Below are positions 1 through 64,000 of a stretch of 64,000 nt of DNA, in pieces. The notes beneath the pieces were generated by a model that made no database searches, was not told the origin of the DNA, and was given only the letters and a program-made list of their open reading frames with translations. Location: IMG/VR virus record IMGVR_UViG_3300035670_000075, positions 32,001-96,000 of that record, one strand, 5' to 3'. Numbering within the stretch: the first letter of the stretch is position 1; each line of letters starts with the position of its first letter. This DNA comes from a virus. Position numbers and translations under genes: made by a program.

Positions 1-3000
1 CGATAGTCGAGAACGGGCCTTCTTTGGCGGGGGAGTGCGGGAACAGTCTGTCAACCCATGCGAACACGTCAACAATGGCTGTCCACAGGTTTTGTGCTGC
101 GCTGGTGACGCCAGCGGAGAAGGTTTCGATGAGCGAGGCACCGAATGCGCTGTAATCAAAATTCATTGCTGAGTACAGCACACCGCCAATAATCAGCATT
201 GATTTTTTGATAGCAGCAGCAACCGCAATTTCAACCACGCTCAGTATGGCGAAACTTTGCTGTATCGCCATTGCCGTCGCCTGTTTGCCATACGCAGACA
301 GCGCTTTCAGTAGCAATTGCGCGCCAGGAATCGACAATCCAGCAGAGATCAGATTAACCACCCGATACCCAAGTGCCGCCCAGTCGATTTCCTTAACCCG
401 CTTGGTGAGGTCGGTGAAGATGCCAAGCAGCGCATCACCGAGCACACTGAAACGGAATTCGCCCTTGAACAGCGTATTGATTGCCGCCGCGACAGTGCCG
501 ATTAAGCGCCCGGCGATAACCAACAGGTGAACCAACGCACCCAAACCGCCAGCCATGAGTTGCATGGCGTGGGCGGCGAAGCGGAATGCTTCGGCAAGAC
601 CTTTGCCGAGCAGCATACCAACACCCTCTCCGGCGCTGGCAAGTCCGACGAGTTCGACTTGCGCCGCGCCTGCGGTATCCATCATCAGCAGTAAACCGGC
701 GACGGTTGGCGCAACGGCAACAGCCAGCGGCTTGAAGGCTTCGACGAGCGGCTTCATGGATTGCGCCATGTTGTTCAGAAAGTCGGTATCGTGAAAGGCC
801 GAGAAAACCCCGCTTAGATGGTCGCCAAACACGCGCAATTCTGCGCTGACAATTTTCAGCGACGGCAACATGCCCTGCATCAGTCCGGTGAAGAACGGCT
901 CAACTGCAATCCAAGCGCGGGCGAAACCCTCGCCAGCCGCGCGACCGAATGAGGCAAAATAACCAATCGCCACGCCCATTACGTCGATGGTAGCGACCAG
1001 CAGTTTCGTCCAGCCGTCAAGCGCTGCCATGAGCACGCCGCCGATGATTTTGCCGAGGAAGTGGGCGGAACCGGCGAAGAATACCAGGGTGCTGCGGCTG
1101 TCTTGGCTGGCAGCATCAAGCCCTAACAGCATGGACACAAAGCGCTGCACGGCGGCGATGACGGGGGCAAGCGCAGTGGTGATCGGCTCGAAGGCGGCGG
1201 CTAGAGCGCCTTGGATGGTCAGTAGAGCATCACCAAGCGGGCTGAGTGCGTCGAGCAAACCTTTGCCGAAGTAGATTGCCATGTATTTGCCGACTTCAGC
1301 GGCAAAGGCAATCACGTTGCGCAGCGGGCGTGTCAGCAGTTCTACATAACCAGCGGCAACCGCCGCAACTTCACCCATAAACTTGAATGCATTGGTCAGG
1401 CGGATGATTCCGTTTGTACCTGACTGCGTAAGGAATCTGAGCGCAGGAGAAAGCCCTGAGTAAATCGTCAACTGAAGCTCTGACAATGCTGATTTATACA
1501 ACCGCACATCGCCAGCCAGGTTTTCCAGGCGGGTTTTCGCCATCATTTCAGAGGTTTGGCTGTCAACATTCTTCAGGCTGTCGGCGTAACTCCCCATTTC
1601 CTTAGTCGCGCTACCAGTGGCTTTAACCAGCACATCCATTACGGTTAGCGCGTTCATACCGAAAATGCGCTTGTAAATACCTGCTCTATCAGCCTCATCC
1701 AAGTGCGCTGTGCGCTCTCTGATCTCCGTGAGGAGTTCGGTCATGGACTTCATGCCGCCCGTGGAGTTCTTGGCGCTGACACCGATTGCGCTTAATGCGC
1801 CGCCAACATCGTCAGCCAAGGCTTCGAGGTCGCCGATGTCGTCACCGGCTTCAATCATTTGGTTGGCAAATTTCTGAAAATCTTTATCGGCAATCTTGGT
1901 CGGTGCTGCCAGGCGCAGTAATGCTTGGCGTAAGGCTGTGCCTGACATGGAGCCTTTCAGTGCGGCGTCGCCAGCCAAGCCGATTGCGGCTGACATTTCT
2001 TCAAACGACATACCCAGTGATTCTGAAATTGGCGCGACGTACTTGGCTGATTCGTAGAACTGTTCGAGATTGACGTTACTGGTGCTCATCACTTTGGCGA
2101 ATACATCGACCATGTGCGGCAGTTCGTCAACGCTCTTGCCGAAGCCTGTCATCAGGTCTGATACGATGTCTGATGTCCGCGCCAACTCAGTGCCACCGGC
2201 AGCGGCGAGATTCAGCACCTCGCCTGTAGATTTCATGATTTGCTGCGTGCTGAAGCCGGCCATCCCAAGGTAATATTGCGCGTCTGCCGCTTCTTTAGCG
2301 GTAAATGCGGTTGCTTGCCCCAGGCTGCGTGCCTGGTCTTCCAGTAGCTTAAGCTCTTTGCGTCCGTCTCCGGTATTGATGTTGATACCTTTGACGGCGG
2401 CGACACTGGCAATCGCTTCCTCGAACGCCATGCCAGTATTGACAATGGCATCGAAGCTCTTGGTGAGCGTGCGAAAACCAACCACAGCCGCCGCGACCGC
2501 ACCGCCGACCAAGGCTGTTTTGGCAATCAGGCGACCCAAAGAGGCTTCGCCAACCTTGGCGCTGCCGGACATGTCTTTGATGTCGGCGTTAAATTCTTTG
2601 ATGTGTTTGCCGGATGTTTGATAGGCGGATGCCGCGCCGGACTTGAACGAACCCCAAAAACCTGCGAGTTGCGCCGGGGCTGATTTTAGGAATGAAGCAA
2701 AGCTTGAGAATGCGTCTTTGAAGGAGAAATTTTTGATGAAATTCGCAATGCCGCTACCAGCGCTGCGGAGCATAGTGACGAAGTTGGCGACTGTCAGTTG
2801 GCTGCGATCAAAGTTCTGCGCCATCGTCCACGCGGCGACGCTGGTGGCAATGATTTTGGCTTGGACGAACGAGGCGATACGCGCCAGCCTGTCTAAGCTG
2901 ACGTATGAAATTACTAAAATATTGTTCAAGCCGGAGAGCGTTTGCATGATCACACTGACTTTGGTAAACGTGTTCATGCTTTGCGCCAACCCGTAAGTGG

Positions 3001-3700
3001 CAACGGCAAGCTTAGCAATCTCCTCACGGTTGCGAACTGCACTAACCGCCATGCTTGCCAACATTAAACTGTGACCACTGCTGGCGGCGGTCGCCTCGCG
3101 GGTGGCTGCGGTGTTTTCTTTTAACGCTTGGGTATCTGCTTGCGTGTTCGCGGCAACAGGCGCAGGTAGAGCCGCAATTTTTTCTCTCTCGGCACGAAGT
3201 TCTTGGAAAGACTTGATGAGTTCTTCATTCGCCTGCTTCAGTTTTTGCGTAGAAGTCAATGCGTCGTCGAGTGCTTTGACGCCGTCTCCATCGACAGACA
3301 CGGTGATTTTTTGATTGATTACCGCCGTCCCGCCAATCCCTGCTGCCTTTTTGCCGGTCTTGTCCAGTTCTTTGTTGAGTTCACGCACTTGCTTGGTGAT
3401 GTTGCCGATAGCGGACGCGGATTGGTTTAGGCTTTTCGCGTCTAGTGCGCCACTGACTTTGACGGCATTCTTCTGGAACTGCTCGAACTCGCGTGCGGTT
3501 TTGGCAAGCTCGGCAAATTGCGCCAAGCCCTCCATGCTTTTCGCCATGCGCTCGGCGTCTTGCATCATCCTCCGCGTGGACTTGTCGAACCGCTCGGCAG
3601 TACGCTCGGCGGCTTCGCCAAGCTTGTCAACTTTCTTGCCAGCGCGATCAATGTCGCTTTCGTTGACGCCAATTTTGTATTCCAAGTCGTGTTCTTGCAT
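1..3700 (-). CDS. Tail tape measure protein, TP901-type core; 3' end runs off the window (>1230 aa)
   Basis: Absent from the ORF track, presumably because no stop falls in the window. Starts MQEHDLEYKIGVNESD at 3700; contains ATAFTAKEAADAQYYLGMAGF...LKGSMSGTALR; in-frame LFPHSPAKEGPFS at the left edge. Confidence 0.9.
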   Translation of the reverse strand, partial: MQEHDLEYKIGVNESDIDRAGKKVDKLGEAAERTAERFDKSTRRMMQDAERMAKSMEGLAQFAELAKTAREFEQFQKNAVKVSGALDAKSLNQSASAIGNITKQVRELNKELDKTGKKAAGIGGTAVINQKITVSVDGDGVKALDDALTSTQKLKQANEELIKSFQELRAEREKIAALPAPVAANTQADTQALKENTAATREATAASSGHSLMLASMAVSAVRNREEIAKLAVATYGLAQSMNTFTKVSVIMQTLSGLNNILVISYVSLDRLARIASFVQAKIIATSVAAWTMAQNFDRSQLTVANFVTMLRSAGSGIANFIKNFSFKDAFSSFASFLKSAPAQLAGFWGSFKSGAASAYQTSGKHIKEFNADIKDMSGSAKVGEASLGRLIAKTALVGGAVAAAVVGFRTLTKSFDAIVNTGMAFEEAIASVAAVKGININTGDGRKELKLLEDQARSLGQATAFTAKEAADAQYYLGMAGFSTQQIMKSTGEVLNLAAAGGTELARTSDIVSDLMTGFGKSVDELPHMVDVFAKVMSTSNVNLEQFYESAKYVAPISESLGMSFEEMSAAIGLAGDAALKGSMSGTALRQALLRLAAPTKIADKDFQKFANQMIEAGDDIGDLEALADDVGGALSAIGVSAKNSTGGMKSMTELLTEIRERTAHLDEADRAGIYKRIFGMNALTVMDVLVKATGSATKEMGSYADSLKNVDSQTSEMMAKTRLENLAGDVRLYKSALSELQLTIYSGLSPALRFLTQSGTNGIIRLTNAFKFMGEVAAVAAGYVELLTRPLRNVIAFAAEVGKYMAIYFGKGLLDALSPLGDALLTIQGALAAAFEPITTALAPVIAAVQRFVSMLLGLDAASQDSRSTLVFFAGSAHFLGKIIGGVLMAALDGWTKLLVATIDVMGVAIGYFASFGRAAGEGFARAWIAVEPFFTGLMQGMLPSLKIVSAELRVFGDHLSGVFSAFHDTDFLNNMAQSMKPLVEAFKPLAVAVAPTVAGLLLMMDTAGAAQVELVGLASAGEGVGMLLGKGLAEAFRFAAHAMQLMAGGLGALVHLLVIAGRLIGTVAAAINTLFKGEFRFSVLGDALLGIFTDLTKRVKEIDWAALGYRVVNLISAGLSIPGAQLLLKALSAYGKQATAMAIQQSFAILSVVEIAVAAAIKKSMLIIGGVLYSAMNFDYSAFGASLIETFSAGVTSAAQNLWTAIVDVFAWVDRLFPHSPAKEGPFSTI

Positions 3701-3838
3701 ACTAAAAGCCTAGTGTTTATGCGGTTCGATTGGGTATTATAGCATTGGTTTACTGTGTGTTGACAAATTTGTTAGCGGCGTTTATTATGCTTGTCGCTGT
3801 TTGTGTTAACTTAAATCGCCTAGCAATTAACGATCATC

Positions 3839-4087
3839 GTGGAGATTACAATGTTTAATCGCTTTAATCTTGATTACAGAAAACCCGCCAATAAAGGCGG
3901 GGAAAAACGAGAGCCGGTGATGAATTTAGCTGAACTAGCAAGGGTGACAGGTAAAAGTCGTTCAGTTTTAGAACTACGCTTGAAAAAAGCAAACCCGCCA
4001 TTAGAGGTGAAACTAATATTGAAAGGTAAAAAATATTACAGTCGTGAAGAGATGTTAAAATTGGGCAGTAGTATTGGAGTCGAGTAG
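3839..4087 (+). CDS. Small HTH DNA-binding protein
   Basis: MNLAELARVTGKSRSVL resembles an HTH; divergent from the tape measure gene. Confidence 0.5.
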   Translation: MEITMFNRFNLDYRKPANKGGEKREPVMNLAELARVTGKSRSVLELRLKKANPPLEVKLILKGKKYYSREEMLKLGSSIGVE

Positions 4088-4120
4088 TGTGTTTTCCGGA
4101 TCAATAAGGAAATTAATAGA

Positions 4121-4321
4121 ATGGACAAGCCAAGCCCAATCAAAGCAGAGTTAAGCGCCAGACTGATTCCAATTGCGCCGCAAGGTTTTCGACTGTTAAA
4201 GACAAAGGACAGGACACAGAACGGCGATTATTTTTATGTCCACGGGCATTGGCATCCGGTGTTCAAGGCGGGCGTGGAGATGGATGCTCGGTGTACGCAA
4301 CATTGTAGACCAGGTGGTTAG
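4121..4321 (+). CDS. Hypothetical phage protein
   Basis: ORF with AAGGA RBS in a tight operon. Confidence 0.5.
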   Translation: MDKPSPIKAELSARLIPIAPQGFRLLKTKDRTQNGDYFYVHGHWHPVFKAGVEMDARCTQHCRPGG

Positions 4322-4322
4322 T

Positions 4323-4769
4323 GTGACTGATAAAAAACAAAACCAGTTGAATCAAATCAAAGAGTTCATCAACTCTCAAACCTTCAGCGAAATAGCGCCG
4401 CTGGTTGCGCACGCGATTAATCTCGGCTACCTCAGTTTTGATGGACTTGCGTATCCTGATGAAATCTCAAAAGCGCTGCGCAGAATGCGCAAGGTTGCGA
4501 AGCGTGAGACGCATAAGATTGTCAAAGCTTGCAATGCGGCAATCTCGTCTGGTTTCGTGTCGTTTGACGGTATCGTGACAAAAGATAATGTCGAGTTATT
4601 TTTTAAGTCTGCGCTTAAGCAGTTGGGAGATGGCTCTGGCGGCGGCATGGGTAGAATTGCCAATATGCTCTTAAGCAGTGGCTACAATTCTGAATTCAAG
4701 CCAATCAGTGATGAGTTTATTCTTAAGGTCAAGAAGAAGCTGATTGAAATGATGTTGAGTAATGGGTGA
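4323..4769 (+). CDS. Hypothetical protein
   Basis: GTG start just after the previous stop; operon context. Confidence 0.5.
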   Translation: MTDKKQNQLNQIKEFINSQTFSEIAPLVAHAINLGYLSFDGLAYPDEISKALRRMRKVAKRETHKIVKACNAAISSGFVSFDGIVTKDNVELFFKSALKQLGDGSGGGMGRIANMLLSSGYNSEFKPISDEFILKVKKKLIEMMLSNG

Positions 4770-4782
4770 TTGAGAGGCAGCT

Positions 4783-5688
4783 ATGAACCAGGTCTTATTT
4801 GGCGACTGCCGCGACAGCATGAGAAAGCTTATTGCTGACGGCGTGAAGGTGCAGACGTGCATTACGTCGCCACCTTATTATGGCTTACGTGACTATGGGC
4901 ATGAAGGGCAAATTGGACTGGAAGAAAAACCAAGCGAGTATGTTGGTAAGTTGGTGGAAGTGTTCTCGCTGGTGTGGGATTTGTTGGTTGATGATGGGGT
5001 GATGTGGGTTAATCTTGGGGATAGCTACGGAGGAGATAGAGGGAATGTCAGCCACGCTCCTGATAACAAACACAAACATAATGCTGCCGATACTCCGGGT
5101 AAATCGAAAAGTGGTACGTTAAGAAAACAGCTTCTTGGCATCCCGTGGCGCGTAGCATTCGCATTGCAAGATGCTGGCTGGTATTTGCGTCAAGACATCA
5201 TCTGGAGCAAGCCTAATGCAATGCCGGAAAGCGTTACTGATCGCTGTACGAAATCTCATGAGTATGTTTTCTTACTAGCCAAGCAAGAACGGTATTATTT
5301 TGATAACGAGGCGATAAAAGAGAAAGCTAATCCAGATAGTTCTATTCGCGACAGAGATGCGACCAGACTTAACAACACGCCAGGCAGAACAAAAATGGGT
5401 GGACTCAAGAAAAACGATTACGAAATGAGAAATAAGCGCAGCGTATGGACAGTGCCAACCAAGCCATACAGCGGCGCGCACTTCGCAGTATTCCCGCCAG
5501 CGCTTATCGAACCTATGGTGTTGGCGAGTACGCGCGCTGGTGATATTGTGCTTGACCCGTTTTTAGGTAGCGGCACGACCGCGCAAGTGGCGCAAGACTT
5601 GGGGCGCAACTGGATAGGCTGCGAACTTAACCCGGATTACGCGCAACTGCAACAGCAGCGCACAGCGCAGCAGGCGTTGTGCTTGTGA
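4783..5688 (+). CDS. DNA methyltransferase, N4C/N6A beta class
   Basis: TSPPY catalytic motif, HFAVFP, VLDPFLGSGTT SAM-binding motif, IGCELN. Confidence 0.93.
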   Translation: MNQVLFGDCRDSMRKLIADGVKVQTCITSPPYYGLRDYGHEGQIGLEEKPSEYVGKLVEVFSLVWDLLVDDGVMWVNLGDSYGGDRGNVSHAPDNKHKHNAADTPGKSKSGTLRKQLLGIPWRVAFALQDAGWYLRQDIIWSKPNAMPESVTDRCTKSHEYVFLLAKQERYYFDNEAIKEKANPDSSIRDRDATRLNNTPGRTKMGGLKKNDYEMRNKRSVWTVPTKPYSGAHFAVFPPALIEPMVLASTRAGDIVLDPFLGSGTTAQVAQDLGRNWIGCELNPDYAQLQQQRTAQQALCL

Positions 5689-5707
5689 TGGTAGAGGATT
5701 AATAGCT

Positions 5708-6256
5708 ATGCAACAGGCAAAAAACATAGAAGGCTATTCTGGTGATGCAGGATGGTTTTGCGACATGTCATTGGATGCGCAAATTATTAAAAAATTTGGC
5801 GTTCTCGACCCTGGGTTGACACTGATGTATTTGATTCGCAGATTCGGCTTCCCGCTGCATGGCTGCGACGAATACAAAGAAATTGCGCAATGGCTAATAA
5901 CAACCGCGCACGACGGAATTATATTGGGTGTGTCACCTAAGCCGCATAGAGTTTATTTTCATTACTTGGCATCTAAGCAGTTAATAAGCAGTTTATACTC
6001 CTCAGACGAGGCAGAAAAAACAAAAACTCAGGAATTTGTTTTGCTTCATTTGATTAATGCTGTCGAAGATATGATTAACAAACCAATCTCTGTCAGAGAC
6101 ACTTGGTTTAACCCAATTGCAACTGGCGATCATCTACTTGATGGACACATCCCTGAAGATGATGACGATGACTTTATCAATGTCGCTGAGCGTCACGTAT
6201 CCAGTGGATATGGACTTTTGTTCTGGAATGAAAAAGGCTTCGACATTGATTTGTAA
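5708..6256 (+). CDS. Hypothetical protein
   Basis: 182-aa ORF with GAGG RBS. Confidence 0.6.
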   Translation: MQQAKNIEGYSGDAGWFCDMSLDAQIIKKFGVLDPGLTLMYLIRRFGFPLHGCDEYKEIAQWLITTAHDGIILGVSPKPHRVYFHYLASKQLISSLYSSDEAEKTKTQEFVLLHLINAVEDMINKPISVRDTWFNPIATGDHLLDGHIPEDDDDDFINVAERHVSSGYGLLFWNEKGFDIDL

Positions 6257-6443
6257 ATGCTGCGGTAAAGAATTTCCGCAAACCAGCACGCCAAAAATAT
6301 ACTGCTCGCGGGCTTGCGCGATACGAAAGGTAGGGATGCCACAAATTATTGGCAAGGAGAAAAGAAAAAAGCTGCGTAAACAGGGTGTGTGGTATACTGA
6401 AAAACAAGTTCCTTTAGGGGACTTGGTTGATTACAATGAATAA
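6228..6443 (+). CDS. Small zinc-finger protein
   Basis: CKCCGKEF...YCSRAC motif. Confidence 0.45.
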   Translation: MKKASTLICKCCGKEFPQTSTPKIYCSRACAIRKVGMPQIIGKEKRKKLRKQGVWYTEKQVPLGDLVDYNE

Positions 6444-6502
6444 ACAGAATCTCGTTGGCATCCGTTTCCAGGTATCGGTAAAACCTGGATGATTTTAGAG
6501 TG

Positions 6503-6569
6503 TATTTACAAATCCATATTGTCGCGCGCTTCGACAAGCTCAGCGAGCGGCAATATGGATTTGTAAATA
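6503..6569. repeat. Long hairpin (perfect 19-bp arms) with REP-like CTTCGACAAGCTCAG core, directly upstream of tmRNA
   Basis: TATTTACAAATCCATATTG (6503-6521) / CAATATGGATTTGTAAATA (6551-6569). Confidence 0.8.
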
Positions 6570-6577
6570 GATTTTAC

Positions 6578-6914
6578 GGGGACGACAAGGCTTCGACAGT
6601 GTGAGTGAGGTATGTCGTGCAGGTAGGTGAGAGTGTCACCTTAAAAAAACTCAAACCAGCAATCGCAAACGACGAACGCTACGCCGTAGCTGCTTAAGCT
6701 ACGCTGCATCGCGGCGGTGCTTGTATACCGCGAATCGCAGTCATTTACAAGATCGTCATGCCTGATGTCTGCGACGGCTTGATTAAATCGGCGGACTCTC
6801 CGCGCCTAAGCCTTTCGCTCGGCGTCGTCGCGGTAACCCAATAGAGCGAATAAACCTGTAGATCGGCATGGTGAAACATGCTGGACGTGGGTTCGATTCC
6901 CACCGTCTCCACCA
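6578..6914 (+). ncRNA. ssrA: tmRNA (transfer-messenger RNA), tag ANDERYAVAA
   Basis: Acceptor stem GGGGACG/CGTCTCC-ACCA with G3:U70; TTCGAC near the 5' end; T-arm GTGGGTTCGATTCCCAC; tag ORF gca aac gac gaa cgc tac gcc gta gct gct taa at 6665-6697. Confidence 0.95.
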
Positions 6915-6938
6915 TGTTTATTTTTAACCCATATAAAA

Positions 6939-7133
6939 ATGCCTGAAGAAAAAGATAGGTACTGTTCGTTTTGTGGACAGCCTAGCGACATCGTGGATTT
7001 GCTTATCGCCGCGCCTGGAGAGCAGGCGTTTATCTGCAATGAGTGCGTGGTGTCATGTGTTGACCTAATCAATAAAGTTTACATCGAGAGACGCAATGGG
7101 AAACAGAACAAACGCAAAGAAGTTCAGAGCTAA
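6939..7133 (+). CDS. Stand-alone ClpX C4-type zinc-binding-domain protein
   Basis: YCSFCGQPSDIVDLLIAAPGEQAFICNECVVSCVDLI matches the ClpX N-terminal domain pattern (CSFCG..LIAGP..ICxECV..C..II). Confidence 0.88.
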   Translation: MPEEKDRYCSFCGQPSDIVDLLIAAPGEQAFICNECVVSCVDLINKVYIERRNGKQNKRKEVQS

Positions 7134-7419
7134 TCTACGCCAACGCACGACTGAAGCACTCCTCCAACATTCAAAGCAGATGCTCGCGGGAGTAGCCGCC
7201 GAAACCAAAGAAGATGCGGCTATCAATACGCCGGTCGATACTGGTGAACTGCAAGAAGGATGGGATACTGAAGCTTCTGACAATGGGCTTACGCAGTCAA
7301 TTTTTAATGACACCCCGTATGCGAACGAGCGTGAGTTTGCGCCTGGCGGTGGCATGTTGCGCATGGCGACGTTGCCCGGCGTAATGGAAGATCGCGGAAA
7401 GAGGCACTGGAACAAATGA
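7096..7419 (+). CDS. HK97 gp10-like tail/neck component
   Basis: TPVDTGELQEGW and NDTPYA..EF motifs. Confidence 0.7.
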   Translation: MGNRTNAKKFRANLRQRTTEALLQHSKQMLAGVAAETKEDAAINTPVDTGELQEGWDTEASDNGLTQSIFNDTPYANEREFAPGGGMLRMATLPGVMEDRGKRHWNK

Positions 7420-7811
7420 ACACTTGTGTCAGTATCAATCTCATTGCCGCAGTAGGTAAGAGCGGACAAATTGGGCTTGACGGCGTGCTGCCTTGGTATG
7501 AACCGCGCGACTTGGCGTGGTTTCGCTGTATGACAATGAATAATATCGTTGTTGTTGGTTGGAGAACGGCGCAGAAGCTACCGTCGTTACCTGGGCGAGA
7601 GTTGATTGTATTTCAGCGTGGCGGGATGTCGATTGATGATATTATCCGGCACGCTAACGCCGCCAACAAAGATATTTTTGTGTGCGGTGGCGCTGCAACC
7701 TACAATGCTTGGATGAGTAAGATAGACAGGTTTTATATCAGCCGTATTGATTACGATGGTGAGGCTGACACATTTATGGACGTATCAATATCATGTCGTA
7801 CAGCCAGTTAA
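7416..7811 (+). CDS. folA: Dihydrofolate reductase (short form)
   Basis: IAAV..GQIG..G.LPW...DLAWFR..T...VVVG.RT...LPGR; VCGGAATY; ADTF. Confidence 0.88.
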   Translation: MNTCVSINLIAAVGKSGQIGLDGVLPWYEPRDLAWFRCMTMNNIVVVGWRTAQKLPSLPGRELIVFQRGGMSIDDIIRHANAANKDIFVCGGAATYNAWMSKIDRFYISRIDYDGEADTFMDVSISCRTAS

Positions 7812-8227
7812 AAAGAATAGCCGCTAAAGCGGTCAAAGTCGGACAGCAGTGGACTGATCCTGAAAAGCAATCTATCACCTTCATCCACACGCCGGTTGCC
7901 ACGCAAGCGGCGTATCGCCCAGGTCAGCGCTACACGCAACCTTCAGTGACTCCAACAGAATACCCTGAAGCCACTGGCTTTCTTGTGCGTGCTGAATTCA
8001 AGGAATCAGAGAACGGACATGATGTAATCGTCCACGGCTGGATGTTTACCAAAGAGATTGATAAGTTAGGTGACGTGATAGCCGAGATTGTCAGTTCGCA
8101 AGCAGGCATCGAGAAGCTGTGCCAAGGCGGTTCCGAGTGGACGGTGCAGACTGCTTACGGTTTATGCAAAGTGCGCGCCGTGGTGATGAATAACCCAATG
8201 GTTGTTTTTGAGTTGCGGGGTGTTTGA
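7793..8227 (+). CDS. Putative head-closure/neck protein
   Basis: Size and N-terminus (MSYSQLKRIAAKAV) resemble head-tail joining proteins; near the gp10-like gene. Confidence 0.4.
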   Translation: MSYSQLKRIAAKAVKVGQQWTDPEKQSITFIHTPVATQAAYRPGQRYTQPSVTPTEYPEATGFLVRAEFKESENGHDVIVHGWMFTKEIDKLGDVIAEIVSSQAGIEKLCQGGSEWTVQTAYGLCKVRAVVMNNPMVVFELRGV

Positions 8228-8378
8228 TGATGAAAGCATCAAGTTTATTACTGGCGTGCATGATTGGATTAGCGCCCATTGTCGGTGAGCGACAGAAGAA
8301 GGTGATAGGAAAGCATCATCGCGCAAGCAAGGATGTTAAGGCACGCCGTAAGCGGAGTAGACGTAGATAGTTTTAACC

Positions 8379-8429
8379 CACACAAAAAAGCCCGCCATGC
8401 GTTTATTGCGTGGCGGGCTTTTTTGTGTG
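8379..8429. terminator. Bidirectional rho-independent terminator
   Basis: CACACAAAAAAGCCCGCCATGC...GCGTGGCGGGCTTTTTTGTGTG between convergent operons. Confidence 0.9.
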
Positions 8430-8435
8430 TCACGA

Positions 8436-8744
8436 TCATCTATTGTAAGTATAAATAACCTTATCGCCTTGCATTACAATATCGGCTGACGCCAATGTGT
8501 TCATTGCGAACCCGCAATTACAGCAATATATTGCGGGTTTATAAAAGCCTTCTCCGCTAATATTCCAACCAATGTATTCACCAGGATTTCCGCATGAGCA
8601 GCACTTCCTTATGACCAATGGGATATTACGAAAGTCCAAACTTGCATCCAAATCAAAAACAGTAGGCTCATTTGATTCATGGCTACCAATTAAGCCTCTC
8701 AAAATTGATTCTGCTTGTTCTGCGCTTTTTATTTCATGTAGCAT
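8436..8744 (-). CDS. Hypothetical protein with two CxxC-like motifs
   Basis: CCSCG...CCNCG; GAGG RBS. Confidence 0.55.
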   Translation of the reverse strand: MLHEIKSAEQAESILRGLIGSHESNEPTVFDLDASLDFRNIPLVIRKCCSCGNPGEYIGWNISGEGFYKPAIYCCNCGFAMNTLASADIVMQGDKVIYTYNR

Positions 8745-8767
8745 ACCGACCTCTAATGTTGATTTTT

Positions 8768-10171
8768 TTAACGCGCAGCCAGCACAAACGCTTCGTCTGC
8801 GCCGAATCTGCTTAGCGGTACATCTGGAATTTCCTCAATAACACGCTTATTCCACAGTTTATAGTCGGCACTACCATACTGCTGCTTTGCTTTTATAACC
8901 GCATCTGATACCTGCTTATTACTCACATACGGCGTTTGCAATGTCAGCGCGCTTGCGCCGTAAACAAATATGCACTCGCCTTTTTGCGATAGCTTCTGCG
9001 CCCCCGACATGCCAAGAATGGTTTGACTGGCATTGTGGTCTGGAACGCGGAATGCGATACGCGCATCAAAGTTGTTACGCATCGCGGTATCAATAATCTG
9101 CGCGTCAGGCGACTGCGTTGCGACCATCGGCAGGATGCCAGCGCTTCGTCGCAGCGATACCAAACGAAAGAAAAGTGCTTGGCATTCTTTAATGATGGGC
9201 TTTTCTTCTTCAGTCAGCATCTTACTGCGCGTCAACATCGATAACTCATCAATAACCACCATGATAAACGGGAATGGCAGCGGCTTACCATCCTCAACGT
9301 AGTTGTCGAGTTTCTTTTTGCCGCGCGCTTGCAGTTCAATTTGCCGCCTATCGCCCTCAGCATCAAGCCACTGCAAAATCTCGTAGGCAGACTGCAAATC
9401 TTTGGCGATTGGCGCTAACAGGTGCGGCATGTCATCGTAAAAACCAAGCTCTGCACCATTCTTCAGGTCGATGCCGACCATGCGGAAAACGTTCGGTTTG
9501 TTATTACTGACCCATTGCACGATTGCACTGTTGAGGAAGTTTGACTTACCCCAACCCTTAGTTCCAGCAGCCAAATAAGATGCGTCACGACCGACGTAAA
9601 TCTTTTTACCTTCAGCACTTTCGCCGAGGTAGATATTTAGCGGGTGTGGATCAGGATTTTGGTATTCAGCGTGGGCGGAAACTTCATTTGCTGCTGACTG
9701 CTCAACAACCTGCGCCACCTTTTCTTGTACAACCGCAACAGGCATCTGCTCACTTCTTTGTTGCATCTTCTTCAGTGCCGCCAAAGCCTGCTGATACCTC
9801 GCGCTAACAGATTTGAGTTCGCCAGAAAGATGCTCGACTTGTGCGACGTACTTACGCTCAGCCTCGTTGCGCGCCGCTGCAATATCAGCGGCGCGAGACT
9901 TCTTCAGCGCATCGAGTGCGCTTGAAGTCACCTTCAGTTGGCGCGTGACCGACTTGAAATCGGCTTCTAATTTATCGTAAGCCAGTCTCAGGTCGGCAAA
10001 GCGGCTTTTAATCGCGTCAATCTTGCCTATCAGTTTGGTTTTCTCGCCATTCTTCCACTGACGCCACCGGGCGTCGTAGCGCTTCCATAGTTCTTTGTGA
10101 GCTATCAACGCTCCCCACATCGCCGTGGGGACGATAAAGAACGCTGCCAGTGTCCAGTTTGGATCAAGCAT
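8768..10171 (-). CDS. FtsK/SpoIIIE-family ATPase with N-terminal TM helix and coiled coil
   Basis: Walker A GTKGWGKS, IDLKNGAEL, Walker B VVIDE, RSAGI..VATQSP, RIAFRV, GAQKL. Confidence 0.9.
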   Translation of the reverse strand: MLDPNWTLAAFFIVPTAMWGALIAHKELWKRYDARWRQWKNGEKTKLIGKIDAIKSRFADLRLAYDKLEADFKSVTRQLKVTSSALDALKKSRAADIAAARNEAERKYVAQVEHLSGELKSVSARYQQALAALKKMQQRSEQMPVAVVQEKVAQVVEQSAANEVSAHAEYQNPDPHPLNIYLGESAEGKKIYVGRDASYLAAGTKGWGKSNFLNSAIVQWVSNNKPNVFRMVGIDLKNGAELGFYDDMPHLLAPIAKDLQSAYEILQWLDAEGDRRQIELQARGKKKLDNYVEDGKPLPFPFIMVVIDELSMLTRSKMLTEEEKPIIKECQALFFRLVSLRRSAGILPMVATQSPDAQIIDTAMRNNFDARIAFRVPDHNASQTILGMSGAQKLSQKGECIFVYGASALTLQTPYVSNKQVSDAVIKAKQQYGSADYKLWNKRVIEEIPDVPLSRFGADEAFVLAAR

Positions 10172-11951
10172 TTGCTGCTCCTTCGAGTTTGAAATTAGCC
10201 CACATTCCTGAGTCTATTTCCGGTTGGATTTTTTTAGTTCCGTAGCGCGATATATGCCCGTCATTGCATTTGAATGCTTCTTGAGCAGTTGACGCTTTTT
10301 CGCCCAACACAACCATCCGGTAACGAAACTTGCACGTCCAGTCATTACAATTTTCAATGACACGTCCATTTTCGTCTAAACCAGGATGCCCAAACCCTTT
10401 TCCAGTCACTTCATCCCACGACTGACTTAGCTTGGCGATTTCATCAGAAACCGATGCGGTTTCATGTGCCGATTCAACAACGCCAGCAGGCATTGCAAAA
10501 TCACGTTGCGATGCACGGCTTAAAAAATCAATCACGTCAGCTTTCTGCTGGACTGGTTCAACATCTCCAAAACTAACGGCAACAGCCGTAGCGCCCTGGA
10601 CTGGGTATTGAACCACTGCGTCATGACTTCCACCGTAGGCTGTTACACCAGCACTGGCAACCACTGGTGAAGATGTGGCGCTGAATCCGCCGCCGAACAC
10701 GCTGCCTTGTGCGCTTGGTTGCTCTTTGGCGGGTTCTTTTCTGGTGGTTGGGCGTGGCGGTACGGGGTCGTTATCGCCATCATCATCGCCAATACTTGCC
10801 AATTTGTCTCTGGCTTTTTCAATTTGCCGAGAGAAAAATCTTTTTGCCGCGCCAGGCAGAATAGATGCTTCATTATCTGCAACCTCGTCAATAATAGTGC
10901 CGTCATCATCTCGCAAAAATCTTAACTGCCCCTTATACATGACATGCAGCGCCCATAAAATAGCGAAACTCGCCGTCATAGCCAATAGCGTAGAGACTCT
11001 TTCAGGTGACGTTCCTACCAACTCGCCAATGCGATGTATCGCAGGCATATAAACATCGCCACCTGCGCTCCCGCTTTTAATTACAGACTGGTCGTATTCT
11101 CTCTGCGCAATAACAACCGCCTGCTCTGCCGCGTTCAACTGCTGAGCATACTGATGGTACATTGAATACTTACCAAGTTCAGCCTGTAATTGAGCTATCA
11201 GCGGTGAGGTTGTTTCTGCTGGCTTTGATTGCTTAATTCTGTTCCAGTCGTCGCATACAGCCTTCGCTGCTGATTTCATCAACCCATAGGACGTTGTTTT
11301 AGGCGTACATGATTGGTCGGTGATTTGTCCTCTGGTAAACTCGGCGTTGTATTGAGCATTCCAAAATTCGGCAACCTGCTTATTGTAAACGATCATCTTG
11401 CTTTCATTTGCAGCGTTAAGACGCTCGCGTTCAGCATCTATTTGAGCTTGTATGCTGCTGTACTTGGATACGTTTTCAGATAACTCAGATTCGCTGAATT
11501 TCCCGCCAGCACCAACTTTACTCAGTTCATTAACTGGAACTCCCGCTATTCTTGCCATTTGATTTTTTGCGGCATCCAAGTTTGAGCTTGAAGCGGTAAC
11601 ACCGGCAGAGCTTACGATGCTTTTAACCCTGTAGTCATTGAATACATCGGTGAAAAATGATGTCATCGAGAACATGGTAATAACAAGCGTAAGCCCATTC
11701 ACAATGCGCGCGCTATTGGCAAGTCCATGATCCCCGATTTCAAGCGCAATAATTTCAGTTGCAATTAGCATTCTTCTGATGTAAACCAGCCCAATTGCAA
11801 AGCCAATGAGGATTGCTTGCGTGAGTTCATCATCTGACATGCGCGCCCATGTGTACGCTTCAGCAGCGAATACCAAGATCAGCATCCCCCATATGGCTGT
11901 GCTGTAGTTTGCGGCTATATCAGTTCTCTGTCTGTTGGTAACTGCCATCAC
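10164..11951 (-). CDS. Multi-pass membrane protein with long coiled coil and low-complexity C-terminal region
   Basis: Three N-terminal hydrophobic helices, a coiled coil and a fourth TM segment; overlaps both neighbouring genes. Confidence 0.7.
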   Translation of the reverse strand: MMAVTNRQRTDIAANYSTAIWGMLILVFAAEAYTWARMSDDELTQAILIGFAIGLVYIRRMLIATEIIALEIGDHGLANSARIVNGLTLVITMFSMTSFFTDVFNDYRVKSIVSSAGVTASSSNLDAAKNQMARIAGVPVNELSKVGAGGKFSESELSENVSKYSSIQAQIDAERERLNAANESKMIVYNKQVAEFWNAQYNAEFTRGQITDQSCTPKTTSYGLMKSAAKAVCDDWNRIKQSKPAETTSPLIAQLQAELGKYSMYHQYAQQLNAAEQAVVIAQREYDQSVIKSGSAGGDVYMPAIHRIGELVGTSPERVSTLLAMTASFAILWALHVMYKGQLRFLRDDDGTIIDEVADNEASILPGAAKRFFSRQIEKARDKLASIGDDDGDNDPVPPRPTTRKEPAKEQPSAQGSVFGGGFSATSSPVVASAGVTAYGGSHDAVVQYPVQGATAVAVSFGDVEPVQQKADVIDFLSRASQRDFAMPAGVVESAHETASVSDEIAKLSQSWDEVTGKGFGHPGLDENGRVIENCNDWTCKFRYRMVVLGEKASTAQEAFKCNDGHISRYGTKKIQPEIDSGMWANFKLEGAANA

Positions 11952-13048
11952 ACTTCTCCTGTTTTGATTAATGGTTCTATGTCAGCGTAAACTTGTTGTG
12001 ACTTAATAAATGACGCAAACTTGTTTGCTGCGTTTACGGTATTAAACTCAACGTGAATATGACCTCCTGTTGAGCCTTTTGATGATTGCTTATACTCATC
12101 AATTACATCAAAATCTTTATCTTTCATCCCGGCAGATAACAGCCATCCATTAATTTTGCTTGCATAGTTGGCGCTCTTGTCGTGCTCAGAGATTATGAAA
12201 TCCAAAGCCAATCCATCCGTATGCAGGCTTTCTGGTTTTTTATTTTTGTGCCACGCATCATTGAGCGACGTAAACCTAATAAAAGAGCTATCAACATCGG
12301 CTTTCTGAATCATTCCAGCTAAAATCCAGATAGCCTCATGGCTATCTCCGCCTTCAACAGCCTGCCCGTATCGACCTCCTTTGATCACTAGCTCGCTTTT
12401 TTGATACTGCCTAAAATCTGAGGTTATATTTGCAACGTAGGCTCTTGTTTCTTTGAATGGAGGAATCGTGTTTTGGTACTTGCGCACGTTACCTTGTCCG
12501 GCGTTATATGCCGCCAAAGCCAAATCAACAGAGCCAAACATTTTCAGTAACTTGGCGAGATAAGATGCTCCGCAATCTAAATTTTTATCTATGTCGAAAA
12601 TGTATTCTTGCTCAAGACCGCATTCACCGCTTGCAGTAGCAGGCATCAACTGAGTTAAGCCTGAAGCACCTTTTGGTGAGCTAATGTTTTCAATCCATAC
12701 CGATTCCTTCGTTATAAGCGAACGAAACAAATACTTGTCAATGCCGTGGCTATCAGCATAGCAATCTGCTTTATTGCGCTTTCCTTCCACTTCGGCGCAA
12801 TTGCCAGTAATGGGCTTGTTATTTAACAAAAAATCAAACGACAACTCCTGTTTGGCAATGCTTGCAGAAGCACTTCTAATATAAAAATCAAAGCCTGGAA
12901 TACTCGGCATCTTGAGGAAATCGAAAGCCACCATGACAGCTATGATGCATAGTGCTGGCGCAATGTTGTACCGTAACGGATACCTGTCATTCCAAAAAAC
13001 CTTAACCACGATTAAGGTGATAATTACTCCAAATATAGACTCGTTCAT
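11948..13048 (-). CDS. Membrane-anchored lytic transglycosylase (SLT) fused to a peptidase M15-like domain
   Basis: KES...SPKGASGLTQLMPATA, ALAAYNAG, IPPFKETRAYV; C-terminal SLHTDGLALDF...GHIHVEF. Confidence 0.85.
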   Translation of the reverse strand: MNESIFGVIITLIVVKVFWNDRYPLRYNIAPALCIIAVMVAFDFLKMPSIPGFDFYIRSASASIAKQELSFDFLLNNKPITGNCAEVEGKRNKADCYADSHGIDKYLFRSLITKESVWIENISSPKGASGLTQLMPATASGECGLEQEYIFDIDKNLDCGASYLAKLLKMFGSVDLALAAYNAGQGNVRKYQNTIPPFKETRAYVANITSDFRQYQKSELVIKGGRYGQAVEGGDSHEAIWILAGMIQKADVDSSFIRFTSLNDAWHKNKKPESLHTDGLALDFIISEHDKSANYASKINGWLLSAGMKDKDFDVIDEYKQSSKGSTGGHIHVEFNTVNAANKFASFIKSQQVYADIEPLIKTGEV

Positions 13049-13070
13049 TGTTTGATTCTTCTATGTGATT

Positions 13071-13139
13071 GATATATGATTTGCACATATACTCGTATAC
13101 CAAATACTATATCATAACGATATATGATGCAAGCATATA
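13071..13139. promoter_or_regulatory. Two GATATATGAT-N5-CATATA operator-like repeats in a divergent promoter region
   Basis: Copies at 13071-13091 and 13119-13139. Confidence 0.5.
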
Positions 13140-13178
13140 TGCGTCACATATCGCCAAACGCGACACAAAGGATATACA

Positions 13179-13553
13179 ATGGCTGCGCAAGCTAAACTTA
13201 CTGATGAGTTAAATCGTGATGAATGCCTCGGTGATGAGGTATTCATGGGGAGAGTTATCGCTGTGGCGGAAGGAAAACCGAAAGTAAAGCAGCTATCAGT
13301 GCCGGGTGTTCTTTTTGATGAATGCCAAGAATCGTCGAGAGCGCTTGGACTGCCGTTTAATGAGTGGATCGTTCAAGCCATGCGTGACAAGCTTGCGCGT
13401 GAGCGCGGCGTATCTTTATTGACGGAACCCGATATAAAACTGATAGAGGAAACGGCGCGCAGAATGGCTGAGCAAGTCGGTGATGTAGTTGCGGAAAGAA
13501 CCGCTGGTCAGTACGGAATGCTGATCGAGCTATGCAGGAATGGAAAAGACTAA
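13179..13553 (+). CDS. Ribbon-helix-helix-like regulator
   Basis: QLSVPGVLFDECQESSRALGLPFNEWIVQAMRDKL. Confidence 0.55.
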   Translation: MAAQAKLTDELNRDECLGDEVFMGRVIAVAEGKPKVKQLSVPGVLFDECQESSRALGLPFNEWIVQAMRDKLARERGVSLLTEPDIKLIEETARRMAEQVGDVVAERTAGQYGMLIELCRNGKD

Positions 13554-13726
13554 AAAAAACGCCGCCATAAAAAAATCAGACGGCGCGAAGCGAGAAAAGA
13601 AAAGCAGTGCATAGCCTCCATGCCATGCACTGCTGATACCTATAAGAACTCCATTTGAGCGCCATTCAGCCAGCGCACATCTTCGCCTGAAATCCATTGG
13701 CTAGGGTTCATGCTGGCTGTATTGAT

Positions 13727-15289
13727 TCACTCAAAAACGCTGATTTGACCGCAGAAGCTTACGCTGTTGCCGTCGCTGTCAGTTCCCGTCCACTTTGCCG
13801 CCGTCCATTCAGCTTCGGCGGTACGCGGGCCGTCGTTTTCACCGGCAGTCGGGGCGAAGCTCATGGTTACTTCAGCCGCGCTGAAGATCACCAGTTTGCC
13901 TGCGCCAGCGCAATCTTTCTCCTGCAACTTCAGGTCGATGCGCGACTTACAGTTGCGTTTCATCCGGTCGTAATACTTCACGGAGTTACCCACGAACAAG
14001 AACGTCACGCTGCCAGTCAGGTTGACATGATTCAGGTGAAAGTTGGTGTTGTAGTAACCCGCCAAGCTATCAGGGTTGTGTGCGTCAACACCGCATTTGG
14101 TGGTGCGAATGCCAGCGTAGCGTTCTTGCATGTTCCACGAACCGCTGGTGATGCAGAACGCGCCTGTCGTGCCTTCGGCACTGGAGTTGGTCGTGAATAC
14201 CATATTCGCGCCTACCAACGGATCGGTGATGGACGAGGCGGTGACGGTGGTGTGGTACGGGGCAGAAACGGCATCGTCTTCTTTGGGGTTGTAATCCAAA
14301 TCGGAAGTAACTACCGCCGTAAAGTTGCCGGTAGCGGTGCTTTCGATGTCGCAAGACATTTCAAAACCGCTGATGGCAACACCGTTGATCCGGCGATAGA
14401 ACGGAATACCGGAGTCGGACTCGTTGACTTGAAAGGTTTTGAAGGTGTTGCTGTCGCGGATGTACTTCGCCCGCACAAACGTCACCGCCACACCAGCTTC
14501 AGCCAGCAATGCGCGCGGGCCTTTGACGGTAATCTTGTGTGCGCCAGGGGTGCTGGTATCTTTGTCTTCGACCAAGAAAGGCTCATCGTTGGCGGAGGCG
14601 TTAATTACCAATCCGCTCATCTTGATGAACTGACCGATACCCACGTTAGCCAACCAGCCGTCGGTTGCGCACGCAATGTGGTAAGTGTCCGGCGTGCCAG
14701 CGGTAACGGTGATAGTGACGGTACGCGACGCGCTTTCTTGCGCAACCCAACCCGTATTATTGGTCATCACGGAGGGGATGAAATCGTCGAACTTGTCGTC
14801 GAGGCGCAGCGAATCTTCAACGGAGAAGCCAACGTCAAAGCCGTTGACGACGCGATGACCGTAACGCAAATCTTCAGAGATAACCGCACCGGCTTCGTCA
14901 TCGTAGCTCGCGCTGTCTTCAATGCCGCCGCCCTTGTAAACCAGTTCCTTCACGGTAGGCGGGACGGTAATACTGATCAACGTGTCGGTACTGAATGCCG
15001 CACCGTCAACCGTCAGCACATGGGGGTCGGCGCTAGTATCCACCGCTACCACATAACGGGTTTCGCCAGCCAGGGTGCCGCCATTGATAAGTACGGGATG
15101 ACCGGCTACCAAGCCGTCAAACTTGCTCGGCGATGCGGCGGCAACGGTAATGTCGTTGTCATTCAGCGCGCCATCGACTGCGGTGAACGTGCCGGTGCGG
15201 GTTTCCAGTTCGTACTGACCGCGATTGGTTTCTTCTTTGTACACCAAACCAACGCGAGCAGCGGTAGGGGTAGAGACTTGGGTTGTCAT
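13727..15289 (-). CDS. Major tail tube protein with inserted beta-rich modules
   Basis: N-terminal ARVGLVYKEET..G; SEDLR..R; beta-rich; structural context. Confidence 0.7.
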   Translation of the reverse strand: MTTQVSTPTAARVGLVYKEETNRGQYELETRTGTFTAVDGALNDNDITVAAASPSKFDGLVAGHPVLINGGTLAGETRYVVAVDTSADPHVLTVDGAAFSTDTLISITVPPTVKELVYKGGGIEDSASYDDEAGAVISEDLRYGHRVVNGFDVGFSVEDSLRLDDKFDDFIPSVMTNNTGWVAQESASRTVTITVTAGTPDTYHIACATDGWLANVGIGQFIKMSGLVINASANDEPFLVEDKDTSTPGAHKITVKGPRALLAEAGVAVTFVRAKYIRDSNTFKTFQVNESDSGIPFYRRINGVAISGFEMSCDIESTATGNFTAVVTSDLDYNPKEDDAVSAPYHTTVTASSITDPLVGANMVFTTNSSAEGTTGAFCITSGSWNMQERYAGIRTTKCGVDAHNPDSLAGYYNTNFHLNHVNLTGSVTFLFVGNSVKYYDRMKRNCKSRIDLKLQEKDCAGAGKLVIFSAAEVTMSFAPTAGENDGPRTAEAEWTAAKWTGTDSDGNSVSFCGQISVFE

Positions 15290-15436
15290 AGCAAAAATCC
15301 TCTGATAGTGAAATTGATTGTCAATCAATGAGTTGACACGCCTTTCACTATAGGGGAAGATGCGTGTATTTAATGTATTTTTTGTGTTAAATGTAGCGCT
15401 AAGCGTTGTTGCATGTCATAAAATCGGGTAAACTAA

Positions 15437-15727
15437 GTGTCAACAGAGAAAAACCACCAGTCCAACCCTGATGCGAAACTCAGGATGGAAAACTTGGGAG
15501 AGCCAATTAAAGAGTTTCGTATCCGTCCAGTGGCGGTCTATCTTTCTGACCGGCTTGGTATTTCGTACAAAGCCGCTTATATCAGGGTTTTGAGAGTGGT
15601 GCGTGAAAAGATGGTCGAGCACGATTATTTTGGCGCGCACGACAGGCTTATTCGCGCCGAATACAAAAAAATCGGCGGCACGATTTTGATCAGCCGCGAG
15701 GCTGTGGTGAAGTATTTTTTATCTTGA
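15437..15727 (+). CDS. Putative DNA-binding (excisionase-like) protein
   Basis: LSDRLGISYKAAY...KKIGGTILISREAV. Confidence 0.45.
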   Translation: MSTEKNHQSNPDAKLRMENLGEPIKEFRIRPVAVYLSDRLGISYKAAYIRVLRVVREKMVEHDYFGAHDRLIRAEYKKIGGTILISREAVVKYFLS

Positions 15728-15731
15728 GGGC

Positions 15732-16052
15732 ATGAGAATGGAAAGAGGCACATTGATTCGTGAGTTGCAGAGAGTCATGCGTGATGAGAATGGCGACGAG
15801 GGTACGCCGACACAGGCGTTAATTGGCGATGTGTTTGATTCGCTGTGTACGTTTATGCATTCGCAATTGGCGGCTGGTGAAGACATTCGTTTCCCCGGCG
15901 TATGTCGCGTATTCGCCAAAGAGACGGTAAAGACATCACGCCAAAACCCGCGAACCAAAAAAAAGTTGCCAGGTCGCCGCAAGATGATGCTGAAAGTTAA
16001 AGCTATCGGCGAACTTGCTGCCGAGTTTAATGAATCGGCGGTTGAGTTGTGA
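15732..16052 (+). CDS. HU/IHF-family histone-like DNA-binding protein
   Basis: LAAGEDIRFPGV...RQNPRTKKKL. Confidence 0.8.
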   Translation: MRMERGTLIRELQRVMRDENGDEGTPTQALIGDVFDSLCTFMHSQLAAGEDIRFPGVCRVFAKETVKTSRQNPRTKKKLPGRRKMMLKVKAIGELAAEFNESAVEL

Positions 16053-16309
16053 AGTGGGCGCAAAGATACCCTACGGTTGGTGCTGTCGCCAAGGCATCGC
16101 TTGAAACGTTGCGTCAGTACGATACAAACCTGCCAGAACCAACAACGGATGTTGAGCGAACTGTGCGTAAGCGCATTACGCGCAGAATCGACGACATGAC
16201 GGCTCAGCAAGTCAGGGAGCAATCGCCGGATGTTGCTGACGCTTTCAACCGAATATTTGATAAGTTGGCGGATAAGGGTGTTAAAGTTCCCGGCGCGAGA
16301 AGGTTTTGA
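16049..16309 (+). CDS. Hypothetical protein
   Basis: Overlapping start/stop coupling on both sides. Confidence 0.55.
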   Translation: MKWAQRYPTVGAVAKASLETLRQYDTNLPEPTTDVERTVRKRITRRIDDMTAQQVREQSPDVADAFNRIFDKLADKGVKVPGARRF

Positions 16310-16926
16310 TGGCGAGGCTTGATAAGCAGTTTGAATCTGCAACTGTCGAGTGGTCAACGCCGCCAGATATATTTAAGCCGCTTAATGATGAATTCGGATT
16401 CACTCTTGATGTGGCGGCGAACAGCCAAAACACACAATGCAAGAATTTTATATCAAAAGAGCAAGATGGACTTGTTGCGGAGTGGATCGGCGTCTGCTGG
16501 TGTAATCCGCCATACGGAAGAGACATAAAGAAGTGGGTTAAAAAAGCCGTAATCCACACATGGGATGGAGTTACAACGGTAATGCTTATTCCTGTACGGT
16601 CTAATACCGTGTGGTGGCATCAGTTGTGTATCCCGTTTGGTGAAATAAGGTTTGTTAAAGGGCGACCGAAGTTTGGTGGCGCTGACAAAGGACTTCCGTG
16701 GCCGCTTGCGGTTGTTGTTTTTCGCGGTAAGCCTTCGATTATTGCTGAAGTCTTGACTTGCGATATTTGCGGAAAAGAAATCACCGACTTTGACAACGAC
16801 CTTTTCCATCACACCGGAAAACTGCACGGCGAGAAAAATTCACATATTCACCTGTGCGGCGGATGTCATAACCAGGCGCTAATGGAAATTGACTTTGATT
16901 TGTTGATTCAGCAGGGGATTATTTGA
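16306..16926 (+). CDS. Phage N6-adenine DNA methyltransferase (phage Dam-like) with C-terminal Cys-rich tail
   Basis: EWSTPPDIF...FTLDVAA, WCNPPYG, MLIPVRS.T.WW. Confidence 0.9.
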   Translation: MMARLDKQFESATVEWSTPPDIFKPLNDEFGFTLDVAANSQNTQCKNFISKEQDGLVAEWIGVCWCNPPYGRDIKKWVKKAVIHTWDGVTTVMLIPVRSNTVWWHQLCIPFGEIRFVKGRPKFGGADKGLPWPLAVVVFRGKPSIIAEVLTCDICGKEITDFDNDLFHHTGKLHGEKNSHIHLCGGCHNQALMEIDFDLLIQQGII

Positions 16927-17178
16927 ATACTCTAATTCCCGCGCGCTGCGCGGGCGACGAGAAAAAACCACGCGCCCCAAAGACCTCGCGTGCGTGCTTG
17001 CACACGATAAAATGCACGCTGGCATCGTAATGCAACGGGCTTTGCTTTTTTGCCGAAACAAAGTCAAGGGGTTGTGCTAACAGCCCCGCCTAAATTCAAT
17101 CACTCTCATTCCAACGCGGAGCGTGGTGAAGAGAAAATAAGAACCCTCCAGTCCTTTCAGGGTATGGTTTGCGCCCAT

Positions 17179-17214
17179 GATAGCCACCAGTTACGGGAAT
17201 AACTGGTGGCTATC
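17179..17214. terminator. Perfect 15-bp inverted repeat between convergent genes
   Basis: GATAGCCACCAGTTA-cgggaa-TAACTGGTGGCTATC. Confidence 0.65.
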
Positions 17215-17222
17215 GAAAACGC

Positions 17223-17894
17223 TCACCCCTTAACCAACTCCGCCCACCAGTTATACGAACAAATCCGCGTCCGATAACCGTCCTTGCGTTCATTGGTAGT
17301 TTCCACGCGGCGGCGCACGCCGTTACTAACGGTGAAATGCAATGAACCACATGTCCAGTCCTTGAAAATCGCATCGCAGCGGTCTTTGAAATCGAAACTG
17401 ACAAACGCACTTTCAGGGACATGCAAGCGAATATCCAGCAAGCCTTCCAGCTTCCAACTCGGCGGCGAATAGCACAGATGCGATTCGCGCTCGCCGACCA
17501 TCTCCAATTCCACATATGGCTTATCTTGCGGTAACTCGCCAACAATCCACTTGCCGCCTTCGTCCGTGGTGATGAAGTAAGCAGGCGTGTACCACATGAA
17601 CAACTGCTCGTCACCATCGCCTGACGCGGATGTAACTGACTCTGCCACGGTGATGCTGAAGGGTGAAACTGACGTGTTGACAGCCGCGATGGTGAATAGC
17701 TTGCCGTTGTTCGCGCCAAGTCCGTCGCGCGACTCTAGCCAATGACCAGGCTCGAAGCCGTCGAACGCGCCGATGTCGCTTGACTGGAACTTGTTTGGCG
17801 CGACAGCATCGATGGTGCCGGATTGCAGCAGACCCCATCCGTCGATAAAACGCTGCTCTATATCGCCGACAATATCTGCGTGCTTAGTGTACAT
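17223..17894 (-). CDS. Putative tail terminator protein with inserted module
   Basis: Start MYTKHADIVGDIEQRF; PQDKPYVEL...GLLDIRLHVP pattern; upstream of the tube gene. Confidence 0.55.
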   Translation of the reverse strand: MYTKHADIVGDIEQRFIDGWGLLQSGTIDAVAPNKFQSSDIGAFDGFEPGHWLESRDGLGANNGKLFTIAAVNTSVSPFSITVAESVTSASGDGDEQLFMWYTPAYFITTDEGGKWIVGELPQDKPYVELEMVGERESHLCYSPPSWKLEGLLDIRLHVPESAFVSFDFKDRCDAIFKDWTCGSLHFTVSNGVRRRVETTNERKDGYRTRICSYNWWAELVKG

Positions 17895-17949
17895 CGTGAC
17901 TACCCCATACAGTAAAGCCGGGCAGGTATCTCTACCTGTCCGGCTTGGG

Positions 17950-18381
17950 TTAATGCTTCTTGCCGCGTGACGGCTTCGGCGCGCTCTTTGAACTCTTGCT
18001 TTTTGCCTTTTCCTTCTCGCTTTCGAGGCGGAGAAACGCGGCATCGACTGCGTGCATCACATCGGCAAATCCGGGGATCAAAACAGCGATGCTGATACTG
18101 AGTATCATATCGCTGAATAGCAGGTTAGCAAACTCCAGGTAAGCGCTAGGCGGTATCGGATTATGCCCAAAGCCGCCACCCGGATTTGAGTTGCGTAGCC
18201 AGTAATACGCTTTCAACAACTCCATGTCGATGAACGACATGTCAGGGCGCTTATCCTCGATTTCCTTGAGTTCGTCAGGGACAATGCCTGTCGCTTCGGC
18301 AATATCCCTGAGTGCCTTTAGATTACGCCCCTTGTTTGAGGCGTAATTTTCCTGCCACTCAAGAAACGCGATTACTTTTCC
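17950..18381 (-). CDS. Tail assembly chaperone, -1 frameshift extension (gpGT-like)
   Basis: The -1 frame from G GAA AAG (18381-18375) is open (KVIAFLEWQEN...) and in frame with ORF 17950..18240 (GFGHNPIPPS). Confidence 0.75.
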   Translation of the reverse strand, partial: GKVIAFLEWQENYASNKGRNLKALRDIAEATGIVPDELKEIEDKRPDMSFIDMELLKAYYWLRNSNPGGGFGHNPIPPSAYLEFANLLFSDMILSISIAVLIPGFADVMHAVDAAFLRLESEKEKAKSKSSKSAPKPSRGKKH

Positions 18382-19220
18382 GTGGCTGCGTCAGCCTCGG
18401 CTTCGGCAACTTTGCGGAAGTTCTCGTTCTCGTTGGCTTTGTCGATGACTTCGCCACGGAAGTTGATGGCATTCGCCGCCAACAAGCCGACATTCGCCGG
18501 GGTGAATTCAAACGGCGTGGTCTTGGCAGCAGCAATCGCTTCGTCGCTCATGAAGTTGGCTTTGACGAACAAAAGGTCATTACCGGCTTCATTCAAAATA
18601 GACGCAGCCAGTTCACGGTCTTCATGAAGCAAATCCATCATGCTTTCGCTGGTGATTGGCAGCTTTTCGTCACCGCTACCCAAATTCCAGTCAGCGACCA
18701 CTGCCAAAAGTTTTTCAACGGTTGCCTTGTCTTCGTCAGCCTGCTTGGGCGCGTCACCGACCGCCGTGCCGGACATCATCCGACTATTGGACTGGTAGAA
18801 CTGCTTGTGAGTTTCGGGCAGAGAAGAACTCCGTAGGGTGACTTCGATTTCAACAGACACACCATGCGCTTTGAACTTATGCGTTGTAGGCACGCCGGAT
18901 TTGGCTTTATCTTCGTCCAACGTGACCATTGCAGCATCGTATTCACTCATGCGCCAGCTTTGCAGCGCCAAGCCGAAATATTCACGGCTGGCTTTTTCGC
19001 TGTCATCGAATGAGTCTTGCAGCTTGCCGTAAGTTTGCTTGCCGCCGCCCTTCATCATTTTTTCGTATTGCCGACCCTTGGCTGTTTGGCGCAGCTTTTC
19101 GGCGCGCGGGTCTTTGTTTAAGTTACGCAGGGTAACAGGGACATCAATAGCATTGATGTTAATGGTTACTTCGGATTGACGTGCGCTTTTCAGCAAATTG
19201 AAATCGATCAGTTTACCCAT
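18372..19220 (-). CDS. Tail assembly chaperone (gpG-like)
   Basis: VTLR...VADW..G...LPIT...LL pattern; slippery site just before the stop. Confidence 0.7.
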   Translation of the reverse strand: MGKLIDFNLLKSARQSEVTININAIDVPVTLRNLNKDPRAEKLRQTAKGRQYEKMMKGGGKQTYGKLQDSFDDSEKASREYFGLALQSWRMSEYDAAMVTLDEDKAKSGVPTTHKFKAHGVSVEIEVTLRSSSLPETHKQFYQSNSRMMSGTAVGDAPKQADEDKATVEKLLAVVADWNLGSGDEKLPITSESMMDLLHEDRELAASILNEAGNDLLFVKANFMSDEAIAAAKTTPFEFTPANVGLLAANAINFRGEVIDKANENENFRKVAEAEADAATEK

Positions 19221-19348
19221 TTTCTCACTCGCTTCTGTAATGTAAAAGTGTATTTTTAACCAAAAATTACGATGCGCGATGGCATCTTCAAAAAACAACC
19301 ACGCCACCTCGCGCCAAATAACGCCTAGTGCGTGATAGGTTGTTACCA

Positions 19349-19819
19349 CTACTGTTCGGCGGCTTCTTCGCCTACCGCTTCCACCACTTCTTCATGCTTT
19401 CTCACCAACGGCAAGATTGGGCCTTGCCAACCGCAATCTTCGTCTCCTTCGTAATTAACCAATGCGTATTGGATAACGCCAAGCTCGACTGCGCTGCCTT
19501 TATTGGGGAACGCAACCGCGCCGTCGCCCTTGGTTTTTACGGTGACAGCGGTAATACCTGATGGCAGACCTTCGAGTACGCCTTTAGCGACATCCGTTGG
19601 CAGCGCCAAGAAATAAGTTCCAGGTTTAGTTGGGCGGTGAGTATCGAAGCAAATCACCTCGACGCCCATTGCCGACTGCATGATTGCCAACGAGTCGCGC
19701 ATGACTTCATGCGCCTCTTCAGGCGTAAGTGCTTTTCCGCCTGGCGAGTTGTCGCTTAACGCAATCGCGATGTCTTTGCCATTTAAGAAAACGTCTTTAA
19801 GCGTGTTGATGATGCCCAT
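19349..19819 (-). CDS. Hypothetical protein
   Basis: 156-aa ORF. Confidence 0.55.
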   Translation of the reverse strand: MGIINTLKDVFLNGKDIAIALSDNSPGGKALTPEEAHEVMRDSLAIMQSAMGVEVICFDTHRPTKPGTYFLALPTDVAKGVLEGLPSGITAVTVKTKGDGAVAFPNKGSAVELGVIQYALVNYEGDEDCGWQGPILPLVRKHEEVVEAVGEEAAEQ

Positions 19820-19928
19820 ATAACCACCGAATTATCCTGTGTATATTGATGAATTTTATGTGTTTTTCCAAGTAAAATCAACACATTGTTACCTATAGTC
19901 GATTTAATGCGCTAGAGCTTACGTTAAC

Positions 19929-20444
19929 CTATCTATCATCCATCAGGCGATTGATTTTATCTTCGCTTTCTTGCTTTTTACGCATGTACTCAGCACGCAT
20001 TTGTTGTAACTCTTCGAGCGTCCAATCGCTGCTGCTGAAAAGATCGCGTGTTTTTTGGCTAAAATCGCTTTCGCTTATTTCGCTGTTTTTCTCGTCGCTG
20101 TTGCCATTGCTTTTGTCGCTAGGCTTGTCATCTTCTATGATCTTACCAAACCTAGACTCAAATAATTTTTTCAGCGCCCCGAATATGTAGGGGAGTCCAA
20201 CATAACCAGCAAAAACAGACATGCCAGTAGTGAACACAGTGTCGTTTTTGAGTTCAGGGAAAACCACTACCGTAACCGCAGCAAAAGCAATTGCAGCAAA
20301 GCCACCGCCCAAAACTTTACCGATAATATTCCTGGTAGTTAGATTGCCCTCAGCATTGAATACTGCCCCCAATGCAGATAGTGCGCCGACCAGCCAAATC
20401 AAACCTACTCTTGTGATCTCGGCATAGATATTTGGCTCCTGCAT
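19929..20444 (-). CDS. Putative holin
   Basis: Three TM segments with GG.FAA/FAGYVG and a highly charged C-terminus. Confidence 0.6.
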   Translation of the reverse strand: MQEPNIYAEITRVGLIWLVGALSALGAVFNAEGNLTTRNIIGKVLGGGFAAIAFAAVTVVVFPELKNDTVFTTGMSVFAGYVGLPYIFGALKKLFESRFGKIIEDDKPSDKSNGNSDEKNSEISESDFSQKTRDLFSSSDWTLEELQQMRAEYMRKKQESEDKINRLMDDR

Positions 20445-20758
20445 TGGTTTTCATCGCCCTGTGCTATTCTGTGTTCATGACTTCTTAATTCTTGTTGAAT
20501 AATCGATCTAGTTTCACGACCTGATGAAATATAATAGTCATTGGCTATGAAGCCTACCCATGCTGATATGCCTATCGAAACAATCATCACAGCAATCATT
20601 ACAACCCGGAAAAGCCGATTAAAACCACGCTCTATGTTGTAGTCTGAGTGCAACTGTGAAATTTCAAATTCCAGTCGCTCCATTCGCTCTTTGTTTAATT
20701 TGCTGTCTGCTTCGATGCGAGCCAAGCGACCCTCAATGCTTTCGGCAAAGTCACCCAT
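20405..20758 (-). CDS. Coiled-coil plus single-TM membrane protein
   Basis: RLARIE coiled coil; hydrophobic VVMIAVMIVSIGISAWVGF. Confidence 0.55.
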   Translation of the reverse strand: MGDFAESIEGRLARIEADSKLNKERMERLEFEISQLHSDYNIERGFNRLFRVVMIAVMIVSIGISAWVGFIANDYYISSGRETRSIIQQELRSHEHRIAQGDENQCRSQISMPRSQE

Positions 20759-21320
20759 TCAATATCTCCACAAAACCGCCGTTTCCGTCTTCCATGTAAT
20801 GCCACTGGTAATCTAAAGAGTCCCATCGCCATACATGTTGCCAACGGTTATCAACTACATAATCACCTTCGTAGGTGTGAACGACTAGCACCATATGGTA
20901 TTCGGTACGTTCTCTATCTGCCCAACAGGTAGCTAATCGTAACTGGCTACGGTCAATACCTTCTAACATCAATAACAGTAATGCGAATACTGCGTGTCCA
21001 TCACAGTCATCAGCTATTTTGCCAGCAGGTGTTAAGTTTGGTACTTCCCAGTTGTCTATTTCACCATCAGGTGTGTAGATAAAGTTACGAAATAGAAAAC
21101 TTCTGACATCTTGAAGTATCGTTAAGATACTGGCGTTGTCGGAATGTAATTGATAACCCTCAATTCCGTTAAGACTGTATTTAAGGTAGGCAACGCGTAA
21201 ACTTCGCTGGAAAGCTTTGTAGCGTTGATAATGTGAATCAGAAAGCCAATGCTTTTCGCCGGTTTGAATAAACGGTTCTACAGCGAAAAACTCTTTTAGC
21301 TTTCTAAACAGCCATTTCAT
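20751..21320 (-). CDS. Transglutaminase-like cysteine peptidase (BTLCP/C93, LapG-like)
   Basis: DNWEVP, DDCDGHA, YHMVLVV, YVVDNR: Cys-His-Asp triad. Confidence 0.8.
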   Translation of the reverse strand: MKWLFRKLKEFFAVEPFIQTGEKHWLSDSHYQRYKAFQRSLRVAYLKYSLNGIEGYQLHSDNASILTILQDVRSFLFRNFIYTPDGEIDNWEVPNLTPAGKIADDCDGHAVFALLLLMLEGIDRSQLRLATCWADRERTEYHMVLVVHTYEGDYVVDNRWQHVWRWDSLDYQWHYMEDGNGGFVEILNG

Positions 21321-21856
21321 TATGCAGTTCCGTCCATATCGTAAACTGGCATCATGGTGCGAATTTGGAAGTTATTAATCACTTCACATTCGGTTGTAAG
21401 ATTAGCCAGGACGCTACCCAGCATGTAACCATGACATTCACAAGGGATTGCATAACGCCCGTCTGCTAAAGGGACTGGATAGAAGTTACCGTAAGTAGAA
21501 GTTTCTACCCATTGCTTCCAGGTACGTTGCATATTGTCAGCATCAAATGAACCGTTAAATCCAAGTGGTACTAATGCTGTTTCATAGTCTTCAGCGGCAA
21601 TTACAAAGAAGCATTTGAAGTTTTCCACTTCGCCACCGGATGCTACCACCGCTTGTACATGCGCGAAGTTAGGGGCAGATGTTTCTAACGCTCTGTCCGG
21701 TAAATGGTAGGTTGTAGTGCCGGATGGTGATGAGTCTTTCAACACATCAAAAGTTACATTCACCCATAAGGCTAAATTGAATAACGCACCACCAGGCTCT
21801 AAAGTAGCTGAAGGGGCGATGATTTTGAAATCACGTTGATAGTTGTCGATGTTCAT
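21320..21856 (-). CDS. Hypothetical (tail-fibre-associated) protein
   Basis: Coupled to the fibre gene. Confidence 0.5.
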   Translation of the reverse strand: MNIDNYQRDFKIIAPSATLEPGGALFNLALWVNVTFDVLKDSSPSGTTTYHLPDRALETSAPNFAHVQAVVASGGEVENFKCFFVIAAEDYETALVPLGFNGSFDADNMQRTWKQWVETSTYGNFYPVPLADGRYAIPCECHGYMLGSVLANLTTECEVINNFQIRTMMPVYDMDGTA

Positions 21857-23772
21857 GATACTTTGTAGTTCCTTTCGCCGTCAGTGTTTACGTCTTTGGT
21901 GACGCCTGTGGTTGGTGACCCGAATGTAATTAAGGTGTCTTTAGGAATGCTTTTGTTTATTAGCTGTGCAGCACCTACTGAATTAATCGCTAACTTAGTT
22001 TCAGCACCATTATGCCCGTTAATAGCCGGATTTGTTAGTGGATTACCGTCAGCAGCGGAAACACCGCTTAACAGCGCTGGAATTTTGACTGCACCGCTTT
22101 GCCGGAATCCTTTAGTTAAATTCCAATGAAATGAACCTTGAGTAGTCCAAACAGGAGCGTTTACTAAAGTGGCGTGGTTACTGTTGTTGGTAACATTATA
22201 TACAGTAGAACCAGAACCTTCTGACAATGTATAGCGTGTACCATCGCTTAACTGTAAGTCCCAGCAAGTACCGGCTGTGAAATCGATTCTACCGGCTGAG
22301 ATTGAAGGTGTTGCAGTGCCACCTTTTAATACAACAGTTTCAGTACCGATTAAATGTGGTGCTGAAATATATTGACTAACACCATCAAACTGCAAACAAT
22401 TCGATTGCACCAACAATGCGTTGTAGGGTACTTTTCCGGTAAATTGCAGCGCATTGCCATAAGCATCCAGCGTGGCATTACGCGCCGGAATGAACGCGCC
22501 GACGTTGTTTGTTGAGAGCGTTTGTTGGTAGGCGGTTGCGACTGTACCCGCCTGAAATTGGATGTTTTCAATTTGAATTGTTGCTGTACTGGATGCCGTG
22601 TCACCTCTCAACGACGCCAGAGAATCAACAAGGCAAATATAATTTACAGAGCTTTCCAAGCCTGTATTCAATCCAACAACAACGACGCGCCAATACGCCC
22701 CGGCGTCAGTGACGGAAACAGTAGGAAACGGTGTGGCGCTTTGTGTTGCGCCAGTCGCAACGTCTATATTTAGGTATGATGCGACGCCCCAGCCTGTATT
22801 GCTAAATATCTGTAAAATTCCAGATCCCTTTACTACGTTGCACGATAGAACGTAACTAGCTCCAATCGTAGGCAGTGGATTAACGCCAATAGAGATATAT
22901 TTTTGCACTCCGCTCCCGGCATTGCCGGTTATCGTGTTTGCTGTTGCGGTGACGTTTAGTTTTATCCAGTTAGCCTGTGTAAAATCGCCTGAATTAGCGT
23001 AATAGTTCACGCCAACAGAATAGCCCAGTTGGTTGTTCGTGTCGTTCCCCGCGCCATCCGTAAACGTGGTATGTGTGACGCCGCCTACGTGCGTACCGTG
23101 GTAGCCATTGCCGCTAATGTCGTAGGCTGTTGTTCCGCTGCCTGCTGCCATCGGGTAATTAGCACGTAAAACGCCATCGGTTTTTATGCTGATGCTGTGA
23201 AGCGAGCCGTTAAAATACAGAAGCGGTGTTGAAAACGCGCGGAGACCAATTCTTGCGTTTGTCGTCGTGCTTATAGCGCCAGTATTGACAATAGATTTAG
23301 TTTCTGAATCTACGGTTATAGTCAATAATCCTGATGCCCAAATAACGCTAAAACGATGCCATAAATTATCATTGTAGTTTGCGTCGGTTTGAATTGTTGG
23401 ATTGATGTTGTTGTGATATACCGCCAATCTCCCCCCGTTAATCGCAACTAGCAGACCATCACCGCCGACATCCCTGCAATCGACAATTACCCCCAAAACG
23501 CCTAACAATGTTCTAAAATGGCCTGTGATTTCATAGCTGGATGTCGCGTTTATTGCGAGCGGTAAATTAACATAACCAGTTGAGCCATCAAACGTCAACG
23601 CCCGCCCAGGCTGCACCGCCCGCGCCGAGCCTTTCAATGCTGATTGGTCATAAACCGTACTATCAATTATATTCTGTCCGACTGTACGCTTATGACTCAA
23701 CAAACATTGAACAGCATTAGTTTCGGCTGAATAATTGACTGCAAGCCCTTGACGAATAACAGGCAATGTCAT
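21853..23772 (-). CDS. Receptor-binding/fibre protein with LamG (ConA-like) and carbohydrate-binding-like domains
   Basis: ALTFDGSTGYV, NDNLWHRF, FNGSL, SGTTAYDISGNGYHGT; internal repeat LQFDGVSQYI...EGSGSTVYN. Confidence 0.7.
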   Translation of the reverse strand: MTLPVIRQGLAVNYSAETNAVQCLLSHKRTVGQNIIDSTVYDQSALKGSARAVQPGRALTFDGSTGYVNLPLAINATSSYEITGHFRTLLGVLGVIVDCRDVGGDGLLVAINGGRLAVYHNNINPTIQTDANYNDNLWHRFSVIWASGLLTITVDSETKSIVNTGAISTTTNARIGLRAFSTPLLYFNGSLHSISIKTDGVLRANYPMAAGSGTTAYDISGNGYHGTHVGGVTHTTFTDGAGNDTNNQLGYSVGVNYYANSGDFTQANWIKLNVTATANTITGNAGSGVQKYISIGVNPLPTIGASYVLSCNVVKGSGILQIFSNTGWGVASYLNIDVATGATQSATPFPTVSVTDAGAYWRVVVVGLNTGLESSVNYICLVDSLASLRGDTASSTATIQIENIQFQAGTVATAYQQTLSTNNVGAFIPARNATLDAYGNALQFTGKVPYNALLVQSNCLQFDGVSQYISAPHLIGTETVVLKGGTATPSISAGRIDFTAGTCWDLQLSDGTRYTLSEGSGSTVYNVTNNSNHATLVNAPVWTTQGSFHWNLTKGFRQSGAVKIPALLSGVSAADGNPLTNPAINGHNGAETKLAINSVGAAQLINKSIPKDTLITFGSPTTGVTKDVNTDGERNYKVS

Positions 23773-24215
23773 GACGTTAATTCCCCAAATACATCCCAAG
23801 TGTCAGTACGTACTTTAACCATACTAAACCTGGAATACTGTCGCAACGTCTTCTTATCAGCGTTACGAATAGTAACACCACCAGCACCAGAAACGGTTAC
23901 TTGACCGGCACCAATCTGAATACCACCGATAGCAGTACCGATTGGGAAAGCGACGGTAGCGTTCAACGGAATCTGTACAGCAATAGCAGCGGCGTTGTTA
24001 AATTCGATGGTCTTATTTGCATCAGTTAGAGCTAACGTGTAACTAACACCGGTTTCTTCTCGAATACTTTCCAGCATTAACTTAGAAGCAACGGTAGTGA
24101 TCGCAGCAGCACCTTCACCGGTGCCACCGGAATTATGAACCAGTAAACGCCAACTGGTATCGAAGTCACCAGTGTTTAACGGCGTAGGGTATTGTTGATA
24201 GGCTGCTGTTCCCAT
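23769..24215 (-). CDS. Small tail fibre-like structural protein
   Basis: YTLALTDA...VAFPIGT...QIGAGQVTV domain common in phage fibres. Confidence 0.65.
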   Translation of the reverse strand: MGTAAYQQYPTPLNTGDFDTSWRLLVHNSGGTGEGAAAITTVASKLMLESIREETGVSYTLALTDANKTIEFNNAAAIAVQIPLNATVAFPIGTAIGGIQIGAGQVTVSGAGGVTIRNADKKTLRQYSRFSMVKVRTDTWDVFGELTS

Positions 24216-24219
24216 GATT

Positions 24220-25518
24220 CTAAATCTCCGCTCCGAATGCTGCACTGATAATCACATTGTCAGTGCCGGAAGTGCTATGTGTACAAATCACAATGTCACC
24301 AGGGGTTAACATGTATTTACCTAATCCATCTAACGGATTAGTGAAATTCATTGTGGAATTGATCGGTACAATGGCTGACAAAAGCCGAAAACAACCAGCG
24401 CTGGTGAAATCGAAAGTAGTAGCACCACCTTCATTATTGACGATGTACTCTACTGCACCAGTTAATGAATCCGGTGTCCAAGACTGTCCTACGATGTTTG
24501 AAATCTTTGTGCTGTCTCTGGTAATCCACACTTCAAAACTGGATTCATCAACAGCAGTAGCACTGATCTGTGCCAGCATCACATCAATCGTGTTTACCCA
24601 ACTATTACCGTTATCATTAGTGCGGGTAGACGGAATACGGAAAGCCATTGCAGGCTCATTAACTGAAGTGCTGGCGATTAAGCCAGTAGTAATTGAAGTG
24701 TAGGTTAAGCCTTCTGCTTGCCCACCTTGAGAAGTGACATCCCAACAACCAACGTGAATAGTGGGGTTAGAAGTGTCTGCGTATTCAAATTCCCAGAACA
24801 CGCCATTCTGTGAAGTACCTAATCCCCATCTTACTGCGCTACCAGTTCTGGCTAGACCACCTAAAGTGTGCGCCCCTTGTACCGCTTCATAGAACACCGG
24901 CATAGCAGGATTAGTAATGGTCAAAGCAGTGGTATTACCAAGCTTTTCAGCATGTGCAATTTCAGTTAAGTTACCGAAACCCCAGAAATCGCCAGCACCA
25001 CGCCACTGAAACACGCCATCAGTGACATTACCTTTAGAAAGGTCTAAGCCATGTCCGACAACTTCAGTTCTGGTATCAGTGACAGTAGTACCGACAATAG
25101 TGCGAAGTACCATATACAACTTACCAGTACCAGGACTGGTAATCCAGACTGAATCAGAATAACGATGTCCACGATTAGGTTGGTAACGGTAATGCCGTTT
25201 AGTTTGACAGCGGTACAGATTACCGCCGGAAGCAGTCACTTTCAAACGTCCATTGTCGGAATAGATGAAAGCATCAGCAGAAGTGTCATAAACTTCAGTG
25301 CCATTGATCATCTTCTTCCAATCAGCTTTAGGAACGGTGAAAGTGAATACACCAGCACCGAGGCTATGTGGTTGCACGAAAACTGGTTCACCCCAAGCAG
25401 AAGTTGCAAGGTCGTTTTTACCTAGCACACGTCTAGGGATGTATGGATCGTCAGTTGCACCAGTACCGAGAGCATCGAAATACTTGACGACATCGTTTTC
25501 AGTTGCGGTAAATGTCAT
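24220..25518 (-). CDS. Virion structural protein
   Basis: Beta-rich; QTKRHYRYQP.RG and QWRGAG motifs. Confidence 0.55.
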   Translation of the reverse strand: MTFTATENDVVKYFDALGTGATDDPYIPRRVLGKNDLATSAWGEPVFVQPHSLGAGVFTFTVPKADWKKMINGTEVYDTSADAFIYSDNGRLKVTASGGNLYRCQTKRHYRYQPNRGHRYSDSVWITSPGTGKLYMVLRTIVGTTVTDTRTEVVGHGLDLSKGNVTDGVFQWRGAGDFWGFGNLTEIAHAEKLGNTTALTITNPAMPVFYEAVQGAHTLGGLARTGSAVRWGLGTSQNGVFWEFEYADTSNPTIHVGCWDVTSQGGQAEGLTYTSITTGLIASTSVNEPAMAFRIPSTRTNDNGNSWVNTIDVMLAQISATAVDESSFEVWITRDSTKISNIVGQSWTPDSLTGAVEYIVNNEGGATTFDFTSAGCFRLLSAIVPINSTMNFTNPLDGLGKYMLTPGDIVICTHSTSGTDNVIISAAFGAEI

Positions 25519-25526
25519 AGTTACCT

Positions 25527-25754
25527 CTACGTGACCGTGTTAAGCAGCCCATTTACCGTGCCGCTGTAAGTATCCATTGAGTAGCGCTGAGAAACATCAT
25601 TCCACGCTACCGAAAGCCCACCCAACCATTCCATTCCCCATCCATCAATCCATAGCGCAGCAGCATTATCTACAGGCGGATTGACTATGCTTATGCCGGG
25701 CTGAGAAGCCGTTACATATGGATACGGGTAGCCGGGCGACACCGATAGCTGCAT
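25527..25754 (-). CDS. Hypothetical protein
   Basis: Short ORF in the structural operon. Confidence 0.4.
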   Translation of the reverse strand: MQLSVSPGYPYPYVTASQPGISIVNPPVDNAAALWIDGWGMEWLGGLSVAWNDVSQRYSMDTYSGTVNGLLNTVT

Positions 25755-25757
25755 GGA

Positions 25758-26090
25758 CTATTCTCGGCATGGATGAACGTATACGTTGCCGTTATCAGCG
25801 CCATCAAGCTTGATAAAAGCAAGTTTATGATTTTTGGGAATCCGCATTTGCCGTGTCAGCCCGCCCGTCAACACAGGCTGGCTTGTGGTGGCTGTAGGCG
25901 TGACGCCGTGAGTCCAGTGAACACTGGTCGTTGGCGTAATTTCTACTACCACATCGTCGCTGTGCAAATTTGCGTCAAGCCCATTGTCCGTCAAAAGTCC
26001 GGCAATGGTTTTGTTGCTCGGATGTGATGCCGTGTCAGCAAGACCAACAACTTCGCCCAGCGGGTACGGGGTGAGTAAATCCGATCTCAT
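25758..26090 (-). CDS. Hypothetical structural protein
   Basis: GAGG RBS; operon context. Confidence 0.5.
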   Translation of the reverse strand: MRSDLLTPYPLGEVVGLADTASHPSNKTIAGLLTDNGLDANLHSDDVVVEITPTTSVHWTHGVTPTATTSQPVLTGGLTRQMRIPKNHKLAFIKLDGADNGNVYVHPCRE

Positions 26091-26311
26091 GCGTTTGTCC
26101 TCTGTCATCTGACTGCGGAGTGTTAATTTTACGTGCCGCAACCAAGACTTTTACATTGCTGTGCGCTTTATCAGTCACAGCCCATCCGCCTCGTTCGACG
26201 CTGAATACCAGGTCGCCTGGATTGCAACCGCCTGATTTAATAATCTCCCACCCTGGAGGCGGATTGGTCGAACTGGCTACCAGTTCTGGCGGCAATGGAT
26301 CGCCGGGTAAA

Positions 26312-27346
26312 TCACCACCAGTCATCTCCACCATCACCAGCCTCGATTAATGAAGATTCAGCACACGCACTGGTGCCGTAACCGCGCACTTCAGCGCACA
26401 GGTACGGCGATAGCAGGTGCAGAACCTCATCTGGAATATAAGAAAAACGGCTCAAGTCGGTGCTGTTAGATGTCTCGAACTCGACTTTTACCGCCTCGAA
26501 TACATCGACTTTCTTGACGGGCAAATCTTTGCCAGCCGGTTGCGCTTCTTGTTCGGAGAACATATCGCCGCGCAGAAAATTAATTGCCAGTAATGCGTTG
26601 GCATCGCTAAAAGCTTTTGGCGTTACGCTACTGGCTGGCATCGTCGCGGCGCGGTCTTCGCAAATCGTGCTGCCGCGATATAACGACCACTCACGCGGAA
26701 ATGATAGTCCTGGCTCGTAATACATGGTTAGCGTGGCATTGGCTGTCTCGTCCACTGACGGCGCATTCACCACTGTCAACACATGTGGGTCGGCGCTGGT
26801 ATTCAGGTCAACAACGGTAAACTTGCCGTTGTTACCATCATTACTGAAGCCAGTTAAATTCAGCGTGCCGTCTTGAGTGTAATCAGCCCAAGTAAAAGCA
26901 TTGTCCGCTGCTGGCGCGGTAAAGCACGAATTGAGATTGTCCGCCGTCACGCTGCCGGTATAACTACGCGCACGAAGAGTCGGCGGCGTACCGCATATCG
27001 CCTCAAGCCCACTCAGGATTGATGCCGCGCGATTCAGTGATTGCTGAATTAATACGTTTTCCGCTGCTGCTTTTGCGTTTGCGCCATCATTGATCGGCGC
27101 TGCCGTCCACGTCGCAAAATCTTTGAAATACCATGCGCCATCAGTACCGCCGTGAATCGCGGCGCGATTACTGGCTGACACTTGCGTTGTACCGAATACT
27201 CCGGCGACGTAATCGCCATTCGCATCAATCGCCCACGTCAGATACGAATAGCCGCCCCTGCGGGCGGCGTACATTCTGAAGTAATCGACTGTCACCAGCG
27301 ATGTTTGCGTGGGTGATAGTGCGGTTGCATCGAAGTAGACGGTCAT
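26312..27346 (-). CDS. Head-tail adaptor (DnaT-like fold family) with insertions
   Basis: SLVTVDYF..YA, L.RAA..L, LSFPR, VKKVDV..VKVEF, LLSPYL. Confidence 0.65.
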   Translation of the reverse strand: MTVYFDATALSPTQTSLVTVDYFRMYAARRGGYSYLTWAIDANGDYVAGVFGTTQVSASNRAAIHGGTDGAWYFKDFATWTAAPINDGANAKAAAENVLIQQSLNRAASILSGLEAICGTPPTLRARSYTGSVTADNLNSCFTAPAADNAFTWADYTQDGTLNLTGFSNDGNNGKFTVVDLNTSADPHVLTVVNAPSVDETANATLTMYYEPGLSFPREWSLYRGSTICEDRAATMPASSVTPKAFSDANALLAINFLRGDMFSEQEAQPAGKDLPVKKVDVFEAVKVEFETSNSTDLSRFSYIPDEVLHLLSPYLCAEVRGYGTSACAESSLIEAGDGGDDWW

Positions 27347-27353
27347 ATCAACC

Positions 27354-27638
27354 TTAAGTCACCCGCAGCTTGGGGTCTGCTTTCAATTCTGCCAACATAC
27401 TTTCAGTCAGGTCGGCAAGTTGCAAAACCGTTGGTTTGCGTCCGAAGTTCATTCCGCAGCGCCAACGACTGTCTTGCATCGCGACCACCGTGATTTCGGT
27501 TTGGCTTGATTGCGGTGATGGCTCTTTAGTTTCCGATGCTACTGACTGAAGCGCATCGACTTGATCTGGCTCGCCTGCTTGCGCGCTTTTGCGTCCACGG
27601 CGTTTTGCCGGTTCTTCAGTGAGTTCTTCGCTCATCAT
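27354..27638 (-). CDS. Mu-like HI1506-related protein
   Basis: RWRCGMNF...LAELKADPKLRV directly after the capsid gene. Confidence 0.75.
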   Translation of the reverse strand: MMSEELTEEPAKRRGRKSAQAGEPDQVDALQSVASETKEPSPQSSQTEITVVAMQDSRWRCGMNFGRKPTVLQLADLTESMLAELKADPKLRVT

Positions 27639-27686
27639 CGTCTCCAGTTTGTGACGCGGCGCAAACCTCGCGCCGCGTCATTCAGC

Positions 27687-28577
27687 TTAATCCAGGTACT
27701 CGGATACCAGGACTTCGACGTTGTTCCAGTCGGGGTTGGTTGCGCCACTTGCCAAACGCTCGACCTTGATGACCTCGTTCGCGGCAGACTCGTTGCTCGG
27801 ACCGCACACCAACAAGGTTGGGCGGATACCCAGCGGACGGCCTTTGTCGCTCTTCAGGGTTTTCATCGCGGCGCGCGCTGCGCGGTAGTTGGTGGCGTCT
27901 AAGGTAGCATTGCTACGATACGCCATTTGCCAAAAACCGTAACCGCCATTGACGCGAGCATCGACGCCGTACAGGTATTCGTTGCGATGGAAAACGTTTT
28001 CATCGGTTTCGTCTACTTTGCTGACGAAGTTATAGCCCTTGCGCACCTGGAAGATAAACGGCTTCAACGGGCGACGGGTATCCAGCAAGAACCACGGCTT
28101 ACCGGCACCGGATTGATAGTTGGAAGTGGCGACAATACTGCCTGCCTCACCAACCGGATGATCAGTATCGAAGAATGCCTGACCGTCGTAGCAGTTATTG
28201 GTCGTGCCGTTCACCAGCAAATCGAAAACGATTTGGTCTGGATGCGTTGCGGCGGCGTAACCCATTTCCTGCATCATCGGCGAGTAGATGCCGTAGTTGT
28301 CATCTTCGATGTCGTCGCGCGACACACCAACTGTGGCTTCATGGCGCTTGTTGCTGATGGTGTAGTCATGTGCTGCCATGCTTTGAATTTGGCGGTCGCC
28401 AATCCATTCGCGCATTTGCGGGAACTGACCCAGCCAGGCATAACGGTTTTGCGAGCTAGTGCTAGGCACCATCGTCGCCAGCATGTTCCAGCGCGATTCC
28501 GCCATGCGGAACCCCATGTTGAACGCGGCGTTGTAAGCGATAAACAGATCGCTCAGGTTACTGCGATTGATGATCAT
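27687..28577 (-). CDS. Mu-like major capsid protein (gpT family)
   Basis: YAWLGQFPQMREWIGDR, CYDGQAFFDTDHPV, WFLLDTRRPLKPFIFQ, GYGFWQMAY. Confidence 0.93.
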   Translation of the reverse strand: MIINRSNLSDLFIAYNAAFNMGFRMAESRWNMLATMVPSTSSQNRYAWLGQFPQMREWIGDRQIQSMAAHDYTISNKRHEATVGVSRDDIEDDNYGIYSPMMQEMGYAAATHPDQIVFDLLVNGTTNNCYDGQAFFDTDHPVGEAGSIVATSNYQSGAGKPWFLLDTRRPLKPFIFQVRKGYNFVSKVDETDENVFHRNEYLYGVDARVNGGYGFWQMAYRSNATLDATNYRAARAAMKTLKSDKGRPLGIRPTLLVCGPSNESAANEVIKVERLASGATNPDWNNVEVLVSEYLD

Positions 28578-28587
28578 GTCTATCTCC

Positions 28588-28998
28588 TTACTTGATTTCG
28601 ACCCAGACACCCGTGGTGTCTAAATCGACAATTTTGCCAGCGGCGGATCGCGTGCCAGTGCCGTCGGTTTTCGCAACGGTTTGGTCATCGACGATATAGC
28701 AAGTGTCGCCAATTTGCGCTGCGGTGATTTCGTCAGCCGCCGCCGAGTTACCAAAGCGGAACACGCCTTTGCGTACCAGCACGTTGACGGCACCATCAGC
28801 GCCAGCCGAGTTATCGACCGTTGCTTGGTAAACGCCATCTGCAATCAAGCCGGTTGCGGTGCTGCCGGGCGCGGAATAACCCGTCGCATTCAACACGGCG
28901 ATACCGCCTGCGTAGCAAGTGGTGGTCGCGGCAACCGGACGGTTGAACTCGTCGCCTTTGCGCTCAGGGGTGGCGCGGTCTGCGGTTAAAGCTGCCAT
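28588..28998 (-). CDS. Head decoration/cement protein
   Basis: MAALTADRATPER...IGDTCYIVDDQTVAKT...GVWVEI. Confidence 0.75.
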   Translation of the reverse strand: MAALTADRATPERKGDEFNRPVAATTTCYAGGIAVLNATGYSAPGSTATGLIADGVYQATVDNSAGADGAVNVLVRKGVFRFGNSAAADEITAAQIGDTCYIVDDQTVAKTDGTGTRSAAGKIVDLDTTGVWVEIK

Positions 28999-29001
28999 GT
29001 G

Positions 29002-30471
29002 TTAGCCCCCCATCAGCAGGTTGTTTTTGGAGCGCACTTGCTGTGCGGATTTTTTGAACGCATCAGCATCCAAGCCCATTTGACGCGCGATGGTAGACTG
29101 CGCGATGGTCAAGCCGCTGTCTTCGTCGTATTCGTGGACGCCGCCGGTTTGAGAAGCTGCAAACGCACGCATCGGCGTACATGCCGCCAAATACTCTTTC
29201 AGTCCGTCGATGTTTTGCGCACCCATGCGCTTAGCCCAGGTGACTTCGGCTTGGCTGACCAGCTTGCCGCTGGCTTGAGCTTCGGCAATCAGGGATTCCA
29301 ACTCGCGGGCTTTCGCGTCGCGCTCTTGGGCTTCCAGTTTTTCCGTCAGCTTGGCGATGATTTCTTTCTGCTCCATCAGCACACTCTGATCGGGCAGAAC
29401 ATCATTACCTTTGGTAGTTGCGGCGGGGGCAGCAGTGGATTGTTTATCGGCAAGAATTGCCGCGATTTTTTCGTCTTGCGCTTTCAAGTTGGCTTGCATC
29501 GTTTCGATAGCGGAGGATGCTTTGGCGGACTTGGCGATCAGATTACCGACCGCCTCAGCCACCGCGTCATCGCCAGCATCTTCCGGCAGGCCAAGCGCAG
29601 TTTTCATTGCTTGATAGTCCATTGAATGACTCCTGTTTTGAGTTTGCTTGGATTGACTGGGTGATAACTCGCTGATCACGGATTCCAGGCTACCCAACCT
29701 GTCCGCCAGCCCTGCTTCAACAGCCTTGGCTCCCGTCAGGATGCCGCCGCCACCGAATCTATTAAGAACTGTGTCGATTGATACGCCACGGTTTCGCGCC
29801 ACATCACGCACGAACACATCGGCTAAATCGTCCACGTTTTGTTGAATTTGCGAGCGCCCGTCTTCCGTCGCCGGATCGGGGCGTTTATTCGGGGATTGCG
29901 ATGACACGATTTCGTGCTCAACAACGCCAAGCCCCTCTTTCATCTTCCGGCTGTCAACATAAGTAGCAACAACACCGATAGAACCCAGTTGCGCGGTTTT
30001 ATCAACCACGATGTCGCCCTTCTTGACTGCGCTGGACAGCCAGTACGCAGCACTTGCCGCCATGCCACCAACGTAGGCTATGATTCGCTTCTGCTTGGCG
30101 TAGGCGCGAATGTGGGACGCCAACTCGCTAATCCCGGTGACATGCCCGCCTGGGCTGTCAACCAATAACACGATGCCGTTGACTTCCGGGTTATCGACCG
30201 CAGCGGAGATGTCTTTTGCCAACACTTCGACCGACGTTGCGCCGCTGATTTCCGTCATTAAATTGGCTTTGGGGAAAATCGCGCCTTCAATTGGAATGAT
30301 TGCAACGCCATCCCGATAGGTGACAGTGCGTGTATATTGCAGCGGCTCGCCACCACGCATCAGAACTGAGTGGTACTCGTTCTCGCGCTGCGCAATCGTG
30401 CGAATCATCTCCAGCCATTCGGCTGTAATCAGCCACGGCGCGGAGTCGATGAGGTGAATTAACGGTTTCAT
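29002..30471 (-). CDS. S49 (SppA-like) prohead protease fused to scaffold; probable internal scaffold start at 29622
   Basis: DSPGG, AASAAYWLSS, GSIGV; C-terminal IARQMGLDADAF; AGGAG RBS before MDYQAMK. Confidence 0.88.
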   Translation of the reverse strand: MKPLIHLIDSAPWLITAEWLEMIRTIAQRENEYHSVLMRGGEPLQYTRTVTYRDGVAIIPIEGAIFPKANLMTEISGATSVEVLAKDISAAVDNPEVNGIVLLVDSPGGHVTGISELASHIRAYAKQKRIIAYVGGMAASAAYWLSSAVKKGDIVVDKTAQLGSIGVVATYVDSRKMKEGLGVVEHEIVSSQSPNKRPDPATEDGRSQIQQNVDDLADVFVRDVARNRGVSIDTVLNRFGGGGILTGAKAVEAGLADRLGSLESVISELSPSQSKQTQNRSHSMDYQAMKTALGLPEDAGDDAVAEAVGNLIAKSAKASSAIETMQANLKAQDEKIAAILADKQSTAAPAATTKGNDVLPDQSVLMEQKEIIAKLTEKLEAQERDAKARELESLIAEAQASGKLVSQAEVTWAKRMGAQNIDGLKEYLAACTPMRAFAASQTGGVHEYDEDSGLTIAQSTIARQMGLDADAFKKSAQQVRSKNNLLMGG

Positions 30472-30567
30472 GTATCGGATAATAACCTGTTTATTTTTGC
30501 AAGTCATTGTTATAATGGTAAAAATAGCCTGCTAGGTAGCTATGTATAAACTATAGAGGATTATGCG

Positions 30568-30789
30568 ATGACAGATTTGCCAGTAAACGAAGATAAACCA
30601 GCGAAGCCAGTGACAGCAGAACAGCAGGTGGTGCAGCTTAATGTGCGCGTGCCGCTGCACATGAGAATAAAGCTGTCTGCGCTGTCAGAAATAAATGGCG
30701 TTGACATGCAGGAACTTGTGCAGCAGTGGATTGCAGAGAAGTTGATTGAAAGCGAGGACGAGGTGCGGAAGTTTTTAAGTTTTCGTTGA
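30568..30789 (+). CDS. Ribbon-helix-helix regulator
   Basis: QLNVRVPLHMRIKLSALSEINGVDMQELVQQWI. Confidence 0.7.
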   Translation: MTDLPVNEDKPAKPVTAEQQVVQLNVRVPLHMRIKLSALSEINGVDMQELVQQWIAEKLIESEDEVRKFLSFR

Positions 30790-30867
30790 TTTTTGTTGTG
30801 TTTATTTGTGTTAACGTGTAAACTATTGCTACTTGTTGCTTGATACAAAAAACAGGAGTGATCTGAT

Positions 30868-31236
30868 ATGGCAATGAACAAAACAGAAAAAGCTAAAATG
30901 CAAGAGCTTGAAGAGCAGATTCAGATTGCGCTGGCGCTACGCTGGACGGAAAAAGTGCTGCCTGACGTGGAAAAGCCCGAATCGTTTTCAAATAAAATAG
31001 CGAGAGGCTTTCTTTTCAACGCTTATACAGGTCAAGTAGATGAGATGTGGTCAGAATCTATACGCCACGGATATGCTACATCGCCTCAGCGCGGCTCTCA
31101 GGGCGGCATCAGCATGTACAGCACAAGGCTGTTGGCGTTAAAAGCGCTGCGCCACGCGGTAGAAGTGCGCAGTGCTGAGGCTCTGCGCGGCATTGATAAG
31201 AGAATTGCTGCTGAGTTGGCAGCGGATAATAAGTAA
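30868..31236 (+). CDS. Hypothetical phage protein
   Basis: AGGAG RBS; 122 aa. Confidence 0.6.
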   Translation: MAMNKTEKAKMQELEEQIQIALALRWTEKVLPDVEKPESFSNKIARGFLFNAYTGQVDEMWSESIRHGYATSPQRGSQGGISMYSTRLLALKALRHAVEVRSAEALRGIDKRIAAELAADNK

Positions 31237-31302
31237 AATATTTCTACTGGAGTCTAGGTTGCAATGGATACCATTCTTGTGTTGTGCATCTTTATTTGTG
31301 GA

Positions 31303-31332
31303 ACGGTGTCGGCTGTACCGCTAAGTTAGGGG
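31303..31332 (-). repeat. Truncated attC half-site (array A)
   Basis: GTCGGCTGTACCGCTAAGTTAGGGG resembles the ends of the other attC sites; the other half is absent. Confidence 0.5.
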
Positions 31333-31337
31333 TTATT

Positions 31338-31520
31338 ATGAATGAGAAAGAGTTGCTTGAGATAATCAACGCATACAAAAACGATATTTTATCCAACGAT
31401 GGAGATAAAGCAGATCGTTTTTTAATGATGCTTGCAAAAGAAGTTGAACGTCAAACACGCCATAAAGCAGTGAAAATTGCTTACGATATGGCAGAGAAAA
31501 TTAGCGATCTGAACTCCTAA
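31338..31520 (+). CDS. Gene-cassette ORF, hypothetical
   Basis: Bounded by GTTAGGGGTT / AACTCCTAAC (9/10 complementary). Confidence 0.65.
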   Translation: MNEKELLEIINAYKNDILSNDGDKADRFLMMLAKEVERQTRHKAVKIAYDMAEKISDLNS

Positions 31521-31613
31521 CGCCGAGCTAAGCCTACCGGTGCTGCCGGTCAACTTGAACCAAAACCGAAAAATCTCGGCGGCACCGGGTCGGCCTTGAG
31601 CGATAAGTTATGG
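31515..31613 (-). repeat. Integron attC site (array A)
   Basis: On +: TCCTAACGCCGAGCTAAGCC...GTCGGCCTTGAGCGATAAGTTATGG; imperfect palindrome with core sites. Confidence 0.85.
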
Positions 31614-31807
31614 CAGATATTACAATGTGCATCAATCAAGCATGTGATATGCGTGAAGACTGCTATAGAGCAAAAGCGACACCTGCTGTTTTCCAAAGTT
31701 TGTGTTTTTTTGCTCCGATAAACGGTAATTGCGAGAATTATATTGAGTATAAGCAGCACACTAAAAAAGCAAAAAATACTGGTATTTGTAGCCATAACGC
31801 TTTATAG
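31610..31807 (+). CDS. Gene-cassette ORF, small Cys-rich protein
   Basis: MADITMC...C..C.R; cassette ends GTTATGGC/GCCATAAC. Confidence 0.65.
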   Translation: MADITMCINQACDMREDCYRAKATPAVFQSLCFFAPINGNCENYIEYKQHTKKAKNTGICSHNAL

Positions 31808-31830
31808 CCAGAAAAACTTCCGCCATATTA
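31791..31830 (-). other. attI-like site heading array A
   Basis: Minus strand GGCGGAAGTTTTTCTGGCTATAAAGC-GTTATGGC; core site without an attC hairpin. Confidence 0.5.
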
Positions 31831-32045
31831 GATAATAGCCATTAAATACGGAGACAATGAATATTTTTTAGCTTGGTATGAAGCGCTATGATTTACCTAC
31901 AACAACAAGCTCACTCCACGCAACCCAATCAGCATCAAACACCATTCCATTGCCATCAACAACACCGACCAACGCCGACGTATTGATATTATCAACATCC
32001 TGCACATGCAGGATGTTACCGTTTCGCATGACATCCATGCCAATC

Positions 32046-32285
32046 TTAACCACCACTCGCAAACCCCGCGTAATTTCTAGCCTTCTCAGCCGCAAGCCTT
32101 TCAATCTGCTTGCGCCTACGCTCTGCTTCCAACTCCGCTGTCCCATCTGGCACAACCAAATAAGCTTGCTGCTTTACGTCATCCCACATCATCCTTGCGG
32201 GGTCGAATGCCGCTGGACTGATGGGGATTATCTTCTCGTTCTGCTTTGGTTGTCTGCCGATAACATCAGGAAAATCACTCGCCAT
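32046..32285 (-). CDS. Hypothetical protein downstream of the portal
   Basis: Overlaps the portal stop; GAGGA RBS. Confidence 0.45.
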   Translation of the reverse strand: MASDFPDVIGRQPKQNEKIIPISPAAFDPARMMWDDVKQQAYLVVPDGTAELEAERRRKQIERLAAEKARNYAGFASGG

Positions 32286-33690
32286 TCAAATCTTCCTCTT
32301 CCACGTCGCTTTCGTTGTCATCGTCACTTACCGGATCGATTGAGTCATCCGTCATGTCATCTTCAGGCTGACTATCAACTGACGGATCTTGTGGCGGCAT
32401 TTCCACATCGCTTTCGCCACCGCCAATATCCTCGTAATCATCGCCGTAACGCTCGGCCACTGATTCCGGCTTCAACCTGTACCCCATAGCGAACAACTCT
32501 TTATCGCGGGCAACGCGCTTGTCCTCGTCTTCAGTAGCAGAAATATCGAAGAAGATTTGCGGCACGCGGCGCAGGTCGCTGGTTCCGGTATTGAGCAACA
32601 TCAGCATCGTCAACAATTGATGCCGAGTGGTTGGCTCGTATTGACGGAAATCTGAAACTGCCAAGTCCCACATTTCCGTGTTGCGCATATCGCCACCGGA
32701 GAATACCCCAGTACGCTCCGCAAAAGCCTTTTCAGAACCAGTCAGCAGGCGGCGAGCCAGTGACCCAAACATATTGTACCAATTGATGAAGCTTGCCGTT
32801 TGACCTTTTACCGCATCAAGCTCTTTGATGTTCATGCGCTCAGGCATAATGCCGTAAGCCTTTTCGATCATCATTGCCATTGCCGACTTGAGTTTGCGCT
32901 GGTCGGTTTTCGATGTGCCTTCAGGGAATGTGGCGAACAGTTTTGGTATACCGTAATTGTGTAGGAACGCTTGTCCGTCGCCATGGGTTTCCATGCGCGA
33001 TAACCACGCCCAAATCAGCGCCATGAACAAGCCTGACTCATGCGGATAGCCTGGCACTGCTTGGTGCTTATGCACGACCCATCCAAACGGCCAAAATGGT
33101 TCGTCACCGCCAAGCCGTGTTTTGTAGCGCAACACGTTTTTGTTTTTACGCCACGGCGTCGCGACAGAGATATTGCGCTGCTGAAATTCAGGAACCCACA
33201 CGCCGTCGATTTTCTTCCACCCGCTGCCGCCTTCCTCGTCGGCAATTTCCATCAGCGAAAACCCGGCACCGATACCGGCAGACAAGCCAAGCAGATAGTC
33301 GTCGAAGTTTTTGATTTGCGCCAGGATGTCGCGCAAGATTTTTACGTTCTTTTTGTCTTCGCGCTTCGCCAGTCCACGGTCTACCACAAATCCGTTTTCA
33401 TCGCGGTAGCTGTCCCAGGTGTAAATGTCGAACGACACTGACAGCGGTGCGGTCGCCCGCATGTTAAAGCCCCACATGATGTCGGGGTCAAAGCGCAGCA
33501 TCATCCACCACAGGCGGGATAATCTTGTCAGGTCGCCGTCATTGGCTTCGCCGATGATGTTGTAGATGTCGGTTGGGCGTAGATTACGGTAAATCTCGCT
33601 GTAATCATTCTGCGCCAAACCGAATGAGATGGCTTCGCCGTCGCTTTCGGTTTGCGATTCTTTCAGTGCTTTAATCGCCATTGCTACCAA
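32275..33690 (-). CDS. Mu gp29-like portal protein (DUF935)
   Basis: GFSLMEI..W, WVVHKH, F.HNYGIP..., IMPERMNIKEL. Confidence 0.8.
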   Translation of the reverse strand: MVAMAIKALKESQTESDGEAISFGLAQNDYSEIYRNLRPTDIYNIIGEANDGDLTRLSRLWWMMLRFDPDIMWGFNMRATAPLSVSFDIYTWDSYRDENGFVVDRGLAKREDKKNVKILRDILAQIKNFDDYLLGLSAGIGAGFSLMEIADEEGGSGWKKIDGVWVPEFQQRNISVATPWRKNKNVLRYKTRLGGDEPFWPFGWVVHKHQAVPGYPHESGLFMALIWAWLSRMETHGDGQAFLHNYGIPKLFATFPEGTSKTDQRKLKSAMAMMIEKAYGIMPERMNIKELDAVKGQTASFINWYNMFGSLARRLLTGSEKAFAERTGVFSGGDMRNTEMWDLAVSDFRQYEPTTRHQLLTMLMLLNTGTSDLRRVPQIFFDISATEDEDKRVARDKELFAMGYRLKPESVAERYGDDYEDIGGGESDVEMPPQDPSVDSQPEDDMTDDSIDPVSDDDNESDVEEEDLNGE

Positions 33691-35306
33691 TCCTCTTCTT
33701 CATATTCATCACCACCGACACCGCCAGTTACAGGTTCAAAGCCGTAATCTTCAAAACCAAGCCCAAGTTCCGACATGTACTTTAGCGCTTGCGTCATCGA
33801 ATCAACTTGGTCTTTGAATTGACTCGACGGGAAATTCATCATTTCTTCCTCGAACAACGCCAGCCAAGGCGCATTTTCAGGCAGGAAAACATTTCCCGCG
33901 ACGAACTGTGCGGAGATTGATTCTGCGCGCGCCAATTTATCTCCCTGCACATAAAACACGTTACCGCGTTCAACGCGGTTGTCGCTCGCCTTCTTTGCCA
34001 CCGGCATCACCGGGACAATATTGAGTGACGGTCGCCGGTCTACACCGAGTTCGTTCAACATCAATCTCCATTCAGCCTCGCGCATTGAGCGCAGTTGCGA
34101 GATAAGTTCCGTCCCGTTTGCCTTGTCCTCAATTAAGATGGCGTCTGGCTTGAACGCATCGGCGCGGGTAATCACCGCCCGCAGCAAATCAGAGAACTCG
34201 ACGCGCTGCCGGTAAACGTCCAGTAGGTAATAGCCGTTGCGCGTTTTTGCCCACTCGGTACACACCGAATATGCGTTACCATCTTTTTTGCTTTTCGCCG
34301 TATCCCACGATGCAACACGCTGGATAATATCACCTATAGAGGATTGATTTCTATATCGCTTGATGTTTACCGCCTTAAATAATCCGCCACCACGCGGCAC
34401 TGGACGCTGTTGATGCTGTGCGGCGTAGTTGTATGAACCGAGTTTTAGCTTCTGCCCGTCGATAAACTTGCGGTCGAAGCCGCGCTCCGGCCACAACAAC
34501 TCGCCTTCCTGCGTGCGTGGGTCAATAAAGCCGAGCGGGTTGTGGATCATCACCTGCGGTTCGTACTCGGAGGGGATTTTTAGCACTACCCAGTTATCCG
34601 GCGAGTTGTCCATGAGATATTGCGCAATATCGCGGGTATCGAGGCGCTGCATGATAAGTATTTTGGCGTGTTTTTGCGGGTTGTTGATACTTGCTTCCCA
34701 CGAATTGCGCCACCATTCCACGACATTATCAAAGTCGGCATTGCTGAGTTGACCGATTTTGCGCGAGTCCATGAGGTCGTCGGCAACGTTGTAATCACCG
34801 CCGTTGCCAAGGATGCCAGAGCCTACCGAAGTGGCGTAGCGGAATCCGCTGTTGTCGTTTTCGTATTTTGACTTGGTATTCTGATCGCCTGTCAACACGA
34901 ATTTGTCACCCCAGTAGCGTTGATACAGAGGTGACTGGATGATACGCCGCGAGTCAACGCTATCGCGCAAAGACAGACTGGCGCTGTGGCTGGCGTAGAG
35001 AAACTTGGAGGACGGTACTTTCGTCCACCACCAGGGCGTGAGGCACGCGGATGCCAGCAAAGACTTGGTGTGGCGGCGCGGGATGTTGATCATGAGGTTG
35101 GTAATCTCGAATCGCAGTGCGGCTTCGAGATGCTCACCCACAGCGTAGTGGTGCCAGTTCAACTGCAAGTCCTCGCCACGTACCGCTTGCCACATCACCC
35201 GCATGAACTCGACAAGACTGCGCTCAGCCAGTTCGCGAACGAGGATGTCGCGGTCGGTGCTGAGTAGTTTTTTGGCGAGCGGAGATAGTCTTGGTTGTTT
35301 TTGCAT
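33684..35306 (-). CDS. Terminase large subunit
   Basis: INIPRRHTKS, IMQRL, AAQHQQRP, SWDTA, IEDKANG, KDQVDSMTQAL. Confidence 0.95.
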   Translation of the reverse strand: MQKQPRLSPLAKKLLSTDRDILVRELAERSLVEFMRVMWQAVRGEDLQLNWHHYAVGEHLEAALRFEITNLMINIPRRHTKSLLASACLTPWWWTKVPSSKFLYASHSASLSLRDSVDSRRIIQSPLYQRYWGDKFVLTGDQNTKSKYENDNSGFRYATSVGSGILGNGGDYNVADDLMDSRKIGQLSNADFDNVVEWWRNSWEASINNPQKHAKILIMQRLDTRDIAQYLMDNSPDNWVVLKIPSEYEPQVMIHNPLGFIDPRTQEGELLWPERGFDRKFIDGQKLKLGSYNYAAQHQQRPVPRGGGLFKAVNIKRYRNQSSIGDIIQRVASWDTAKSKKDGNAYSVCTEWAKTRNGYYLLDVYRQRVEFSDLLRAVITRADAFKPDAILIEDKANGTELISQLRSMREAEWRLMLNELGVDRRPSLNIVPVMPVAKKASDNRVERGNVFYVQGDKLARAESISAQFVAGNVFLPENAPWLALFEEEMMNFPSSQFKDQVDSMTQALKYMSELGLGFEDYGFEPVTGGVGGDEYEEEDW

Positions 35307-35378
35307 TGCTGTAGTTTACATTATTCGTGTAAACGTATACTATTAACATACTCTTTGGCGATAAAAGAGCCTCCAATT

Positions 35379-35406
35379 AAGCCTGCCTCGCGGCGGGCTT
35401 TTTTTT
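35379..35406 (+). terminator. Rho-independent terminator
   Basis: GCCTGCC-tcgc-GGCGGGC-T8. Confidence 0.75.
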
Positions 35407-35514
35407 GCCTGTTGGTTGGTGATTTTTTGTTAACGAGGTATTTATTTCCTATAGGGAATGGTGTAAACTTGCTGTATACACAATCAAAAAGACAACTGCG
35501 AGGCTCTATATTCC

Positions 35515-36375
35515 ATGAGTTTTATAACTCCACCCATCAAAATCCAAGGACGCAAAACAGCCCTGCTTGGCGAGATAGCCAAGTCAATGCCGCAGCGCAT
35601 CGACGGCATCTACTACGAGCCTTTTCTTGGCTCCGCTGCGGTGGCGGTTAATTTTGCCAATCGCGCCAAACAGGGGGCGAGACTGTCTGATGCAAATATT
35701 TGCATTGCGGAGTTCTATCAAAGTCTAGTTTACGGGCGCGTGTCGCCAATGCACTTCGGTCAACACTTGCTGCACGAAGGCAAGGAGTTGGCAAGAATTG
35801 GCGAGAGGCATTACTACAGTGTACGCGAGCGGTTCAATAGCAACTGCAACGTCAACGAACTTGCGCTTGATTTGCTGTTCCTGAATCGCACCTGCTACAA
35901 CGGATTGATGCGCTTCAATCGTAGTGGCGACTTCAATGTGCCGTTCTGCAAAAATCAAAACAGATTGTCAGCTAAGTTTTGCGCCAGCGTAGAACATTCT
36001 GCCGAACAAACGATGGCGGCTTTATCTGGAGGCGAGATTGAGCATTGCGACTGGGAGAATTCAATAAATACCGCTGGCAACGGCGATTTTATATTCCTAG
36101 ACCCACCGTATCTTGGGCTTGAGGCAAATTACATTGCGTCAGGCTGGAGCGAAAAAGACGAAAACGACTTGTACGCCTTCTGTCTCAATACGCCAGCGAA
36201 ATTCATGCTGACAACCTGGGCGGAAAAGCATGGCGGCAAGCCTGCGCGTAATGAGTTCTTCTACTCGCGGTGGGCGAAGAATTTCAATGTTCGCGAAGTC
36301 GAGCACCAATATATCGTCGGCCCGAAAGCGATTAATCGCGGACGGGTTGTTGAGGCGATTGTTACTAACTACTAA
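35515..36375 (+). CDS. Dam-family (D12 class) DNA adenine methyltransferase
   Basis: YYEPFLGSAAV, LNRTCYNGLMRFN..G.FNVP, FLDPPY. Confidence 0.92.
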   Translation: MSFITPPIKIQGRKTALLGEIAKSMPQRIDGIYYEPFLGSAAVAVNFANRAKQGARLSDANICIAEFYQSLVYGRVSPMHFGQHLLHEGKELARIGERHYYSVRERFNSNCNVNELALDLLFLNRTCYNGLMRFNRSGDFNVPFCKNQNRLSAKFCASVEHSAEQTMAALSGGEIEHCDWENSINTAGNGDFIFLDPPYLGLEANYIASGWSEKDENDLYAFCLNTPAKFMLTTWAEKHGGKPARNEFFYSRWAKNFNVREVEHQYIVGPKAINRGRVVEAIVTNY

Positions 36376-36385
36376 CGAGTCAAAC

Positions 36386-37477
36386 ATGAAATTTACAATC
36401 GAAAATCACCTGTTACAAAAAGCCGTCCAAAGCGCAATGAGCGCGATTGAGCGCAAAACAACACTGCCAATTCTCGGCAATATCCTGCTCAAACTTGAAG
36501 GCGGCAAACTTACGTTATTCACCAGTAATAGCGAGCAAGAAGCATCGGTACTTATCGATGATGTTTACGGTGAAGATGGTGAAATCACTGTTCCAGCAGA
36601 AAAGCTATTCAGCATTTTACGGAGCACAGACAAGCAATCTCATGTCGAGTTTAATCTGAGCGGCGTAAAAGCCAACCTGAAGATTGGACGCAGCAAGTTT
36701 GTGTTGGCAACGCTGCCAGCGGATGATTACCCATCTGCCGATAGCGGTATTAAATGGCTGGCTGAGTTCGTAATTTCATCCGAGGCGTTGAAAGCTTGTA
36801 TGAGCAGAGCGTCTTTCGCAATGGCGCAGCAAGACGTGCGGTACTATCTGAATGGGATGCTGTTTGAGTTGCGCGACAATTTGATGACGTGCGTTGCCAC
36901 GGACGGGCATCGCTTAGCGCTCGCTGGCGCTGATGTAGATAGTACGGCAGAAGTCAGTGTTATCATCCCGCGTAAGATGGTCACTGAATTTGTCCGAGTA
37001 ATTACTGGTGATACTGTGACCGTTCGCGTTTCCAGTAACCATATTCAATTCTCTGTCGGCAACACCACGTTCACCAGCAAGCTGATTGACGGCAACTTTC
37101 CTGATTATCATGGCGTTATTCAAGTTCCTCAGTCACGACCGCTAGTATGTGGTACGGATGCAATCAAATCAGCGCTGAGCCGGGTAAGCATCCTGTCCAG
37201 CGACAAATACAAAGGCGTGCGCTTTAACTTGACGGACGACTCAATCCAGCTTAGCTCCAACAATATTGAGCAAGAAGAAGCAGAAGAATTTGTTGTGGTT
37301 GAGTACCGTGGCGATGAGATTGAGGTCGGCTTTAACGTCGGCTATCTGCTTGATGCACTCAATGCCGTCGAAACTGAAAAAGTGGAAATGCACTTCGGCG
37401 ACAGCAATAGTTCCATGCTGCTGATGCCTGAAGGTGATTACAGCGTTAAGTATGTCATTATGCCGATGCGGTTATGA
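36386..37477 (+). CDS. dnaN: DNA polymerase III beta sliding clamp
   Basis: TLPILGN, QDVRYYLNG, VATDGHRL, SKLIDGNFPDY, IGF-like VGFNVGYLLD, YVIMPMRL. Confidence 0.95.
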   Translation: MKFTIENHLLQKAVQSAMSAIERKTTLPILGNILLKLEGGKLTLFTSNSEQEASVLIDDVYGEDGEITVPAEKLFSILRSTDKQSHVEFNLSGVKANLKIGRSKFVLATLPADDYPSADSGIKWLAEFVISSEALKACMSRASFAMAQQDVRYYLNGMLFELRDNLMTCVATDGHRLALAGADVDSTAEVSVIIPRKMVTEFVRVITGDTVTVRVSSNHIQFSVGNTTFTSKLIDGNFPDYHGVIQVPQSRPLVCGTDAIKSALSRVSILSSDKYKGVRFNLTDDSIQLSSNNIEQEEAEEFVVVEYRGDEIEVGFNVGYLLDALNAVETEKVEMHFGDSNSSMLLMPEGDYSVKYVIMPMRL

Positions 37478-37478
37478 C

Positions 37479-38624
37479 ATGGTTTATTACAATGAATTTG
37501 ACCCCGAAGCTGCGCAATGGCTGCGTAATTTAATCGTCGCAGGGGTGATTCCGTGCGGCGATGTGGACGAGAGGAGTATTGTTGATGTCAGCCCAAATGA
37601 CCTTGCCGGGTATGAGCAGTGTCACTTCTTTGCCGGAATTGGCGGATGGGCTTACGCGCTTAGGCTTGCAGGATGGGGAGATTCTAACGTATGGACAGGA
37701 AGCCCGCCGTGCCAGCCTTTTAGCGCAGCAGGAAAAGGACTTGGCGCGCAAGACGAGCGCAACCTGTGGTACGCATTCTACCGCCTCATCCGCGAGTGTA
37801 AACCTGCAACGCTCTTTGGAGAGCAGGTTGCGCAAGCAATTGGCTACGACTGGCTCGACACTGTATCGACTGACTTGGAACAAGAAGGTTACGCGGTCGG
37901 GGCGGCAGTATTGCCAGCTTGCAGCGTCGGCGCACCGCACAAACGCGAAAGACTGTGGTTCGTGGCCGACAACCAAAGTGCAGAATCAGAATGCACCTGG
38001 CGAGCACGGCAACGGTGGACAAGACCTTCAGACGGTGGCGGAATATACGAACTGGAGCACGCCGATAGTCAACGACGAGAAGATGAGTACGCATTGCAAC
38101 GGCGGCACTCGCAAGGATGGAAGCAAGGCTATATTTCTGAAGCTTCCGGGAATGGCTTAACTCACGACTTGGCCGATAGCGGCAACCAGAGATTACAAGG
38201 GGGGGTATCAAAACGGCAGAATTCGCAACGACAAGTTATCGACAGACGCATTGGATATAACTGCTCAACTCACAATATGGCCGACAGCCAGATCGACGGA
38301 TTACAAGATGGGCAAGACCGGAACTGGAGACGGGAGGGAGTTTGCGGACAATCTATGTCAGGCATCCTTGAAGACGGGTCTGACGGACTCACTCGCGGAT
38401 TCTGGAGTAATGCCGATTGGGTGTACTGCCGAGACGAAAAGTACCGCCCAATTGAACCCGGACTTAAGCCGTTGGCTCATGGGGTATCCGGTAGAGTGGC
38501 TATTGGCAGCGCCGGTAAAACTTATTGGTACACGCGAAAATCAGCGCTCAAAGGATTCGGCAATGCCATCGTACCGCAAGTGGCTGCGGAATTTATTAAA
38601 GCATTCATGACGAGAGACGAATAA
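37479..38624 (+). CDS. C5-cytosine DNA methyltransferase (alpha-type chain)
   Basis: FFAGIGG, TGSPPCQPFS, EQV, GAPHKRERLW, LKGFGNAIVPQVA. Confidence 0.9.
   Translation: MVYYNEFDPEAAQWLRNLIVAGVIPCGDVDERSIVDVSPNDLAGYEQCHFFAGIGGWAYALRLAGWGDSNVWTGSPPCQPFSAAGKGLGAQDERNLWYAFYRLIRECKPATLFGEQVAQAIGYDWLDTVSTDLEQEGYAVGAAVLPACSVGAPHKRERLWFVADNQSAESECTWRARQRWTRPSDGGGIYELEHADSQRREDEYALQRRHSQGWKQGYISEASGNGLTHDLADSGNQRLQGGVSKRQNSQRQVIDRRIGYNCSTHNMADSQIDGLQDGQDRNWRREGVCGQSMSGILEDGSDGLTRGFWSNADWVYCRDEKYRPIEPGLKPLAHGVSGRVAIGSAGKTYWYTRKSALKGFGNAIVPQVAAEFIKAFMTRDE
38251..38610 (+). CDS. Overlapping alternative-frame ORF, putative MTase beta chain carrying motif IX (start uncertain)
   Basis: LNPDLSRWLMGYPVEW and WPT repeats in the +1 frame. 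Confidence 0.55.
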   Translation: MDITAQLTIWPTARSTDYKMGKTGTGDGREFADNLCQASLKTGLTDSLADSGVMPIGCTAETKSTAQLNPDLSRWLMGYPVEWLLAAPVKLIGTRENQRSKDSAMPSYRKWLRNLLKHS

Positions 38625-39136
38625 TGAAAGAATCCCCAATCATCTTCTCACCCGCAATGATCGCCGCGCTGCTACGCGGCGACAAACACCAGACTCGCCG
38701 CCTGCGCAATATCAATGGCGATATTTTATGGGTGCGTGAATCGGTTTGGATTTACGGAAAGTGGGTAAGAAACGGTGTATCTCCAGAAGGTAGATATAAA
38801 TTTAGCTTTAAGGTACACGAAAGCAAACAAGTCAGTTACGACACGCCGACAGGCGCACTGGCTGACAAGATGCTTGGTAATCTCGGCTGGAAGCATGTGC
38901 CGTCGATTCATATTCCGCGATGGGCTTCGCGGATTACATTGCACGTTTCAGAAAGAAGGATTGAACGCTTAAAAGAAATATCCGTTGCCGACGCTATTGC
39001 GGAAGGCATCGATAAAAACGCGGTAGACCCACGCCGCGAATTTGCGCATTTATGGGAACAAATTCACGGACTTGGCGCTTGGGCTGAAAACCCCGTGGTT
39101 CAAGTCATCACTTTCACTGTTAAAAAAGGAAATTAG
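38624..39136 (+). CDS. Conserved phage protein (ASCH/PUA-like)
   Basis: PIIFS..MI.ALL.G.K.QTRR, LWVRES, PSIH.PRWASRI, W.ENP.V. Confidence 0.7.
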   Translation: MKESPIIFSPAMIAALLRGDKHQTRRLRNINGDILWVRESVWIYGKWVRNGVSPEGRYKFSFKVHESKQVSYDTPTGALADKMLGNLGWKHVPSIHIPRWASRITLHVSERRIERLKEISVADAIAEGIDKNAVDPRREFAHLWEQIHGLGAWAENPVVQVITFTVKKGN

Positions 39137-39137
39137 T

Positions 39138-39596
39138 ATGGCGCGCGGATTAAACAAAGTCATGCTCATCGGCAACTTGGGCGGCGACCCTGATGTTCGC
39201 TCTAGCGCTGGCGGCATGACTATCGCCAAGTTTAGCTTGGCAACAAGCAGTTCACGCAAAGACCAGCAAACAGGTAATTGGATTGAAGAAACCGAATGGC
39301 ACCGCGTCGCGCTGTTCGGCAGGCTAGCCGAGGTAGCACAGCAATACCTGCGCAAAGGCTCAAAAGTTTACATCGAAGGACGCATAAAAACGAATAAGTG
39401 GCAGGATCAGGACGGAAATGACCGCTATACCACTGAAGTTATCGGCAATGAAATGCAAATGCTTGATGGTCGTGGCAGTGGTGGCAGCAGTAGTCATCAT
39501 GACGACCAAGCATATGAATCGCCGCAGCAACCAGAGCTGCAATCTCAGCAACCGCCTCCAGCGCCTAACGACTTCGACGACGACATTCCATTTTAA
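39138..39596 (+). CDS. ssb: Single-stranded DNA-binding protein
   Basis: NKVMLIGNLG.DP, TEWHRV, DFDDDIPF. Confidence 0.96.
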   Translation: MARGLNKVMLIGNLGGDPDVRSSAGGMTIAKFSLATSSSRKDQQTGNWIEETEWHRVALFGRLAEVAQQYLRKGSKVYIEGRIKTNKWQDQDGNDRYTTEVIGNEMQMLDGRGSGGSSSHHDDQAYESPQQPELQSQQPPPAPNDFDDDIPF

Positions 39597-39612
39597 GTTT
39601 AAGGAAACACCA

Positions 39613-40098
39613 ATGATCAAGCTTGATGTGAAGATAACCAACAAAGAGTTTTTCGCTGGACGAGACTTGCCAAACTACGCCACACCAGGCGCAGCGGCAA
39701 TCGACCTGGTTGCGGCGATTGACAATAAGGTAGTCGTTCGCGGCGGAGCAGTTGAGATTATTCCAACTGGTATTGCCGTTGATATGAGTAAGCAAGGAAC
39801 TGCTGACGAGGTTATGTCATTAGCCGCACTGATACTGCCGCGCTCAGGTATTGCCGTCAATCACGGTATCGTGCTCGGCAACTCGGTTGGGCTGGTTGAT
39901 TCTGATTACCAAGGCGAAATCAAGGTGGCGGTATGGAACCGCAATATTCCAGGCAGCGGTGATTTTACGATCAACCCCGGCGACCGCATCGCGCAAATGA
40001 CATTTGTGCCAGTTGTGAGTGTGGCACTGAACGTGGTGGACGAGTTCGACTCACAGACGCTTCGCGGTGGCGGTGGGTTTGGGCATACAGGGGTTTGA
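39613..40098 (+). CDS. dut: dUTPase
   Basis: AAIDL, LPRSG, VGLVDSDYQGEI, RIAQ, RGGGGFGHTG. Confidence 0.95.
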   Translation: MIKLDVKITNKEFFAGRDLPNYATPGAAAIDLVAAIDNKVVVRGGAVEIIPTGIAVDMSKQGTADEVMSLAALILPRSGIAVNHGIVLGNSVGLVDSDYQGEIKVAVWNRNIPGSGDFTINPGDRIAQMTFVPVVSVALNVVDEFDSQTLRGGGGFGHTGV

Positions 40099-40099
40099 T

Positions 40100-40513
40100 A
40101 TGACACAAAAACTCACTCTCGGTGATGTAACCGTACCTAAAGACTGGATGCTGACAACAGACAAGAAATGCCTATCAAGTGGTCTGTCAGCATATTACTC
40201 AGCAATGAGCCACTTGTACGATGCTGAAAATGATGACAACAAGGAAAGAAGCCAATACAAGTACGCGATGGCATTGTCGAGCTTTAGCCGCTGCTTTGGT
40301 TATCTATCAAGATTCGAGGTGAACGTCATACCTGAAGAGCTTGATGCCAGCGACGAAAACCCGTTTTCTTATCTTAAAGTTGGCGAAATGAAAACATTAT
40401 GCGAACAATTTGATGCTGTGCTGTCAACGTACATTGCACCGGCATCGAAAGCGGTAATGCGCAAAAAATCCACAACCCAAAAAGGAAAGCACAATGCAAA
40501 GACCGGAAATTGA
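40100..40513 (+). CDS. Hypothetical protein
   Basis: Operon context. Confidence 0.55.
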   Translation: MTQKLTLGDVTVPKDWMLTTDKKCLSSGLSAYYSAMSHLYDAENDDNKERSQYKYAMALSSFSRCFGYLSRFEVNVIPEELDASDENPFSYLKVGEMKTLCEQFDAVLSTYIAPASKAVMRKKSTTQKGKHNAKTGN

Positions 40514-43142
40514 TTTCCAAAACACTCATGCTACGGCGGTAAAAGTCCTTGAGCGCCGTTACTTGAAAAAAGATGCCGACGGCAAGCCGGTAGAGAAACC
40601 TGAGGATATGTTCTGGCGTGTGGCGCAGAATATCGCACAGGCTGAATCAAGCTTTGAAAGCATCGAACAGTGGGCTGATACATTCTACAAAATGATGGTA
40701 CGCTGCGAATTTATGCCAAATTCACCGACTTTGATGAATGCCGGGCGCGACCTGCAACAACTGTCAGCCTGCTTCGTCCTGCCGGTTGGCGATTCGATGG
40801 AAGAAATCTTTGAAACACTGAAGCACACCGCGCTTATCCATAAGTCAGGCGGCGGCACCGGGTTTTCCTTTACGCGCCTGCGCCCGAAGAATGACCGCGT
40901 GCAATCTACCCACGGCGTATCCAGCGGCCCGGTATCGTTCATGAAGATTTTTGACGCCGCCACCGAGCACGTCAAGCAGGGCGGCACGCGGCGCGGCGCG
41001 AACATGGGTATTTTGCGTGTTGACCACCCGGATATTTTGGAGTTCGTCGAATGCAAAGCCAATGGCGGCATTCAGAATTTCAATATTTCCGTCGCCATTA
41101 CCGATAAATTCATGACCGCGATTGATAACGGCGGTGAATACGCACTGATCAATCCCCGCGACGGTAGCGAGCATAGCAAACTGAACGCCCGCGAAGTGTT
41201 CGGCAAAATCATCGACTTGGCGTGGAAAACCGGCGACCCTGGCTTGGTGTTCATCGACCGCATCAATGCCGCCGCGCCGACTCCGGCGCACGGCTTCATT
41301 GAAGCCACCAATCCGTGCGTGACTGGCGATACGCTGGTGATGACCGTTGATGGCGCGGTAACGGTGCGCTCTATCGTCGGCAAGCAGGTTACGCTACTGG
41401 TCAACGGGGACGAGCACCGCACTACGCAAATCGGGTTCTATGAAACTGGGGTAAAGAAGGTTTTTCGACTCGCTCTGGAAGACGGCAAGACGGTTAAGCT
41501 GACCGAGAACCACATGGTTATGGTGTACCGCGCTAACAAGCAGTTGTGGGTGGAAGCCAAAGACATCAAGACTGGCGATAAAGTCCGCGTACACGACCAC
41601 GAAGAAGGCAAACTGCGCTACTCGCGCTTCCTCAGTTTGATCCCATGCGGTGAGGAAATGGTGTACGACGTACAGGTTCCTGGCGTCAACGCATTCGATG
41701 CCAACGGCATTTACGTCCACAACTGCGGTGAGTTGCCGCTGCAACCCAACGACGCTTGTACACTCGGCAGCATCAATGTCGCCAAGTTTGTTGACGAGAA
41801 TGGTGATATTGATTGGGTACAGTTGAAAATCTGCGTGCAACACTCAGTACGCTTTCTCGATAACGTGCTGGACATGAACCACTACCCGCTGCCGCAAATC
41901 GCCGACATGACCCGTGGCAACCGCAAAATTGGCTTGGGCGTGATGGGCTTCGCTGACCTGCTGATTGAGATGGGCATTCCCTACGACAGCAAAGAAGCCG
42001 TCAAAGTAGCTCACAACGTTATGGGCTGCATCAATGACACCGCTGACGCCTACAGCCGCGTACTCGGCGCTGAGCGTGGCGAGTATCCGTTCTGCGAAAA
42101 ACCTGAGCACCGAGGTCGCCGCAATGCCACTGTCACCACCATCGCGCCGACGGGTACGATTTCCATGATTGCGGGGTGCTCCAGTGGTATTGAGCCGCTG
42201 TTCGCGCTTGCTTACGTCAAAAATGTGATGGACAACACGCCGCTTGTCGAAACTAATGCGGCATTTGAAGCCACAGCAAAAGCATTTGGTTTCTATAGCG
42301 ACGAGTTGATGCGCAAGGTCGCCGAACATGGTGGTGTTCATGATATGGACGAAGTGCCGGAAGATGTGCGCAAGGTATTTGTGACTTCTCATGACATCGT
42401 TCCGCATTGGCACGTTGCCATTCAAGCGGCGTTTCAAGCGCATACCGAAAACAGCGTGTCGAAAACCATCAACTTAGCCAACAGTGCCACCAGAACTGAC
42501 GTGCGCGAAGCGTATGAAATGGCGTGGAAAACTGGATGCAAAGGCATCACCATTTACCGTGACGGCTGCAAGGATACGCAAGTGCTGTACACTGGCACCA
42601 AAGACCCGAACAAGAAGCCTGAAGCGGTTGCCGGTACACCGGAAGTGACGGCGCACATCCATCCACGCAAGCGTCCTGGTGTTTTGTCTGGTGAAACACA
42701 AAAAGTCGGTACAGGTTGCGGTAGCCTGTATGTAACGGTCAACCAGGAAGAAGGTCAGCCAGTGGAAGTGTTTGCGCAAATGGGCAAAAGTGGTGGTTGC
42801 GCCACTGCACAAACACAGGCGATTACCCGCCTGGCGTCAATCGCGCTGCGTGCCGGTGTTGACAGCAAGGAAATCGCGGAACAGTTGACAGGCATTCGTT
42901 GCCCTGCGCCGCAGTGGGGTGTTGGCGGCATGATTCTGTCTTGCCCTGATGGTATCGGCAAGGTGTTGTCTGGTTTAAGTTTGACCGCAGAGTTGCCTAT
43001 GGGTGACAAAGCTGATAAACTGGTTAACAACAGTCTGAGCGGTGACATTGTTGGCATGTGTCCAGATTGCGGTCATGTGCTGGAGTTCGTCGAAGGCTGT
43101 TCGGTGTGCAAGTCGTGCGGGTTTTCTAAGTGCGGCGGGTAA
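40494..43142 (+). CDS. nrdJ: Class II (B12-dependent) ribonucleotide reductase with mini-intein and C-terminal TSCPD/zinc ribbon
   Basis: PNSPTLMNAG, LSACFV, QGGTRRGANM, NPC/GE, TIAPTGTIS, SKTIN, SCPD. Confidence 0.95.
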   Translation: MQRPEIDFQNTHATAVKVLERRYLKKDADGKPVEKPEDMFWRVAQNIAQAESSFESIEQWADTFYKMMVRCEFMPNSPTLMNAGRDLQQLSACFVLPVGDSMEEIFETLKHTALIHKSGGGTGFSFTRLRPKNDRVQSTHGVSSGPVSFMKIFDAATEHVKQGGTRRGANMGILRVDHPDILEFVECKANGGIQNFNISVAITDKFMTAIDNGGEYALINPRDGSEHSKLNAREVFGKIIDLAWKTGDPGLVFIDRINAAAPTPAHGFIEATNPCVTGDTLVMTVDGAVTVRSIVGKQVTLLVNGDEHRTTQIGFYETGVKKVFRLALEDGKTVKLTENHMVMVYRANKQLWVEAKDIKTGDKVRVHDHEEGKLRYSRFLSLIPCGEEMVYDVQVPGVNAFDANGIYVHNCGELPLQPNDACTLGSINVAKFVDENGDIDWVQLKICVQHSVRFLDNVLDMNHYPLPQIADMTRGNRKIGLGVMGFADLLIEMGIPYDSKEAVKVAHNVMGCINDTADAYSRVLGAERGEYPFCEKPEHRGRRNATVTTIAPTGTISMIAGCSSGIEPLFALAYVKNVMDNTPLVETNAAFEATAKAFGFYSDELMRKVAEHGGVHDMDEVPEDVRKVFVTSHDIVPHWHVAIQAAFQAHTENSVSKTINLANSATRTDVREAYEMAWKTGCKGITIYRDGCKDTQVLYTGTKDPNKKPEAVAGTPEVTAHIHPRKRPGVLSGETQKVGTGCGSLYVTVNQEEGQPVEVFAQMGKSGGCATAQTQAITRLASIALRAGVDSKEIAEQLTGIRCPAPQWGVGGMILSCPDGIGKVLSGLSLTAELPMGDKADKLVNNSLSGDIVGMCPDCGHVLEFVEGCSVCKSCGFSKCGG
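41316..41723 (+). other. 136-aa mini-intein (no homing endonuclease) at the RNR active-site Cys
   Basis: NP|CVTGDT...LTENH...VYDVQV...ANGIYVHN|CGE. Confidence 0.93.
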
Positions 43143-43171
43143 TACCTTAAACATACATCACATAATTAACC

Positions 43172-43194
43172 ACTCCCGCTTCGGCGGGAGTTTT
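43172..43194 (+). terminator. Rho-independent terminator
   Basis: ACTCCCGC-TTCG-GCGGGAGT-TTT. Confidence 0.75.
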
Positions 43195-43204
43195 GCGAGG
43201 CTAT

Positions 43205-43432
43205 ATGCGGATTGTTCACCAAGGCGATGAGATCGTTGGCTATGTTAATTACGATGGCAGAGGCAAAAAAGAAGTTGTAAGAATCTTGATTCAAGGCAAA
43301 GACATGAGCATTACAACCCCTGAGTTGTTGCCGAATAATCCTGACGAAGAAAACCTTATCGCTGCATGTTTTAACTCCGCTTTCTTAAAAGCATCTGAAG
43401 TTATACTCAACAAAAGCGTTATAAGACTTTAG
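43205..43432 (+). CDS. Hypothetical protein
   Basis: GAGG RBS. Confidence 0.5.
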   Translation: MRIVHQGDEIVGYVNYDGRGKKEVVRILIQGKDMSITTPELLPNNPDEENLIAACFNSAFLKASEVILNKSVIRL

Positions 43433-43477
43433 ACCAATCAACATACCGCGCTTCTGCGGTATTTTAGCGAGAACACA

Positions 43478-43783
43478 ATGGAACTTTCACATAAAGAAGC
43501 AGTAATCGTAACCGATTACCAAAACGTAATAGAGTGGCTTCGCCGACAAGGAGTTACGGCTGAAGTTGTTCCTGAAACTCCAGACAAGATTCGTGGTAAA
43601 CACGTCATCGGCGATTTACCACCTCATCTGGCGACGGAGTGCTTTACGATTACAGCAATCGCTTTCGATAAGCCACCTATTAAGCGCCTCTCATACCTCA
43701 GCGCGGATGAGATGGAAGCGCACGGCGCACGACTGGAAACGTTTGTGGTGCGGCGCGTGGCTACGCCGGTTTTTTCGTCATGA
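43478..43783 (+). CDS. Csx16 (Cas_VVA1548)-like protein
   Basis: IEWLRRQG, VIGDLPPHLA, LSADEMEAHGARLETF match the family pattern; N-terminal RH replaced by DY. Confidence 0.7.
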   Translation: MELSHKEAVIVTDYQNVIEWLRRQGVTAEVVPETPDKIRGKHVIGDLPPHLATECFTITAIAFDKPPIKRLSYLSADEMEAHGARLETFVVRRVATPVFSS

Positions 43784-44091
43784 AAATACCCGACGACACA
43801 TGGGATTTTATCTCGCAAACACTGCTCAAACTCAAAGAAGAGCGAGACAGGTTCGATGAAGCCAACGATGGCTTATTAATAGCGCCTGAATCTCCGCTGA
43901 TAGAGCCGCTGAGCAACATCGAAGCACTGCTGGTTGATGCGCTGGACAGGATGATTGGCAATGGCGATAGTGATATAGAGTATTTTGTGTACGAGTGCAA
44001 GTTTGGCAGTAGCCCGCATAAAGCTGGCAAAGACCACGACATGAGAGAAATCAAAACGCTTGACGACTTGCGTTGGTTGATTGAGTTATAA
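43780..44091 (+). CDS. Hypothetical phage protein
   Basis: IEYFVYECKFG...IKTLDDL. Confidence 0.6.
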   Translation: MKIPDDTWDFISQTLLKLKEERDRFDEANDGLLIAPESPLIEPLSNIEALLVDALDRMIGNGDSDIEYFVYECKFGSSPHKAGKDHDMREIKTLDDLRWLIEL

Positions 44092-44130
44092 AGTTAATCT
44101 AACACCAAATAAATAAACGAGGACTTTTTT

Positions 44131-44364
44131 ATGATTGCAGATTTTATTGACCAGACAAAATTACCGTGGGTAATTGTTTGGCTTGACTGGAATTTATTTA
44201 ACTACTACTTGTCACTTATTGTTTTTATATTACTGGCAATGTCGCACTATTGGTACAAGATGCCATTTCATACTATTCATGGATTATTAACTCTTCCTGT
44301 ATTCGTGGGTTTTTGCGCTTGGGTAGTGTATTGCGCATTTACCGAAGGGTACTCTGTCGGTTAA
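44131..44364 (+). CDS. Small membrane protein
   Basis: Two to three hydrophobic segments; GAGGA RBS. Confidence 0.55.
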   Translation: MIADFIDQTKLPWVIVWLDWNLFNYYLSLIVFILLAMSHYWYKMPFHTIHGLLTLPVFVGFCAWVVYCAFTEGYSVG

Positions 44365-44398
44365 TTTTATTAGTCAAATATAAATATCAGGGGAAATC

Positions 44399-44962
44399 AT
44401 GGGGATTAAAAACGACAGATGGATTATCGACCAAGCAGCGCAAGGCATGATCAGACCTTTCGAGCAAAAGCAAGTCTCCAGATCGGCAGACAGCAGCAGA
44501 CTGATCAGCTATGGCACATCAAGCTACGGTTATGACGTGCGCTGTGGCGACCATTTTAAGGTATTCACCAACATCAACACGACAATAGTTGATCCCAAAG
44601 CATTCGACCATGACTGTTTTGTTGAGCGTGTTGGCAATATCTGCATTATCCCGCCAAACTCATTTGCGCTGGCGCACACCGTAGAATGGTTTCGCATTCC
44701 GCGCGACGTGCTGGTAGTTTGCCTCGGCAAATCAACATACGCCCGCGCAGGCATTATTGTAAACGTAACGCCGCTTGAACCAGAATGGGAAGGGCAAGTC
44801 ACCTTGGAATTTTCCAACACCACACCATTGCCAGCCAAGATTTACGCCAACGAAGGCGTGGCGCAAATGATATTCATCGGTGCCGATGAGGTTTGCGAAA
44901 CATCGTACAAAGACCGATTGGGGAAATACATGGGTCAGCGTGGCGTGACCCTGCCAAGATAA
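44399..44962 (+). CDS. dcd: dCTP deaminase
   Basis: [36 protein letters not shown]. Confidence 0.95.
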
Positions 44963-44967
44963 ATGCT

Positions 44968-45150
44968 ATGACACACCAACCAAAAGGCGGTATGTGCGCA
45001 AGCTGCATACGCGCCATGAATGATTGCTCGCAACTTATCTTTTACGCCATGCCGGTTATAGGCATTGCCGATAAAGTTAAGATTGTCAGATGCACCAGTT
45101 ATCAACGCAAGAAGGATTTGAAGCGTGAACCAACCAACCAGAGCAATTGA
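44968..45150 (+). CDS. Small Cys-rich phage protein
   Basis: THQPKGGMCASC...VRCT. Confidence 0.55.
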   Translation: MTHQPKGGMCASCIRAMNDCSQLIFYAMPVIGIADKVKIVRCTSYQRKKDLKREPTNQSN

Positions 45151-45352
45151 AGTTCCAATTTACACCGACCCGTTCGGTTGTCCACGATGTCAAGGAATTG
45201 ATCAAGGCATCAAGCAAGGTGATTGCCTGTTTGTCATGCAAGCCAATACGCAAAATGCGTATTGCAGGCTGACTAATGTACATCTTGAAAGAGATGATGC
45301 CGGTGGGCTTGTTGCGCCAATGAATTGTCCGTTGTGGATTGTGGGGGCTTGA
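45125..45352 (+). CDS. Small Cys-rich hypothetical protein
   Basis: Operon context. Confidence 0.45.
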   Translation: MNQPTRAIEVPIYTDPFGCPRCQGIDQGIKQGDCLFVMQANTQNAYCRLTNVHLERDDAGGLVAPMNCPLWIVGA

Positions 45353-45353
45353 T

Positions 45354-46067
45354 ATGGACAGGTATAAAAGAAAAGAGATTATAGGAGACGCAACGCTGTA
45401 TTTAGCTGATTGTCTTGACGTTCTCCCTGCGATGAAAAAAGGTGATGCTGATATGCTTCTGGCAGACCCCCCATATGGAATTGAGTTTGTAGGAAGGGGC
45501 GGAGTCCACGAAATGATAAAAAACGATCATCGTGGATTTGACGTTTCTCCATATATAGAAGCTGCTCTCAAAGTATTAAAAAGAGGTCGTCACGTTTATA
45601 TTTTTGGTGAATTAGATATTGATAATCTTCAGCTTTGCTCGAAAGCAGAGTTAATATGGGATAAAGAGATTTTTGGACTTGGAAATTTAGAAATACCGTG
45701 GGGAAAGCAGCACGAACGCATAACCTTTGCTGTTCATGAAATAAGCAAAAAAAACCGTGATAAAGGTTTTGGCGCTCTATCAGCACGAATCAGGCGTGGA
45801 AGCATACTAAGAAGCTTACGCCCGCACAGCGGAGGGGCGGTAAACCACCCAACAGAAAAACCAATTGATATTTTATGCCAAATGATCGAAAGCAGTTCAA
45901 TGATTGGTGAAACCATATTAGACCCTTTTATGGGTAGCGGAAGCAGTATTGTAGCTGCCATTTGCGAAGGTCGCAAAGCTATAGGCATTGAAATTGACGA
46001 AAAACACTTTGATACTGCGTGCCGCCGTGTTGATGATGCCACAAAGCAGAAGTCTCTTTTTTACTGA
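45354..46067 (+). CDS. DNA methyltransferase, N6A/N4C beta class
   Basis: ADPPYG, HPTEKP, ILDPFMGSGS, IGIEID. Confidence 0.92.
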   Translation: MDRYKRKEIIGDATLYLADCLDVLPAMKKGDADMLLADPPYGIEFVGRGGVHEMIKNDHRGFDVSPYIEAALKVLKRGRHVYIFGELDIDNLQLCSKAELIWDKEIFGLGNLEIPWGKQHERITFAVHEISKKNRDKGFGALSARIRRGSILRSLRPHSGGAVNHPTEKPIDILCQMIESSSMIGETILDPFMGSGSSIVAAICEGRKAIGIEIDEKHFDTACRRVDDATKQKSLFY

Positions 46068-46107
46068 TTTTAGCTTTATAACTACTTACTTAAAAGGTCG
46101 GTTAGGC

Positions 46108-46281
46108 ATGAGAAAGCTACTGTTTTTATGGGCTGTTATTGCTTCAGTATGGGGATGGTGGAATCACGATGCCTACAACAACTTACGTAACAAAATGATT
46201 GCACAGGAAGATAAGTGCGGAATCGCTGACGTTGCTGCGAGTAAGTTTCGCCAGGTTAAATCTTGGTTTAATGGAGAGTAA
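46108..46281 (+). CDS. Small membrane/secreted protein
   Basis: MRKLLFLWAVIASVWGWW. Confidence 0.45.
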   Translation: MRKLLFLWAVIASVWGWWNHDAYNNLRNKMIAQEDKCGIADVAASKFRQVKSWFNGE

Positions 46282-46284
46282 ACA

Positions 46285-47076
46285 ATGCACCAATACCTCG
46301 ACTTCCTCCGCCACATCAGAAACAATGGCGTAACCAAAGCTGACCGCACCGGAACCGGAACCACCAGCGTATTCGGCTACCAGATGCGATTCAACTTGCG
46401 CCACGGCTTCCCCCTGGTGACAACGAAGCATGTCCACTTACGCAGCATTATTTATGAATTGCTGTGGTTTTTGCGCGGTGATACCAACGTCAATTACCTA
46501 CGCGACAACGGCGTGACGATTTGGGACGAATGGGCTGACGCCGACGGCAATTTAGGCCCGGTGTACGGTGCGCAATGGCGTAGCTGGCCGTCAGAGCATG
46601 GCGAGCATATCGACCAACTCGCCGAAGTTCTACACGACATCAAAAAGAATCCAGATTCCCGCCGTCTCATCGTCAGCGCATGGAACGTCGCGGAACTGAA
46701 ACACATGGCGCTACCGCCGTGTCACATGCTGTTTCAGTTCTATGTCGCCAACGGCGCGCTGAGTTGCCAAGTTTACCAGCGATCAGCCGATGCGTTCCTG
46801 GGCGTTCCGTTCAACATCGCGTCTTATGCGCTGCTAACACACATGGTAGCGCAGCAATGCAACTTGCGCGTTGGCGAACTCATTTGGACAGGTGGTGACT
46901 GCCATATTTACAGTAACCACACAGACCAAGTTGAATTACAACTATCTCGCCAACCACTAGAGCTTCCTCGGCTTGAACTGCGTAAAGCGCGTGATTTATT
47001 TTCCTATGACTACAGTGATGTGGTTATACACGACTACAGACCGCATCCACGGATATTTGCTGAGGTGGCAGTATGA
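46285..47076 (+). CDS. thyA: Thymidylate synthase
   Basis: [30 protein letters not shown]. Confidence 0.97.
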
Positions 47077-47795
47077 GTATGAGTACGAGTATCGGGCTAT
47101 GCGGCGCACACCGAACTGGCAAGACCACGCTGGCTCGGCGCTATGCCGAGATAAATAATATTCCGTTCGTGCAAATCAGTACCAGCGACGTGTTCGAGCG
47201 TCATGGCTTAGACCCGGCAAAGCCCATGAGCTTTTCGATGCGCCTGTGGATTCAGGGCTTGATTCTCGCCGAGGCGAAAGCCGTGTGGGAAGGTACTCAA
47301 CATTTCATCACCGACCGCACGCCAATCGACTTCATGGCGTACACGCTTGCTGACATACAGGGTGACACCGAAGTTGACGCGCCAGCACTGAAAGAATACA
47401 TGGCGCAATGCTTCGATGCATTGAGCAAATACTTCAGTCACCTGGTTGTCATCCAACCAGGTATTCCGCTGGTATTTGAGCAGGGCAAAGCGGCACTCAA
47501 CAGCGCCTATATCGAACACCTCAATACGCTGACGCTTGGGCTATGTCACGACAGCAGAAATCTGGCTGGAGTCAGCGTCATGAGACGCGGTATGACAGAT
47601 ATTCAAAGCCGCGAGATGTGGCTTTCTAATGTCGTAGCATTCGGTGTGCGGAATGGTGACGGTAGACAACCTTCATTGATTGACAGGCTTGTTGCGGCAG
47701 AAGAAAAGCTGCGGCACTTGCAGTCAATTGTGACCACGGAGCATGAATCAAAAGGTGAGTTCATTGCTCGCGTAAGAGGCGTGTTGAAAAATTAG
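47073..47795 (+). CDS. P-loop kinase/ATPase (NadR/AAA_28-like), possible nucleotide kinase
   Basis: [21 protein letters not shown]; coupled to thyA. Confidence 0.7.
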
Positions 47796-48027
47796 TGTTT
47801 ACAAATTGGTTTTAATTTTGTTAACATATGTCTATGCGTATTTATTTCTGATTACATTTTTAGATAGTGTATATAAAAAAGAGTGGCCGCGACTGAAAAA
47901 CTCTGTACCTCAAATTGGGAACTCAATTTGGAAATGCGGGAGACGGAATCATGAATTCACCACCGATTGCCGGGTACGCTCACTCTTTTTTATGTGCATT
48001 AACTGAGATATTTGCATCGAGGATGAA

Positions 48028-48864
48028 ATGTCTAACATCGCATGGACACAAAAAACACTAAACTCAGCGACAGGCTGCACCGAAACATCGCCTGGTTGCA
48101 AATGGTGTTACGCTAAGCTTCTGATGGAGCAGAGACTTGCTAAAATGCCGCACTTGGAAAAGTACGCCGGACGAAAGTTTCATGACGTGCAGTTTCACGA
48201 AGAAGAACTGCAAACGCTTTACAAAACACGCAAGCCGACTGTGTTCTTCCTGAACAGCATGTCAGACACTCTTCATGAGCGATTTGGCGAGCACGAAATA
48301 TTAAAGACGCTGATCGCAATAGCAGATAACCCGCGCCATACTGTACAAGTTCTTACGAAGCGCGCTGAGCGCATAGAGCTTCTTGAGTCTGTATGGAGAA
48401 ACCACGCTGGCGACAAATTGCCACGCAACATATGGCTTGGTGTAACCGTTGAAAATGCTGATTACATTGGCAGGATAGAGCATCTTCGCAACTCTAGCGC
48501 TGCCGTGAAATTTATATCGCTTGAGCCGCTGCTTAGCGATATACCGAACGTCGATTTAAGCGGGATTGATTGGGCGATTGTCGGCGGAGAGTCTGGACGC
48601 AAAGCCCGTGCAATGCATCCGAATTGGGTGCGCAATATCTTGCGCCAGTGCCGCGAGAATAACGTAGCATTCTTCTTCAAACAATGGGGAACTTACGCGC
48701 CAATAATCGGTGATCATATCAATCCTGGTGCGTGTAAAAAAACGCCTATCCATCTCGCACACGGTCATGCGTTTGAGAAAATGCGGACGCCGAGATATGC
48801 TGTTTTGGATGGTGTTGTTTTGCAGGAGTATCCAAGGCATAGTGAGGAAAAGTTATCATGCTGA
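48028..48864 (+). CDS. DUF5131 (phage Gp37/Gp68) family protein
   Basis: GCTETSPGCKWCYA, NSMSD, LTKR, SLEPLL, VGGESG, FFFKQWG. Confidence 0.9.
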   Translation: MSNIAWTQKTLNSATGCTETSPGCKWCYAKLLMEQRLAKMPHLEKYAGRKFHDVQFHEEELQTLYKTRKPTVFFLNSMSDTLHERFGEHEILKTLIAIADNPRHTVQVLTKRAERIELLESVWRNHAGDKLPRNIWLGVTVENADYIGRIEHLRNSSAAVKFISLEPLLSDIPNVDLSGIDWAIVGGESGRKARAMHPNWVRNILRQCRENNVAFFFKQWGTYAPIIGDHINPGACKKTPIHLAHGHAFEKMRTPRYAVLDGVVLQEYPRHSEEKLSC

Positions 48865-49323
48865 ATTTGGATGACATGACCATAAGATGAATCAGTAACA
48901 GAAATTCTTGAATATCGCTCACCGTGGAAAACAAAGCGAGCGGTAAAAAAAAAAGGCAAGTGGCTAAGCCGTCATGAGAAGCGCCCGCCGAGCGCTTGAA
49001 ATTGCCACATCGGTACGAAGCATCACTGGCTCCAATAGGCAAAGGCGTCTTGAAATGCCGGTGTGTTGCGGTTCGATTCCGTGACTGTGCTTTTTTTATA
49101 GCTATAAGAAGTCAGCAAAATGCATCTCTATTACTGTGGACGTAAAAAATGGCGCGGTTATATGAATCGCGTAACTGAAGCTAGTATGCTTGATGCTTTA
49201 CCATTCGGGAAATTAATTGCGCGGGTAAAAAAGCATCAGGTTTATTTTGTATGTCGTGATGTTTCAAGAAGTCAGCAGGCAATTAAATTGAAAAGATTTT
49301 GGCGGGCTTCGCGCAGTGAATAA

Positions 49324-49421
49324 AGATAACGCCCGAACTCAGGCGACCATTGCCGCCTATGAGCTTTAATTAACCAATTTAAACCGGCGGCAATGGGTCG
49401 GCCTTGACCGCCAAGTTAGGC
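49324..49421 (-). repeat. Integron attC site (array B)
   Basis: On +: AGATAACGCCCGAACTCAGGCGACCATTGCCGCC...GGCGGCAATGGGTCGGCCTTGACCGCCAAGTTAGGC. Confidence 0.85.
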
Positions 49422-49440
49422 TTTTGCCTTTAGGATACAT

Positions 49441-49686
49441 ATGAACACAGACGATATAATGAATGAATCTGAGAAGCTTACAGAGGAACTTGTAAAATAT
49501 CTAGCAAAACGTAAAACAAACCGCGCAGTTGCGATCACGTCATTAGTAGATTGCTGCGTTTTTATCGCTACCGAGTCGAAAGATGAAAAAGTCATTTTCA
49601 CAATACTTGATATGATTCATAAAAGAGTAGACTCAATTGCCAATGAGCTTTTTGCAGAGCGTAGCATATGGAAAGTTAAAGCCTAA
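49441..49686 (+). CDS. Gene-cassette ORF, hypothetical
   Basis: Cassette ends GTTAGGCTTT / AAAGCCTAAC (10/10 complementary). Confidence 0.7.
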   Translation: MNTDDIMNESEKLTEELVKYLAKRKTNRAVAITSLVDCCVFIATESKDEKVIFTILDMIHKRVDSIANELFAERSIWKVKA

Positions 49687-49736
49687 CTTGTAGATAGGCA
49701 GAATGTTGAATAACTGTTATTTAACATTCTGCCTAT
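49681..49736 (-). other. attI-like site containing a 43-bp palindrome (copy 1)
   Basis: ATAGGCAGAATGTTGAATAAC-T-GTTATTTAACATTCTGCCTAT at 49694-49736, next to the core site. Confidence 0.6.
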
Positions 49737-49741
49737 TACCA

Positions 49742-50302
49742 TCACTGCAACGTCACATCATCAGCACCAAGTCTATCTTGGATGCCTATTAACAAAGCCA
49801 ATTCATCCTGGCTCAACTGCTTCACAAGCTCGCGTTCGTCTTTGACTTTCAACTCACCACTAACTTCAGACCTGCTATCTACGCTAAGCCTGTCGAAGCG
49901 CCCAAACTCATCGCGGTAACGTCGCTCCAACAGCCATGCAATCGGTTGCCACGGTGGAGGCGCGGCTTTCTGAATGACCTCGCGGCTGAGTAGGTTGCCG
50001 TCTGCGTCGTAGCGGCGCTTTTCTTCTATAATCACTTGCTTCTGCGTTGAAGCGTCTAGCATCTTTCTAAGCAGGCTTTTCTTGTACTCAAGCTTTGCTT
50101 TTTTTATAGTCTCTGAAAACTCCGAAAACACAGGAGACTTTCTTTCATCTCCGCTTTTCATCCAATCATAAAAAGCAGCTTCACTAACGCCAGCAGCAGT
50201 GCAAGCATCTGCATTTGAAAGCCCTGCCTTAAAAGCCTCCACCAGTATCGCTATAATGTCAGGCGTGAATACCCTCTTCCGCCCGGTCTTACTCTTCGCC
50301 AC
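49742..50302 (-). CDS. Terminase small subunit-like HTH protein
   Basis: GRKRVFTP...ACTAAGVSEAAFYDW; W..IAWLLERRY.DEFG. Confidence 0.7.
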   Translation of the reverse strand: MAKSKTGRKRVFTPDIIAILVEAFKAGLSNADACTAAGVSEAAFYDWMKSGDERKSPVFSEFSETIKKAKLEYKKSLLRKMLDASTQKQVIIEEKRRYDADGNLLSREVIQKAAPPPWQPIAWLLERRYRDEFGRFDRLSVDSRSEVSGELKVKDERELVKQLSQDELALLIGIQDRLGADDVTLQ

Positions 50303-50966
50303 TTTGTCTCACCACCTTCTTTCTCTTCTGCACATCGGGGTAGCGCAGAATAATTCCATCTAATTCAGTTTCAAATGCCAGCAAGTCATCCATTGGTACA
50401 CTGACTGTTATCTTAGCAACTTGCTCCATATTGTCGCCGCCACCATCGCCACCGAAGTCATTGCCATCACCGCCGAAGCCATCACCAAATCCGCTGTTTT
50501 GCAAACTCGCAAACAACGCGCCAGTGTCAACTTCAAGTGCCTTCAGTGCATCGGAAAAGCCAGCCTCCAACGCACTCAAGTCCCACTCGCCACTCACACC
50601 TGGTAGTGGGTTGTCGAGCAGTAAGATTTGCTCCTCTTGCGCCGGGGTCAGCCCGCTGCACACAACGGCTGGAGCGTGAGTAACACCCATGTACAGCACA
50701 GCATCGACACGCAAATGCCCGGCGCACGACATCAACTTGCCAGTCCTATCTGACAATATCGGCAATCGATTCATAAACAACTCAGGAGACTGTTTAATCC
50801 CCTCTGCGAGATTATGAATCTCTACCTTGCCGTACTTGCGCGGATTGGCGCTGCCATTGACAGATGTATAGGGGACTATCTCTCTGTAATCAACCGTCAG
50901 CAACTCGCACTTGGCGGAAGCGGTTATTACGTCCAAAAGCTGTTTTTCTGTTTTTTGCTGCGACAT
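50289..50966 (-). CDS. ParB-N-like domain protein
   Basis: NPRK, AGHLRVDA, LLDN...GEWD; upstream of the TerS-like gene. Confidence 0.65.
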   Translation of the reverse strand: MSQQKTEKQLLDVITASAKCELLTVDYREIVPYTSVNGSANPRKYGKVEIHNLAEGIKQSPELFMNRLPILSDRTGKLMSCAGHLRVDAVLYMGVTHAPAVVCSGLTPAQEEQILLLDNPLPGVSGEWDLSALEAGFSDALKALEVDTGALFASLQNSGFGDGFGGDGNDFGGDGGGDNMEQVAKITVSVPMDDLLAFETELDGIILRYPDVQKRKKVVRQSGEE

Positions 50967-51054
50967 CTTGCGTTAACGCCGTTGTTTGTTTACAATATGT
51001 TTACATAATCTAATATAGATAGATTATACACAGAATTCACACAGGATAACAAAG

Positions 51055-52560
51055 ATGGGCGGCAGCATAATCACCAAAACCATGTTCATGTCAGGCGTGC
51101 AATGCACGCTAAAACTATGGCACGAACAGCATGCCGACAGCAGAGAACCGCCGTCAGAAAGCACGCTGCGCGCAATGGCAGAAGGCAATGAAGTCGGCGC
51201 ACTGGCGCGTGCGCAATATCCTGGCGGCGTATTTATCGCCGAAACAAACTACGAAGCCGCTGCCGCTGCGACGCGCGAGGCATACGAAAACGGCGCGTCG
51301 GTAATCTACGAAGCGGCATTTTTGGTAGATGATATGTACGCCAAAGTCGATATTTTGCATATCGACGAGGAAGGCAACGCAACCATCATTGAAGTAAAAG
51401 CCACTACGTCGGTAAAACCTGAGCATCTTCCAGACGTAGGCTTCCAATGGCACGTTGTCGTAGCGTCTGGTATCAACGTGACTAACGTATACCTGATGAT
51501 TCTCGACGACACCAAGCTGTGTCCGTCTGATAACTACTTCAAACTGGAAGATGTCGCAGAGAAAGCGCAAATCTGGAAAGACGCTGCACAGTCAAAATCG
51601 GTTGCGCTGATGAAAACAGCCAATCAAGCAACACAGCCAACACAACAAATAGGATCACACTGCAACACGCCGTATGACTGCCAATTCACCGATAAATGTT
51701 GGGCGCATGTACCTGATGAGAATAGCATATTTACAATCCCATTCCTGCGTGGGAGAAAAAAACAAGACCTGATCGACGCAGGAATATTCCATATCAACCA
51801 CTTGCCAACTGAATTTGAGGCAACTGCGGCGCAACAGGTGTGGATTGATGTGGCAACCAGTGGCAAGCCAATCGTCAACATTGCCGGAATCAAAGACGAG
51901 CTATCGCAACTGGAATACCCGCTGGCTCACTTCGATTTTGAGACAATGGCATACGCCATCCCAAGATTTGCCGGGATGAAGCCGTATCAGCAGTTCCCAT
52001 TCCAATTTTCACTGCATGTGCAGAGAAAAAATGGGAAAATAACCCATCAAGAATATTTACATGTCACTCGCGACGACCCGCGAAAACACATTGCAGAAGC
52101 CATGCTTGCTTCTATTCCAGACGGCGGACATATCATCACCTGGAACAAACATTTCGAGTCTGGACGCATCATGGAAATGGCAGCGTGGCTGGAGTCAACC
52201 GGAGAAATCTCAAAAGCCAACCAGATGCGCAAGTTCAACGACCGCCTGTGGGACTTGGCTGAGATATTCCGCATCAAAGGCACTGGCGAAGTGCTGTGGC
52301 TGCACCCCGACATGCAGGGGCGCTACAGTATCAAATATGTTCTTCCAGTGATTGCGCCGCACTTGAGCTACAAGGGCATGAAAGTCGCCAAGGGCGATGA
52401 AGCAATGAACGCCTGGGCAAAGCTGATCATGCTTCCAGACGGCAGCGCCGAGAAGCAGGAATTGACATCGGCATTGCTTGCATACTGCAAGCAGGACACA
52501 TACGCGATGGTGGTTATTTTGGATTATCTGTGGAGTCTTGTATGGAAAAGCGGTTTGTAG
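51055..52560 (+). CDS. DUF2779-type nuclease (PD-(D/E)xK plus RNase H-like)
   Basis: QC.LKLW, EG.EVG.LAR, VDIL..IIEVK, DFET, PFQFSLH, SIKYVLP, YCKQDT. Confidence 0.8.
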   Translation: MGGSIITKTMFMSGVQCTLKLWHEQHADSREPPSESTLRAMAEGNEVGALARAQYPGGVFIAETNYEAAAAATREAYENGASVIYEAAFLVDDMYAKVDILHIDEEGNATIIEVKATTSVKPEHLPDVGFQWHVVVASGINVTNVYLMILDDTKLCPSDNYFKLEDVAEKAQIWKDAAQSKSVALMKTANQATQPTQQIGSHCNTPYDCQFTDKCWAHVPDENSIFTIPFLRGRKKQDLIDAGIFHINHLPTEFEATAAQQVWIDVATSGKPIVNIAGIKDELSQLEYPLAHFDFETMAYAIPRFAGMKPYQQFPFQFSLHVQRKNGKITHQEYLHVTRDDPRKHIAEAMLASIPDGGHIITWNKHFESGRIMEMAAWLESTGEISKANQMRKFNDRLWDLAEIFRIKGTGEVLWLHPDMQGRYSIKYVLPVIAPHLSYKGMKVAKGDEAMNAWAKLIMLPDGSAEKQELTSALLAYCKQDTYAMVVILDYLWSLVWKSGL

Positions 52561-52784
52561 TAACTAAAGGCAACGGGACATTCAAAGCTGGCGATAGAAT
52601 AGTCTTTTACAAAAATGGGGACATAGGTTGCGCACAGGCTGGTGGATGGGTTGATAATAAGGACGCAGAAGAAGCTACAAAAGGTATGGAATACAGACCT
52701 GATGTTGAGTTTGCGAAAAAGAAGATTAAACGCCTATCGGAAGAGATTGCAGAGTTGCGCAGAGAATATGGTGTTACTGAATAA
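52542..52784 (+). CDS. Hypothetical protein
   Basis: GGAG RBS. Confidence 0.5.
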   Translation: MEKRFVVTKGNGTFKAGDRIVFYKNGDIGCAQAGGWVDNKDAEEATKGMEYRPDVEFAKKKIKRLSEEIAELRREYGVTE

Positions 52785-52998
52785 TGTTATTTTCCTTTGG
52801 AGTGAAAAACATGCTTACGACTGTTAGGGCTAGAGTTTGCAGAGTTGGTGAATGGGCAGTGTTCCGCACAAAACAGCATGGATTGGTCATGCAAATGGGC
52901 GACGGTTATATGAAAGCGCCTCTGCAAAAAAAGAATATGTTTAAGTTAAATATCAGCGGTAATACGCCATGCCTGGTAAGGTCGCGATGCGATATTAA

Positions 52999-53095
52999 AA
53001 CTAACGCCAAAGCTCAGGCGACAACCGCCGTCTGTGAACCATAAACAACCAAAAAGCCTAACGGCAGCGGGTCGCGCTCAAGTGTGAAGTTAGGC
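52999..53095 (-). repeat. attC site C1
   Basis: AACTAACGCCAAAGCTCAGGCGAC...GTCGCGCTCAAGTGTGAAGTTAGGC. Confidence 0.8.
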
Positions 53096-53109
53096 TGTGG
53101 AGATAAGCC

Positions 53110-53397
53110 ATGACTGAGATTGTAAAAGGAATGAAAATTACGCCTTGGGGTACTAAAGATAACCCTCTTATGCAGGGAATGTTTGTTGGTTGCGTACAAT
53201 GGGCGATTGGTGATAAAGATATAGTTGAATCGTTCAAGAAAGATACAGGTAATGACCTGAACTCGTTAAGATTTTCAGGTATTGATGGAATGATTGATGA
53301 AGCTACAGGAAGGGCTGGAGAGATGTTTGCAGCCTTTGCGGATTATGTGGCTGAAAATATCTGGGGTGATGAAAACTCGGATATTGATGCAGCCTAA
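53110..53397 (+). CDS. Gene-cassette ORF, hypothetical
   Basis: Ends GTTAGGCTG / CAGCCTAAC; GGAG RBS. Confidence 0.7.
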   Translation: MTEIVKGMKITPWGTKDNPLMQGMFVGCVQWAIGDKDIVESFKKDTGNDLNSLRFSGIDGMIDEATGRAGEMFAAFADYVAENIWGDENSDIDAA

Positions 53398-53490
53398 CGC
53401 CAGAATTAACCCGACATGCGCCGCCAATTAACTAAAACCAAGTCATAAAAGCCCGACGGCGCATGGTCGGACTTGATGGCAAAGTTATAC
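53392..53490 (-). repeat. attC site C2
   Basis: GCCTAACGCCAGAATTAACCCGACATGCGCCG...CGGCGCATGGTCGGACTTGATGGCAAAGTTATAC. Confidence 0.85.
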
Positions 53491-53499
53491 GGAGACTAT

Positions 53500-53805
53500 A
53501 TGAGCAAGCAACAATGGGGACATGGATACCACCGTGGTTTTAATAAAGGATACGCAAAGGCGAAGCGCGAAGAGGAAACAAAGCGCGCTTTCAAAGAAAA
53601 TAAACATGCTCATTGGGTTGAGATTACTCATTACGGAAGCGAAGGCGTTGAGCCAAAAGACCGCATGTTATGCGGTGATGTTGGTGGTAGCTGTATAAGC
53701 GGAAGCGGTGAAAGCATATGTGCTGGCTATCGCGGTGAAAATGAAACAGGTACACATGTGATATGCGCTGAAAAACCAAGAGCGTATAAGCATGATTCCG
53801 TATAA
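53500..53805 (+). CDS. Gene-cassette ORF, hypothetical (Cys-containing)
   Basis: Ends GTTATACGGA / TCCGTATAAC. Confidence 0.7.
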   Translation: MSKQQWGHGYHRGFNKGYAKAKREEETKRAFKENKHAHWVEITHYGSEGVEPKDRMLCGDVGGSCISGSGESICAGYRGENETGTHVICAEKPRAYKHDSV

Positions 53806-53898
53806 CGCCAGAACTCAGGCGACCATTGCCGCCTGCAAACTTAAACTTTAGCCAGTTCACTCCGGCGGCAATGGGTCGCCTGGAGTGACAAGTTATAT
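53800..53898 (-). repeat. attC site C3
   Basis: GTATAACGCCAGAACTCAGGCGACCATTGCCGCC...GGCGGCAATGGGTCGCCTGGAGTGACAAGTTATAT. Confidence 0.88.
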
Positions 53899-53911
53899 TG
53901 AGGTAACAAAT

Positions 53912-54181
53912 ATGATTAAAAATCTCAGAAATGATTTTATTGAACTGATGTCAGAGTCATATGTAAAAATGCCAAGGCACGACAGAATATGTCTGCTCCA
54001 TGCAATGGACGCACCTGACAATAACCCAGCGACAGGGCTGCCATTTCAAACAGTAGGCGAACTGTTTGGTTCAATGAGTGACGAATCTTTGGCAACAGTC
54101 TATCGCGATATGCGTGATAACGAATTATTAGCAAGTCGGGACAGCTACAGAAAATATGAAGAAGCCATTAAAAATTTGTGA
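53912..54181 (+). CDS. Gene-cassette ORF, hypothetical
   Basis: Ends GTTATATT / AATATAAC; GAGG RBS. Confidence 0.7.
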   Translation: MIKNLRNDFIELMSESYVKMPRHDRICLLHAMDAPDNNPATGLPFQTVGELFGSMSDESLATVYRDMRDNELLASRDSYRKYEEAIKNL

Positions 54182-54285
54182 ATATAACGCCAAAGCTCAC
54201 GCGACCAATACCGCCCGCGATGAGCTTTAATCCGGCACTAAATTTTGTGGGCGGTATTGGGTCGCCGTGGAGCGTAAAGTTAGGT
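54182..54285 (-). repeat. attC site C4
   Basis: ATATAACGCCAAAGCTCACGCGACCAATACCGCCC...GGGCGGTATTGGGTCGCCGTGGAGCGTAAAGTTAGGT. Confidence 0.88.
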
Positions 54286-54290
54286 GCTTA

Positions 54291-54446
54291 ATGAATAAGA
54301 ATATGAGAGCGGTAGCAAGGAAATCATGCTGGATGGCTAATGGTTTTTTCGGTTCAAACCGCAAAGAAGCCGTTCAAAAAGCAATAGAAAACGGAGTTAA
54401 ACCCGAAAACATAAAAGCTAAAAAAGTATATCCATCTGGCAAATGA
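54291..54446 (+). CDS. Gene-cassette ORF, 51-aa basic peptide (not in the ORF track)
   Basis: MNKNMRAVARKSCWMANGFFGSNRKEAVQKAIENGVKPENIKAKKVYPSGK; ends GTTAGGTG / CACCTAAC. Confidence 0.55.
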   Translation: MNKNMRAVARKSCWMANGFFGSNRKEAVQKAIENGVKPENIKAKKVYPSGK

Positions 54447-54453
54447 ATTTTAC

Positions 54454-54551
54454 ACCTAACGCCTGAGCTAAGCCGCGCTGCGCCGCGATGAACTTTATAT
54501 TAACCTGCTCAAGCCCGACGGCGCAGCGTCGGCTTGAGCGCAAAGTTAGAG
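54454..54551 (-). repeat. attC site C5
   Basis: Minus strand CTCTAACTTTGCGCTCAAGCCGACGCTGCGCCG...GCGCAGCGCGGCTTAGCTCAGGCGTTAGGT, a canonical attC top-strand layout. Confidence 0.92.
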
Positions 54552-54628
54552 GTTGACATGGATAGAATCAAGGTAACAAAAGATTGCATTAAAGTATATG
54601 AGCAGCAAAAAGGTTCAAAAGAATCTTC

Positions 54629-55198
54629 TTACTTATCAAGAAGAAGACTTCTAATTTCTTTGAAATCGTCATCATCAAGAAAGAAAAACTGACATGATTT
54701 TGATTTCTTTTTATTTGACATAATCGTTAATCCTTTATATATGCTTAACGATTGTGTCTTTTTGGCATCTGCACTTGATAATATGCTAACTTTATTAAAT
54801 CCGTTTTTTTCAAAAAAATGTTCTTTACCAATTGAAGATATGAAACATATAGGAGAGAATCTTTCTTTCACTGTGCTAAGCACAAGACTACCAATACCTT
54901 CCATTCTGTATTTTTCTTCAACATATATGCGATGTAGATAGAATTTATCTCCAGGAAAATGAATAACCATAGCATAAGATATTGGGTTTCCTTCATAAAG
55001 GTAAGCTATGATTTTCAAATTACCAACACGAAATAACTCTTTAAATATATTTGATATATAATTTAAAGCATTATCATAATTTATGTTTTTATCAATTGAT
55101 AGCCCAATAATCATTGGAGTTATAAGAGCATCCTGAAGCATTATCTCCGATTCTATTTTTATTATCTGGTTTATATCTGATTGACTAAGCTCACTCAT
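54629..55198 (-). CDS. GNAT acetyltransferase, AT-rich gene cassette in canonical orientation
   Basis: LHRIYVEEKYRMEGIGS, FFEKNGF; ends GTTAGAGGT / ACCTCTAAC. Confidence 0.8.
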   Translation of the reverse strand: MSELSQSDINQIIKIESEIMLQDALITPMIIGLSIDKNINYDNALNYISNIFKELFRVGNLKIIAYLYEGNPISYAMVIHFPGDKFYLHRIYVEEKYRMEGIGSLVLSTVKERFSPICFISSIGKEHFFEKNGFNKVSILSSADAKKTQSLSIYKGLTIMSNKKKSKSCQFFFLDDDDFKEIRSLLLDK

Positions 55199-55202
55199 AT
55201 TT

Positions 55203-55255
55203 ACCTCTAACTTGTAACTAGGCAGAATGTTAAATAACTGTTATTCAACATTCTG
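55203..55255 (-). other. attI-like site containing a palindrome (copy 2)
   Basis: CTAACTTGTAACTAGGCAGAATGTTAAATAACTGTTATTCAACATTCTG, near-identical to 49683-49731. Confidence 0.6.
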
Positions 55256-55267
55256 TATAATACAACC

Positions 55268-55594
55268 ATGTCACAATCATTCCTATCAGCCAACGCCAGG
55301 GCGCAGCGCAGGCACAAAGCCAAACGCGCTGCGCTAGGCTTCTCTCAGCTTAATTTCTGGATTCACGAAAAAGACCGTGACATTCTGGCTTCGGCACTGA
55401 AAAAATACAACGCTGACAAGCTTGAAACGCTGGAGCGGCGCATGAGCTTAATCATTCGTGTCGCCAACGACGAAACTGAAATAACACTGCACGAAGCATC
55501 AGAAATACAACAAAAGATGTTTCCAGAAAATAAACCGCTACCAATAAAAAAAACATGGTGGCAGAAAACCAAAGCATGGCTTGGCGTTAACTAA
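55268..55594 (+). CDS. Hypothetical protein with RHH-like N-terminus
   Basis: NARAQRRHKAKR..LGFSQLNFWIH. Confidence 0.55.
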   Translation: MSQSFLSANARAQRRHKAKRAALGFSQLNFWIHEKDRDILASALKKYNADKLETLERRMSLIIRVANDETEITLHEASEIQQKMFPENKPLPIKKTWWQKTKAWLGVN

Positions 55595-55608
55595 CAATTT
55601 TAACGCGC

Positions 55609-55669
55609 AAGTCATTGATTAAGATAGTATATTACTAGACATAGCACGCAAAATAATTTACATTATTTT
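55609..55669. promoter_or_regulatory. IHF-consensus site plus 8-bp inverted repeat (candidate resolution site)
   Basis: CAAGTCATTGATT matches the reverse complement of WATCAANNNNTTR; AAAATAAT-TTAC-ATTATTTT at 55650-55669. Confidence 0.45.
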
Positions 55670-55688
55670 ATATGTATTATTTTTATAG

Positions 55689-56774
55689 TTGACACAGATG
55701 GAAACTGAAGATTTAGAAGAAAATCATGAATCGGATACGCGCGAAAGACTTCTCAAGAAATACGCCGCAAAATCCATACGGAAAAAGACGCGGCAAGACT
55801 ACGAATCAAGACTTAGGCTTTATCAAGCGTCAGGTAGAAAACTTCCAGCAACTGACGTTGAAATCGTAGAATACATCGAATCGGCAAAAGTCATGTCGCG
55901 TAAGAAAAACGGCGAATACATTACCAAAGACAGCTTGCTTGCTGTGTCATCAGTCCAATCAATAGTTGCTGCTTTGTCGTGGTGGCATCAAGAAAATAAC
56001 CACCAAGACCACACAAATAGCGCGCTGGTTAAAAAAGCCATTGCAGCAATCAAGCGCGAACGCGCAAAACCGCAAGCGCAAGCGCGAGCAATAAAAACTG
56101 AAGAAATTGCAGCAATCACTGAAACGCTACTCGAACTACAAACAACCCAAAATGCCGCAGACAATCTCCGCGCAATCCGCGATCTGGCTTTTATCCTCGC
56201 GCTGTTTTACACCGGGTGCAGAGAAAGCGAAATCCGTCACCTCAGAGTTGATGATCTGGAGTTTACAGATGACGGTCTAATCGTAAAAATCAGAAAGTCA
56301 AAAACAGACGACGGAACTGGAAGAAACACGCCAATCCCATACCGCGATGCTAACGGACAAAAAATACTCGCGGCATACGCGATCTCTGATTGGATTGAAA
56401 AGGCTGGAATAAAGTCTGGCTTCGTATTCAGAACAGTAGACCAATACGCTGTCGTCGGTCGTGGGAAAAAGCCGCTAGACTATGGGTTTTCTTCACGGAC
56501 ACTACTCAAATACGCAGAGATGTCAGGCGTATCAATAGACGGAATCAGCACACACTCATTCAGAGCCGGGTGCGCAACAGCACTAAATTTAAGCGGCGCA
56601 GGTATTGCCGAGATAGCGCAGCACTTAGGTCATCGCTCAACGGCGTCAACGATGAAATACTTACGCGCCGACGCATCAACCAGACTTAAAGACGCACCAA
56701 CACGGAAAATTGCGCAGCCAAAGAAAACTTTTACGCAGATAGTTTTCACGTTTATTGCACGTTTATTTTCGTGA
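55689..56774 (+). CDS. Cre/TnpS-like tyrosine recombinase (resolvase type)
   Basis: RDLAFIL..TGCRESEI, IRKSKTD, THSFRAG, LGH.S...TMKY. Confidence 0.88.
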   Translation: MTQMETEDLEENHESDTRERLLKKYAAKSIRKKTRQDYESRLRLYQASGRKLPATDVEIVEYIESAKVMSRKKNGEYITKDSLLAVSSVQSIVAALSWWHQENNHQDHTNSALVKKAIAAIKRERAKPQAQARAIKTEEIAAITETLLELQTTQNAADNLRAIRDLAFILALFYTGCRESEIRHLRVDDLEFTDDGLIVKIRKSKTDDGTGRNTPIPYRDANGQKILAAYAISDWIEKAGIKSGFVFRTVDQYAVVGRGKKPLDYGFSSRTLLKYAEMSGVSIDGISTHSFRAGCATALNLSGAGIAEIAQHLGHRSTASTMKYLRADASTRLKDAPTRKIAQPKKTFTQIVFTFIARLFS

Positions 56775-56821
56775 TGTTGTTTTGCAATTAAAAAACAATA
56801 ACTTATGAAATAAAGCCAAGT

Positions 56822-56845
56822 GTTCGATTCCCGCCGCCTCCACCA
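56822..56845 (+). other. attP core: copy of the host tmRNA 3' end
   Basis: GTTCGATTCCCGCCGCCTCCACCA with no 5' half, between two convergent recombinase genes; 11-bp IR downstream (CGGCGTTATGA/TCATAACGCCG). Confidence 0.75.
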
Positions 56846-56918
56846 ATAACCCTGCGCTATCCGGCGTTATGACGGCAATTTAACACCTCATAACGCCGCA
56901 TATCCCCTCGTAAACATT

Positions 56919-58055
56919 TCACGATTTTTGCACGTCGAGTGATTCCAGCATGGCTTTGAATTTGTCTCCGGCGTTGGGTGCTGCGGTTGGCATCCAGCGC
57001 GCGTAGAATTTGCGGATCATTGCCCAGTCAGAGTGTCCCATCACGCTTGCGATCCATGCCGGGTTTTCGCCAGCGGTGAGCATCATGCAGGCGAATGTGT
57101 GGCGGGTTTGATAGGGGTAGCGGTAGCGTACTCCGGCGCGCTTCAGAGTTGGACGCCAGACGAATTCCCGTATAGTTTTGTCGTTGCTGTACGGTTTGTT
57201 GGTTTTGGGGTCGAAGAAGATTTGTGCGGCGTGGTGGTAGGTGTGTGATTTTTGTGCAATCACGGCTTCTAACGCGGGGTCGAACAAGGGGACTTCGCGG
57301 CGGCCTGATTTGGTTTTTGGTTCTTTGGTGATTTTGCGTGATTGACTGAGGCGGATGAATACGCGGCGGTTGGGTTCGTCAAAGTCTTCCCACCGTAGCG
57401 CTAGGAGTTCGCCTGTGCGTAGTCCGGTGAAGAAGGCGAAGCGGATGAGGTTGCGGTGTTGTTCGTACTCGCAGGCGGCGAGGATTTGTTGAATCTCTTG
57501 CGGGGTGAATGGATCGGGTTCTTGCGTGGTGGTTTTGAGGTTTTTGATTTTGTCGGCTGGATTGCGTTCAATGGTGCCGTCAATGTAGGCGTCTTCGAGC
57601 ATTCCGCGCAGCGGGATCATGATGTTGTTGATGCGCTTGTTGCTGATGACCAGTCCGGCGATCCAGTCTTTGATGTGGGCTGTTTTGAGGTCTTTGAGCT
57701 TGATATGACCGAACTGAGTTTTCAGGTGGTGATCAATCGCGCTTTGGTAATCGCGGATCGTGGTGTGTGATTTGCCGTGGCTGTTGTTTCGCAGCCAGGC
57801 GTCCAGCGCCTCGGCAATGGTTATTGCGGTAGGCGCGTAGTCGTCGAATAGGGTTGCGCGTTTTGAGTTGGGGAAATGTTTGCGGTAGCTGAATGTGCCT
57901 ACTGCTATTTCATGCTCGATGGCAGCGGCAAGACGCTCGCCGTGTTTTCTATTGGTCAGCGTGTCTTTCAGGCGCAGGCTCTCGCGGCATTGCACGCCGT
58001 TGAGGACGAACCCGATCCACAGCCTGTCGCCGTCTCTTGTGTAGATTTTCGCCAT
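56919..58055 (-). CDS. int: Phage integrase with N-terminal arm-binding (DUF3596-like) domain
   Basis: CRESL.L.DT..N, FSY.KHFPNS, TGLRTGEL, PKTKSG.R, YQTRHTF, MGH, FYARW. Confidence 0.93.
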   Translation of the reverse strand: MAKIYTRDGDRLWIGFVLNGVQCRESLRLKDTLTNRKHGERLAAAIEHEIAVGTFSYRKHFPNSKRATLFDDYAPTAITIAEALDAWLRNNSHGKSHTTIRDYQSAIDHHLKTQFGHIKLKDLKTAHIKDWIAGLVISNKRINNIMIPLRGMLEDAYIDGTIERNPADKIKNLKTTTQEPDPFTPQEIQQILAACEYEQHRNLIRFAFFTGLRTGELLALRWEDFDEPNRRVFIRLSQSRKITKEPKTKSGRREVPLFDPALEAVIAQKSHTYHHAAQIFFDPKTNKPYSNDKTIREFVWRPTLKRAGVRYRYPYQTRHTFACMMLTAGENPAWIASVMGHSDWAMIRKFYARWMPTAAPNAGDKFKAMLESLDVQKS

Positions 58056-58239
58056 GTGCGCTGGTATTTCCCCACATCCAGTTACGAATCGCATCTAAAT
58101 CATACACGATTCGTTTGCCGTCAGGGGCTTTTTTCCAATGCACGCCTTCCAGCCAATGCCCAAGTCGGCGATGAGACTCTTGGGATTTTTGGCTGTAGCC
58201 TGTTTCGCGCGCCAATACGTCACCGAGTACCGGCGTCAT
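57949..58239 (-). CDS. Excisionase-like protein overlapping the integrase start
   Basis: ARETGYS...G.WLEGVHWKKAPDG.RIVYDL.AI..W. Confidence 0.7.
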   Translation of the reverse strand: MTPVLGDVLARETGYSQKSQESHRRLGHWLEGVHWKKAPDGKRIVYDLDAIRNWMWGNTSAHGENLHKRRRQAVDRVRPQRRAMPREPAPERHADQ

Positions 58240-58448
58240 ACTTTCTTCTCCAGCCAGTTTGCGTCCAGGCGCAACGTTTTGCCGACTGCATCGGAAACCG
58301 TAATCATCCACCCGCTCTCGCAATTAACAACTTGCTCTGCATTGGTAACGACACAAGGTTCTTTTAGTTTTTTAGCCGGTTTCTCATGCTGATTCCAGCG
58401 TGCAGGTGAAACGCTATCCCCGATGCTGTATGGTTGCTGATTACTCAT
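58236..58448 (-). CDS. Hypothetical protein
   Basis: Coupled ORF. Confidence 0.5.
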   Translation of the reverse strand: MSNQQPYSIGDSVSPARWNQHEKPAKKLKEPCVVTNAEQVVNCESGWMITVSDAVGKTLRLDANWLEKKV

Positions 58449-58849
58449 ACCATCTCCACATAACATTCGCCGCTGGCGGGCGGTTTTGCGTAGGTGACGC
58501 GGATTTTCCCCGCCGCTTCAAGTTGCGCCAGCGCGCCACACACGTCGGTATCTTTCCATGAGTTATAGCTTGCTACCAACTCGTCGTAAGTAGCTTTGCC
58601 TCTGGAGATGAAACACATCAAGCGCCGTTGCAGTTCGGCGAATTCCTGCCTGGTAATTCGCTGCGGACGCTCAGCTTTGAGTCCGTAGACAATGGCTGCT
58701 TTATTTTCTTTCACCCAACAGAGAAATTGTTCTGACGGCGGATTATCCACACTGTAATCAATCCGTATGCCGTCGTCTCCAATCAGGACGAGGGTGAATC
58801 CCTTGTCACGGATTTGTTTCAATGCCGCTGCAATTGAACCTGACATCAC
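58445..58849 (-). CDS. Hypothetical protein (TubC-N-like first domain)
   Basis: L..IRDKGFTLVL.GD.IRI...VKENKAAIV..L. Confidence 0.5.
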   Translation of the reverse strand: MMSGSIAAALKQIRDKGFTLVLIGDDGIRIDYSVDNPPSEQFLCWVKENKAAIVYGLKAERPQRITRQEFAELQRRLMCFISRGKATYDELVASYNSWKDTDVCGALAQLEAAGKIRVTYAKPPASGECYVEMV

Positions 58850-61029
58850 TCACCTCCATGCAGCAAATAACCCAACATCGTCGTCCGCATCGCTGGTCGG
58901 TTGTTTTTCACCGCCCTCTCGATCAGCGTCGTGTCGCCAACGCAATAGCAGCGAACTTTTGGGCGCGTAACCCCGGTGTAGAACAGTTGCCGGTATAGCA
59001 TGTTGGTGTGTGAACGACTCAGCACAAAAATCCCGGTGTTGTACTCTCCGCCCTGGACTTTGTGGATGGTTTTGCACCAGGCGTGAGTTAACTGGTCAAA
59101 CTTGTCGCTACCGTAGTTAGACACGCGACCATCTTCCCACTGCACTTGGATTTGCTGGTAGTGCCGTCCGTCGTCGCCCTGCACGGCACCGGCTGAGACG
59201 ATAATGCCAGTATCGCCGTTTAGCGCGTCGATCTCCGGATCATTCTTGAGATTCATTACTTTATCGCCAACGCTCATCAGTGACCCATTGGCAAAAACGC
59301 CGGAATCGCTTGGGTTGATCGCGTTTTTAATAAGTTTGTTGATGGCATGAACGCCGCACTCGCCATCGTACATCGGCGCAAGCACTTGGATTTGGCTGAT
59401 GTCGATGCCGCTTGCCAGCGCCTTCTGCACAATCGCCAGCACGTAGCGCGCGGCGTTGCTATCAATGGGCTGATGCAGCATGAAAAAATCGCCGCCTACT
59501 TGCGGCATCTCGCCGCGTTTGATTGCCGCCGCGTTGACGGCGATCATCGAATCTTCGGCTTGGCGGTGGATGGTTTCGAGTCGCGTTGTCGGTATACCTG
59601 AATCAATCAGGTCTTTGAGCACATTGCCTGCGCCTACCGATGGCAGTTGATCAACGTCGCCAACCAGAACAATTCGGCACTCGCTCGGTACAACATCGAG
59701 CATGTCAGCACACAGTTTGGCATCGATCATTGATGCCTCGTCAATACAGATTACGTCTGCGCCACCAAGTTCTTCTAGTAGCGCCTCGGTGTAAATGCGC
59801 CGATGGATGGTCGTTGCCTCGCGGCGGGTACTCTCGGTCATGCGCAACGCGGCCTTGCCAGTCGGAGCAGCAAGGATGATGTTTGCGCCAGGCATTGCCT
59901 GTTCAATGGCGTTGAGCGCGGCATTGGTTGTATAGGTTTTGCCCACACCAGGCCCGCCAGTCAGTATGCATATCCGGTGATTCAGCACCATTTCGACGCC
60001 ACGGCGTTGATCGTCGTCGAGGTCGGCGGGGATGTCGGCACGCAGAACTTCAGGAGTCGCCGCTAAGCGGCGCTTGATGTCGTCGGCAATGCGGGTTTCC
60101 GCTGCGTACAGAGACTCTAGCGCGAATAAAACCTGCCCGCCAATATCTACCCGCACCACATGCTCTAAAAACGCCTTAGAAGCCGTTTTAGGCGCTATTT
60201 TGGTTTTGTCGATACAAAGCACCTTCTTGGCGCAGTAATCAATCAGTTCGATTTCCGTTGCGGCTGTATGCCCATTTTGAGCAAACAGCGACAAAGCGTA
60301 TTCCAGCCCAGCAATGATGCGATGCTCGCTTTCTTTCTCGATCCCGCAGTCCAGCGCCACTTCGTCAGCCTTGGCAAAGCCGATGCCGTAAACCTGTGTC
60401 AACAGGTATGGGTTGGCTTTAATCTCGGCAAAGGTAAATGCCGCACGTTCATCGGTTTTATCCAGTAGCTCCAAGCATTTGTGCGAGTCTTTTCCGCCCA
60501 TACCGTGCGCTTGCAGGAATACCAGCAGCTTGTCTGCATCATCTTCGCTGGTGACAGCACGGTGGATGTCATCAACCATCTGCTGCGTCACGCCGTCAAC
60601 TTCCAGTAAACGCTCTGGATGACTTTTCGCTATAGGGAATATCCCGCGCCCGAATTTAGCGGCAATGGCATTGGCTTTCACCTCACCAATTCCGGCGATG
60701 TTGCGTTTCAGCCAACCGATAATGCCAGCGTTGTCGAGCGGGGTTTTCTTGCGCACGGAGAAGGCTTTGAACTGACGCCCAAATTTATCGCTATTGACCC
60801 AGTTGCCAAGCGCAGTGATTTTGTCACCTTCTTCAAGGTCTTGGGGCAGGTTTGAACAGGCGACTTTGTGCTTGCTGGTCAGGGCGATGACGCCCCAGGT
60901 GTCTTTGCGGGTAAGGATTTTCTGTACAGTCCCAAGCAGTGTTTCTTGTTCTGGTGCAGGGGATTTTCTTGCGTTGACTGGTGTTTTTTCTTGTGCGACT
61001 GCTGGCATGATGCCTCCGTTTTGCTTCAA
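58846..61029 (-). CDS. recD2: RecD2-like SF1B DNA helicase
   Basis: GIG...A, NPY.L..V.GIGFAKAD, TGGPGVGKT, APTGKAA, DEASM, GDVDQLPSVGAG, TIHKVQGGEY, YTGVTR. Confidence 0.93.
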   Translation of the reverse strand: MKQNGGIMPAVAQEKTPVNARKSPAPEQETLLGTVQKILTRKDTWGVIALTSKHKVACSNLPQDLEEGDKITALGNWVNSDKFGRQFKAFSVRKKTPLDNAGIIGWLKRNIAGIGEVKANAIAAKFGRGIFPIAKSHPERLLEVDGVTQQMVDDIHRAVTSEDDADKLLVFLQAHGMGGKDSHKCLELLDKTDERAAFTFAEIKANPYLLTQVYGIGFAKADEVALDCGIEKESEHRIIAGLEYALSLFAQNGHTAATEIELIDYCAKKVLCIDKTKIAPKTASKAFLEHVVRVDIGGQVLFALESLYAAETRIADDIKRRLAATPEVLRADIPADLDDDQRRGVEMVLNHRICILTGGPGVGKTYTTNAALNAIEQAMPGANIILAAPTGKAALRMTESTRREATTIHRRIYTEALLEELGGADVICIDEASMIDAKLCADMLDVVPSECRIVLVGDVDQLPSVGAGNVLKDLIDSGIPTTRLETIHRQAEDSMIAVNAAAIKRGEMPQVGGDFFMLHQPIDSNAARYVLAIVQKALASGIDISQIQVLAPMYDGECGVHAINKLIKNAINPSDSGVFANGSLMSVGDKVMNLKNDPEIDALNGDTGIIVSAGAVQGDDGRHYQQIQVQWEDGRVSNYGSDKFDQLTHAWCKTIHKVQGGEYNTGIFVLSRSHTNMLYRQLFYTGVTRPKVRCYCVGDTTLIERAVKNNRPAMRTTMLGYLLHGGE

Positions 61030-61331
61030 GTTATTGAAAGTTAAAATTTATTTATTTATTTAATTTATTATTATTTTTATAAGTATATGATTGATGTAAT
61101 GTTTATGCTTTTGTCGCAGACTTGATGCAGAGTTGTGCAACTAAGTCATTGAATGTAGTAATGATGCAAATATTCACGCATTTTTTCTCGCGTATGAGTT
61201 TATTTTTTTTTGATGCGCCAAGCGTCGTGTTTTCACATGTACGCGCACGGGAGGTTTTTACATCAAAAAACTGCTTCATTACTACAATCAATAACTTAGT
61301 TGCACGGCTTTGCGACATCTTTGCGACAAAA
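61030..61331. other. Candidate replication origin: AT-rich tract plus nested long inverted repeats
   Basis: 34-bp IR 61135-61168 / 61272-61305 (3 mismatches), inner and outer 10-bp IRs, IHF-consensus matches. Confidence 0.55.
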
Positions 61332-61393
61332 CCACTTTTATTACTTCTTTCAATCAGTTGCGATTTCATTTTTAGGCTTTGTTTACGGTGAGG

Positions 61394-63244
61394 CTATTCA
61401 ACATAGCAGGATAAAACTCTGTTTACATTATCGGCTTGGTTATTTTCATTGTCAACTAACCCAAAGCTGTAAGCTATAGGGGATATTGAATCGCCGTTTT
61501 CAGTAATCCTGACACCAAAAATCTTACTCCTGCCGCGAACTCTATCAAAGCACACGCCTTTCAATCCGCGCACATCGCGTAACAATGTGACAAGTTTGCG
61601 GCTAAAGTTCTGGACGTTGTATCGCTTGATTTCAAACTCTGACTCATTGCTTTCGTGCGCCCATTGCAGGAAACTTGGCAGCAAGTGCGTATCATAAAAT
61701 TCGTAAGTAACACTGCGGTCATCCGCCGACATCAGCTTTTTAACACCAACTTGAACGCCGTCACCGTATTCTGTTCTATTCCAGTCGTTGTCAGGATACC
61801 CTTTCGGCGGCTCTACATACGCCAGCTTGTCATGCGCCCACCGCGCTAAAATGTTGCCGGACAATAGGCTTTCCATTTCATCCTGTTTAATTTCGTCTGA
61901 TTTATCGTTGGCAGCATCGGTCAAAATATCCATTGCTTGTTGCTCGGATATTTTCAATACCTTGTTAATCAGCCCAGGTAACTCAGGTCTTAAGATGGGC
62001 TTGAGGTCTTTTTGGGTTTCTGAAACGTGATGAAAATACAGCACAATTAGGCGTCGCAACAAGCCAACATCGTCGGTATTTAGCACGCTATTTCCGGCGC
62101 AGGCCATAATTCCTTTGTGCCTAATCATTGCGTCGCGTGCCAGTGAGTTGATGTGCTTCAACTTGAACGGCATATCCTCGCCTGAAGACAATAGTTTGAG
62201 CATTGGCAATGATCCAGCAACCTTATCGTAATCGGCTTCGTCAATGATGATTGCCCGCATATCCTTGAAATTAGTCGCCTCATGCTTATCATTCTCAAGC
62301 CCTCTTAGCGTTGTACCCATATAATTACCAACGCCAACGAGGTCTTTGAAAATACCCATCACCGTACCCTTGCCTGCTCTTGGCGGGCCTGCCATGTACA
62401 ATATTTTCTGATAGCGGTTCAAGTCACCAGACAGCATTAAGCGCATAAACGCCAAAAGAATCATTACCTTGCCTGGGACTGGACGCTTCTTCAAATCGGC
62501 AGTTGCTTCACTTAAAAATTTATCAATTGTTGGGCATGTCGCGTCCGGATCGTAATCAAACCCTAATTGCCAAGTGAAAAAATAATTCGGGTCATGCGGG
62601 CCGAGCTTGCCTGTGCTAAGACTGTAAACACCATTGGCAAATGGCACTAAGTCAGGATCGCTATTCCATTTATCACGCCATAACTTACCAGCAAGAAATC
62701 TGGCTACGCCGTCAGGCGTTGACGCGCCATAACCGCTGCCGTAACCAGGGTTTGATGCGCAGAATTCCTTTATTTTTTCATCTACCAAATTAAACACCAT
62801 AGGCTGTTTAATTTTTCCAACGACTTCCCATACACCGCTACCGTTGTAGCGCATAAACGTGTCAGTCACCGGATCAACGGCAATCTCATTATCACACCTG
62901 TCGGCGATGGCTTCCGCGATTTGGCTTTGGCTATACGTCAAACTAGCCTGAAATTCTAACTGTTGCTGGCTATTGGTATCATCGTTACCTAATTCATGCC
63001 GCACCTTTTTCAGAAAAGCATTGAGGTCGCGCGCCGTCACGCCATTGAGCTTAGCCGCCATCTTAGGGGTCAGCGTTTTTACGTCAAGGTCATCAATGGT
63101 GCTGTCAGCCGCCATTTCAGCGATAATCTGACGCGCAAAAGCGAGATCGTCTTGTTGTAATTCCTCATCTACCATCACCTGATAGCGACTTTTGCGCTGA
63201 GACTTGGTTTCCAGTGATGCGATACTTAATGTTCCATTACTCAT
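61394..63244 (-). CDS. P4/D5-family SF3 helicase (primase-associated)
   Basis: PFANGV.....L.PHDP..F.T, YDPDATCP, GPPRAGKGT, IIDE, LLRRL. Confidence 0.85.
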   Translation of the reverse strand: MSNGTLSIASLETKSQRKSRYQVMVDEELQQDDLAFARQIIAEMAADSTIDDLDVKTLTPKMAAKLNGVTARDLNAFLKKVRHELGNDDTNSQQQLEFQASLTYSQSQIAEAIADRCDNEIAVDPVTDTFMRYNGSGVWEVVGKIKQPMVFNLVDEKIKEFCASNPGYGSGYGASTPDGVARFLAGKLWRDKWNSDPDLVPFANGVYSLSTGKLGPHDPNYFFTWQLGFDYDPDATCPTIDKFLSEATADLKKRPVPGKVMILLAFMRLMLSGDLNRYQKILYMAGPPRAGKGTVMGIFKDLVGVGNYMGTTLRGLENDKHEATNFKDMRAIIIDEADYDKVAGSLPMLKLLSSGEDMPFKLKHINSLARDAMIRHKGIMACAGNSVLNTDDVGLLRRLIVLYFHHVSETQKDLKPILRPELPGLINKVLKISEQQAMDILTDAANDKSDEIKQDEMESLLSGNILARWAHDKLAYVEPPKGYPDNDWNRTEYGDGVQVGVKKLMSADDRSVTYEFYDTHLLPSFLQWAHESNESEFEIKRYNVQNFSRKLVTLLRDVRGLKGVCFDRVRGRSKIFGVRITENGDSISPIAYSFGLVDNENNQADNVNRVLSCYVE

Positions 63245-63996
63245 GCTGCTTTCCGCTTGTTATATTGATGCCACTCCGCAATATCGGCAAAGTCGCATTT
63301 ACGTGGGTTTCCGCCCGTGGCTTTAGACCACATATGCACGTCAGTCGGTGACGGTTGCACGATTTCCACGGCAATTTTAGGGCGCTCCTCGGTAATGACG
63401 CGATACAAAGCTCTTGCTGCGAACATTCCAGCGCCCTCCGGTTTGCTTTCTGTAGGTTGGTCGGTATCCGCCAAAATAAACAGTTTGCGGATATTGATTA
63501 ACCCTATATCAATCAGCTTAAAAATTAATAGATAGGACAAGCTTAATTGCCTATCGTTATAACACGCCCACACCGGCAACTGTGGGTAATCCTTGTGTAC
63601 CGCCAACGCCGATTCGATACCTTCTGCAACGCCCAGTATGTCAGTCGCCGGATAGAGTTGACAGGCAATGCCGTCACCCCACTGGTCATCTTGTCCGAGG
63701 ATTTTCTTGGCGGACGACACAGGCGCTTTGCCGCGCCCGTCAGCCTGCAAAAACGTTCTATGCAGCGCCGACCAACCGTGCGGGTTCTCGAACCACGCCG
63801 TCATGACGGGGAAAAATTCGCCGCTATCGGAATGCTTCAGATGTTCATGCAATCTGAGATTATCCGGCAATCTATCTGGCGGCAGCACGCCGCGTGACTT
63901 CAAATAGTTGATCAGGAGTTGATGACCAGGCTTTGACTCGCCCCACAGCCTTTTAATGTAGGTGGCGCGACTTTTGGTTTTTTTTTCCGCCGTCAC
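63241..63996 (-). CDS. Toprim-domain primase-like protein
   Basis: YLKSRG, LHRTFL..DG.GKAPV..AKK.LG, LGVAEGIESAL, ADTD. Confidence 0.8.
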   Translation of the reverse strand: MTAEKKTKSRATYIKRLWGESKPGHQLLINYLKSRGVLPPDRLPDNLRLHEHLKHSDSGEFFPVMTAWFENPHGWSALHRTFLQADGRGKAPVSSAKKILGQDDQWGDGIACQLYPATDILGVAEGIESALAVHKDYPQLPVWACYNDRQLSLSYLLIFKLIDIGLINIRKLFILADTDQPTESKPEGAGMFAARALYRVITEERPKIAVEIVQPSPTDVHMWSKATGGNPRKCDFADIAEWHQYNKRKAA

Positions 63997-64000
63997 AGGT

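Follow-up and report, generated by a model that had tools for sequence, protein, structure and literature searches.

In the phage studied here, a tmRNA gene is followed at a short distance by a gene for a 64-aa protein that consists of a ClpX-type zinc-binding domain (ZBD) and little else, which raises the question of whether the two genes form one device or are accessory genes with separate tasks. The original prediction, made from the sequence of this locus, took them for a candidate module that may supply a ribosome-rescue RNA together with a decoy ZBD. We analyzed the locus in a window of 64,000 nt, the whole stretch of DNA under study, which corresponds to bases 32001–96000 of a 105,387-bp IMG/VR virus record rated 95% complete. 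Positions below are counted from the first letter of the window.

The record holds roughly 121 genes, and these encode a Mu-like gpT major head protein (416 bits) as well as a terminase, a portal, a ClpP-fold prohead protease, RNR, ThyA, DHFR, methylases, and two tyrosine integrases. It is a tailed phage of 105 kb with a Mu-like head and is probably temperate. Among isolated phages, no TerL exceeds 37% identity to that of the present phage, which leaves no close relative for a comparison of synteny; additionally, the capsid relatives that we found share at most 59% identity with its own capsid. Judged by such identities, the phage appears novel and without a close relative in the sequence collections. 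Two features were observed in passing at other places. An open frame of about 8036 aa occupies positions 1–3700 of the window on the − strand and continues beyond its left edge (G000 ~11591–35700); it presumably encodes a giant tape-measure-like protein. Moreover, two near-perfect palindromes (49694–49736 and 55223–55255) have a common core, CAGAATGTTnAATAAC / GTTATTnAACATTCTG, and are operator-like, the second lying just upstream of an integrase gene.

The tmRNA gene and its tag

ARAGORN identified a single tmRNA gene in the window (6578–6914, + strand), and Rfam RF00023 matches at the same coordinates over the full model (1–374) with 161 bits (E 1.2e-63; gathering score 47). The gene is complete, of the one-piece type, and 337 nt long. 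Its tRNA-like domain is present, with the 5′ part at 1–27 and the 3′ part at 299–337 (ARAGORN), and the acceptor stem (5′ GGGGACG/CGUCUCC) contains a G3:U70 pair, the identity pair for alanyl-tRNA synthetase. CCA is encoded in the gene. The tag reading frame (6665–6697, +) starts at a GCA (Ala) resume codon behind ...CAAUC and ends in TAA; it reads GCA AAC GAC GAA CGC TAC GCC GTA GCT GCT TAA, which corresponds to (A)ANDERYAVAA* (ANDERYAVAA* in the ARAGORN call). The pseudoknot-rich body is present, and several of its helices contain non-canonical pairs. Furthermore, the 105-kb record contains no other tRNA-like gene, and hence the tmRNA is not part of a tRNA cluster. A second, weak tmRNA-like match at the left end of the record (14.5 bits) was rejected: its position coincides with a coding start, where ARAGORN makes no call. 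Searches of the record for SmpB and SspB found neither, and because the phage encodes no SmpB, the host would have to supply it. Collectively, the tmRNA appears intact and most likely works with AlaRS, EF-Tu, and SmpB of the host.

Tags of the family ANDER[FY]A[LIVM]AA occur overwhelmingly in Burkholderiales-type (beta-proteobacterial) genomes. In 120 sampled host ssrA loci, we observed ANDERFALAA, ANDERYALAA, and close variants, and the exact phage tag ANDERYAVAA was present in none of the 120. The alignment of the phage tmRNA with host tmRNAs is confined to the tRNA-like ends and the tag region, and the phage gene is shorter (337 nt versus about 360–390 nt), which points to an old, diverged copy and not to a recent capture. 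The phage tag keeps the AANDxxY part and an AVAA end. As reported, the AANDxxY part is read by SspB and the ALAA end by the ClpX pore (PMC8512704). The phage tag still looks like a degron that SspB and ClpX can read. Separately, two phage proteins encoded outside the window, at G000:C1:101904–103328 (+) and 104464–104841 (−), end in ...EEAVAA and ...RQVAA, respectively, and share the VAA end of the tag; about 0.35 proteins with VAA-type C-termini would be expected among ~121, and two were found.

The tmRNA gene might have no use in tagging and be either a relic of an attachment site or a decoy that sequesters SmpB of the host. Integration into ssrA is common among mobile elements; in the viral contig L423, for example, a 3′ fragment lies beside an integrase, and the present phage has two tyrosine integrases. 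In addition, a TLD-only phage tmRNA that maybe titrates SmpB has been published (PMC4131195). However, the tmRNA described here is full length with its tag frame and stop intact, the integrases lie about 49 kb away, and the tmRNA body is far diverged from host tmRNAs, which speaks against recent capture. We therefore regard a relic or an SmpB decoy as extremely improbable.

A stand-alone ClpX-type zinc-binding domain

The ZBD gene (6939–7133, +) encodes 64 aa. No start codon other than its ATG follows the in-frame stop upstream of the gene, and no Shine-Dalgarno sequence is visible before this ATG. Pfam PF06689 (zf-C4_ClpX) matches residues 8–45 with 53.4 bits (E 2.4e-14; cut-off 27), and the protein has no other Pfam match; the AAA+ module is absent, so the protein is not a ClpX. 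The zinc ligands Cys9, Cys12, Cys33, and Cys36 (CxxC...CxxC) are invariant in the sequence alignment. Based on the AF2 model (pLDDT 88), the best Foldseek matches are 2DS8, 2DS5, 2DS6, and 2DS7, all structures of the E. coli ZBD, with target-normalised TM values of 0.85–0.90 and an rmsd of 0.8–1.0 Å over about 42 residues at 45–49% identity. Similarly, the significant matches in a sequence search of the PDB are ClpX N-termini, and the phage ZBD is 45–57% identical to proteobacterial ClpX ZBDs. The original prediction of a ZBD-only ORF of 64 aa beginning 24 nt after the tmRNA CCA is thus exact by ARAGORN, Rfam, Pfam, and the gap itself (6915–6938), and its assignment of the protein to the true ClpX-type ZBDs is borne out by a model that lies within about 1.0 Å of 2DS5–2DS8.

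The residues of the hydrophobic docking patch are kept, with Phe11 and Leu43 of the phage protein corresponding to Phe16 and Ile46 of E. coli ClpX. In E. coli, the Phe16/Ile46 patch binds lambda O, SspB, and RssB (PMC7804408). In contrast to ClpX, the phage protein carries a 2-residue loop insertion before the second Cys pair, which is also found in a ZBD-only subgroup, and a long basic C-terminal helix. We also predicted a complex in which the SspB tail of E. coli (residues 126–165), a stand-in that may not be the host's, is combined with two copies of the ZBD. This prediction gave weak support for docking: it scored 0.32 against 0.03 for the best control, and since the similar 2DS8 complex has been solved, the pass may reflect a structure that the prediction model already knew. 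Of 80 solved complexes, 58 pass the mark applied to such predictions, as do 2 of 110 mismatched pairs; with a score of 0.60 or below, only 7 of the 80 pass, together with both of these mismatches. At least 90% of contacts are common to the runs, and the partner pLDDT is at least 51; with a like complex solved in 2DS8, the prediction indicates likeness and not binding.

The ClpX ZBD is a dimerisation domain (1OVX, 2DS5–2DS8), and the phage protein may dimerise as well. One alternative is that it pairs with the N-domains of host ClpX in mixed dimers and thereby disables the trimer of dimers or recruits cargo chosen by the phage; it would then act as a poison subunit or an adaptor and not as a passive decoy. 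The 45–57% identity to proteobacterial ClpX ZBDs fits such pairing, whereas the loop insertion and the long C-terminal helix are unlike ClpX, and the phage protein has no cargo-binding domain. We consider mixed dimers of this kind highly doubtful.

Short ZBD proteins are widespread. Four PHROG families match the phage protein (phrog_12435, phrog_5259, phrog_6797, and phrog_20296), and the ESM Atlas contains clusters of 49–68-aa proteins annotated as 'ClpX-type ZB domain' with up to 4460 members. Among 1.84 billion representatives, the best 150 matches are nearly all short or tandem multi-ZBD proteins and not ClpX of about 420 aa, which argues that the phage protein is no fragment of a host clpX. 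The best-matching proteins, including P0001, P0002, and P0004, are made up of 2–4 ZBD repeats in tandem; one of 226 aa has four copies. ZBD domains occur also in tandem-repeat and fusion proteins unrelated to ClpX, and for this reason the fold may be a general peptide-binding module. No close relatives of the ZBD were found in a single-protein search of IMG/VR, and a word-indexed protein search with the ZBD gave no candidates. An attempt to assign the host through the ZBD was abandoned, as 301 sampled Burkholderiales genomes gave almost only their own ClpX, with at most 57% identity and no closer than E. coli. Three unpublished genomes (G325, G236, and G057) are counted in this sample, and none of them individually carries a conclusion. 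In other phages, ZBD-only genes lie near repressors, regulators, integrases, and methylases without a constant partner, and this neighborhood fits a free-standing, host-directed accessory gene. We know of no function assigned to any ZBD-only protein of phages or bacteria.

These relationships bear on the further possibility that the protein is unconnected with ClpXP and is a small zinc-ribbon module for dimerisation or peptide binding with a basic helical tail, serving as a regulator or as a factor that binds nucleic acids or ribosomes. Its nearest relatives are the tandem multi-ZBD and fusion proteins and not ClpX, its C-terminal tail, KVYIERRNGKQNKRKEVQS, is rich in Lys and Arg, with like tails recurring in other ZBD-only proteins, and the phage neighbors of such genes elsewhere are mostly transcription regulators. 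On the other hand, the residues of the adaptor-docking patch are conserved, the fold is within 1 Å of the ClpX ZBD, and no DNA-binding family matches. A role apart from ClpXP is, in our estimate, unlikely.

Operon layout and conservation of the pairing

All genes at 4236–8227 are encoded on the + strand, with ends that abut or overlap. A 177-aa ORF comes first, followed by an N6/N4 methylase, a 182-aa ORF, a small zinc-ribbon ORF, the tmRNA, the ZBD gene, an HK97-gp10-like ORF, DHFR, and a 144-aa ORF. A promoter-like site at 3760–3788 (+; TTGACA-17-TATTAT, 11/12 consensus) is a candidate start of this rightward operon; it is a pattern match, and the number of such sites in the region is not above that in shuffles. 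At the other end, the operon is closed by a bidirectional intrinsic-terminator-like hairpin (8379–8429; AAAAAAGCCCGCC...GGCGGGCTTTTTT), the sole such hairpin of the operon. The tmRNA and the ZBD gene are separated by exactly 24 nt (6915–6938) on the same strand, and since no terminator-like site was found between them, their co-transcription is likely. Downstream of the tmRNA, the coupling is closer: the start of the HK97-gp10-like ORF (7096–7419, +) overlaps the 3′ end of the ZBD gene by 38 nt, DHFR (7416–7811, +) overlaps the HK97-gp10-like ORF, and the 144-aa ORF (7793–8227, +) overlaps DHFR.

A long hairpin (6496–6576, +) with 35-nt arms and an 11-nt loop ends 1 nt before the tmRNA 5′ end. 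Its arms are 86% complementary, and no local inverted repeat elsewhere in the window is longer. The RNA fold has an energy of −44.9 kcal/mol (z −9.4), and none of 200 shuffles was as stable. This hairpin may serve in processing, perhaps as an RNase III-type site, or as a leader of the precursor.

Several further observations concern the surroundings of the pair. The HK97-gp10-like (tail-completion/neck) ORF is a weak match (22.4 bits versus a cut-off of 21.4); it stands apart from the structural module, between the ZBD gene and DHFR, both of which it overlaps, and is given here as context and not as a demonstrated partner. Two repeats were noted in the regions 6234–6258, 6504–6517, and 6555–6601. 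The motif GATTTGTAAAT occurs three times in 320 nt, a number that shuffles of the whole window also reach. In addition, 15 nt at the end of the 182-aa ORF, AAGGCTTCGACA(T/G)TG, recur in the 5′ part of the tmRNA and may be a recombination scar or chance. No compositional island was seen around the pair. A blastn search of the region against GenBank phages returned the DHFR match alone, and no relatives of the flanking 182-aa and 144-aa ORFs were found.

To our question of a joint function, the distribution of the two genes in other phages is central. In a first scan, 80 viral loci with a ZBD comprised about 50 full-length ClpX and 28 ZBD-only loci, and no tmRNA was found within 10 kb of the 28 ZBD-only loci or elsewhere in their records. 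A second scan with the insertion-type ZBD yielded 37 true ZBDs; about 24 of these are ZBD-only, and here too a tmRNA was absent. Both scans together thus gave 0 of about 52 ZBD-only phage records with a tmRNA. In the reverse scan of an IMG/VR sample, 118 viral loci with a tmRNA 3′ end yielded at least 80 tmRNA calls, 73 with at least 500 nt downstream; among the matches listed, none of the 80 calls had a ZBD in its flank, while the window, as the positive control, scored 5.5e-18. Moreover, the 27 capsid relatives contain neither a tmRNA nor a ZBD. No ZBD was found near the 120 host ssrA loci either, and with 0 of 120, co-capture of the pair from a host ssrA locus was rejected.

We also searched for the exact arrangement by using a pattern of a tmRNA 3′ end, 25–55 nt, and C-x-F-C-G codons. 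The pattern occurs once in the window and in none of 100 shuffles, and 2.9 million viral and 241 million metagenome contigs contained no second case of the arrangement. Beyond the window, it matched one viral contig (L423) and 44 metagenome stretches, none with a ZBD. L423 was rejected as a second case because it combines an ssrA att fragment beside an integrase with a chance CFFCG motif and has no ZBD. Its positions 1212–1288 represent the tmRNA 3′ end alone, beside a tyrosine integrase (2790–3995), that is, an ordinary ssrA attachment site and no tmRNA gene. Furthermore, a literature search for a tmRNA–ZBD pairing or a phage ZBD-only inhibitor returned nothing relevant, and no second pairing was found in the sequence collections. 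The statement in the original prediction that no description of the pairing was known therefore holds, whereas linkage in other phages, whose absence the prediction named as a ground for refutation, did not appear in either direction of the survey or in the contigs. The tmRNA–ZBD pairing is a singleton, and each of the two kinds of gene is already known in phages.

A related combination, a tmRNA with a full-length phage clpX, co-occurs in two other lineages. In L033/L035, two-piece alpha-type tmRNAs with the tags ANDNFA(N/Y)E(D/E)LALAA lie 7–9 kb from clpX. In G369/G387/G414 (loci L528, L529, and L535–L537), the tags are ANDNVEF[DE]YA[LV]AA; the distance between the tmRNA and clpX is 11–13 kb in G369 and G387, and a true clpP is also present in G414. 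In total, 5 of about 63 ClpX-bearing phage records have both a tmRNA and clpX; all five are from large phages, and the combination may be a matter of genome size.

Against this background, the tmRNA and the ZBD protein could be a co-selected two-part device, in which the tmRNA provides rescue, for example, after host RNase toxins have cut mRNAs, and the ZBD titrates SspB-type adaptors or poisons ClpX, so that rescue is separated from ClpXP proteolysis or re-timed relative to it. The genes share a strand, only 24 nt without a terminator separate them, and the tmRNA is the sole tRNA-like gene and not part of a tRNA cluster. Adjacency of two parts of one pathway would arise by chance with a probability of about 2% (about 2 in 121 genes; a post hoc figure), which keeps the module reading alive and is poorly explained by independent neighbors. 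The tmRNA with full-length clpX in the two large-phage lineages points in the same direction. However, a tmRNA is absent from all of the roughly 52 ZBD-only records and a flanking ZBD from the 80 listed tmRNA calls, viral and metagenome contigs offer no second arrangement, and both genes are missing from the 27 capsid relatives. Moreover, ClpX reads the ssrA tag without the ZBD or SspB (PMC8512704), the tag keeps its AVAA end although a phage wanting stable tagged products could alter it, and the ZBD gene is coupled by overlaps more tightly to the three downstream genes than to the tmRNA. On balance, we think it unlikely that the two genes form such a device.

In its fullest form, this device would be a co-selected counter-defence or takeover module. 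The tmRNA would keep ribosomes running on non-stop messages that arise from host RNase toxins or phage-induced mRNA decay, and the ZBD from the same transcript would block adaptor docking on host ClpX, re-timing or re-routing ClpXP. Such a module could spare phage proteins or keep the protease from flooding, and it would be a minimal version of the kit of a tmRNA and an own ClpX in the two large-phage lineages. We hold this extended form to be improbable as well.

Possible role of the pair and comparison with known systems

Our preferred reading, to which we give a probability of about 0.5, is that a working tmRNA and a ClpX N-domain mimic are encoded side by side as two accessory genes of one rightward operon. 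For the ZBD protein itself, a decoy is the best available reading, with a chance at or slightly below even, and the role is reasonable because the hydrophobic docking patch (Phe11, Leu43) is kept. According to the preferred reading, the tmRNA would release ribosomes that stall during infection and append the tag (A)ANDERYAVAA, and the 64-aa protein would fold as a zinc-ribbon ClpX N-domain and display the same hydrophobic docking patch as ClpX. The free ZBD would then compete with host ClpX for adaptor tails of the SspB XB type and the RssB type and for N-domain-dependent substrates. The expected outcome would be an altered choice of ClpXP substrates and not a shutdown of the protease.

Published work on ClpX sets the range of this competition. 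The ssrA tag is recognised via the axial pore of ClpX, and degradation proceeds without SspB, with a Km of 3.4 μM versus 0.47 μM with SspB (PMC8512704). Adaptors, as well as lambda O and similar substrates, depend on the N-domain (PMC7804408). Since ClpX reads the ssrA tag without the ZBD, a free ZBD would at most slow adaptor-assisted delivery and could not on its own halt the turnover of tmRNA-tagged proteins; since adaptors and lambda-O-type substrates need the N-domain, it can plausibly compete for adaptor tails. The original prediction went further and proposed a possible uncoupling of rescue from degradation, which does not agree with a pore that reads the tag without the ZBD, an SspB that only lowers Km, and a phage tag that keeps AVAA. 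Within the phage, no MuA-like or lambda-O-like ClpX substrates were found, and the DDE_2 search used for this matched no control genome either.

ZBD-only proteins number in the thousands across phages and bacteria, and a free ClpX docking domain is the simplest conceivable viral way to edit the targets of the host's main regulated protease. The phage provides a small, clean ZBD-only example directly behind a ribosome-rescue RNA and is thus a convenient handle on ZBD-only roles through standard ClpXP assays. If the tmRNA and the ZBD protein cooperate, this would be the first phage that tunes both halves of trans-translation, that is, rescue and disposal; if they do not, the pair still helps to define the roles of the ZBD-only family and of phage tmRNAs.

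Comparison with known systems places the two genes as follows. The N-terminal ZBD of ClpX (PF06689; 1OVX, 2DS5–2DS8) is likewise a C4 zinc ribbon of the same fold with a docking patch for SspB, RssB, and lambda O. In contrast to ClpX, the phage protein has no linker or AAA+ motor and is unable to unfold anything itself. The stand-alone ZBD proteins of phages and bacteria are of the same size (about 50–125 aa) and ZBD-only make-up and are encoded in early or accessory regions of mostly temperate phages; however, the phage ZBD is at most 61% identical to any of them, and about 52 such phage records are without a tmRNA. The SspB analogue of Pseudomonas phage pf16 (PMC5587285) is likewise a phage copy of a piece of the SspB–ClpX delivery route, but the piece copied by pf16 is the adaptor, not the docking domain, and a tmRNA-like element is reported to be absent from that phage (PMC5587285).

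The large phages with clpX import the same two pathways, trans-translation and ClpX, by one genome. They encode a whole ClpX of 420–436 aa at 7–13 kb from the tmRNA and on either strand, whereas here the docking domain alone lies 24 nt away. Finally, phage-encoded tmRNAs are of a published kind, with a role in ribosome rescue that has been presumed and never shown (PMC4131195). Those of mycobacteriophages Bxz1, Cali, Catera, Rizal, Wildcat, and others and of Bacillus phage G (PMC4131195) are likewise complete one-piece tmRNAs in phages without an SmpB of their own. The tmRNA described here differs from them in its Burkholderiales-type tag, its compact length of 337 nt, and its position as the sole tRNA-like gene, with a hairpin of 35-bp arms before it and a ZBD gene directly after it.

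Follow-up and report, generated by a model that had tools for sequence, protein, structure and literature searches.

The genes described here belong to a new 105-kb temperate tailed phage from a subsurface metagenome, with a genome estimated to be 95% complete that encodes two tyrosine recombinases. The window analysed (64,000 nucleotides, positions 32,001 to 96,000 of IMG/VR record IMGVR_UViG_3300035670_000075) carries, inside the tail gene region, a unit of four minus-strand genes (8436-13048) that encode a wall hydrolase (13048..11948, 366 aa), a membrane protein termed protein X (11951..10164, 595 aa), an FtsK-like motor (10171..8768, 467 aa) and a small Cys-rich protein (8436..8744, 102 aa). 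The stop codon of the hydrolase gene (TGA) overlaps the start of X (GTG, or ATG one codon on), which is preceded by AGGAG, and the ATG of the FtsK-like gene overlaps the X stop by 8 nt. The fourth open reading frame lies 23 nt past the FtsK-like stop and has its own GAGG site. Hydropathy placed two N-terminal transmembrane (TM) segments in the hydrolase, three in X (with another at residues 319-337) and one in the motor. Long reading frames, overlapping junctions and hydropathy thus agree with the preliminary description of three overlapping genes with N-terminal TM segments; the operon does not end at 8768 as given there, but at ∼8379, with the fourth gene before the terminator. The product of this gene is a soluble protein and putative zinc ribbon (CxxC...CxxC) that found no match in Pfam, PHROGs, PADLOC, NCBIfam or the PDB.

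The operon is bounded, as had been proposed, by a bidirectional intrinsic terminator (8379..8429, both strands), a perfect 23-bp stem set between runs of A and T that was missed by a simple terminator scan and seen on folding (−42.4 kcal/mol for the plus strand, −38.1 kcal/mol for the minus strand). At its other end lies a divergent control region (13049..13178) where a search for direct and inverted repeats recovered the duplicated operator-like elements reported earlier: two partly palindromic 26-nt copies (13071-13096 and 13119-13144), 48 nt apart and 73% alike. Sigma-70-like hexamers on the plus strand (13052-13080 and 13151-13180) are consensus matches only. Beyond this region a divergent plus-strand gene (13179..13553) encodes a putative regulator of 124 aa. 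While the presence of a small divergent gene was confirmed, its assignment to the ribbon-helix-helix (RHH) class, which we regard as likely, draws on an NCBIfam match to YlcI/YnfO_N that stayed below threshold (E = 0.0013) and on mostly RHH-family neighbours by language model and structure, with RHH_1, RHH_9, Arc, MetJ and CopG as the nearest Atlas clusters (scores of 0.88-0.90, a lead only); neither Pfam nor the PDB returned a match. A minus-strand terminator (13603..13634; 13-bp stem with 7 GC pairs and a T-rich tail) follows the upstream 533-aa tail-region gene and so insulates the operon from late read-through.

The hydrolase is predicted from its sequence and modelled fold to be a bifunctional membrane-anchored enzyme, with a two-helix anchor (residues 1-47), an SLT lytic transglycosylase domain (98-220) and a LAS/M15-like zinc peptidase domain (∼235-340). 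The first catalytic domain matched Pfam SLT (PF01464; 1.2e-21, 76.9 bits against a cut-off of 21.3), residues 89-219 matched the fold of Slt and MltC (Z 17.4, rmsd 1.7 over 130 residues), and the ES motif (E115 and S116) is invariant in the alignment of hydrolase partners. The second domain found no match among the Pfam M15_4, M15_3 and VanY models; residues 218-340 resembled the C-terminal domain of VldE (Z 6.8), the Zn DD-peptidase 1lbu (Z 6.4) and the Hedgehog N-domain (Z 6.3-6.5), and all of the fold matches listed within residues 217-343 were LAS proteins (Z 6.3-6.8). The motifs SLHTDGLALD and HIH are kept in three of five partners, and the strongly hydrophobic two-helix anchor in all five. 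By the positive-inside rule both wall-cutting domains are predicted to be periplasmic.

The FtsK-like protein consists of a TM helix (6-24), a coiled-coil stalk of ∼120 aa and an alpha/beta motor (∼165-440), and ends ∼30 aa past the latter without a winged-helix domain. Walker A (GTKGWGKS) and Walker B (VVIDE) motifs can be read in the translation, P. aeruginosa FtsK residues 180-471 align with the motor, and matches were obtained to PF01580 (FtsK_SpoIIIE; 1e-21, 77.8 bits against a cut-off of 24) and phrog_1358 (1.6e-56). Its PDB matches to FtsK (8e-23) and to the "DNA translocase coupling protein" 6o1z (1.4e-16) were stronger than those to EccC (4e-7) and YukB (9e-7), which groups it with DNA translocases rather than type VII ATPases. 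Three assignments were rejected. PF01580 was the only domain detected, whereas cellular FtsK matches also have the gamma (PF09397) and 4TM (PF13491) domains; lacking both and having one TM helix, the protein is not a cellular division FtsK. It is not a type VII EssC/EccC, having a single ATPase domain and scoring 71.6 bits against 509 for EccCa and 60 against 778 for EssC. The preliminary description had likened it to single FtsK-like translocases such as Streptomyces TraB; an FtsK-type motor is present, but the protein falls outside the TraB family by model score (NF041214: E = 0.0051, 15.4 bits against a cut-off of 800) and is without the C-terminal DNA-recognition domain.

In a maximum-likelihood tree the motor and its one known ortholog, P0003 (43% identity by BLASTP, 46% by alignment), split off together on a very long branch of their own, apart from cellular FtsK, the actinomycete plasmid/mycobacteriophage clade and a C. 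perfringens plasmid protein, and about equally far from cellular FtsK and the actinomycete plasmid and phage translocases. The actinomycete plasmid proteins in this tree grouped with mycobacteriophage Omega gp203, and no bona fide Streptomyces TraB was included. No close match was found in a phage collection, where all hits were below 60% identity and covered the motor only.

Protein X found no family in Pfam, PHROGs, NCBIfam or PADLOC, and a fold search returned nothing above noise, although AF2 gave residues 10-345 a pLDDT above 90. Its topology comprises TM1-3, a periplasmic helical hairpin whose small tip carries a Cys pair (C215, C233), TM4 (319-337) and a cytoplasmic tail of 250 aa ending in C-x4-C...C-x3-H. 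HMMER identified 23 remote relatives, and X founds a new, unnamed membrane protein family; in this family the Cys pair co-varies, both or neither being present. Most of its members come from prophages of the Beggiatoa order: X occurs in 8 of 55 genomes of the Ca. Parabeggiatoa order and in 0 of 398 other genomes sampled from the same class. At least 12 of the 24 family members have nucleic-acid-type tails, which are HTH-like in six (two at a Pfam HTH E of 0.01 or better), Cys4-type in three by pattern scan plus P0138 by eye, and end in a CCCH motif in two. The tail of X in the phage is net acidic (26 K+R against 38 D+E), resembles neither FtsK gamma domains (hhalign probability of 0.2%) nor the HTH tails of its relatives, and is an orphan domain. 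Between close relatives, the membrane and periplasmic half is 21-23% identical while the tail is 83% and the neighbouring hydrolase 90% identical, this half of X being swapped.

The hydrolase and X genes adjoin in four further loci of the Ca. Parabeggiatoa order. These pairs stand on their own strand at module borders, like accessory cassettes, and their neighbours are unrelated in the three loci with readable flanks. Linkage of all three genes elsewhere, whose absence would by the preliminary description count against its reading, was not found: none of the other genomes with the hydrolase-X pair has the FtsK-like gene, so that the pair alone recurs and the trio is not conserved. Mu-like prophages have X in their early or replication region but no hydrolase with it, which speaks against X acting in the virion or in lysis, and the genes adjoining X relatives encode MuB-like ATPases, an exonuclease and a DnaB helicase.

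The earlier statement that the window contains no relaxase or type IV secretion genes agrees with a six-frame search of the whole 105-kb genome, which found no match to VirB4 (PF03135) or to the two relaxase families searched, Relaxase (PF03432) and TrwC (PF08751), while controls matched. Comparisons of tmRNA and beta-clamp yielded no host placement. We infer a presumably Gram-negative host. The distribution of X, confined here to the order to which Ca. Parabeggiatoa, a filamentous sulfur bacterium, belongs, lends indirect support to the earlier conditional guess of a filamentous gammaproteobacterium.

Taken together, the four-gene operon looks like a putative DNA-moving machine at the cell envelope. 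We tentatively read it as a device that translocates dsDNA at the inner membrane and wall without a relaxase and may serve spread across septa, a prediction that we hold at appreciably less than an even chance. The DNA-spreading interpretation offered earlier is thereby partly supported, since a wall hydrolase, a membrane partner, an FtsK-type motor, dedicated regulation and the lack of a detected relaxase or VirB4 fit such an anatomy. The translocation reading draws further on the translational coupling of the genes and their insulation by terminators, on the PDB matches that place the motor with DNA translocases, on an anchored two-domain hydrolase with the architecture of PrgK and TraG, on a hydrolase-X pair conserved like an accessory cassette, on the enrichment of the X family in the Ca. 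Parabeggiatoa order, on the HTH, Cys4 and CCCH tails of that family, and on the SpdB2 and TraB precedent. It is weakened by the lack of conservation of the trio, by the acidic, orphan tail of X in the phage, by the hydrolase being the sole classical murein hydrolase found in a 95% complete genome, and by the indirect placement of the host.

In such a device the tethered hydrolase would open a local hole in the murein while sparing the sacculus as a whole. X would form the part in the membrane and periplasm, and its tail might grip nucleic acid or the motor; tails of relatives end in resolvase-type HTH or zinc-ribbon modules. A hexameric motor would pump dsDNA through or along this assembly. 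In the version that we favour, the host is filamentous, with nothing but membrane-murein-membrane septa between its cells, and phage DNA would be pushed into neighbouring cells without virions. The fullest form of this proposal is that multicellular, filamentous sulfur bacteria are host to a temperate tailed phage with a self-contained conduit for dsDNA across septa, of an origin independent of TraB/Spd, by which one infection colonises a whole filament; we think this improbable, and septal spread leaves the passage through the neighbour's membrane unexplained.

Several alternatives were weighed against the translocation reading. The operon could be a lysis module, with the SLT/LAS enzyme as endolysin, X as an accessory lysis protein (regulator or spanin-like) and the ATPase in a side role or as a passenger. 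This is unlikely, though the likeliest of the alternatives. In its favour, the operon hydrolase was the only match when six frames of the genome were searched with eight classical murein-hydrolase Pfam families, the SLT domain falls in PHROGs with lytic tail proteins and with endolysins, the periplasmic coiled hairpin of X with its probable disulfide recalls i-spanins, and two prophages carrying the hydrolase-X pair have no PF00959 lysozyme on their contigs. Set against this, a conserved and strongly hydrophobic two-helix anchor sets the enzyme apart from soluble and SAR endolysins, the operon is under a regulator of its own and shielded from transcription of the late genes, and X, with four TM helices and its long cytoplasmic tail, occurs hydrolase-free in Mu-like early regions. 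No small holin-like gene lies in the operon, and there is a separate candidate lysis cassette at 19929-21320, where a Peptidase_C93-like cysteine peptidase (PF06035, 1.5e-14) is followed by two small membrane proteins, one of them charged-tailed.

Less probable is a role in tethering and segregation, in which X would anchor replicating or episomal phage DNA to the membrane, as p16.7 does in phi29, while the motor clears or resolves phage DNA where septa close in a polyploid filamentous host and the hydrolase remodels the wall locally. FtsK motors do work at septa, the phage is temperate, and replication-type genes (MuB-like ATPases, exonuclease, DnaB helicase) beside X relatives, as well as the nucleic-acid-binding-type tails of those relatives, would suit this role. 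However, it leaves the bifunctional hydrolase, X's conserved neighbour, without a function, the motor is without the gamma domain for polarity signals, and no partition genes were found among ∼60 proteins scanned.

We consider it more doubtful still that the operon serves superinfection exclusion or defence, as a prophage-expressed envelope complex by which foreign DNA would be intercepted on entry or expelled. With a promoter region of its own, a repressor-like gene and terminators within the tail gene region, the operon is laid out like a moron, and the swapped membrane/periplasmic half of X is a pattern known from conflict genes. PADLOC matched the motor to the FtsK-like domain of SspH (1.7e-27), to DndH and to mads_8, but these matches span one domain, the partner genes of those systems are absent, and the other four proteins at the locus had no PADLOC match, leaving no full catalogued defence system. 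The wall hydrolase has no obvious place in such a complex, and we know of no exclusion system with an FtsK motor. Finally, protein export by an EssC/EccC-like secretion motor, with X as a stalked membrane partner comparable to EsaA, is very improbable, because despite the long extracytoplasmic helical stalk of X and an NCBIfam E-value for EccCa (5.9e-20) near that for FtsK (4.1e-22), solved EccC and YukB fell far below FtsK and 6o1z, the protein has a single ATPase domain, no WXG100-like gene was seen and the host is presumably Gram-negative.

Looking forward, if the module does move DNA, as in the translocation reading, a virus would once more have independently borrowed the logic of conjugation, after the actinomycete plasmid-phages, and again in a host that grows as multicellular filaments; pZL12 is named as a Streptomyces plasmid-phage in a title cited in PMC4487206. 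Virion-free spread through septa would then look like a general strategy, and models of infection, lysogeny and gene flow would change for filament formers, including the large sulfur bacteria that live in sediments. Regardless of function, X represents a new membrane protein family, seen here only in the Beggiatoa order, and the conserved partner of an anchored SLT/LAS hydrolase, and the compact FtsK motor with its single-helix anchor is amenable to in vitro work.

The components can be compared with established systems. The motor shares PF01580, intact Walker motifs and an N-terminal membrane anchor with cellular FtsK/SpoIIIE and with TcpA of pCW3-type plasmids, while a single TM helix and coiled-coil stalk replace the 4TM domain of cellular FtsK, and the gamma domain is missing. 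The hydrolase parallels PrgK (pCF10) and TraG (pIP501) of Gram-positive conjugation, TM-anchored proteins with an SLT and a peptidase domain that are thought to make a defined hole in the wall for the DNA channel while binding a membrane channel protein from a nearby gene (PMC11323569). In the phage enzyme, however, the second domain is LAS/M15-like rather than CHAP or LytM, two helices form a hairpin as anchor, and VirB4 (by genome search), VirB6 and VirB8 partners are lacking. In the TraB/Spd system of Streptomyces plasmid pSVH1, the FtsK-like pump TraB is partnered by SpdB2, which binds murein, promotes wall lysis and forms pores (PMC4447253). Both systems combine a membrane FtsK-type dsDNA motor with membrane partners and a divergent repressor, putative in the phage, have no relaxase or type IV secretion genes, in the phage by the families searched, and, if the host inference holds, operate in filamentous multicellular hosts. 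They differ in that the phage motor is without the C-terminal winged helix with which TraB reads clustered 8-bp clt repeats, no clt site is recognised in the phage, X is unrelated to Spd proteins, the regulator is RHH-like rather than GntR, and the carrier is a tailed phage, presumably of a Gram-negative host, with a dedicated bifunctional hydrolase added to the operon. In the septal-spread version of the translocation reading, the likeness to Streptomyces TraB/Spd would lie in function and not in shared descent.

The operon consists of four minus-strand genes, encoding a wall hydrolase (13048..11948), the membrane protein X (11951..10164), an FtsK-like motor (10171..8768) and a small Cys-rich protein (8744..8436), for which a sequence search of the PDB returned nothing below E 1. 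The preliminary description of three linked, overlapping genes was borne out and the unit extended to four: gene 1 overlaps gene 2, gene 2 overlaps gene 3, and gene 4 starts after a 23-nt gap with its own ribosome site. The terminator said to bound the operon was also located, as a 23-bp hairpin between A and T runs (8379-8429). Upstream, the preceding tail-region gene is closed by a minus-strand terminator (13603-13634), which shields the operon from read-through of late transcription. The claim of a divergent ribbon-helix-helix regulator with repeats stood in part. A divergent gene (124 aa) does start at 13179, and the 130-bp control region includes a pair of partly palindromic 26-nt repeats with a spacing of 48 nt. 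The regulator itself is probably a ribbon-helix-helix protein, judging from sub-threshold and language-model evidence; its sole match in a PDB sequence search was one unrelated engineered protein.

The hydrolase carries two putative catalytic domains. Residues 98-220 form an SLT domain (Pfam 1.2e-21; fold Z 17.4). The second region, residues ~235-340, has the motifs SLHTDGLALD and HIH, which are kept in 3/5 related proteins, and every fold match listed within it belongs to the LAS family (Z 6.3-6.8; the VldE C-terminal domain, the Zn DD-peptidase 1lbu and the Hedgehog N-domain); Pfam M15 models gave no match. Two hydrophobic helices precede the domains, a two-helix anchor found in 5/5 partners. 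Because positive charges sit in the inter-helix loop, the SLT and LAS-like domains should both face the periplasm by the positive-inside rule. Complex prediction for the hydrolase (48-366) with the periplasmic domain of X (100-322) scored 0.00, a "no answer" that favours neither side.

The main rival reading takes the operon as a lysis module, and it gains from the finding that no second classical murein hydrolase family was detected in the genome. However, the late region contains a plausible separate lysis cassette (19929-21320, minus strand), just downstream of a tail-fibre-like gene. Its first gene encodes a 189-aa Peptidase_C93 (LapG-type, papain-fold) cysteine peptidase (PF06035, 1.5e-14), followed by two membrane proteins, one of 117 aa with a single strong TM helix and one of 171 aa that has two TM helices and ends in a highly charged C-terminus. 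The C93-like protein had no match in a sequence search of the PDB, and C93 enzymes are not known to hydrolyse the wall.

None of Pfam, PHROGs, NCBIfam and PADLOC contains a match to X. Among 5.8 billion proteins, a word-based search turned up a single ortholog; with HMMER, 1.84 billion representatives gave 23 remote relatives that match its N-terminal 360 residues. Scans of IMG/VR and JGI metagenomes (queries: the FtsK-like protein, X, their alignments and the motor ortholog P0003) yielded no confirmed relative, and the broad family alignment proved too diverse to serve in pattern scans. In the AlphaFold model, whose pLDDT exceeds 90 over residues 10-345, three membrane helices lead into a long hairpin of antiparallel helices capped by a small tip, after which comes a fourth membrane helix. 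Compared with solved folds, the model gave no hit that stood out from the background usual for helical proteins (Foldseek best E 0.065; VIA best Z 7.7). Atlas leads to DUF4407 and to clusters auto-named "SecY" were rejected for scores <0.9 or low TM-scores; three papers mentioning DUF4407 appear to deal with unrelated topics. The hairpin tip bears the motif FW..HS.G....D..C.PK..YG(GG)LMK.AA..C. The two cysteines of this motif are spaced 18-20 residues apart; 17/24 family members have both and 7/24 have neither, the pattern expected from a periplasmic disulfide.

The cytoplasmic tails differ across the family. In six members the tail is HTH-like and of the resolvase type (2/24 match Pfam HTH models with an E of at most 0.01; the member P0129 matches HTH_7 at 2e-7). 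Scanning for the pattern CxxC...CxxC detected it in the tails of three members, and inspection by eye shows something similar in P0138. In the window protein and its ortholog the motif is C-x4-C...C-x3-H instead. Since the window tail is net acidic and has no detectable similarity to FtsK gamma domains or its relatives' HTH tails (hhalign probabilities <1%), DNA binding by the X tail would be argued from the relatives alone. Elsewhere in the same phage, a small plus-strand ORF (6117-6443) encodes CxxCG...YCSxxC (6256-6443), a motif that agrees in type with the zinc-ribbon tails found in the family members P0125 and P0128, and is a free-standing copy of an X-family tail module.

The motor comprises one N-terminal helix, a ~120-residue stalk and a PF01580 domain with intact Walker motifs, with nothing C-terminal to it. 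In sequence it is roughly equidistant from cellular FtsK (33-36% identity; PDB 8e-23), actinomycete plasmid FtsK-like proteins (8e-33 and 1.4e-28) and mycobacteriophage Omega gp203 (3.4e-33), and more distant plasmid proteins, including one from C. perfringens (1.8e-20). With P0003 it forms a separate, very long branch in a maximum-likelihood tree. The family model of Streptomyces TraB, the translocase cited as a precedent in the preliminary description, does not match the motor.

Readings of the operon as a tethering or segregation system, or as an exclusion system, are less well supported than lysis. A defensive role would depend on a single-domain PADLOC match, and the motor was rejected as a defence-system member, the matches being restricted to the FtsK-like domain of SspH and DndH. 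Protein export is likewise less well supported: solved EccC and YukB structures score far below FtsK against the motor, which favours DNA rather than protein as its probable substrate.

The X family has a narrow distribution. By its annotation, P0129 comes from a Ca. Parabeggiatoa MAG (NBMI01000046.1, 1-11431), where the X-family gene lies among the early/replication genes of a Mu-like transposable prophage with MuA, a MuB-like ATPase, a Mu F-like protein and an exonuclease, without a hydrolase. A second Mu-like context, likewise from large sulfur bacteria (G040:C1392), places it beside DnaB, again with no adjacent hydrolase. Scoring only the top candidates per genome, the family profile matched 8/55 genomes of the order of this MAG; among 400 genomes sampled evenly across the class, including four unpublished ones (G349, G195, G361 and G093) counted solely as non-matching entries, the sole matches were the two members of the order. 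Two host comparisons gave no assignment: only the universally conserved ends of the phage tmRNA match genomes of the order, and the beta clamp, 40-47% identical to most Gammaproteobacteria, shows no preference for it. The Beggiatoa phage literature yielded no relevant system.

Four loci of this order have an SLT gene immediately upstream of X: L015 (G007:C17; nearby integrase and P2-like gpD/tape-measure block), L016 (G031:C208; nearby lambda-type terminase), L018 (G040:C1105; a 3.5-kb contig) and L019 (G044:C64; a weak X match, nearby NuoF-like gene). The phage FtsK-like ortholog was found in 0/5 genomes tested, where only cellular FtsK matched, and the motor is known only from the window phage and the metagenomic ortholog P0003 (43% identity by BLASTP; 46% in the alignment). 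Linkage of the trio elsewhere thus holds for the hydrolase-X pair but not for the FtsK-like gene, which indicates that the pair is the conserved core and the motor an addition. Against the nearest relatives (P0001 and P0152), the window hydrolase is 90% identical (P0152) and the X tail 83%, whereas the membrane/periplasmic part of X is only 21-23% identical. Provided that these fragments all derive from a single phage, this suggests that the membrane/periplasmic part was replaced as a module.

The virus record (105,387 bp, classed as linear by IMG/VR and estimated by CheckV as 95% complete) carries the TerL, portal, protease and tape measure genes of a tailed phage, one distant from cultured phages (best TerL match 37% identical). 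The locus had no megablast match in phage and plasmid collections; it was present in three DNA sequencing runs, all from one subsurface-metagenome study and one of them perhaps its source, with no RNA run listed. The phage is temperate and carries two tyrosine recombinases (55689-56774 and 56919-58094), one with an arm-binding domain; the integrase adjoining the hydrolase-X pair in L015 shares 27% identity with the first of the two. The phage also has several DNA methylases and a large nucleotide-metabolism set. A dense DNA-metabolism block (35515-48864) encodes Dam-type, C5 and N6/N4 methylases, a pol III beta clamp, dUTPase, an intein-interrupted class I/II ribonucleotide reductase, dCTP deaminase, thymidylate synthase and a DUF5131 protein. 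The tmRNA lies at 6578-6914 on the plus strand (ARAGORN; Rfam RF00023, 161 bits; tag ANDERYAVAA). A single unbroken minus-strand ORF of 8036 aa (window 1-3700 and upstream; genome 11590-35700) has a tape-measure core, with a match to phrog_1533 (8.8e-77 for the part inside the window), and no SLT, M23 or lysozyme domain; were it made as one protein, the tail would have to be exceptionally long.

Taken together, three predicted features of the operon fit a local envelope machine for DNA. The stably tethered dual hydrolase would be its wall-cutting part, the stalked polytopic X, whose relatives bear nucleic-acid-type tails, its membrane partner, and the tethered DNA motor, under private regulation, its pump. 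In agreement with the reported absence of relaxase and T4SS genes, neither VirB4 nor either of two relaxase families tested was found in the phage genome. The cells of a filament have outer layers in common and are divided by septa of membrane, murein and membrane. Because the X family is tied to the Beggiatoa order, the proposal that phage DNA might spread across the septa of a filamentous host is coherent. Such a machine has precedents in Streptomyces TraB with SpdB2 (PMC4447253), in TdtA-mediated DNA donation in Thermus (PMC5365140) and in the anchored enzymes of Gram-positive conjugation that combine SLT and peptidase domains (PMC11323569).

Follow-up and report, generated by a model that had tools for sequence, protein, structure and literature searches.

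Integron gene cassettes without an integron integrase (IntI) were found at three loci of a temperate phage of ~105 kb, recovered from a subsurface metagenome. The cassettes are genuine, the phage is a true temperate one, and the loci are arrays of the CALIN type, a CALIN being defined by at least two closely spaced attC sites in the absence of a neighbouring integron integrase. They stand out in that the genes face backward relative to those of bacterial integrons, and that two of the arrays end at the same candidate landing-pad sequence. Coordinates are those of the window, the whole 64,000-nt stretch analysed (positions 32,001 to 96,000 of IMG/VR record IMGVR_UViG_3300035670_000075).

Genes for major head, protease, portal, terminase, tape measure, RNR and primase proteins identify the record as a phage, and a classical integrase with an arm-DNA-binding domain (56919..58094, −) marks it as temperate. 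The array had no Megablast match in the phage collection or the E. coli genomes, and a distant DNA search with the structural and replication region matched only methyltransferase genes of unrelated phages. No close relatives were found in IMG/VR with the Cre-like protein, the DUF2779 protein upstream of the array or the c101 family as queries. A complete related phage, G001, holds two cassettes with the same attC family in the same mirrored layout, and has no IntI. The phage tmRNA matched those of MAGs with this attC family only at the universally conserved 3' end, and no host was assigned.

attC sites and cassette boundaries

The main array, array C, comprises five attC sites of 97-104 nt (C1-C5, 52997-54553) within 1.6 kb, lying between five single-gene cassettes with no IntI. 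All sites are listed below with their scores under covariance model R1, which was built from the five C1-C5 phage sites only.

31304..31332, + strand: partial attC, 3' arm only, ending in a GTTAGGGG box; left boundary of array A
31513..31615, + strand (bottom strand on +): attC of array A, 77.9 bits
49322..49423, + strand (bottom strand on +): attC of array B, 75.7 bits
52997..53097, + strand: attC C1 (R'' 7-mer to R' 7-mer, 52999-53095), 88.8 bits; farthest from the head
53390..53492, + strand: attC C2 (R'' to R' 7-mers, 53392-53489), 97.4 bits
53798..53900, + strand: attC C3 (R'' to R' 7-mers, 53800-53898), 102.8 bits
54180..54287, + strand: attC C4 (R'' to R' 7-mers, 54182-54285), 91.8 bits
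54452..54553, + strand: attC C5 (R'' to R' 7-mers, 54454-54551), 92.6 bits

RNAalifold folded C1-C5 into one common hairpin with 25 pairs, of which 11 show compensatory double changes. The hairpin combines a TAAC/GTTA R box of 5 bp with an unpaired spacer of 5-6 nt, a stem with bulges and a loop that varies. The phage sites have the architecture expected of attCs (R''/R' and L''/L' pairing, a central spacer, extrahelical bases in one arm, a variable loop and a length of 57-141 nt), with the bulged bases in the 3' arm of the + strand; beyond GTTA, their R boxes fit GTTRRRY only partially. In C5 this arm holds an extrahelical T and G, 6 bp apart (GCG[T]CGGCTT[G]AGC), a spacing that matches the published bottom-strand extrahelical-base rule (Nivina et al. 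2016).

Over the 105-kb record, R1 found exactly seven sites, all on the + strand, at 76-103 bits. It also matched attCs adjoining true IntI in bacterial MAGs (Giesbergeria, Thiomargarita and Albibeggiatoa) at 60-106 bits (best 105.8). The attC family is that of chromosomal integrons in sulfur-oxidising and related Gamma- and Betaproteobacteria. A loose attC pattern picked out 94 stretches of IMG/VR, one of which was real among the 80 scored with the model; Rfam has no attC family. The partial site of array A, which has no covariance-model score, resembles the 3' arms of C5 and of the complete site of array A, and is only partly complementary (5/8) to the next TAAC box.

The cassette boundaries lie at the conserved core, as shown by the end complementarity of all seven adjacent pairs. 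The R' box of each site is complementary to the next TAAC box over 4, 6, 5, 6, 4, 4 and 5 nt beyond the core, compared with a run of 0-2 nt in 60 of the 63 non-adjacent R'/TAAC combinations, and the two boxes within one site never match over more than 2 nt. The original prediction had described five ~100-bp palindromes between single ORFs, self-complementary cassette ends and a canonical extrahelical pattern in C5; the palindromes are present, with model and fold in agreement, the complementary ends are real by the comparison just given, and the C5 pattern is confirmed on the + strand of the window. Its count of three loci holds for the presence of cassettes, but arrays A and B contain one complete attC each.

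Cassette genes and their polarity

The genes in and beside the arrays are as follows, with log-odds referring to codon usage.

31338..31520, + strand: cassette gene a60, 60 aa, no assigned function; its stop is the R-box TAA; log-odds +0.42
31610..31807, + strand: cassette gene a65, 65 aa, Cys-rich; phrog_20586, E 4.6e-6
49120..49323, + strand: gene b67, 67 aa, upstream of attC B
49441..49686, + strand: cassette gene b81, 81 aa, no assigned function; ends GTTAGGCTTT / AAAGCCTAAC; log-odds +0.24
52811..53044, + strand: phage gene u77; 3' end extends 13 codons into C1; frame worked out from the sequence
53110..53397, + strand: cassette gene c95, 95 aa; RBS GGAG; stop within R box; phrog_5692, E 3.4e-5; log-odds +0.36
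53500..53805, + strand: cassette gene c101, 101 aa, Cys-rich, conserved AHWV motif (homologue alignment A3)
53912..54181, + strand: cassette gene c89, 89 aa; log-odds +0.22
54291..54446, + strand: cassette gene c51, 51 aa; log-odds +0.20
54629..55198, − strand: GNAT acetyltransferase, 189 aa; Pfam Acetyltransf_7/_1/_10; 38% G+C region; log-odds only +0.10
55268..55594, + strand: orf108, lying between head and recombinase gene; no match in Pfam, NCBIfam or PHROG

The RBSs, R-box stops, positive codon-usage scores and conserved c101 family indicate that the + strand cassette genes are real; alternative minus-strand ORFs have negative codon-usage scores. Eight full-length homologues of c101, at 33-60% identity, were found among 1.84 billion representatives, and c95 had no homologues beyond its weak PHROG match. 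In array A, the a65 cassette ends at TAAC 31795-31798, with complementary ends GTTATGGC / GCCATAAC and no head after it, and in array B no cassette boundary was found to the left of b67. At the opposite end of array C from the head, u77 would, in the inferred empty site, end at the TAA of the head's TTGTAA. The codon usage of the cassette genes is phage-like. The head-proximal GNAT cassette looks to be the newest and a recent arrival on account of its foreign, AT-rich composition.

The + strand of the window is the attC bottom strand, and the array therefore reads from right to left, starting at the head at 55208-55255. This polarity is fixed by the Giesbergeria, Thiomargarita and Albibeggiatoa integrons (L099, L105 and L110), in which IntI lies to the right on the + strand of the model, with flanking genes on the minus strand; the published extrahelical-base rule gives the same answer. 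In a canonical cassette, the gene lies on the attC top strand and is followed by its attC. Only the GNAT cassette is built in this way, while the other four genes of array C, those of arrays A and B and those of G001 are all on the bottom strand. Mirrored contexts with the same attC family occur in the phage record, in the complete G001 and in two to three phage-like metagenome contigs, and the bacteria have the opposite arrangement. This inversion of genes relative to attC polarity is the least ordinary feature of the arrays and was absent from the original prediction. IntI biology leaves it unexplained, and an extra assumption is needed, either that co-orientation with phage transcription is selected for or that phages have a cassette pool of their own; that genes face opposite ways in phages and bacteria hints at a separate, phage-adapted pool. 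Since the bottom-strand genes are co-directional with phage genes and have phage-like codon usage, they are expected to be expressed by read-through from phage promoters and not from an integron Pc.

The repeated head and the search for an integrase

Array C and array B close on the same junction sequence, and a second recombinase gene lies beyond the head of array C, before the classical integrase.

49684..49731, + strand: head copy B, TAAC followed at the crossover by TTGTAGATAGG, then a 33-nt palindrome; cassette junction of array B
55208..55255, + strand: main head, TAAC followed at the crossover by TTGTAACTAGG, then a palindrome at 55223-55255; junction of the newest cassette, candidate attI-like landing pad
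55607..55673, + strand: recombinase upstream region; GCAAGTCATTGAT motif in common with G001; 11-6-11 dif-like repeat
55698..56774, + strand: Cre-like tyrosine recombinase, 358 aa; Pfam PF00589; not an IntI
56919..58094, − strand: classical phage integrase with arm-DNA-binding domain; Pfam Arm-DNA-bind_2, Phage_int_SAM_3 and Phage_integrase

The two copies of the 48-nt head are alike rightwards from the crossover and unrelated to its left, the pattern common to both loci being TAAC, then TTGTAnnTAGGCAGA from the crossover, then the 33-nt palindrome. In L123, an unrelated phage-like contig, a mirrored methyltransferase cassette ends at a related junction core (TAAC, TGT, GATAGGCAGA). We infer from this repetition that the head may work as a recombination site, an attI-like landing pad. 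It is not required for carriage, as array A and G001 have cassettes without any head. No similarity was detectable between the head and the attI regions of L099, L105 and L110, and its palindrome was not found elsewhere in IMG/VR and JGI metagenome contigs. A scan for a Pc-like promoter leading from the head into the array found none, promoter matches being fewer than in shuffled sequence. The attI-like head of the original prediction survives as a repeated junction and as the head by polarity, but it stands at the right end and is dissimilar to the attI regions compared. Any likeness to the simple site of attI1 is tentative. The heads were also considered as ends of IS elements, attP sites or terminators, but these readings were rejected, since the two copies cease to be homologous precisely at the crossover and are not followed by a T-tract; a TAAC...TAGGCAG match in another locus (L082) was set aside as a chance match without cassette signature.

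The 105-kb record as a whole yielded no IntI, its best TIGR02249 scores being about 20-28 bits against a cut-off of 265; for comparison, the L099 IntI scores 427.7 bits, the L105 IntI is 62% identical to it and the L110 IntI is partial. The absence of IntI that had been reported for the window, together with a call to search the rest of the genome for intI, thus extends to the entire record, although, as this is estimated to be 95% complete, an IntI could still lie on the missing part. The intI of a complete integron is lacking. The Cre-like protein reaches 28.5 bits on TIGR02249 (cut-off 265), aligns with Cre at E about 1e-6 over residues 81-324, and has only one close homologue among 5.8 billion proteins. 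A homologue in the complete G001 is 69 kb from that phage's cassettes, and its upstream region has an inverted repeat. The corresponding region here (55607..55673) is likely to be the target site of the Cre-like enzyme.

Origin of the cassettes and relation to known systems

The cassettes were most likely inserted, and are perhaps still exchanged, by a host IntI acting in trans, a reading that we favour with some confidence and that starts from direct observations: the identity and polarity of the attCs, the end signatures, a record without IntI and the repetition of the head. IntI would cut the folded bottom strand (the + strand of the window) between the A and C of the TAAC box, and the cut strand would be joined to another attC or to a double-stranded target, which at two loci would be the repeated phage head behaving like an attI landing pad. 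The newest cassette, the AT-rich GNAT cassette in canonical orientation, sits next to the head, and the older cassettes, their genes on the bottom-strand side and co-directional with upstream phage genes, are mirror images of bacterial cassettes. Exchange may take place during lysogeny or the SOS response, when intI and prophages would both be induced.

Under a rival reading, the cassettes came from a host chromosomal integron in one or a few events of capture, whether by IntI or through illegitimate or homologous recombination, and would now be fixed phage genes, with the attCs at most intergenic hairpins. The lack of IntI on the record and in G001, a phage-like codon usage that suggests long residence, and the failure to find any close relative that could show cassette variation are all compatible with such a frozen state. 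We nevertheless consider it unlikely, because all seven attCs retain complete pairing, extrahelical bases and perfect end complementarity where decay would be expected without selection, and because the compositionally foreign GNAT cassette next to the head looks recent. In sister samples, moreover, other neighbours are joined exactly at R boxes: Logan contigs from the same study have other sequences attached exactly at the head TAAC, at the C5 TAAC and after the C2 GTTA, although these contigs are short and could come from related phages or bacterial arrays and not from variants of the phage.

An enzyme of the phage itself, either the Cre-like recombinase inserting at the head or a true IntI on the unassembled 5%, would account for the order array, head, (orf108), recombinase, which mirrors the array-attI-intI order of L099 and L105, and the head palindrome can be read as lox-like, with 13-nt arms and a 7-nt spacer. 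This seems to us improbable: the enzyme falls far below the IntI cut-off, its best structural relative is Cre, which acts on duplex sites, its G001 homologue is remote from the cassettes, the two recombinase genes have a common upstream motif distinct from the head, head B has no adjoining recombinase gene, and attC family and crossover position are as in IntI integrons. Hairpins between co-directional genes, one of them picked up by a simple terminator scan, might also be terminators, RNA-processing sites or REP-like repeats that resemble attCs. No T-tracts follow the stems, and the 60-106-bit matches to attCs in IntI-linked arrays, with an end complementarity that joins neighbouring sites and not the arms of one site, and that only core exchange explains, effectively refute this idea, to which we give almost no weight. 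Returning to a host IntI in trans, we offer more speculatively, as a possibility well short of an even chance, that phages of this kind keep their own pool of mirror cassettes and dedicated attI-like landing pads and borrow the host IntI, which the SOS signal would induce along with the prophage, to swap accessory genes among themselves, the reversed genes being readable from phage operons and silent in a bacterial integron.

Integrons have been regarded as devices by which bacteria capture genes, and the first report of their cassettes in phages dates only from 2023. The same short junction closing two arrays, with a related core in an unrelated contig, has the look of a portable landing pad. 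Should host integrases indeed act on these sites, phages would not only carry the integron gene pool but also draw on it, and the attC family would offer a host-prediction clue for uncultured phages.

The original prediction overstated its novelty, as integrons and 17 CALINs in phage genomes have been published, with phage attCs recombined by IntI1 (Qi et al. 2023, PMC9892861). As in those cases, the phage here has at least two attCs bounding small cassettes with no IntI nearby, and a cargo that includes small genes of no known function; a palindrome with inverted GTTRRRY motifs likewise adjoins one of the published CALINs. It differs in having three loci in one genome, two ending at the same repeated junction, and in that the genes are inverted, whereas the best examples in that paper are oriented as in typical bacterial arrays. 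With the sedentary integrons L099, L105 and L110, the phage shares ~100-nt attCs of the form TAACGCC...GTCG...AAGTTA, the same extrahelical-base arm and the same crossover signature; those arrays have IntI with an adjoining attI and genes mostly on the top strand, in contrast to the bottom-strand genes of the IntI-less phage. The head resembles attI and attG sites (Loot et al., bioRxiv 10.1101/2022.09.11.507474) as a double-stranded non-attC partner joined at G/TT, with a conserved stretch of 10-15 nt by the cut, but it lacks the CRGM motif of attG at positions 6-9. As for Cre/loxP of P1 and Xer/dif, the 358-aa enzyme aligns with Cre across the whole catalytic and core-binding region, and a dif-like repeat lies just upstream of its gene. 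The head palindrome is not the motif common to this gene and its G001 homologue, and the Cre-like module appears to be a separate one that serves to resolve dimers or to circularise DNA and probably has no connection with the cassettes.

Seven attC sites in a temperate phage and their bacterial relatives

Five imperfect hairpin sites of 97–104 nt (C1 to C5) lie between 52999 and 55255, each starting with TAACGCC and ending in AAGTTA, with one short gene between each site and the next. RNAalifold gave all five one common structure, a 5-bp TAAC/GTTA box with 5–6 unpaired bases, a long bulged stem and a variable loop, and in 11 of its 25 pairs the pairing is kept by two-sided changes. These hairpins have the anatomy of integron attC sites. 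A covariance model trained on C1–C5 only, then run over the whole 105,387-bp record, found seven sites, all on the + strand, at 76–103 bits. The two outside the main array belong to single-site arrays, A and B:

31513-31615, + strand, attC of array A (covariance model)
49322-49423, + strand, attC of array B (covariance model)

The shared fold and the model bear out the original observation of five attC-like sites between single ORFs, as well as that of three cassette loci. Rfam holds no attC family, and the sole match in an Rfam scan of the window was a tmRNA.

The bases past GTTA, at a site's right end, are complementary to the bases preceding the next TAAC box rightwards, over runs of 4, 6, 5, 6, 4, 4 and 5 nt in the seven adjacent pairs, compared with 0–2 nt in 60 of the 63 non-adjacent combinations used as a control. 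The two ends of one and the same site never matched over more than 2 nt. The only explanation for this pattern is that circularisable units were exchanged at the conserved core, and it confirms the self-complementary cassette ends first observed by eye by a model reader.

The sequence comes from an IMG/VR virus record with an estimated completeness of 95%, of which the window covers bases 32001-96000. It encodes structural and packaging proteins (tape measure, major head protein, head protease, portal, large terminase) and replication and nucleotide functions (clamp-like protein, methyltransferases, ribonucleotide reductase, thymidylate synthase, RecD2-like helicase, D5-type primase); the tape-measure ORF, at 2-3700, extends past the window's left edge. 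Two further features concern the phage's lifestyle and RNA content:

56919-58094, minus strand, tyrosine recombinase, a classical integrase with arm-binding domain
6578-6914, complete tmRNA (Rfam 161 bits; tag peptide ANDERYAVAA)

The integrase marks the phage as temperate, and the tmRNA, located among phage genes, is phage-borne. No repeat of the tmRNA 3' end was found elsewhere in the record, which rules it out as an attachment-site duplicate. At 49060-49100, upstream of b67 (a small gene beside the attC of array B), GGTTCGATTCC resembles a tRNA T-arm and is followed by a T-run; this may be a piece of a tRNA or simply a terminator, and ARAGORN called no tRNA there. The best scores on the IntI model TIGR02249 in the whole record were about 20–28.5 bits against a cut-off of 265, so the lack of IntI noted for the window holds, and extends to the rest of the record.

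A scan of prokaryote species, each represented by a single genome, for a pattern based on these sites matched 13 loci; these lie in MAGs labelled Thiomargarita, Thiotrichaceae, Thiotrichales, Candidatus Albibeggiatoa, Candidatus Thiosymbion, Methylomicrobium and Giesbergeria, in a Dichelobacter-labelled MAG from a cave and in unclassified (Gamma)proteobacterial MAGs. The phage-derived model scored 46–106 bits on these bacterial loci and also matched shorter attCs, of different types, within those arrays. An integron integrase adjoins the array in three of them: that of L099 (355 aa) scores 427.7 bits on TIGR02249 (cut-off 265), that of L105 is 62% identical to it and that of L110 is partial. 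Because the phage model matches in arrays with an adjoining integrase, the phage sites are homologous to attCs of real integrons. The L105 integron (Thiomargarita) has, at 144-940, a 445-bp A/C-rich and apparently non-coding cassette twice in tandem beside attI, and a long palindrome between crossover and intI.

Array polarity and mirror-image genes

The recombined attC bottom strand has its extrahelical bases, a G and a T with a 6-bp stem between them, on the arm near L'', and is cut in the 5'-AAC-3' of the 5' R box (Nivina et al. 2016, PMC5027507). C5 carries this canonical pattern, as had been noticed originally, in the + strand 3' arm (GCG[T]CGGCTT[G]AGC), and all seven sites have extra bases in that arm. 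By the published rule, the + strand is therefore the attC bottom strand. L099, L105 and L110, placed in the same model orientation, have IntI to the right on the + strand and cassette genes mostly on the minus strand. The extrahelical bases and this bacterial layout together indicate that the phage array reads right to left, with these cassettes:

54460-55210, C5 with the GNAT gene, cut at AA/C
54188-54459, C4 with c51, cut at AA/C
53806-54187, C3 with c89, cut at AA/C
53398-53805, C2 with c101, cut at AA/C
53005-53397, C1 with c95, cut at AA/C

Two of their genes are:

54629-55198, minus strand, GNAT acetyltransferase in a region of 38% G+C, the sole gene in canonical orientation
53500-53805, c101, of a ~100-aa Cys-rich family with an invariant AHWV motif

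The + strand, and with it the bottom-strand side, carries the small genes c95, c101, c89 and c51 (named by array and aa length) as well as those of arrays A and B, all in mirror image. Their ribosome-binding sites are at most 20 nt from the GTTA box and their stops fall within or beside the TAAC that comes after. Scored against long genes of the same phage, codon usage was +0.20 to +0.42 bits per codon in six of the seven mirrored genes and only +0.07 in a65 of array A; for comparison, the phage gene orf108 and the neighbouring Cre-like gene scored +0.18 and alternative minus-strand ORFs +0.00 to -0.17. The c101 family has eight full-length homologues among 1.84 billion representatives, with conserved Cys and AHWV positions and none with a Pfam or PHROG family; c95 and a65 have weak PHROG matches. 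By these lines of evidence, the + strand cassette genes are real.

A related complete phage, G001 (130.7 kb, with terminal repeats), carries two mirrored cassettes, and its major head protein shares 38% identity with that of the present phage. Phage-like metagenome contigs L123, L124 and L114, with genes for primase/helicase, PNK-like ATPase, dCMP deaminase and DNA methyltransferases, likewise hold mirrored cassettes of the same attC family with the same end complementarity. The cassette genes of these contigs are for a DNA methyltransferase, a PNK-like ATPase and unknown small proteins; L114 overlaps L124, and the two are seemingly one phage region. Outside the present phage, the mirrored cases of this attC family lie in phage contexts. 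In a crude count of all model matches outside both phages, about 29 flanks were canonical and 11 mirrored; this phage has six mirrored and one canonical, the C5 flank being counted by its GNAT gene, with a mirror-side ORF of only 44 codons. Retained mirrored genes in several unrelated phage contexts have no explanation in known IntI biology. Possibly attC polarity is set by the phage strand that turns single-stranded and gene direction by phage operons, as independent constraints; another possibility is a phage-specific cassette pool, silent in bacterial arrays.

A candidate landing pad and the likely recombining enzyme

The main array and array B share the right-end sequence TAAC/TTGTA(AC/GA)TAGGCAGAATGTT(A/G)AATAAC-T-GTTATT(C/T)AACATTCTG, with the crossover after TAAC. 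This head (55208-55255 and 49684-49731) includes a 33-nt palindrome, and its copies are ~90% identical over some 50 nt rightward of the crossover and unrelated leftward, as would be expected if site-specific insertion had used the same defined point in both copies of a target. The record has only these two copies, and none was found elsewhere in IMG/VR or JGI metagenomes. In L123 a related core (TAAC, then TGT, then GATAGGCAGA) stands at the end of a mirrored methyltransferase cassette; about four chance matches to this loose motif are expected over all fetched DNA, and this one counts only because it is placed exactly at a cassette end. A match in another locus, L082, was set aside as chance. 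A palindrome likewise lies no more than about 10 nt from the crossover in the attI regions of L099 and L105, whose sequences have nothing in common with the head. The phage gene u77 (52811-53044) at present runs 13 codons into C1; with the array removed in thought, its stop codon would be the TAA within TTGTAA. Judged by junction geometry, the head is a candidate attI-like landing pad. As direct repeats, the heads stand 5.5 kb from each other (49684-55255); the segment that they enclose holds, besides the main array, two small genes and genes for an HTH protein, a 225-aa unknown protein and a DUF2779 protein.

Next to the main head lie:

55698-56774, Cre-like tyrosine recombinase of 358 aa, best solved relatives Cre recombinases (residues 81-324)
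55607-55673 (and L132 2587-2632 in G001), GCAAGTYATTGAT motif region upstream of the recombinase genes

The position and direction of this recombinase relative to head and array copy the intI–attI–array layout, and for this reason it was considered as the enzyme running the cassettes. Several observations argue against this: the protein, which scores 28.5 bits on the IntI model, is Cre-like and a near-orphan, for which 5.8 billion proteins yielded a single homologue, at 93%, its G001 homologue (29% identity) is encoded 69 kb from the G001 cassettes, and both genes share the upstream GCAAGTYATTGAT motif, in inverted/dif-like repeats distinct from the head. The motif region is a candidate lox/dif-type site of a little-known recombinase family. 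Most simply, the recombinase is a dimer-resolution or circularisation module that lies beside the array by chance, and a host IntI acting in trans on the phage sites is the best-supported reading.

Possible cassette turnover and known phage CALINs

The SOS response induces intI. In this phage, IntI may act during lysogeny or induction, with SOS inducing intI. New cassettes would enter at the head, GNAT being the latest arrival, and others would be moved by attC x attC exchange; the phage would keep cassettes whose genes run along its own transcription.

The stretch is present in four runs of one subsurface metagenome study. Logan contigs from these data show a different sequence ahead of the head, joined from its CTAAC onward (run X2), and ahead of C5, joined from its TAAC onward (run X3); in X1 and X2, the GTTA of a C2-like site leads into a different ribosome-binding site and ATG, and a different sequence stands 3' of the head. 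These junction pieces, which are short and may stem from related phages or bacterial arrays, fit cassette exchange without proving it.

Integrons and 17 CALINs, with functional attCs, have been described in phage genomes (Qi et al. 2023, PMC9892861), and cassette insertion sites in the genome outside integrons have been reported (Loot et al., bioRxiv 10.1101/2022.09.11.507474). The present locus is a CALIN, an attC cluster without integron integrase, and not a complete integron. We could find in neither work mirror polarity, a repeated landing pad or three loci in one phage; the locus is of the kind already known from the published phage CALINs, and it is these three features that it adds to them.

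Follow-up and report, generated by a model that had tools for sequence, protein, structure and literature searches.

Seven attC sites at three loci of a phage genome

The window analyzed here, 64,000 nucleotides long (positions 32,001 to 96,000 of IMG/VR record IMGVR_UViG_3300035670_000075), is part of a 105,387-nt record whose terS, portal, head protease, and ThyA genes identify it as a phage. The window carries seven attC sites of about 95 nt each, all in a single orientation, at three loci near 31.5 kb, 49.3 kb, and 53.0–54.5 kb. A pattern search for attC-like repeats (TAACGCC...AAGTTA) recovered seven matches, all on plus, with a chance expectation of 0.04, and there are no attC-like repeats beyond these seven across the whole 105-kb phage record. 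The 31.5-kb and 49.3-kb loci have one full attC apiece, at 31518..31610 and 49327..49418. The main array has five: 53002..53092, which is the leftmost and lies far from the attI-like end described below, 53395..53487, 53803..53895, 54185..54282, and 54457..54548, the attC of a GNAT cassette. With five attCs in 1.6 kb (53002–54548) and no IntI, the main array is a CALIN by the usual criterion. What looks by eye like the degenerate 3' arm of an additional attC, ending in GTTAGGG, lies on plus at 31290..31335.

All seven sites start with YTAAC and finish with AAGTTA(R/T), which correspond to the inverted core boxes R'' (RYYYAAC) and R' (GTTRRRY). The predicted DNA folds show R and L stems and an unpaired spacer of 5–6 nt, and the plus-strand 3' arm has one or two bulged single bases (two in 53803..53895); folds were among the evidence for the sites at 49327, 53395, and 54185. 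Similarity to class 1 attC arms reaches 84–93% identity by blastn. The site at 54457..54548, assigned by blastn and arm alignment, is the nearest to class 1 attCs in sequence, and its blastn matches are the attCs of aac(6')-Ib, GES, and qacL cassettes. Judged by sequence and predicted structure, the seven sites are true integron attCs.

The plus strand is the attC bottom strand

The preliminary description had placed the attC top strand on minus, which makes plus the bottom strand. Three independent computed tests, namely class 1 similarity, a covariance model (R1), and where intI lies in native integrons, bear this out and predict that plus is the recombinogenic strand. The unpaired extra bases lie on the plus-strand 3' arm, whereas folds and arm alignment put them on the 5' arm in canonical attC top strands. 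A blastn search with the attC at 54449–54556 led to class 1 integron attCs in plasmid arrays; when these arrays are turned to the window's plus orientation, all their cassette genes are on minus and intI1 is to their right, on plus.

A covariance model that placed the top strand on plus had been named as contrary evidence, and R1, which was built from the window's plus strand, gave the opposite outcome and puts the bottom strand on plus. The scores on plus versus minus were 101 versus 9 bits for the site at 31518, 99.6 versus 17 for 49327, 98 versus 12 for 53395, and 108 versus 33 for 53803; the sites at 53002 and 54185 scored 90.7 and 95.8 bits, and the degenerate arm at 31290 was undetected by R1. 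Against seven canonical class 1 attCs the model scored 25–40 bits on the bottom strand (E 1e-8 to 1e-4) and at most 8 bits on the top strand. Once aligned by R1 orientation, the native integrons that share this attC subfamily (Thiomargarita, Giesbergeria, Thiotrichales) have intI to the right, on plus.

Seven of the eight cassette ORFs are inverted

As had been noted from the sequence, seven of the eight cassette ORFs lie on plus, opposite the attC top strand, and only the GNAT gene is on minus. The seven small plus-strand ORFs fill their cassettes. At the 31.5-kb locus these are a 60-aa ORF (31338..31520), whose stop TAA lies inside CCTAAC, and a 65-aa ORF (31610..31807; phrog_20586, E = 4.6e-6), whose ATG is part of GTTATGG and which contains a lone ATAAC box at 31794–31798. 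The 49.3-kb locus has an 81-aa ORF (49441..49686) with its stop inside GCCTAAC. In the main array, a 95-aa ORF (53110..53397; phrog_5692) ends inside GCCTAAC and a 101-aa cysteine-rich ORF (53500..53805) inside GTATAAC, and these are followed by ORFs of 89 aa (53912..54181) and 51 aa (54291..54446). In line with the RBS just after GTT that the preliminary description reported for most cassettes, SD-like purine runs just past GTTA are present in six of the seven, 5–9 nt ahead of the ATG, and lacking only for 31610. The four stops in the TAAC core that it listed (31520, 49686, 53397, and 53805) are likewise there in the sequence; four of seven is not significant alone, since about one in three is expected by frame. 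The plus-strand ORFs 49120..49323, to the left of the attC at 49327, and 52811..53044, which extends 42 nt into the attC at 53002, are flanking phage genes and not cassettes.

The GNAT acetyltransferase gene (54629..55198, minus; Pfam GNAT families; phrog_10454, E = 1.6e-22) is the sole canonical cassette, that is, the only one with its ORF on the top strand, reading away from the attI side in the direction of its own attC. It is AT-rich (38% GC in the 54–56 kb bin) and adjoins the attI-like site, a position that fits a cassette only recently acquired from the bacterial pool.

Several observations support, on sequence grounds, the view that the plus-strand ORFs are real, phage-type genes. By phage codon usage, plus frame 0 is the top-scoring frame for all seven, in a test that is partly circular because stops penalize the other frames, and their cassettes lack any long top-strand ORF. 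A check of whether homologues are phage genes was positive for 53110–53397: its family (362 cluster representatives at E <= 1e-3) includes ordinary genes of phage operons that have no attC close by, and a 48%-identical homologue sits within tightly overlapping phage operons. For the six other plus-strand ORFs no relatives were detected beyond weak PHROG matches. Word-based homologue searches with 53110–53397 and 53500–53805 returned self matches only, and neither tblastn with the 95-aa ORF nor blastn with 52000–57000 gave a match in the phage collection. A 3,044-nt contig encoding an identical 101-aa protein proved to be the contig of sequencing run X1 that covers 52290–55333. An Atlas look-up pointed to viral clusters with scores of at most 0.86, which we take as a lead only.

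We compared ORF and attC strands between phage and bacterial arrays, scoring both alike by the longest ORF, a crude measure by which 5 of 33 bacterial cassettes come out inverted. One canonical and seven inverted phage cassettes stand against 28 and 5 bacterial ones (Fisher p = 2.5e-4), and the probability of finding at most one canonical cassette among eight is 1.3e-5 at the bacterial background rate, figures to be read with the non-independence of cassettes within an array in mind, which leaves an effective count of three loci. In bacterial contigs with the same attC subfamily the ORFs are mostly canonical. Each of the three phage loci has the same orientation as the phage transcription unit around it, whose coding strand is the attC bottom strand. 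A scan for promoters and terminators did no better than on shuffled sequence, and no convincing promoter was found.

attI-like palindromes border two of the arrays, one of them near a Cre-like recombinase gene

At the head of the main array, a lone CTAAC box is followed by a palindrome with arms of about 20 bp (55207..55265, plus), whose center reads TAAC-T-GTTA. A second copy on plus, with 4 mismatches over 49 nt, ends the one-cassette array (49682..49740). The element has no similarity to the attI regions of the Thiomargarita or Giesbergeria integrons, and the palindrome pattern was not found in IMG/VR or in a distantly related phage, G001. We regard the palindrome as a putative, attI-like insertion site.

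Further to the right on plus are a 108-aa ORF (55268..55594) and a Cre-like tyrosine recombinase gene (55689..56774), which has the position and orientation that intI has in an integron. The recombinase has the catalytic residues R, H, R, H, and Y, and its nearest solved structure is Cre (E about 1e-6). It was rejected as an IntI, with 28 bits against the TIGR02249 cut-off of 265 and 24 against the PRK15417 cut-off of 435; it has a 15-aa gap at the IntI extra segment and lacks the KYP..W.WQ.VFP motif. There is no TIGR02249 match to an integron integrase across the whole 105-kb record. A search of viral contigs found no relatives of the recombinase or of P0153.

Contigs from the same study switch to other sequence exactly at the CTAAC boxes 54456 and 55207, and another variant contig diverges after 55256. 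Each junction is seen in one assembled contig of this single study, with 13–30 letters of the other sequence visible. These variants suggest turnover at the predicted crossover and form part of the case for the interpretation given below.

Inverted cassettes recur in a distantly related phage

Phage G001 (131 kb, with direct terminal repeats and no IntI), whose attCs are of this subfamily too, has two bottom-strand cassette ORFs, one of them with its stop in CCCTAAC. Its proteins are only 25–55% identical to those of the phage studied here, and the two phages are not syntenic at the cassette loci. On a metagenome contig (L161), again with attCs of this subfamily, a 123-aa phage-type ATPase ends in TGCTAAC and is accompanied by a 73-aa ORF between two attCs. 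At five loci from three sequences, the phage sample is small. The first pattern applied to contigs was loose, so that most of its 120 loci were chance matches and about 13 were true attC relatives by R1; a pattern using the 3' arm only gave three more viral loci, none of which R1 confirmed. No syntenic phage without the attCs was found.

Discussion

The reading that we favor, with a probability of roughly 0.65, is that the window holds true attC arrays of inverted phage-type genes that are moved by host IntI and read by phage transcription. The presence of three integrase-less CALIN-type arrays within a tailed phage of about 105 kb is part of this reading, and the rating applies to the whole. 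The mobile unit would consist of attC, SD, ORF, and TAA|C, in this order, the mirror image of a bacterial cassette. Transcription would arrive by read-through from phage promoters on the left, and a host IntI, which we assume, would act in trans during infection or lysogeny, excising and inserting units at the AA|C crossover. Array polarity would be fixed with respect to phage transcription, so that only bottom-strand ORFs would be expressed and retained, and cassettes that come from the bacterial pool, with the GNAT cassette as an example, would enter antisense to the phage operon. The converse, proposed in the preliminary description, follows from the geometry: with the attC top strand on minus and seven of eight ORFs on plus, the phage cassettes, once inside a host integron, would lie antisense to Pc. 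Expression from phage promoters, mobilization by host IntI, and a phage cassette pool of its own are what we infer from this arrangement.

The genes may instead have become cassettes where they stood. A phage operon gene would be made excisable by an attC placed upstream of it, through secondary or attG-type insertion, together with a TAA|C that closes the gene; such a cassette is necessarily inverted, and its orientation would be a by-product of attC landing in a compact genome and not of a prior inverted pool. This origin gains from the homologue of 53110–53397 that phages carry as a normal gene of tightly overlapping operons without attC, from the four stops within the TAAC core (TAA|C being the complement of G|TTA), from the phage ATPase ending in TGCTAAC, and from the finding that IntI inserts at many genomic sites and excises with genome modification (bioRxiv 10.1101/2022.09.11.507474). 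However, the insertion points at the left flanks are not stops: the box at 49327 lies 3 nt past a stop and the box at 53002 is read through, and these two flanks rule out stop-codon targeting at array flanks as a general rule. Four core stops in seven is also near the one-in-three frame expectation, and the search for a syntenic phage free of the attCs came up empty. The absence of a second R box after any of the attCs excludes the simple form of the idea, in which ORF-less attC units were inserted between existing genes. We consider genesis in place unlikely.

The recombinase and the palindromes raise the question of whether the phage builds its arrays on a platform of its own, an integron analogue free of IntI. 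The recombinase gene lies on plus, at a distance of about 430 nt to the attI-like site, just where native integrons have intI and in the same orientation; the attI-like element heads two arrays; and the catalytic residues are complete. Yet the protein falls far below the integron-integrase cut-off, has no counterpart of the IntI-specific segment through which flipped-out bases are contacted, and has Cre as its best solved relative. Its homologue in G001 lies about 68 kb away from the attCs there, the second attI-like copy is adjoined by terS and not by a recombinase, and the attCs are typical IntI substrates, common to integrons with IntI, all of which makes such a platform very unlikely. About as little weight falls on the view that the arrays are passive relics, fragments of chromosomal integrons picked up by the phage, in which the plus ORFs are chance frames or unrepresentative inverted cassettes and their orientation has no meaning. 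Phages with chromosomal-integron fragments (Vibrio anguillarum phages) and phage CALINs are documented (PMC9892861), and inverted cassettes do occur in bacterial arrays, at 5 of 33 here. A relic would nevertheless have to account for three separate loci that are each co-oriented with the local phage transcription unit, for ORFs with phage-like codon usage, one of whose families occurs in phage contigs, for the same geometry in a phage with only distantly related proteins, and for the low probability of so few canonical cassettes at the bacterial background rate; we judge it highly improbable.

The closest counterparts are the phage CALINs of Qi et al. (2023; PMC9892861), which share the co-oriented attCs, the single-gene cassettes, the lack of intI, the location inside a phage, and boundary palindromes with inverted GTTRRRY-type boxes. 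The cassettes described there have the orientation typical of bacterial arrays, whereas here seven of eight ORFs at three loci lie on the attC bottom strand and the arrays end in a duplicated attI-like palindrome. Complete integrons (Thiomargarita, Giesbergeria, and Thiotrichales MAGs) and class 1 integrons resemble the phage loci in attC sequence and structure, with R1 scores of up to 109 bits, and also in their layout of array, lone RYYYAAC box, and a recombinase gene to the right on the bottom-strand side; they differ in that the phage has a Cre-like recombinase in the place of IntI and its cassette ORFs on the other strand. Inverted cassettes of sedentary chromosomal integrons, for example promoter-bearing toxin–antitoxin cassettes, likewise have ORFs opposite to attC polarity and hence independent of Pc, and they bring their own promoter (PMC13108822), whereas the phage cassettes seem to rely on a phage promoter outside them. 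In chromosomal integrons inverted cassettes are a minority (5 of 33), while here inversion is the rule and the cassettes are very compact, with the SD directly after GTTA and the stop in TAAC. IntI insertion at attG or secondary sites (bioRxiv 10.1101/2022.09.11.507474) would explain single cassettes at scattered non-attI sites, such as those at 31.5 kb and 49.3 kb, but that work concerns bacterial chromosomes and predicts no consistent inversion of ORF against attC. An incomplete literature search, which is no proof of novelty, turned up no description of phage cassettes as systematically inverted, and no published figure for the share of inverted cassettes that could be used.

What defines an integron cassette is that gene and attC stand in a fixed relation, since recombination of the bottom strand ensures insertion in sense behind Pc, and the first acquisition of an attC by a gene is an old question in integron biology. 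The opposite relation at three loci, and in a distant relative, suggests that attC arrays are workable with the other strand coding as long as transcription comes from an external phage promoter. If this arrangement is general, surveys that consider only top-strand cassette ORFs would overlook phage cargo, phage and bacterial cassette pools would be partially insulated from each other, and compact phage operons would be a concrete and testable setting in which new cassettes might arise. The cargo of small phage proteins is in itself a candidate source of accessory or counter-defense genes.

A bolder and distinctly tentative extension is that the large phages of integron-bearing hosts keep a mirror-image cassette pool of their own. 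A gene would become mobile once it had an attC upstream and a TAA|C closing it, would be exchanged among phages by host IntI during infection, and would be expressed only in phage arrays where the bottom strand is coding, remaining silent, antisense to Pc, in a host integron. Were this true, it would amount to a second route of cassette origin and a one-way valve between phage and bacterial pools.

attC sites and their polarity

The IMG/VR record (linear, 105,387 nt, 95% complete by CheckV; window = 32001-96000; positions are those of the window unless stated otherwise) is a tailed phage from its gene content, which includes a head maturation protease (29002-30507, minus), portal (32275-33690, minus), thymidylate synthase (46285-47076), small terminase (49742-50302, minus), ParB-like nuclease (50289-50966, minus) and P4-type integrase with an Arm-DNA-binding domain (56919-58094, minus). 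About 50 kb from this integrase lies a full-length, phage-encoded tmRNA (6578-6914, plus, 161 bits) with the tag peptide ANDERYAVAA. A single ORF of ~24 kb (~8,000 aa, minus; record 11590-35700, its start at window 2-3700) has a counterpart at 43997-68701 of a distantly related phage, G001 (34% identity across 1,356 aa). The two phages also have in common a second short repeat, which is not an attC (~100 nt, record 98512-98613, beyond the window; 72-73% identity to G001 20930-21017 and 29130-29221).

Searching for TAACGCC...AAGTTA returned seven repeats, each 91-98 nt long and on the plus strand, starting at 31518, 49327, 53002, 53395, 53803, 54185 and 54457, where 0.04 would be expected by chance. 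R1, a covariance model built from their plus strand, found no further sites in the window or the remainder of the record. Folded as ssDNA, the repeats take the classic attC shape, with a short R stem (TAAC/GTTA), an unpaired spacer of 5-6 nt, a long L stem bulged at one or two single bases, and a variable loop.

The preliminary description had placed the attC top strand on minus, and four tests bear this out. The bulged bases of the window sites lie in the plus-strand 3' arm, whereas in seven class 1 attCs, oriented by the coding (top) strand of the cassette genes, the extra bases lie in the 5' arm. In a canonical site, for example, 5' TTCAAGCCGACGC is paired to a 3' arm without the C and the A; the window plus-strand 3' arm, reverse-complemented, is CTCAAGCCGACGC. 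By blastn, attC 54449-54556 matches attCs that clinical plasmids carry in class 1 integrons; with pHCG11 (NC_019081) and pSL264 (AP024914) oriented to the window plus strand, 10/10 cassette genes read on minus, and intI1 is to their right, on plus. R1 scored the seven canonical class 1 attCs at 25-40 bits on the same strand and at most 8 bits on the opposite one; the covariance-model check proposed earlier, which would have refuted the claim by assigning the top strand to plus, thus did not refute it. Finally, where native integrons share this attC subfamily and are placed in R1 orientation, a lone RYYYAAC box is followed on its right by a plus-strand intI (IntI scores of 505 bits in a Thiomargarita MAG, 428 in a Giesbergeria MAG and 434 in a Thiotrichales MAG). 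Together these results therefore identify plus as the bottom (recombinogenic) strand and minus as the top.

Cassette ORFs

The claim that seven of eight cassette ORFs are on plus held at all three loci. In the main array, plus has the longest frame of every interval between attCs (95, 101, 89 and 51 aa; minus frames 0-65 aa), and the ORFs of the single cassettes (49441-49686; 31338-31520 plus 31610-31807) are on plus too. Two further ORFs, 49120-49323 and 52811-53044, belong to the flanking phage genes and are not cassettes; the latter runs 42 nt into attC 53002, as would be expected at the distal end of an array that had inserted into a secondary site. On plus at 48950-49100, immediately 5' of ORF 49120, a tRNA-like T-arm GGTTCGATTCCG is followed by a T run, and ARAGORN called no tRNA there; in sequencing run X3, 5 nt are inserted at 49014 and one contig omits 49105-49266.

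A ribosome-binding site just after GTT was also proposed earlier; in 6/7 plus ORFs the ATG is preceded, at 5-9 nt, by a purine-rich run that resembles an SD and is often the RRR of the GTTRRRY box, and the seventh has none. The stops at 31520, 49686, 53397 and 53805 are indeed the TAA of the TAAC core, although 4/7 lies near the expected one in three and by itself is no evidence. When codon usage was scored from a table trained on 31 long genes of the phage, plus frame 0 came out best for all seven ORFs and was positive for six, a comparison in which stops penalise the other frames. Database matches add to the evidence that the plus ORFs are genes. ORF 53110-53397 matched phrog_5692 and, at E <= 1e-3, 362 cluster representatives (40 of them at E <= 1e-10), nearly all about 85-120 aa; on two IMG/VR contigs with no attC nearby, a 48% identical relative, P0003, is an ordinary operon gene among tightly overlapping neighbours; ORF 31610-31807 matched phrog_20586. 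The only minus-strand cassette gene, an AT-rich GNAT acetyltransferase, adjoins the attI-like end, from whose G|TTAGAGG its top-strand SD comes.

Comparison with bacterial arrays and other phages

Scored by the same procedure, bacterial arrays were canonical in 28/33 cassettes (Arenimonas terrae chromosomal integron 16/19, Giesbergeria array 3/5, two other MAG arrays 3/3, class 1 arrays 6/6), against 1/8 in the window (Fisher p = 2.5e-4, with an independent count of three loci rather than eight because cassettes of one array have a common transcription context). In MAG and metagenome contigs the long, phage-type attC subfamily also has mostly canonical ORFs, and inversion is therefore no property of the site type. 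One such attC (L030 2422-2530, R1 108.8 bits) sits amid short 66-70-nt attCs of the Giesbergeria integron, its own cassette holding a canonical 126-aa ORF, which suggests that this attC type is exchanged between phage and bacterial arrays. In the Thiomargarita MAG contig (L081; intI 1117-2058), the two attI-nearest cassettes (41-943) are identical 445-nt copies, a tandem duplicate in which neither strand has a convincing ORF.

The inverted arrangement recurs in G001 (IMGVR_UViG_3300033186_000039; 130,708 nt, direct terminal repeats), which encodes no IntI. The two phages have about 25 genes in common at 25-55% amino-acid identity, and nucleotide-level similarity is essentially restricted to one attC. 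There, a 61-aa ORF ending CCCTAAC is followed by the attC, GTTAT, an SD, a 94-aa ORF and a lone ATATAAC, both ORFs being on the strand that R1 calls bottom; a second attC, divergent in sequence and of the same polarity, precedes them. On metagenome contig L161, a 123-aa phage-type ATPase (phrog_2071, E = 1e-27) ends TGCTAAC and is followed by an attC, an SD, a 73-aa ORF and a second attC; L154 resembles this arrangement and is ambiguous.

Array ends and recombinases

At the right-hand end of both the main array and the 49.3-kb cassette lies CTAACTTGTA, followed by a palindrome whose arms measure ~20 bp; between its two copies the element differs at 4/49 positions. By attC polarity this element, absent from G001 and from IMG/VR, occupies the expected attI position and is putatively attI-like. 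Its palindrome centre (55207-55265, 49682-49740), AATAAC-T-GTTATT, is an R''/R' pair with almost no spacer; similar inverted GTTRRRY motifs occur at the boundaries of phage CALINs, attC clusters without integrase (Qi et al., 2023). Contigs from runs of the same subsurface-metagenome study switch to other sequence exactly at the boxes. In one the match begins at 54456, with ...TCATAT preceding CTAAC; in another it begins at 55207, with 255 other letters preceding CTAACTTGTAAC; a third diverges past 55256. With one contig for each, these junctions may tentatively be read as the expected product of cassette replacement at the AA|C crossover.

No IntI gene is encoded in the phage record. The recombinase at 55689-56774 sits in the position and orientation of intI, but scored 28 bits as IntI against a 265-bit cut-off and is without the IntI-specific segment; its closest solved structure is Cre, and its G001 homologue is far from the G001 attCs. 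The Cre-like recombinases of both phages (that of G001 at L171 9032-10105, minus) end alike in a lysine-rich KK(T/S)F(T/L)Q tail. In the window, a 108-aa ORF of unknown family (55268-55594) separates the recombinase from the attI-like site.

Discussion

Because the phage encodes no IntI and its recombinase is low-scoring, Cre-like, without the IntI segment and distant from the attCs in G001, we favour a host IntI, which would recombine the phage attCs in trans. This fits reports that phage attCs are IntI1 substrates (PMC9892861) and that many non-att sites accept cassettes inserted by IntI (10.1101/2022.09.11.507474). As to why the bottom strand is the coding strand, we considered cassette genesis in situ, a rival explanation with an upstream attC and TAA|C closing the gene, and replication, under which such arrays would be the recombination-proficient ones. 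The sense strand of fork-co-oriented genes is the lagging-strand template, best for attC bottom-strand folding and recombination (PMC13108822); GC skew here merely follows gene orientation.

Phage CALINs are already known, as are inverted cassettes as a minority; no report of a systematically inverted phage array system turned up in the literature searched. The inversion of seven of eight cassette ORFs is confirmed, and the reading given to it earlier has partial support. What follows from the data is its geometry, the phage-type cargo of the plus cassettes and the predicted silence of their ORFs within a host integron, whereas we only infer that the cassettes would be expressed, would be mobile and would form a distinct phage cassette pool.
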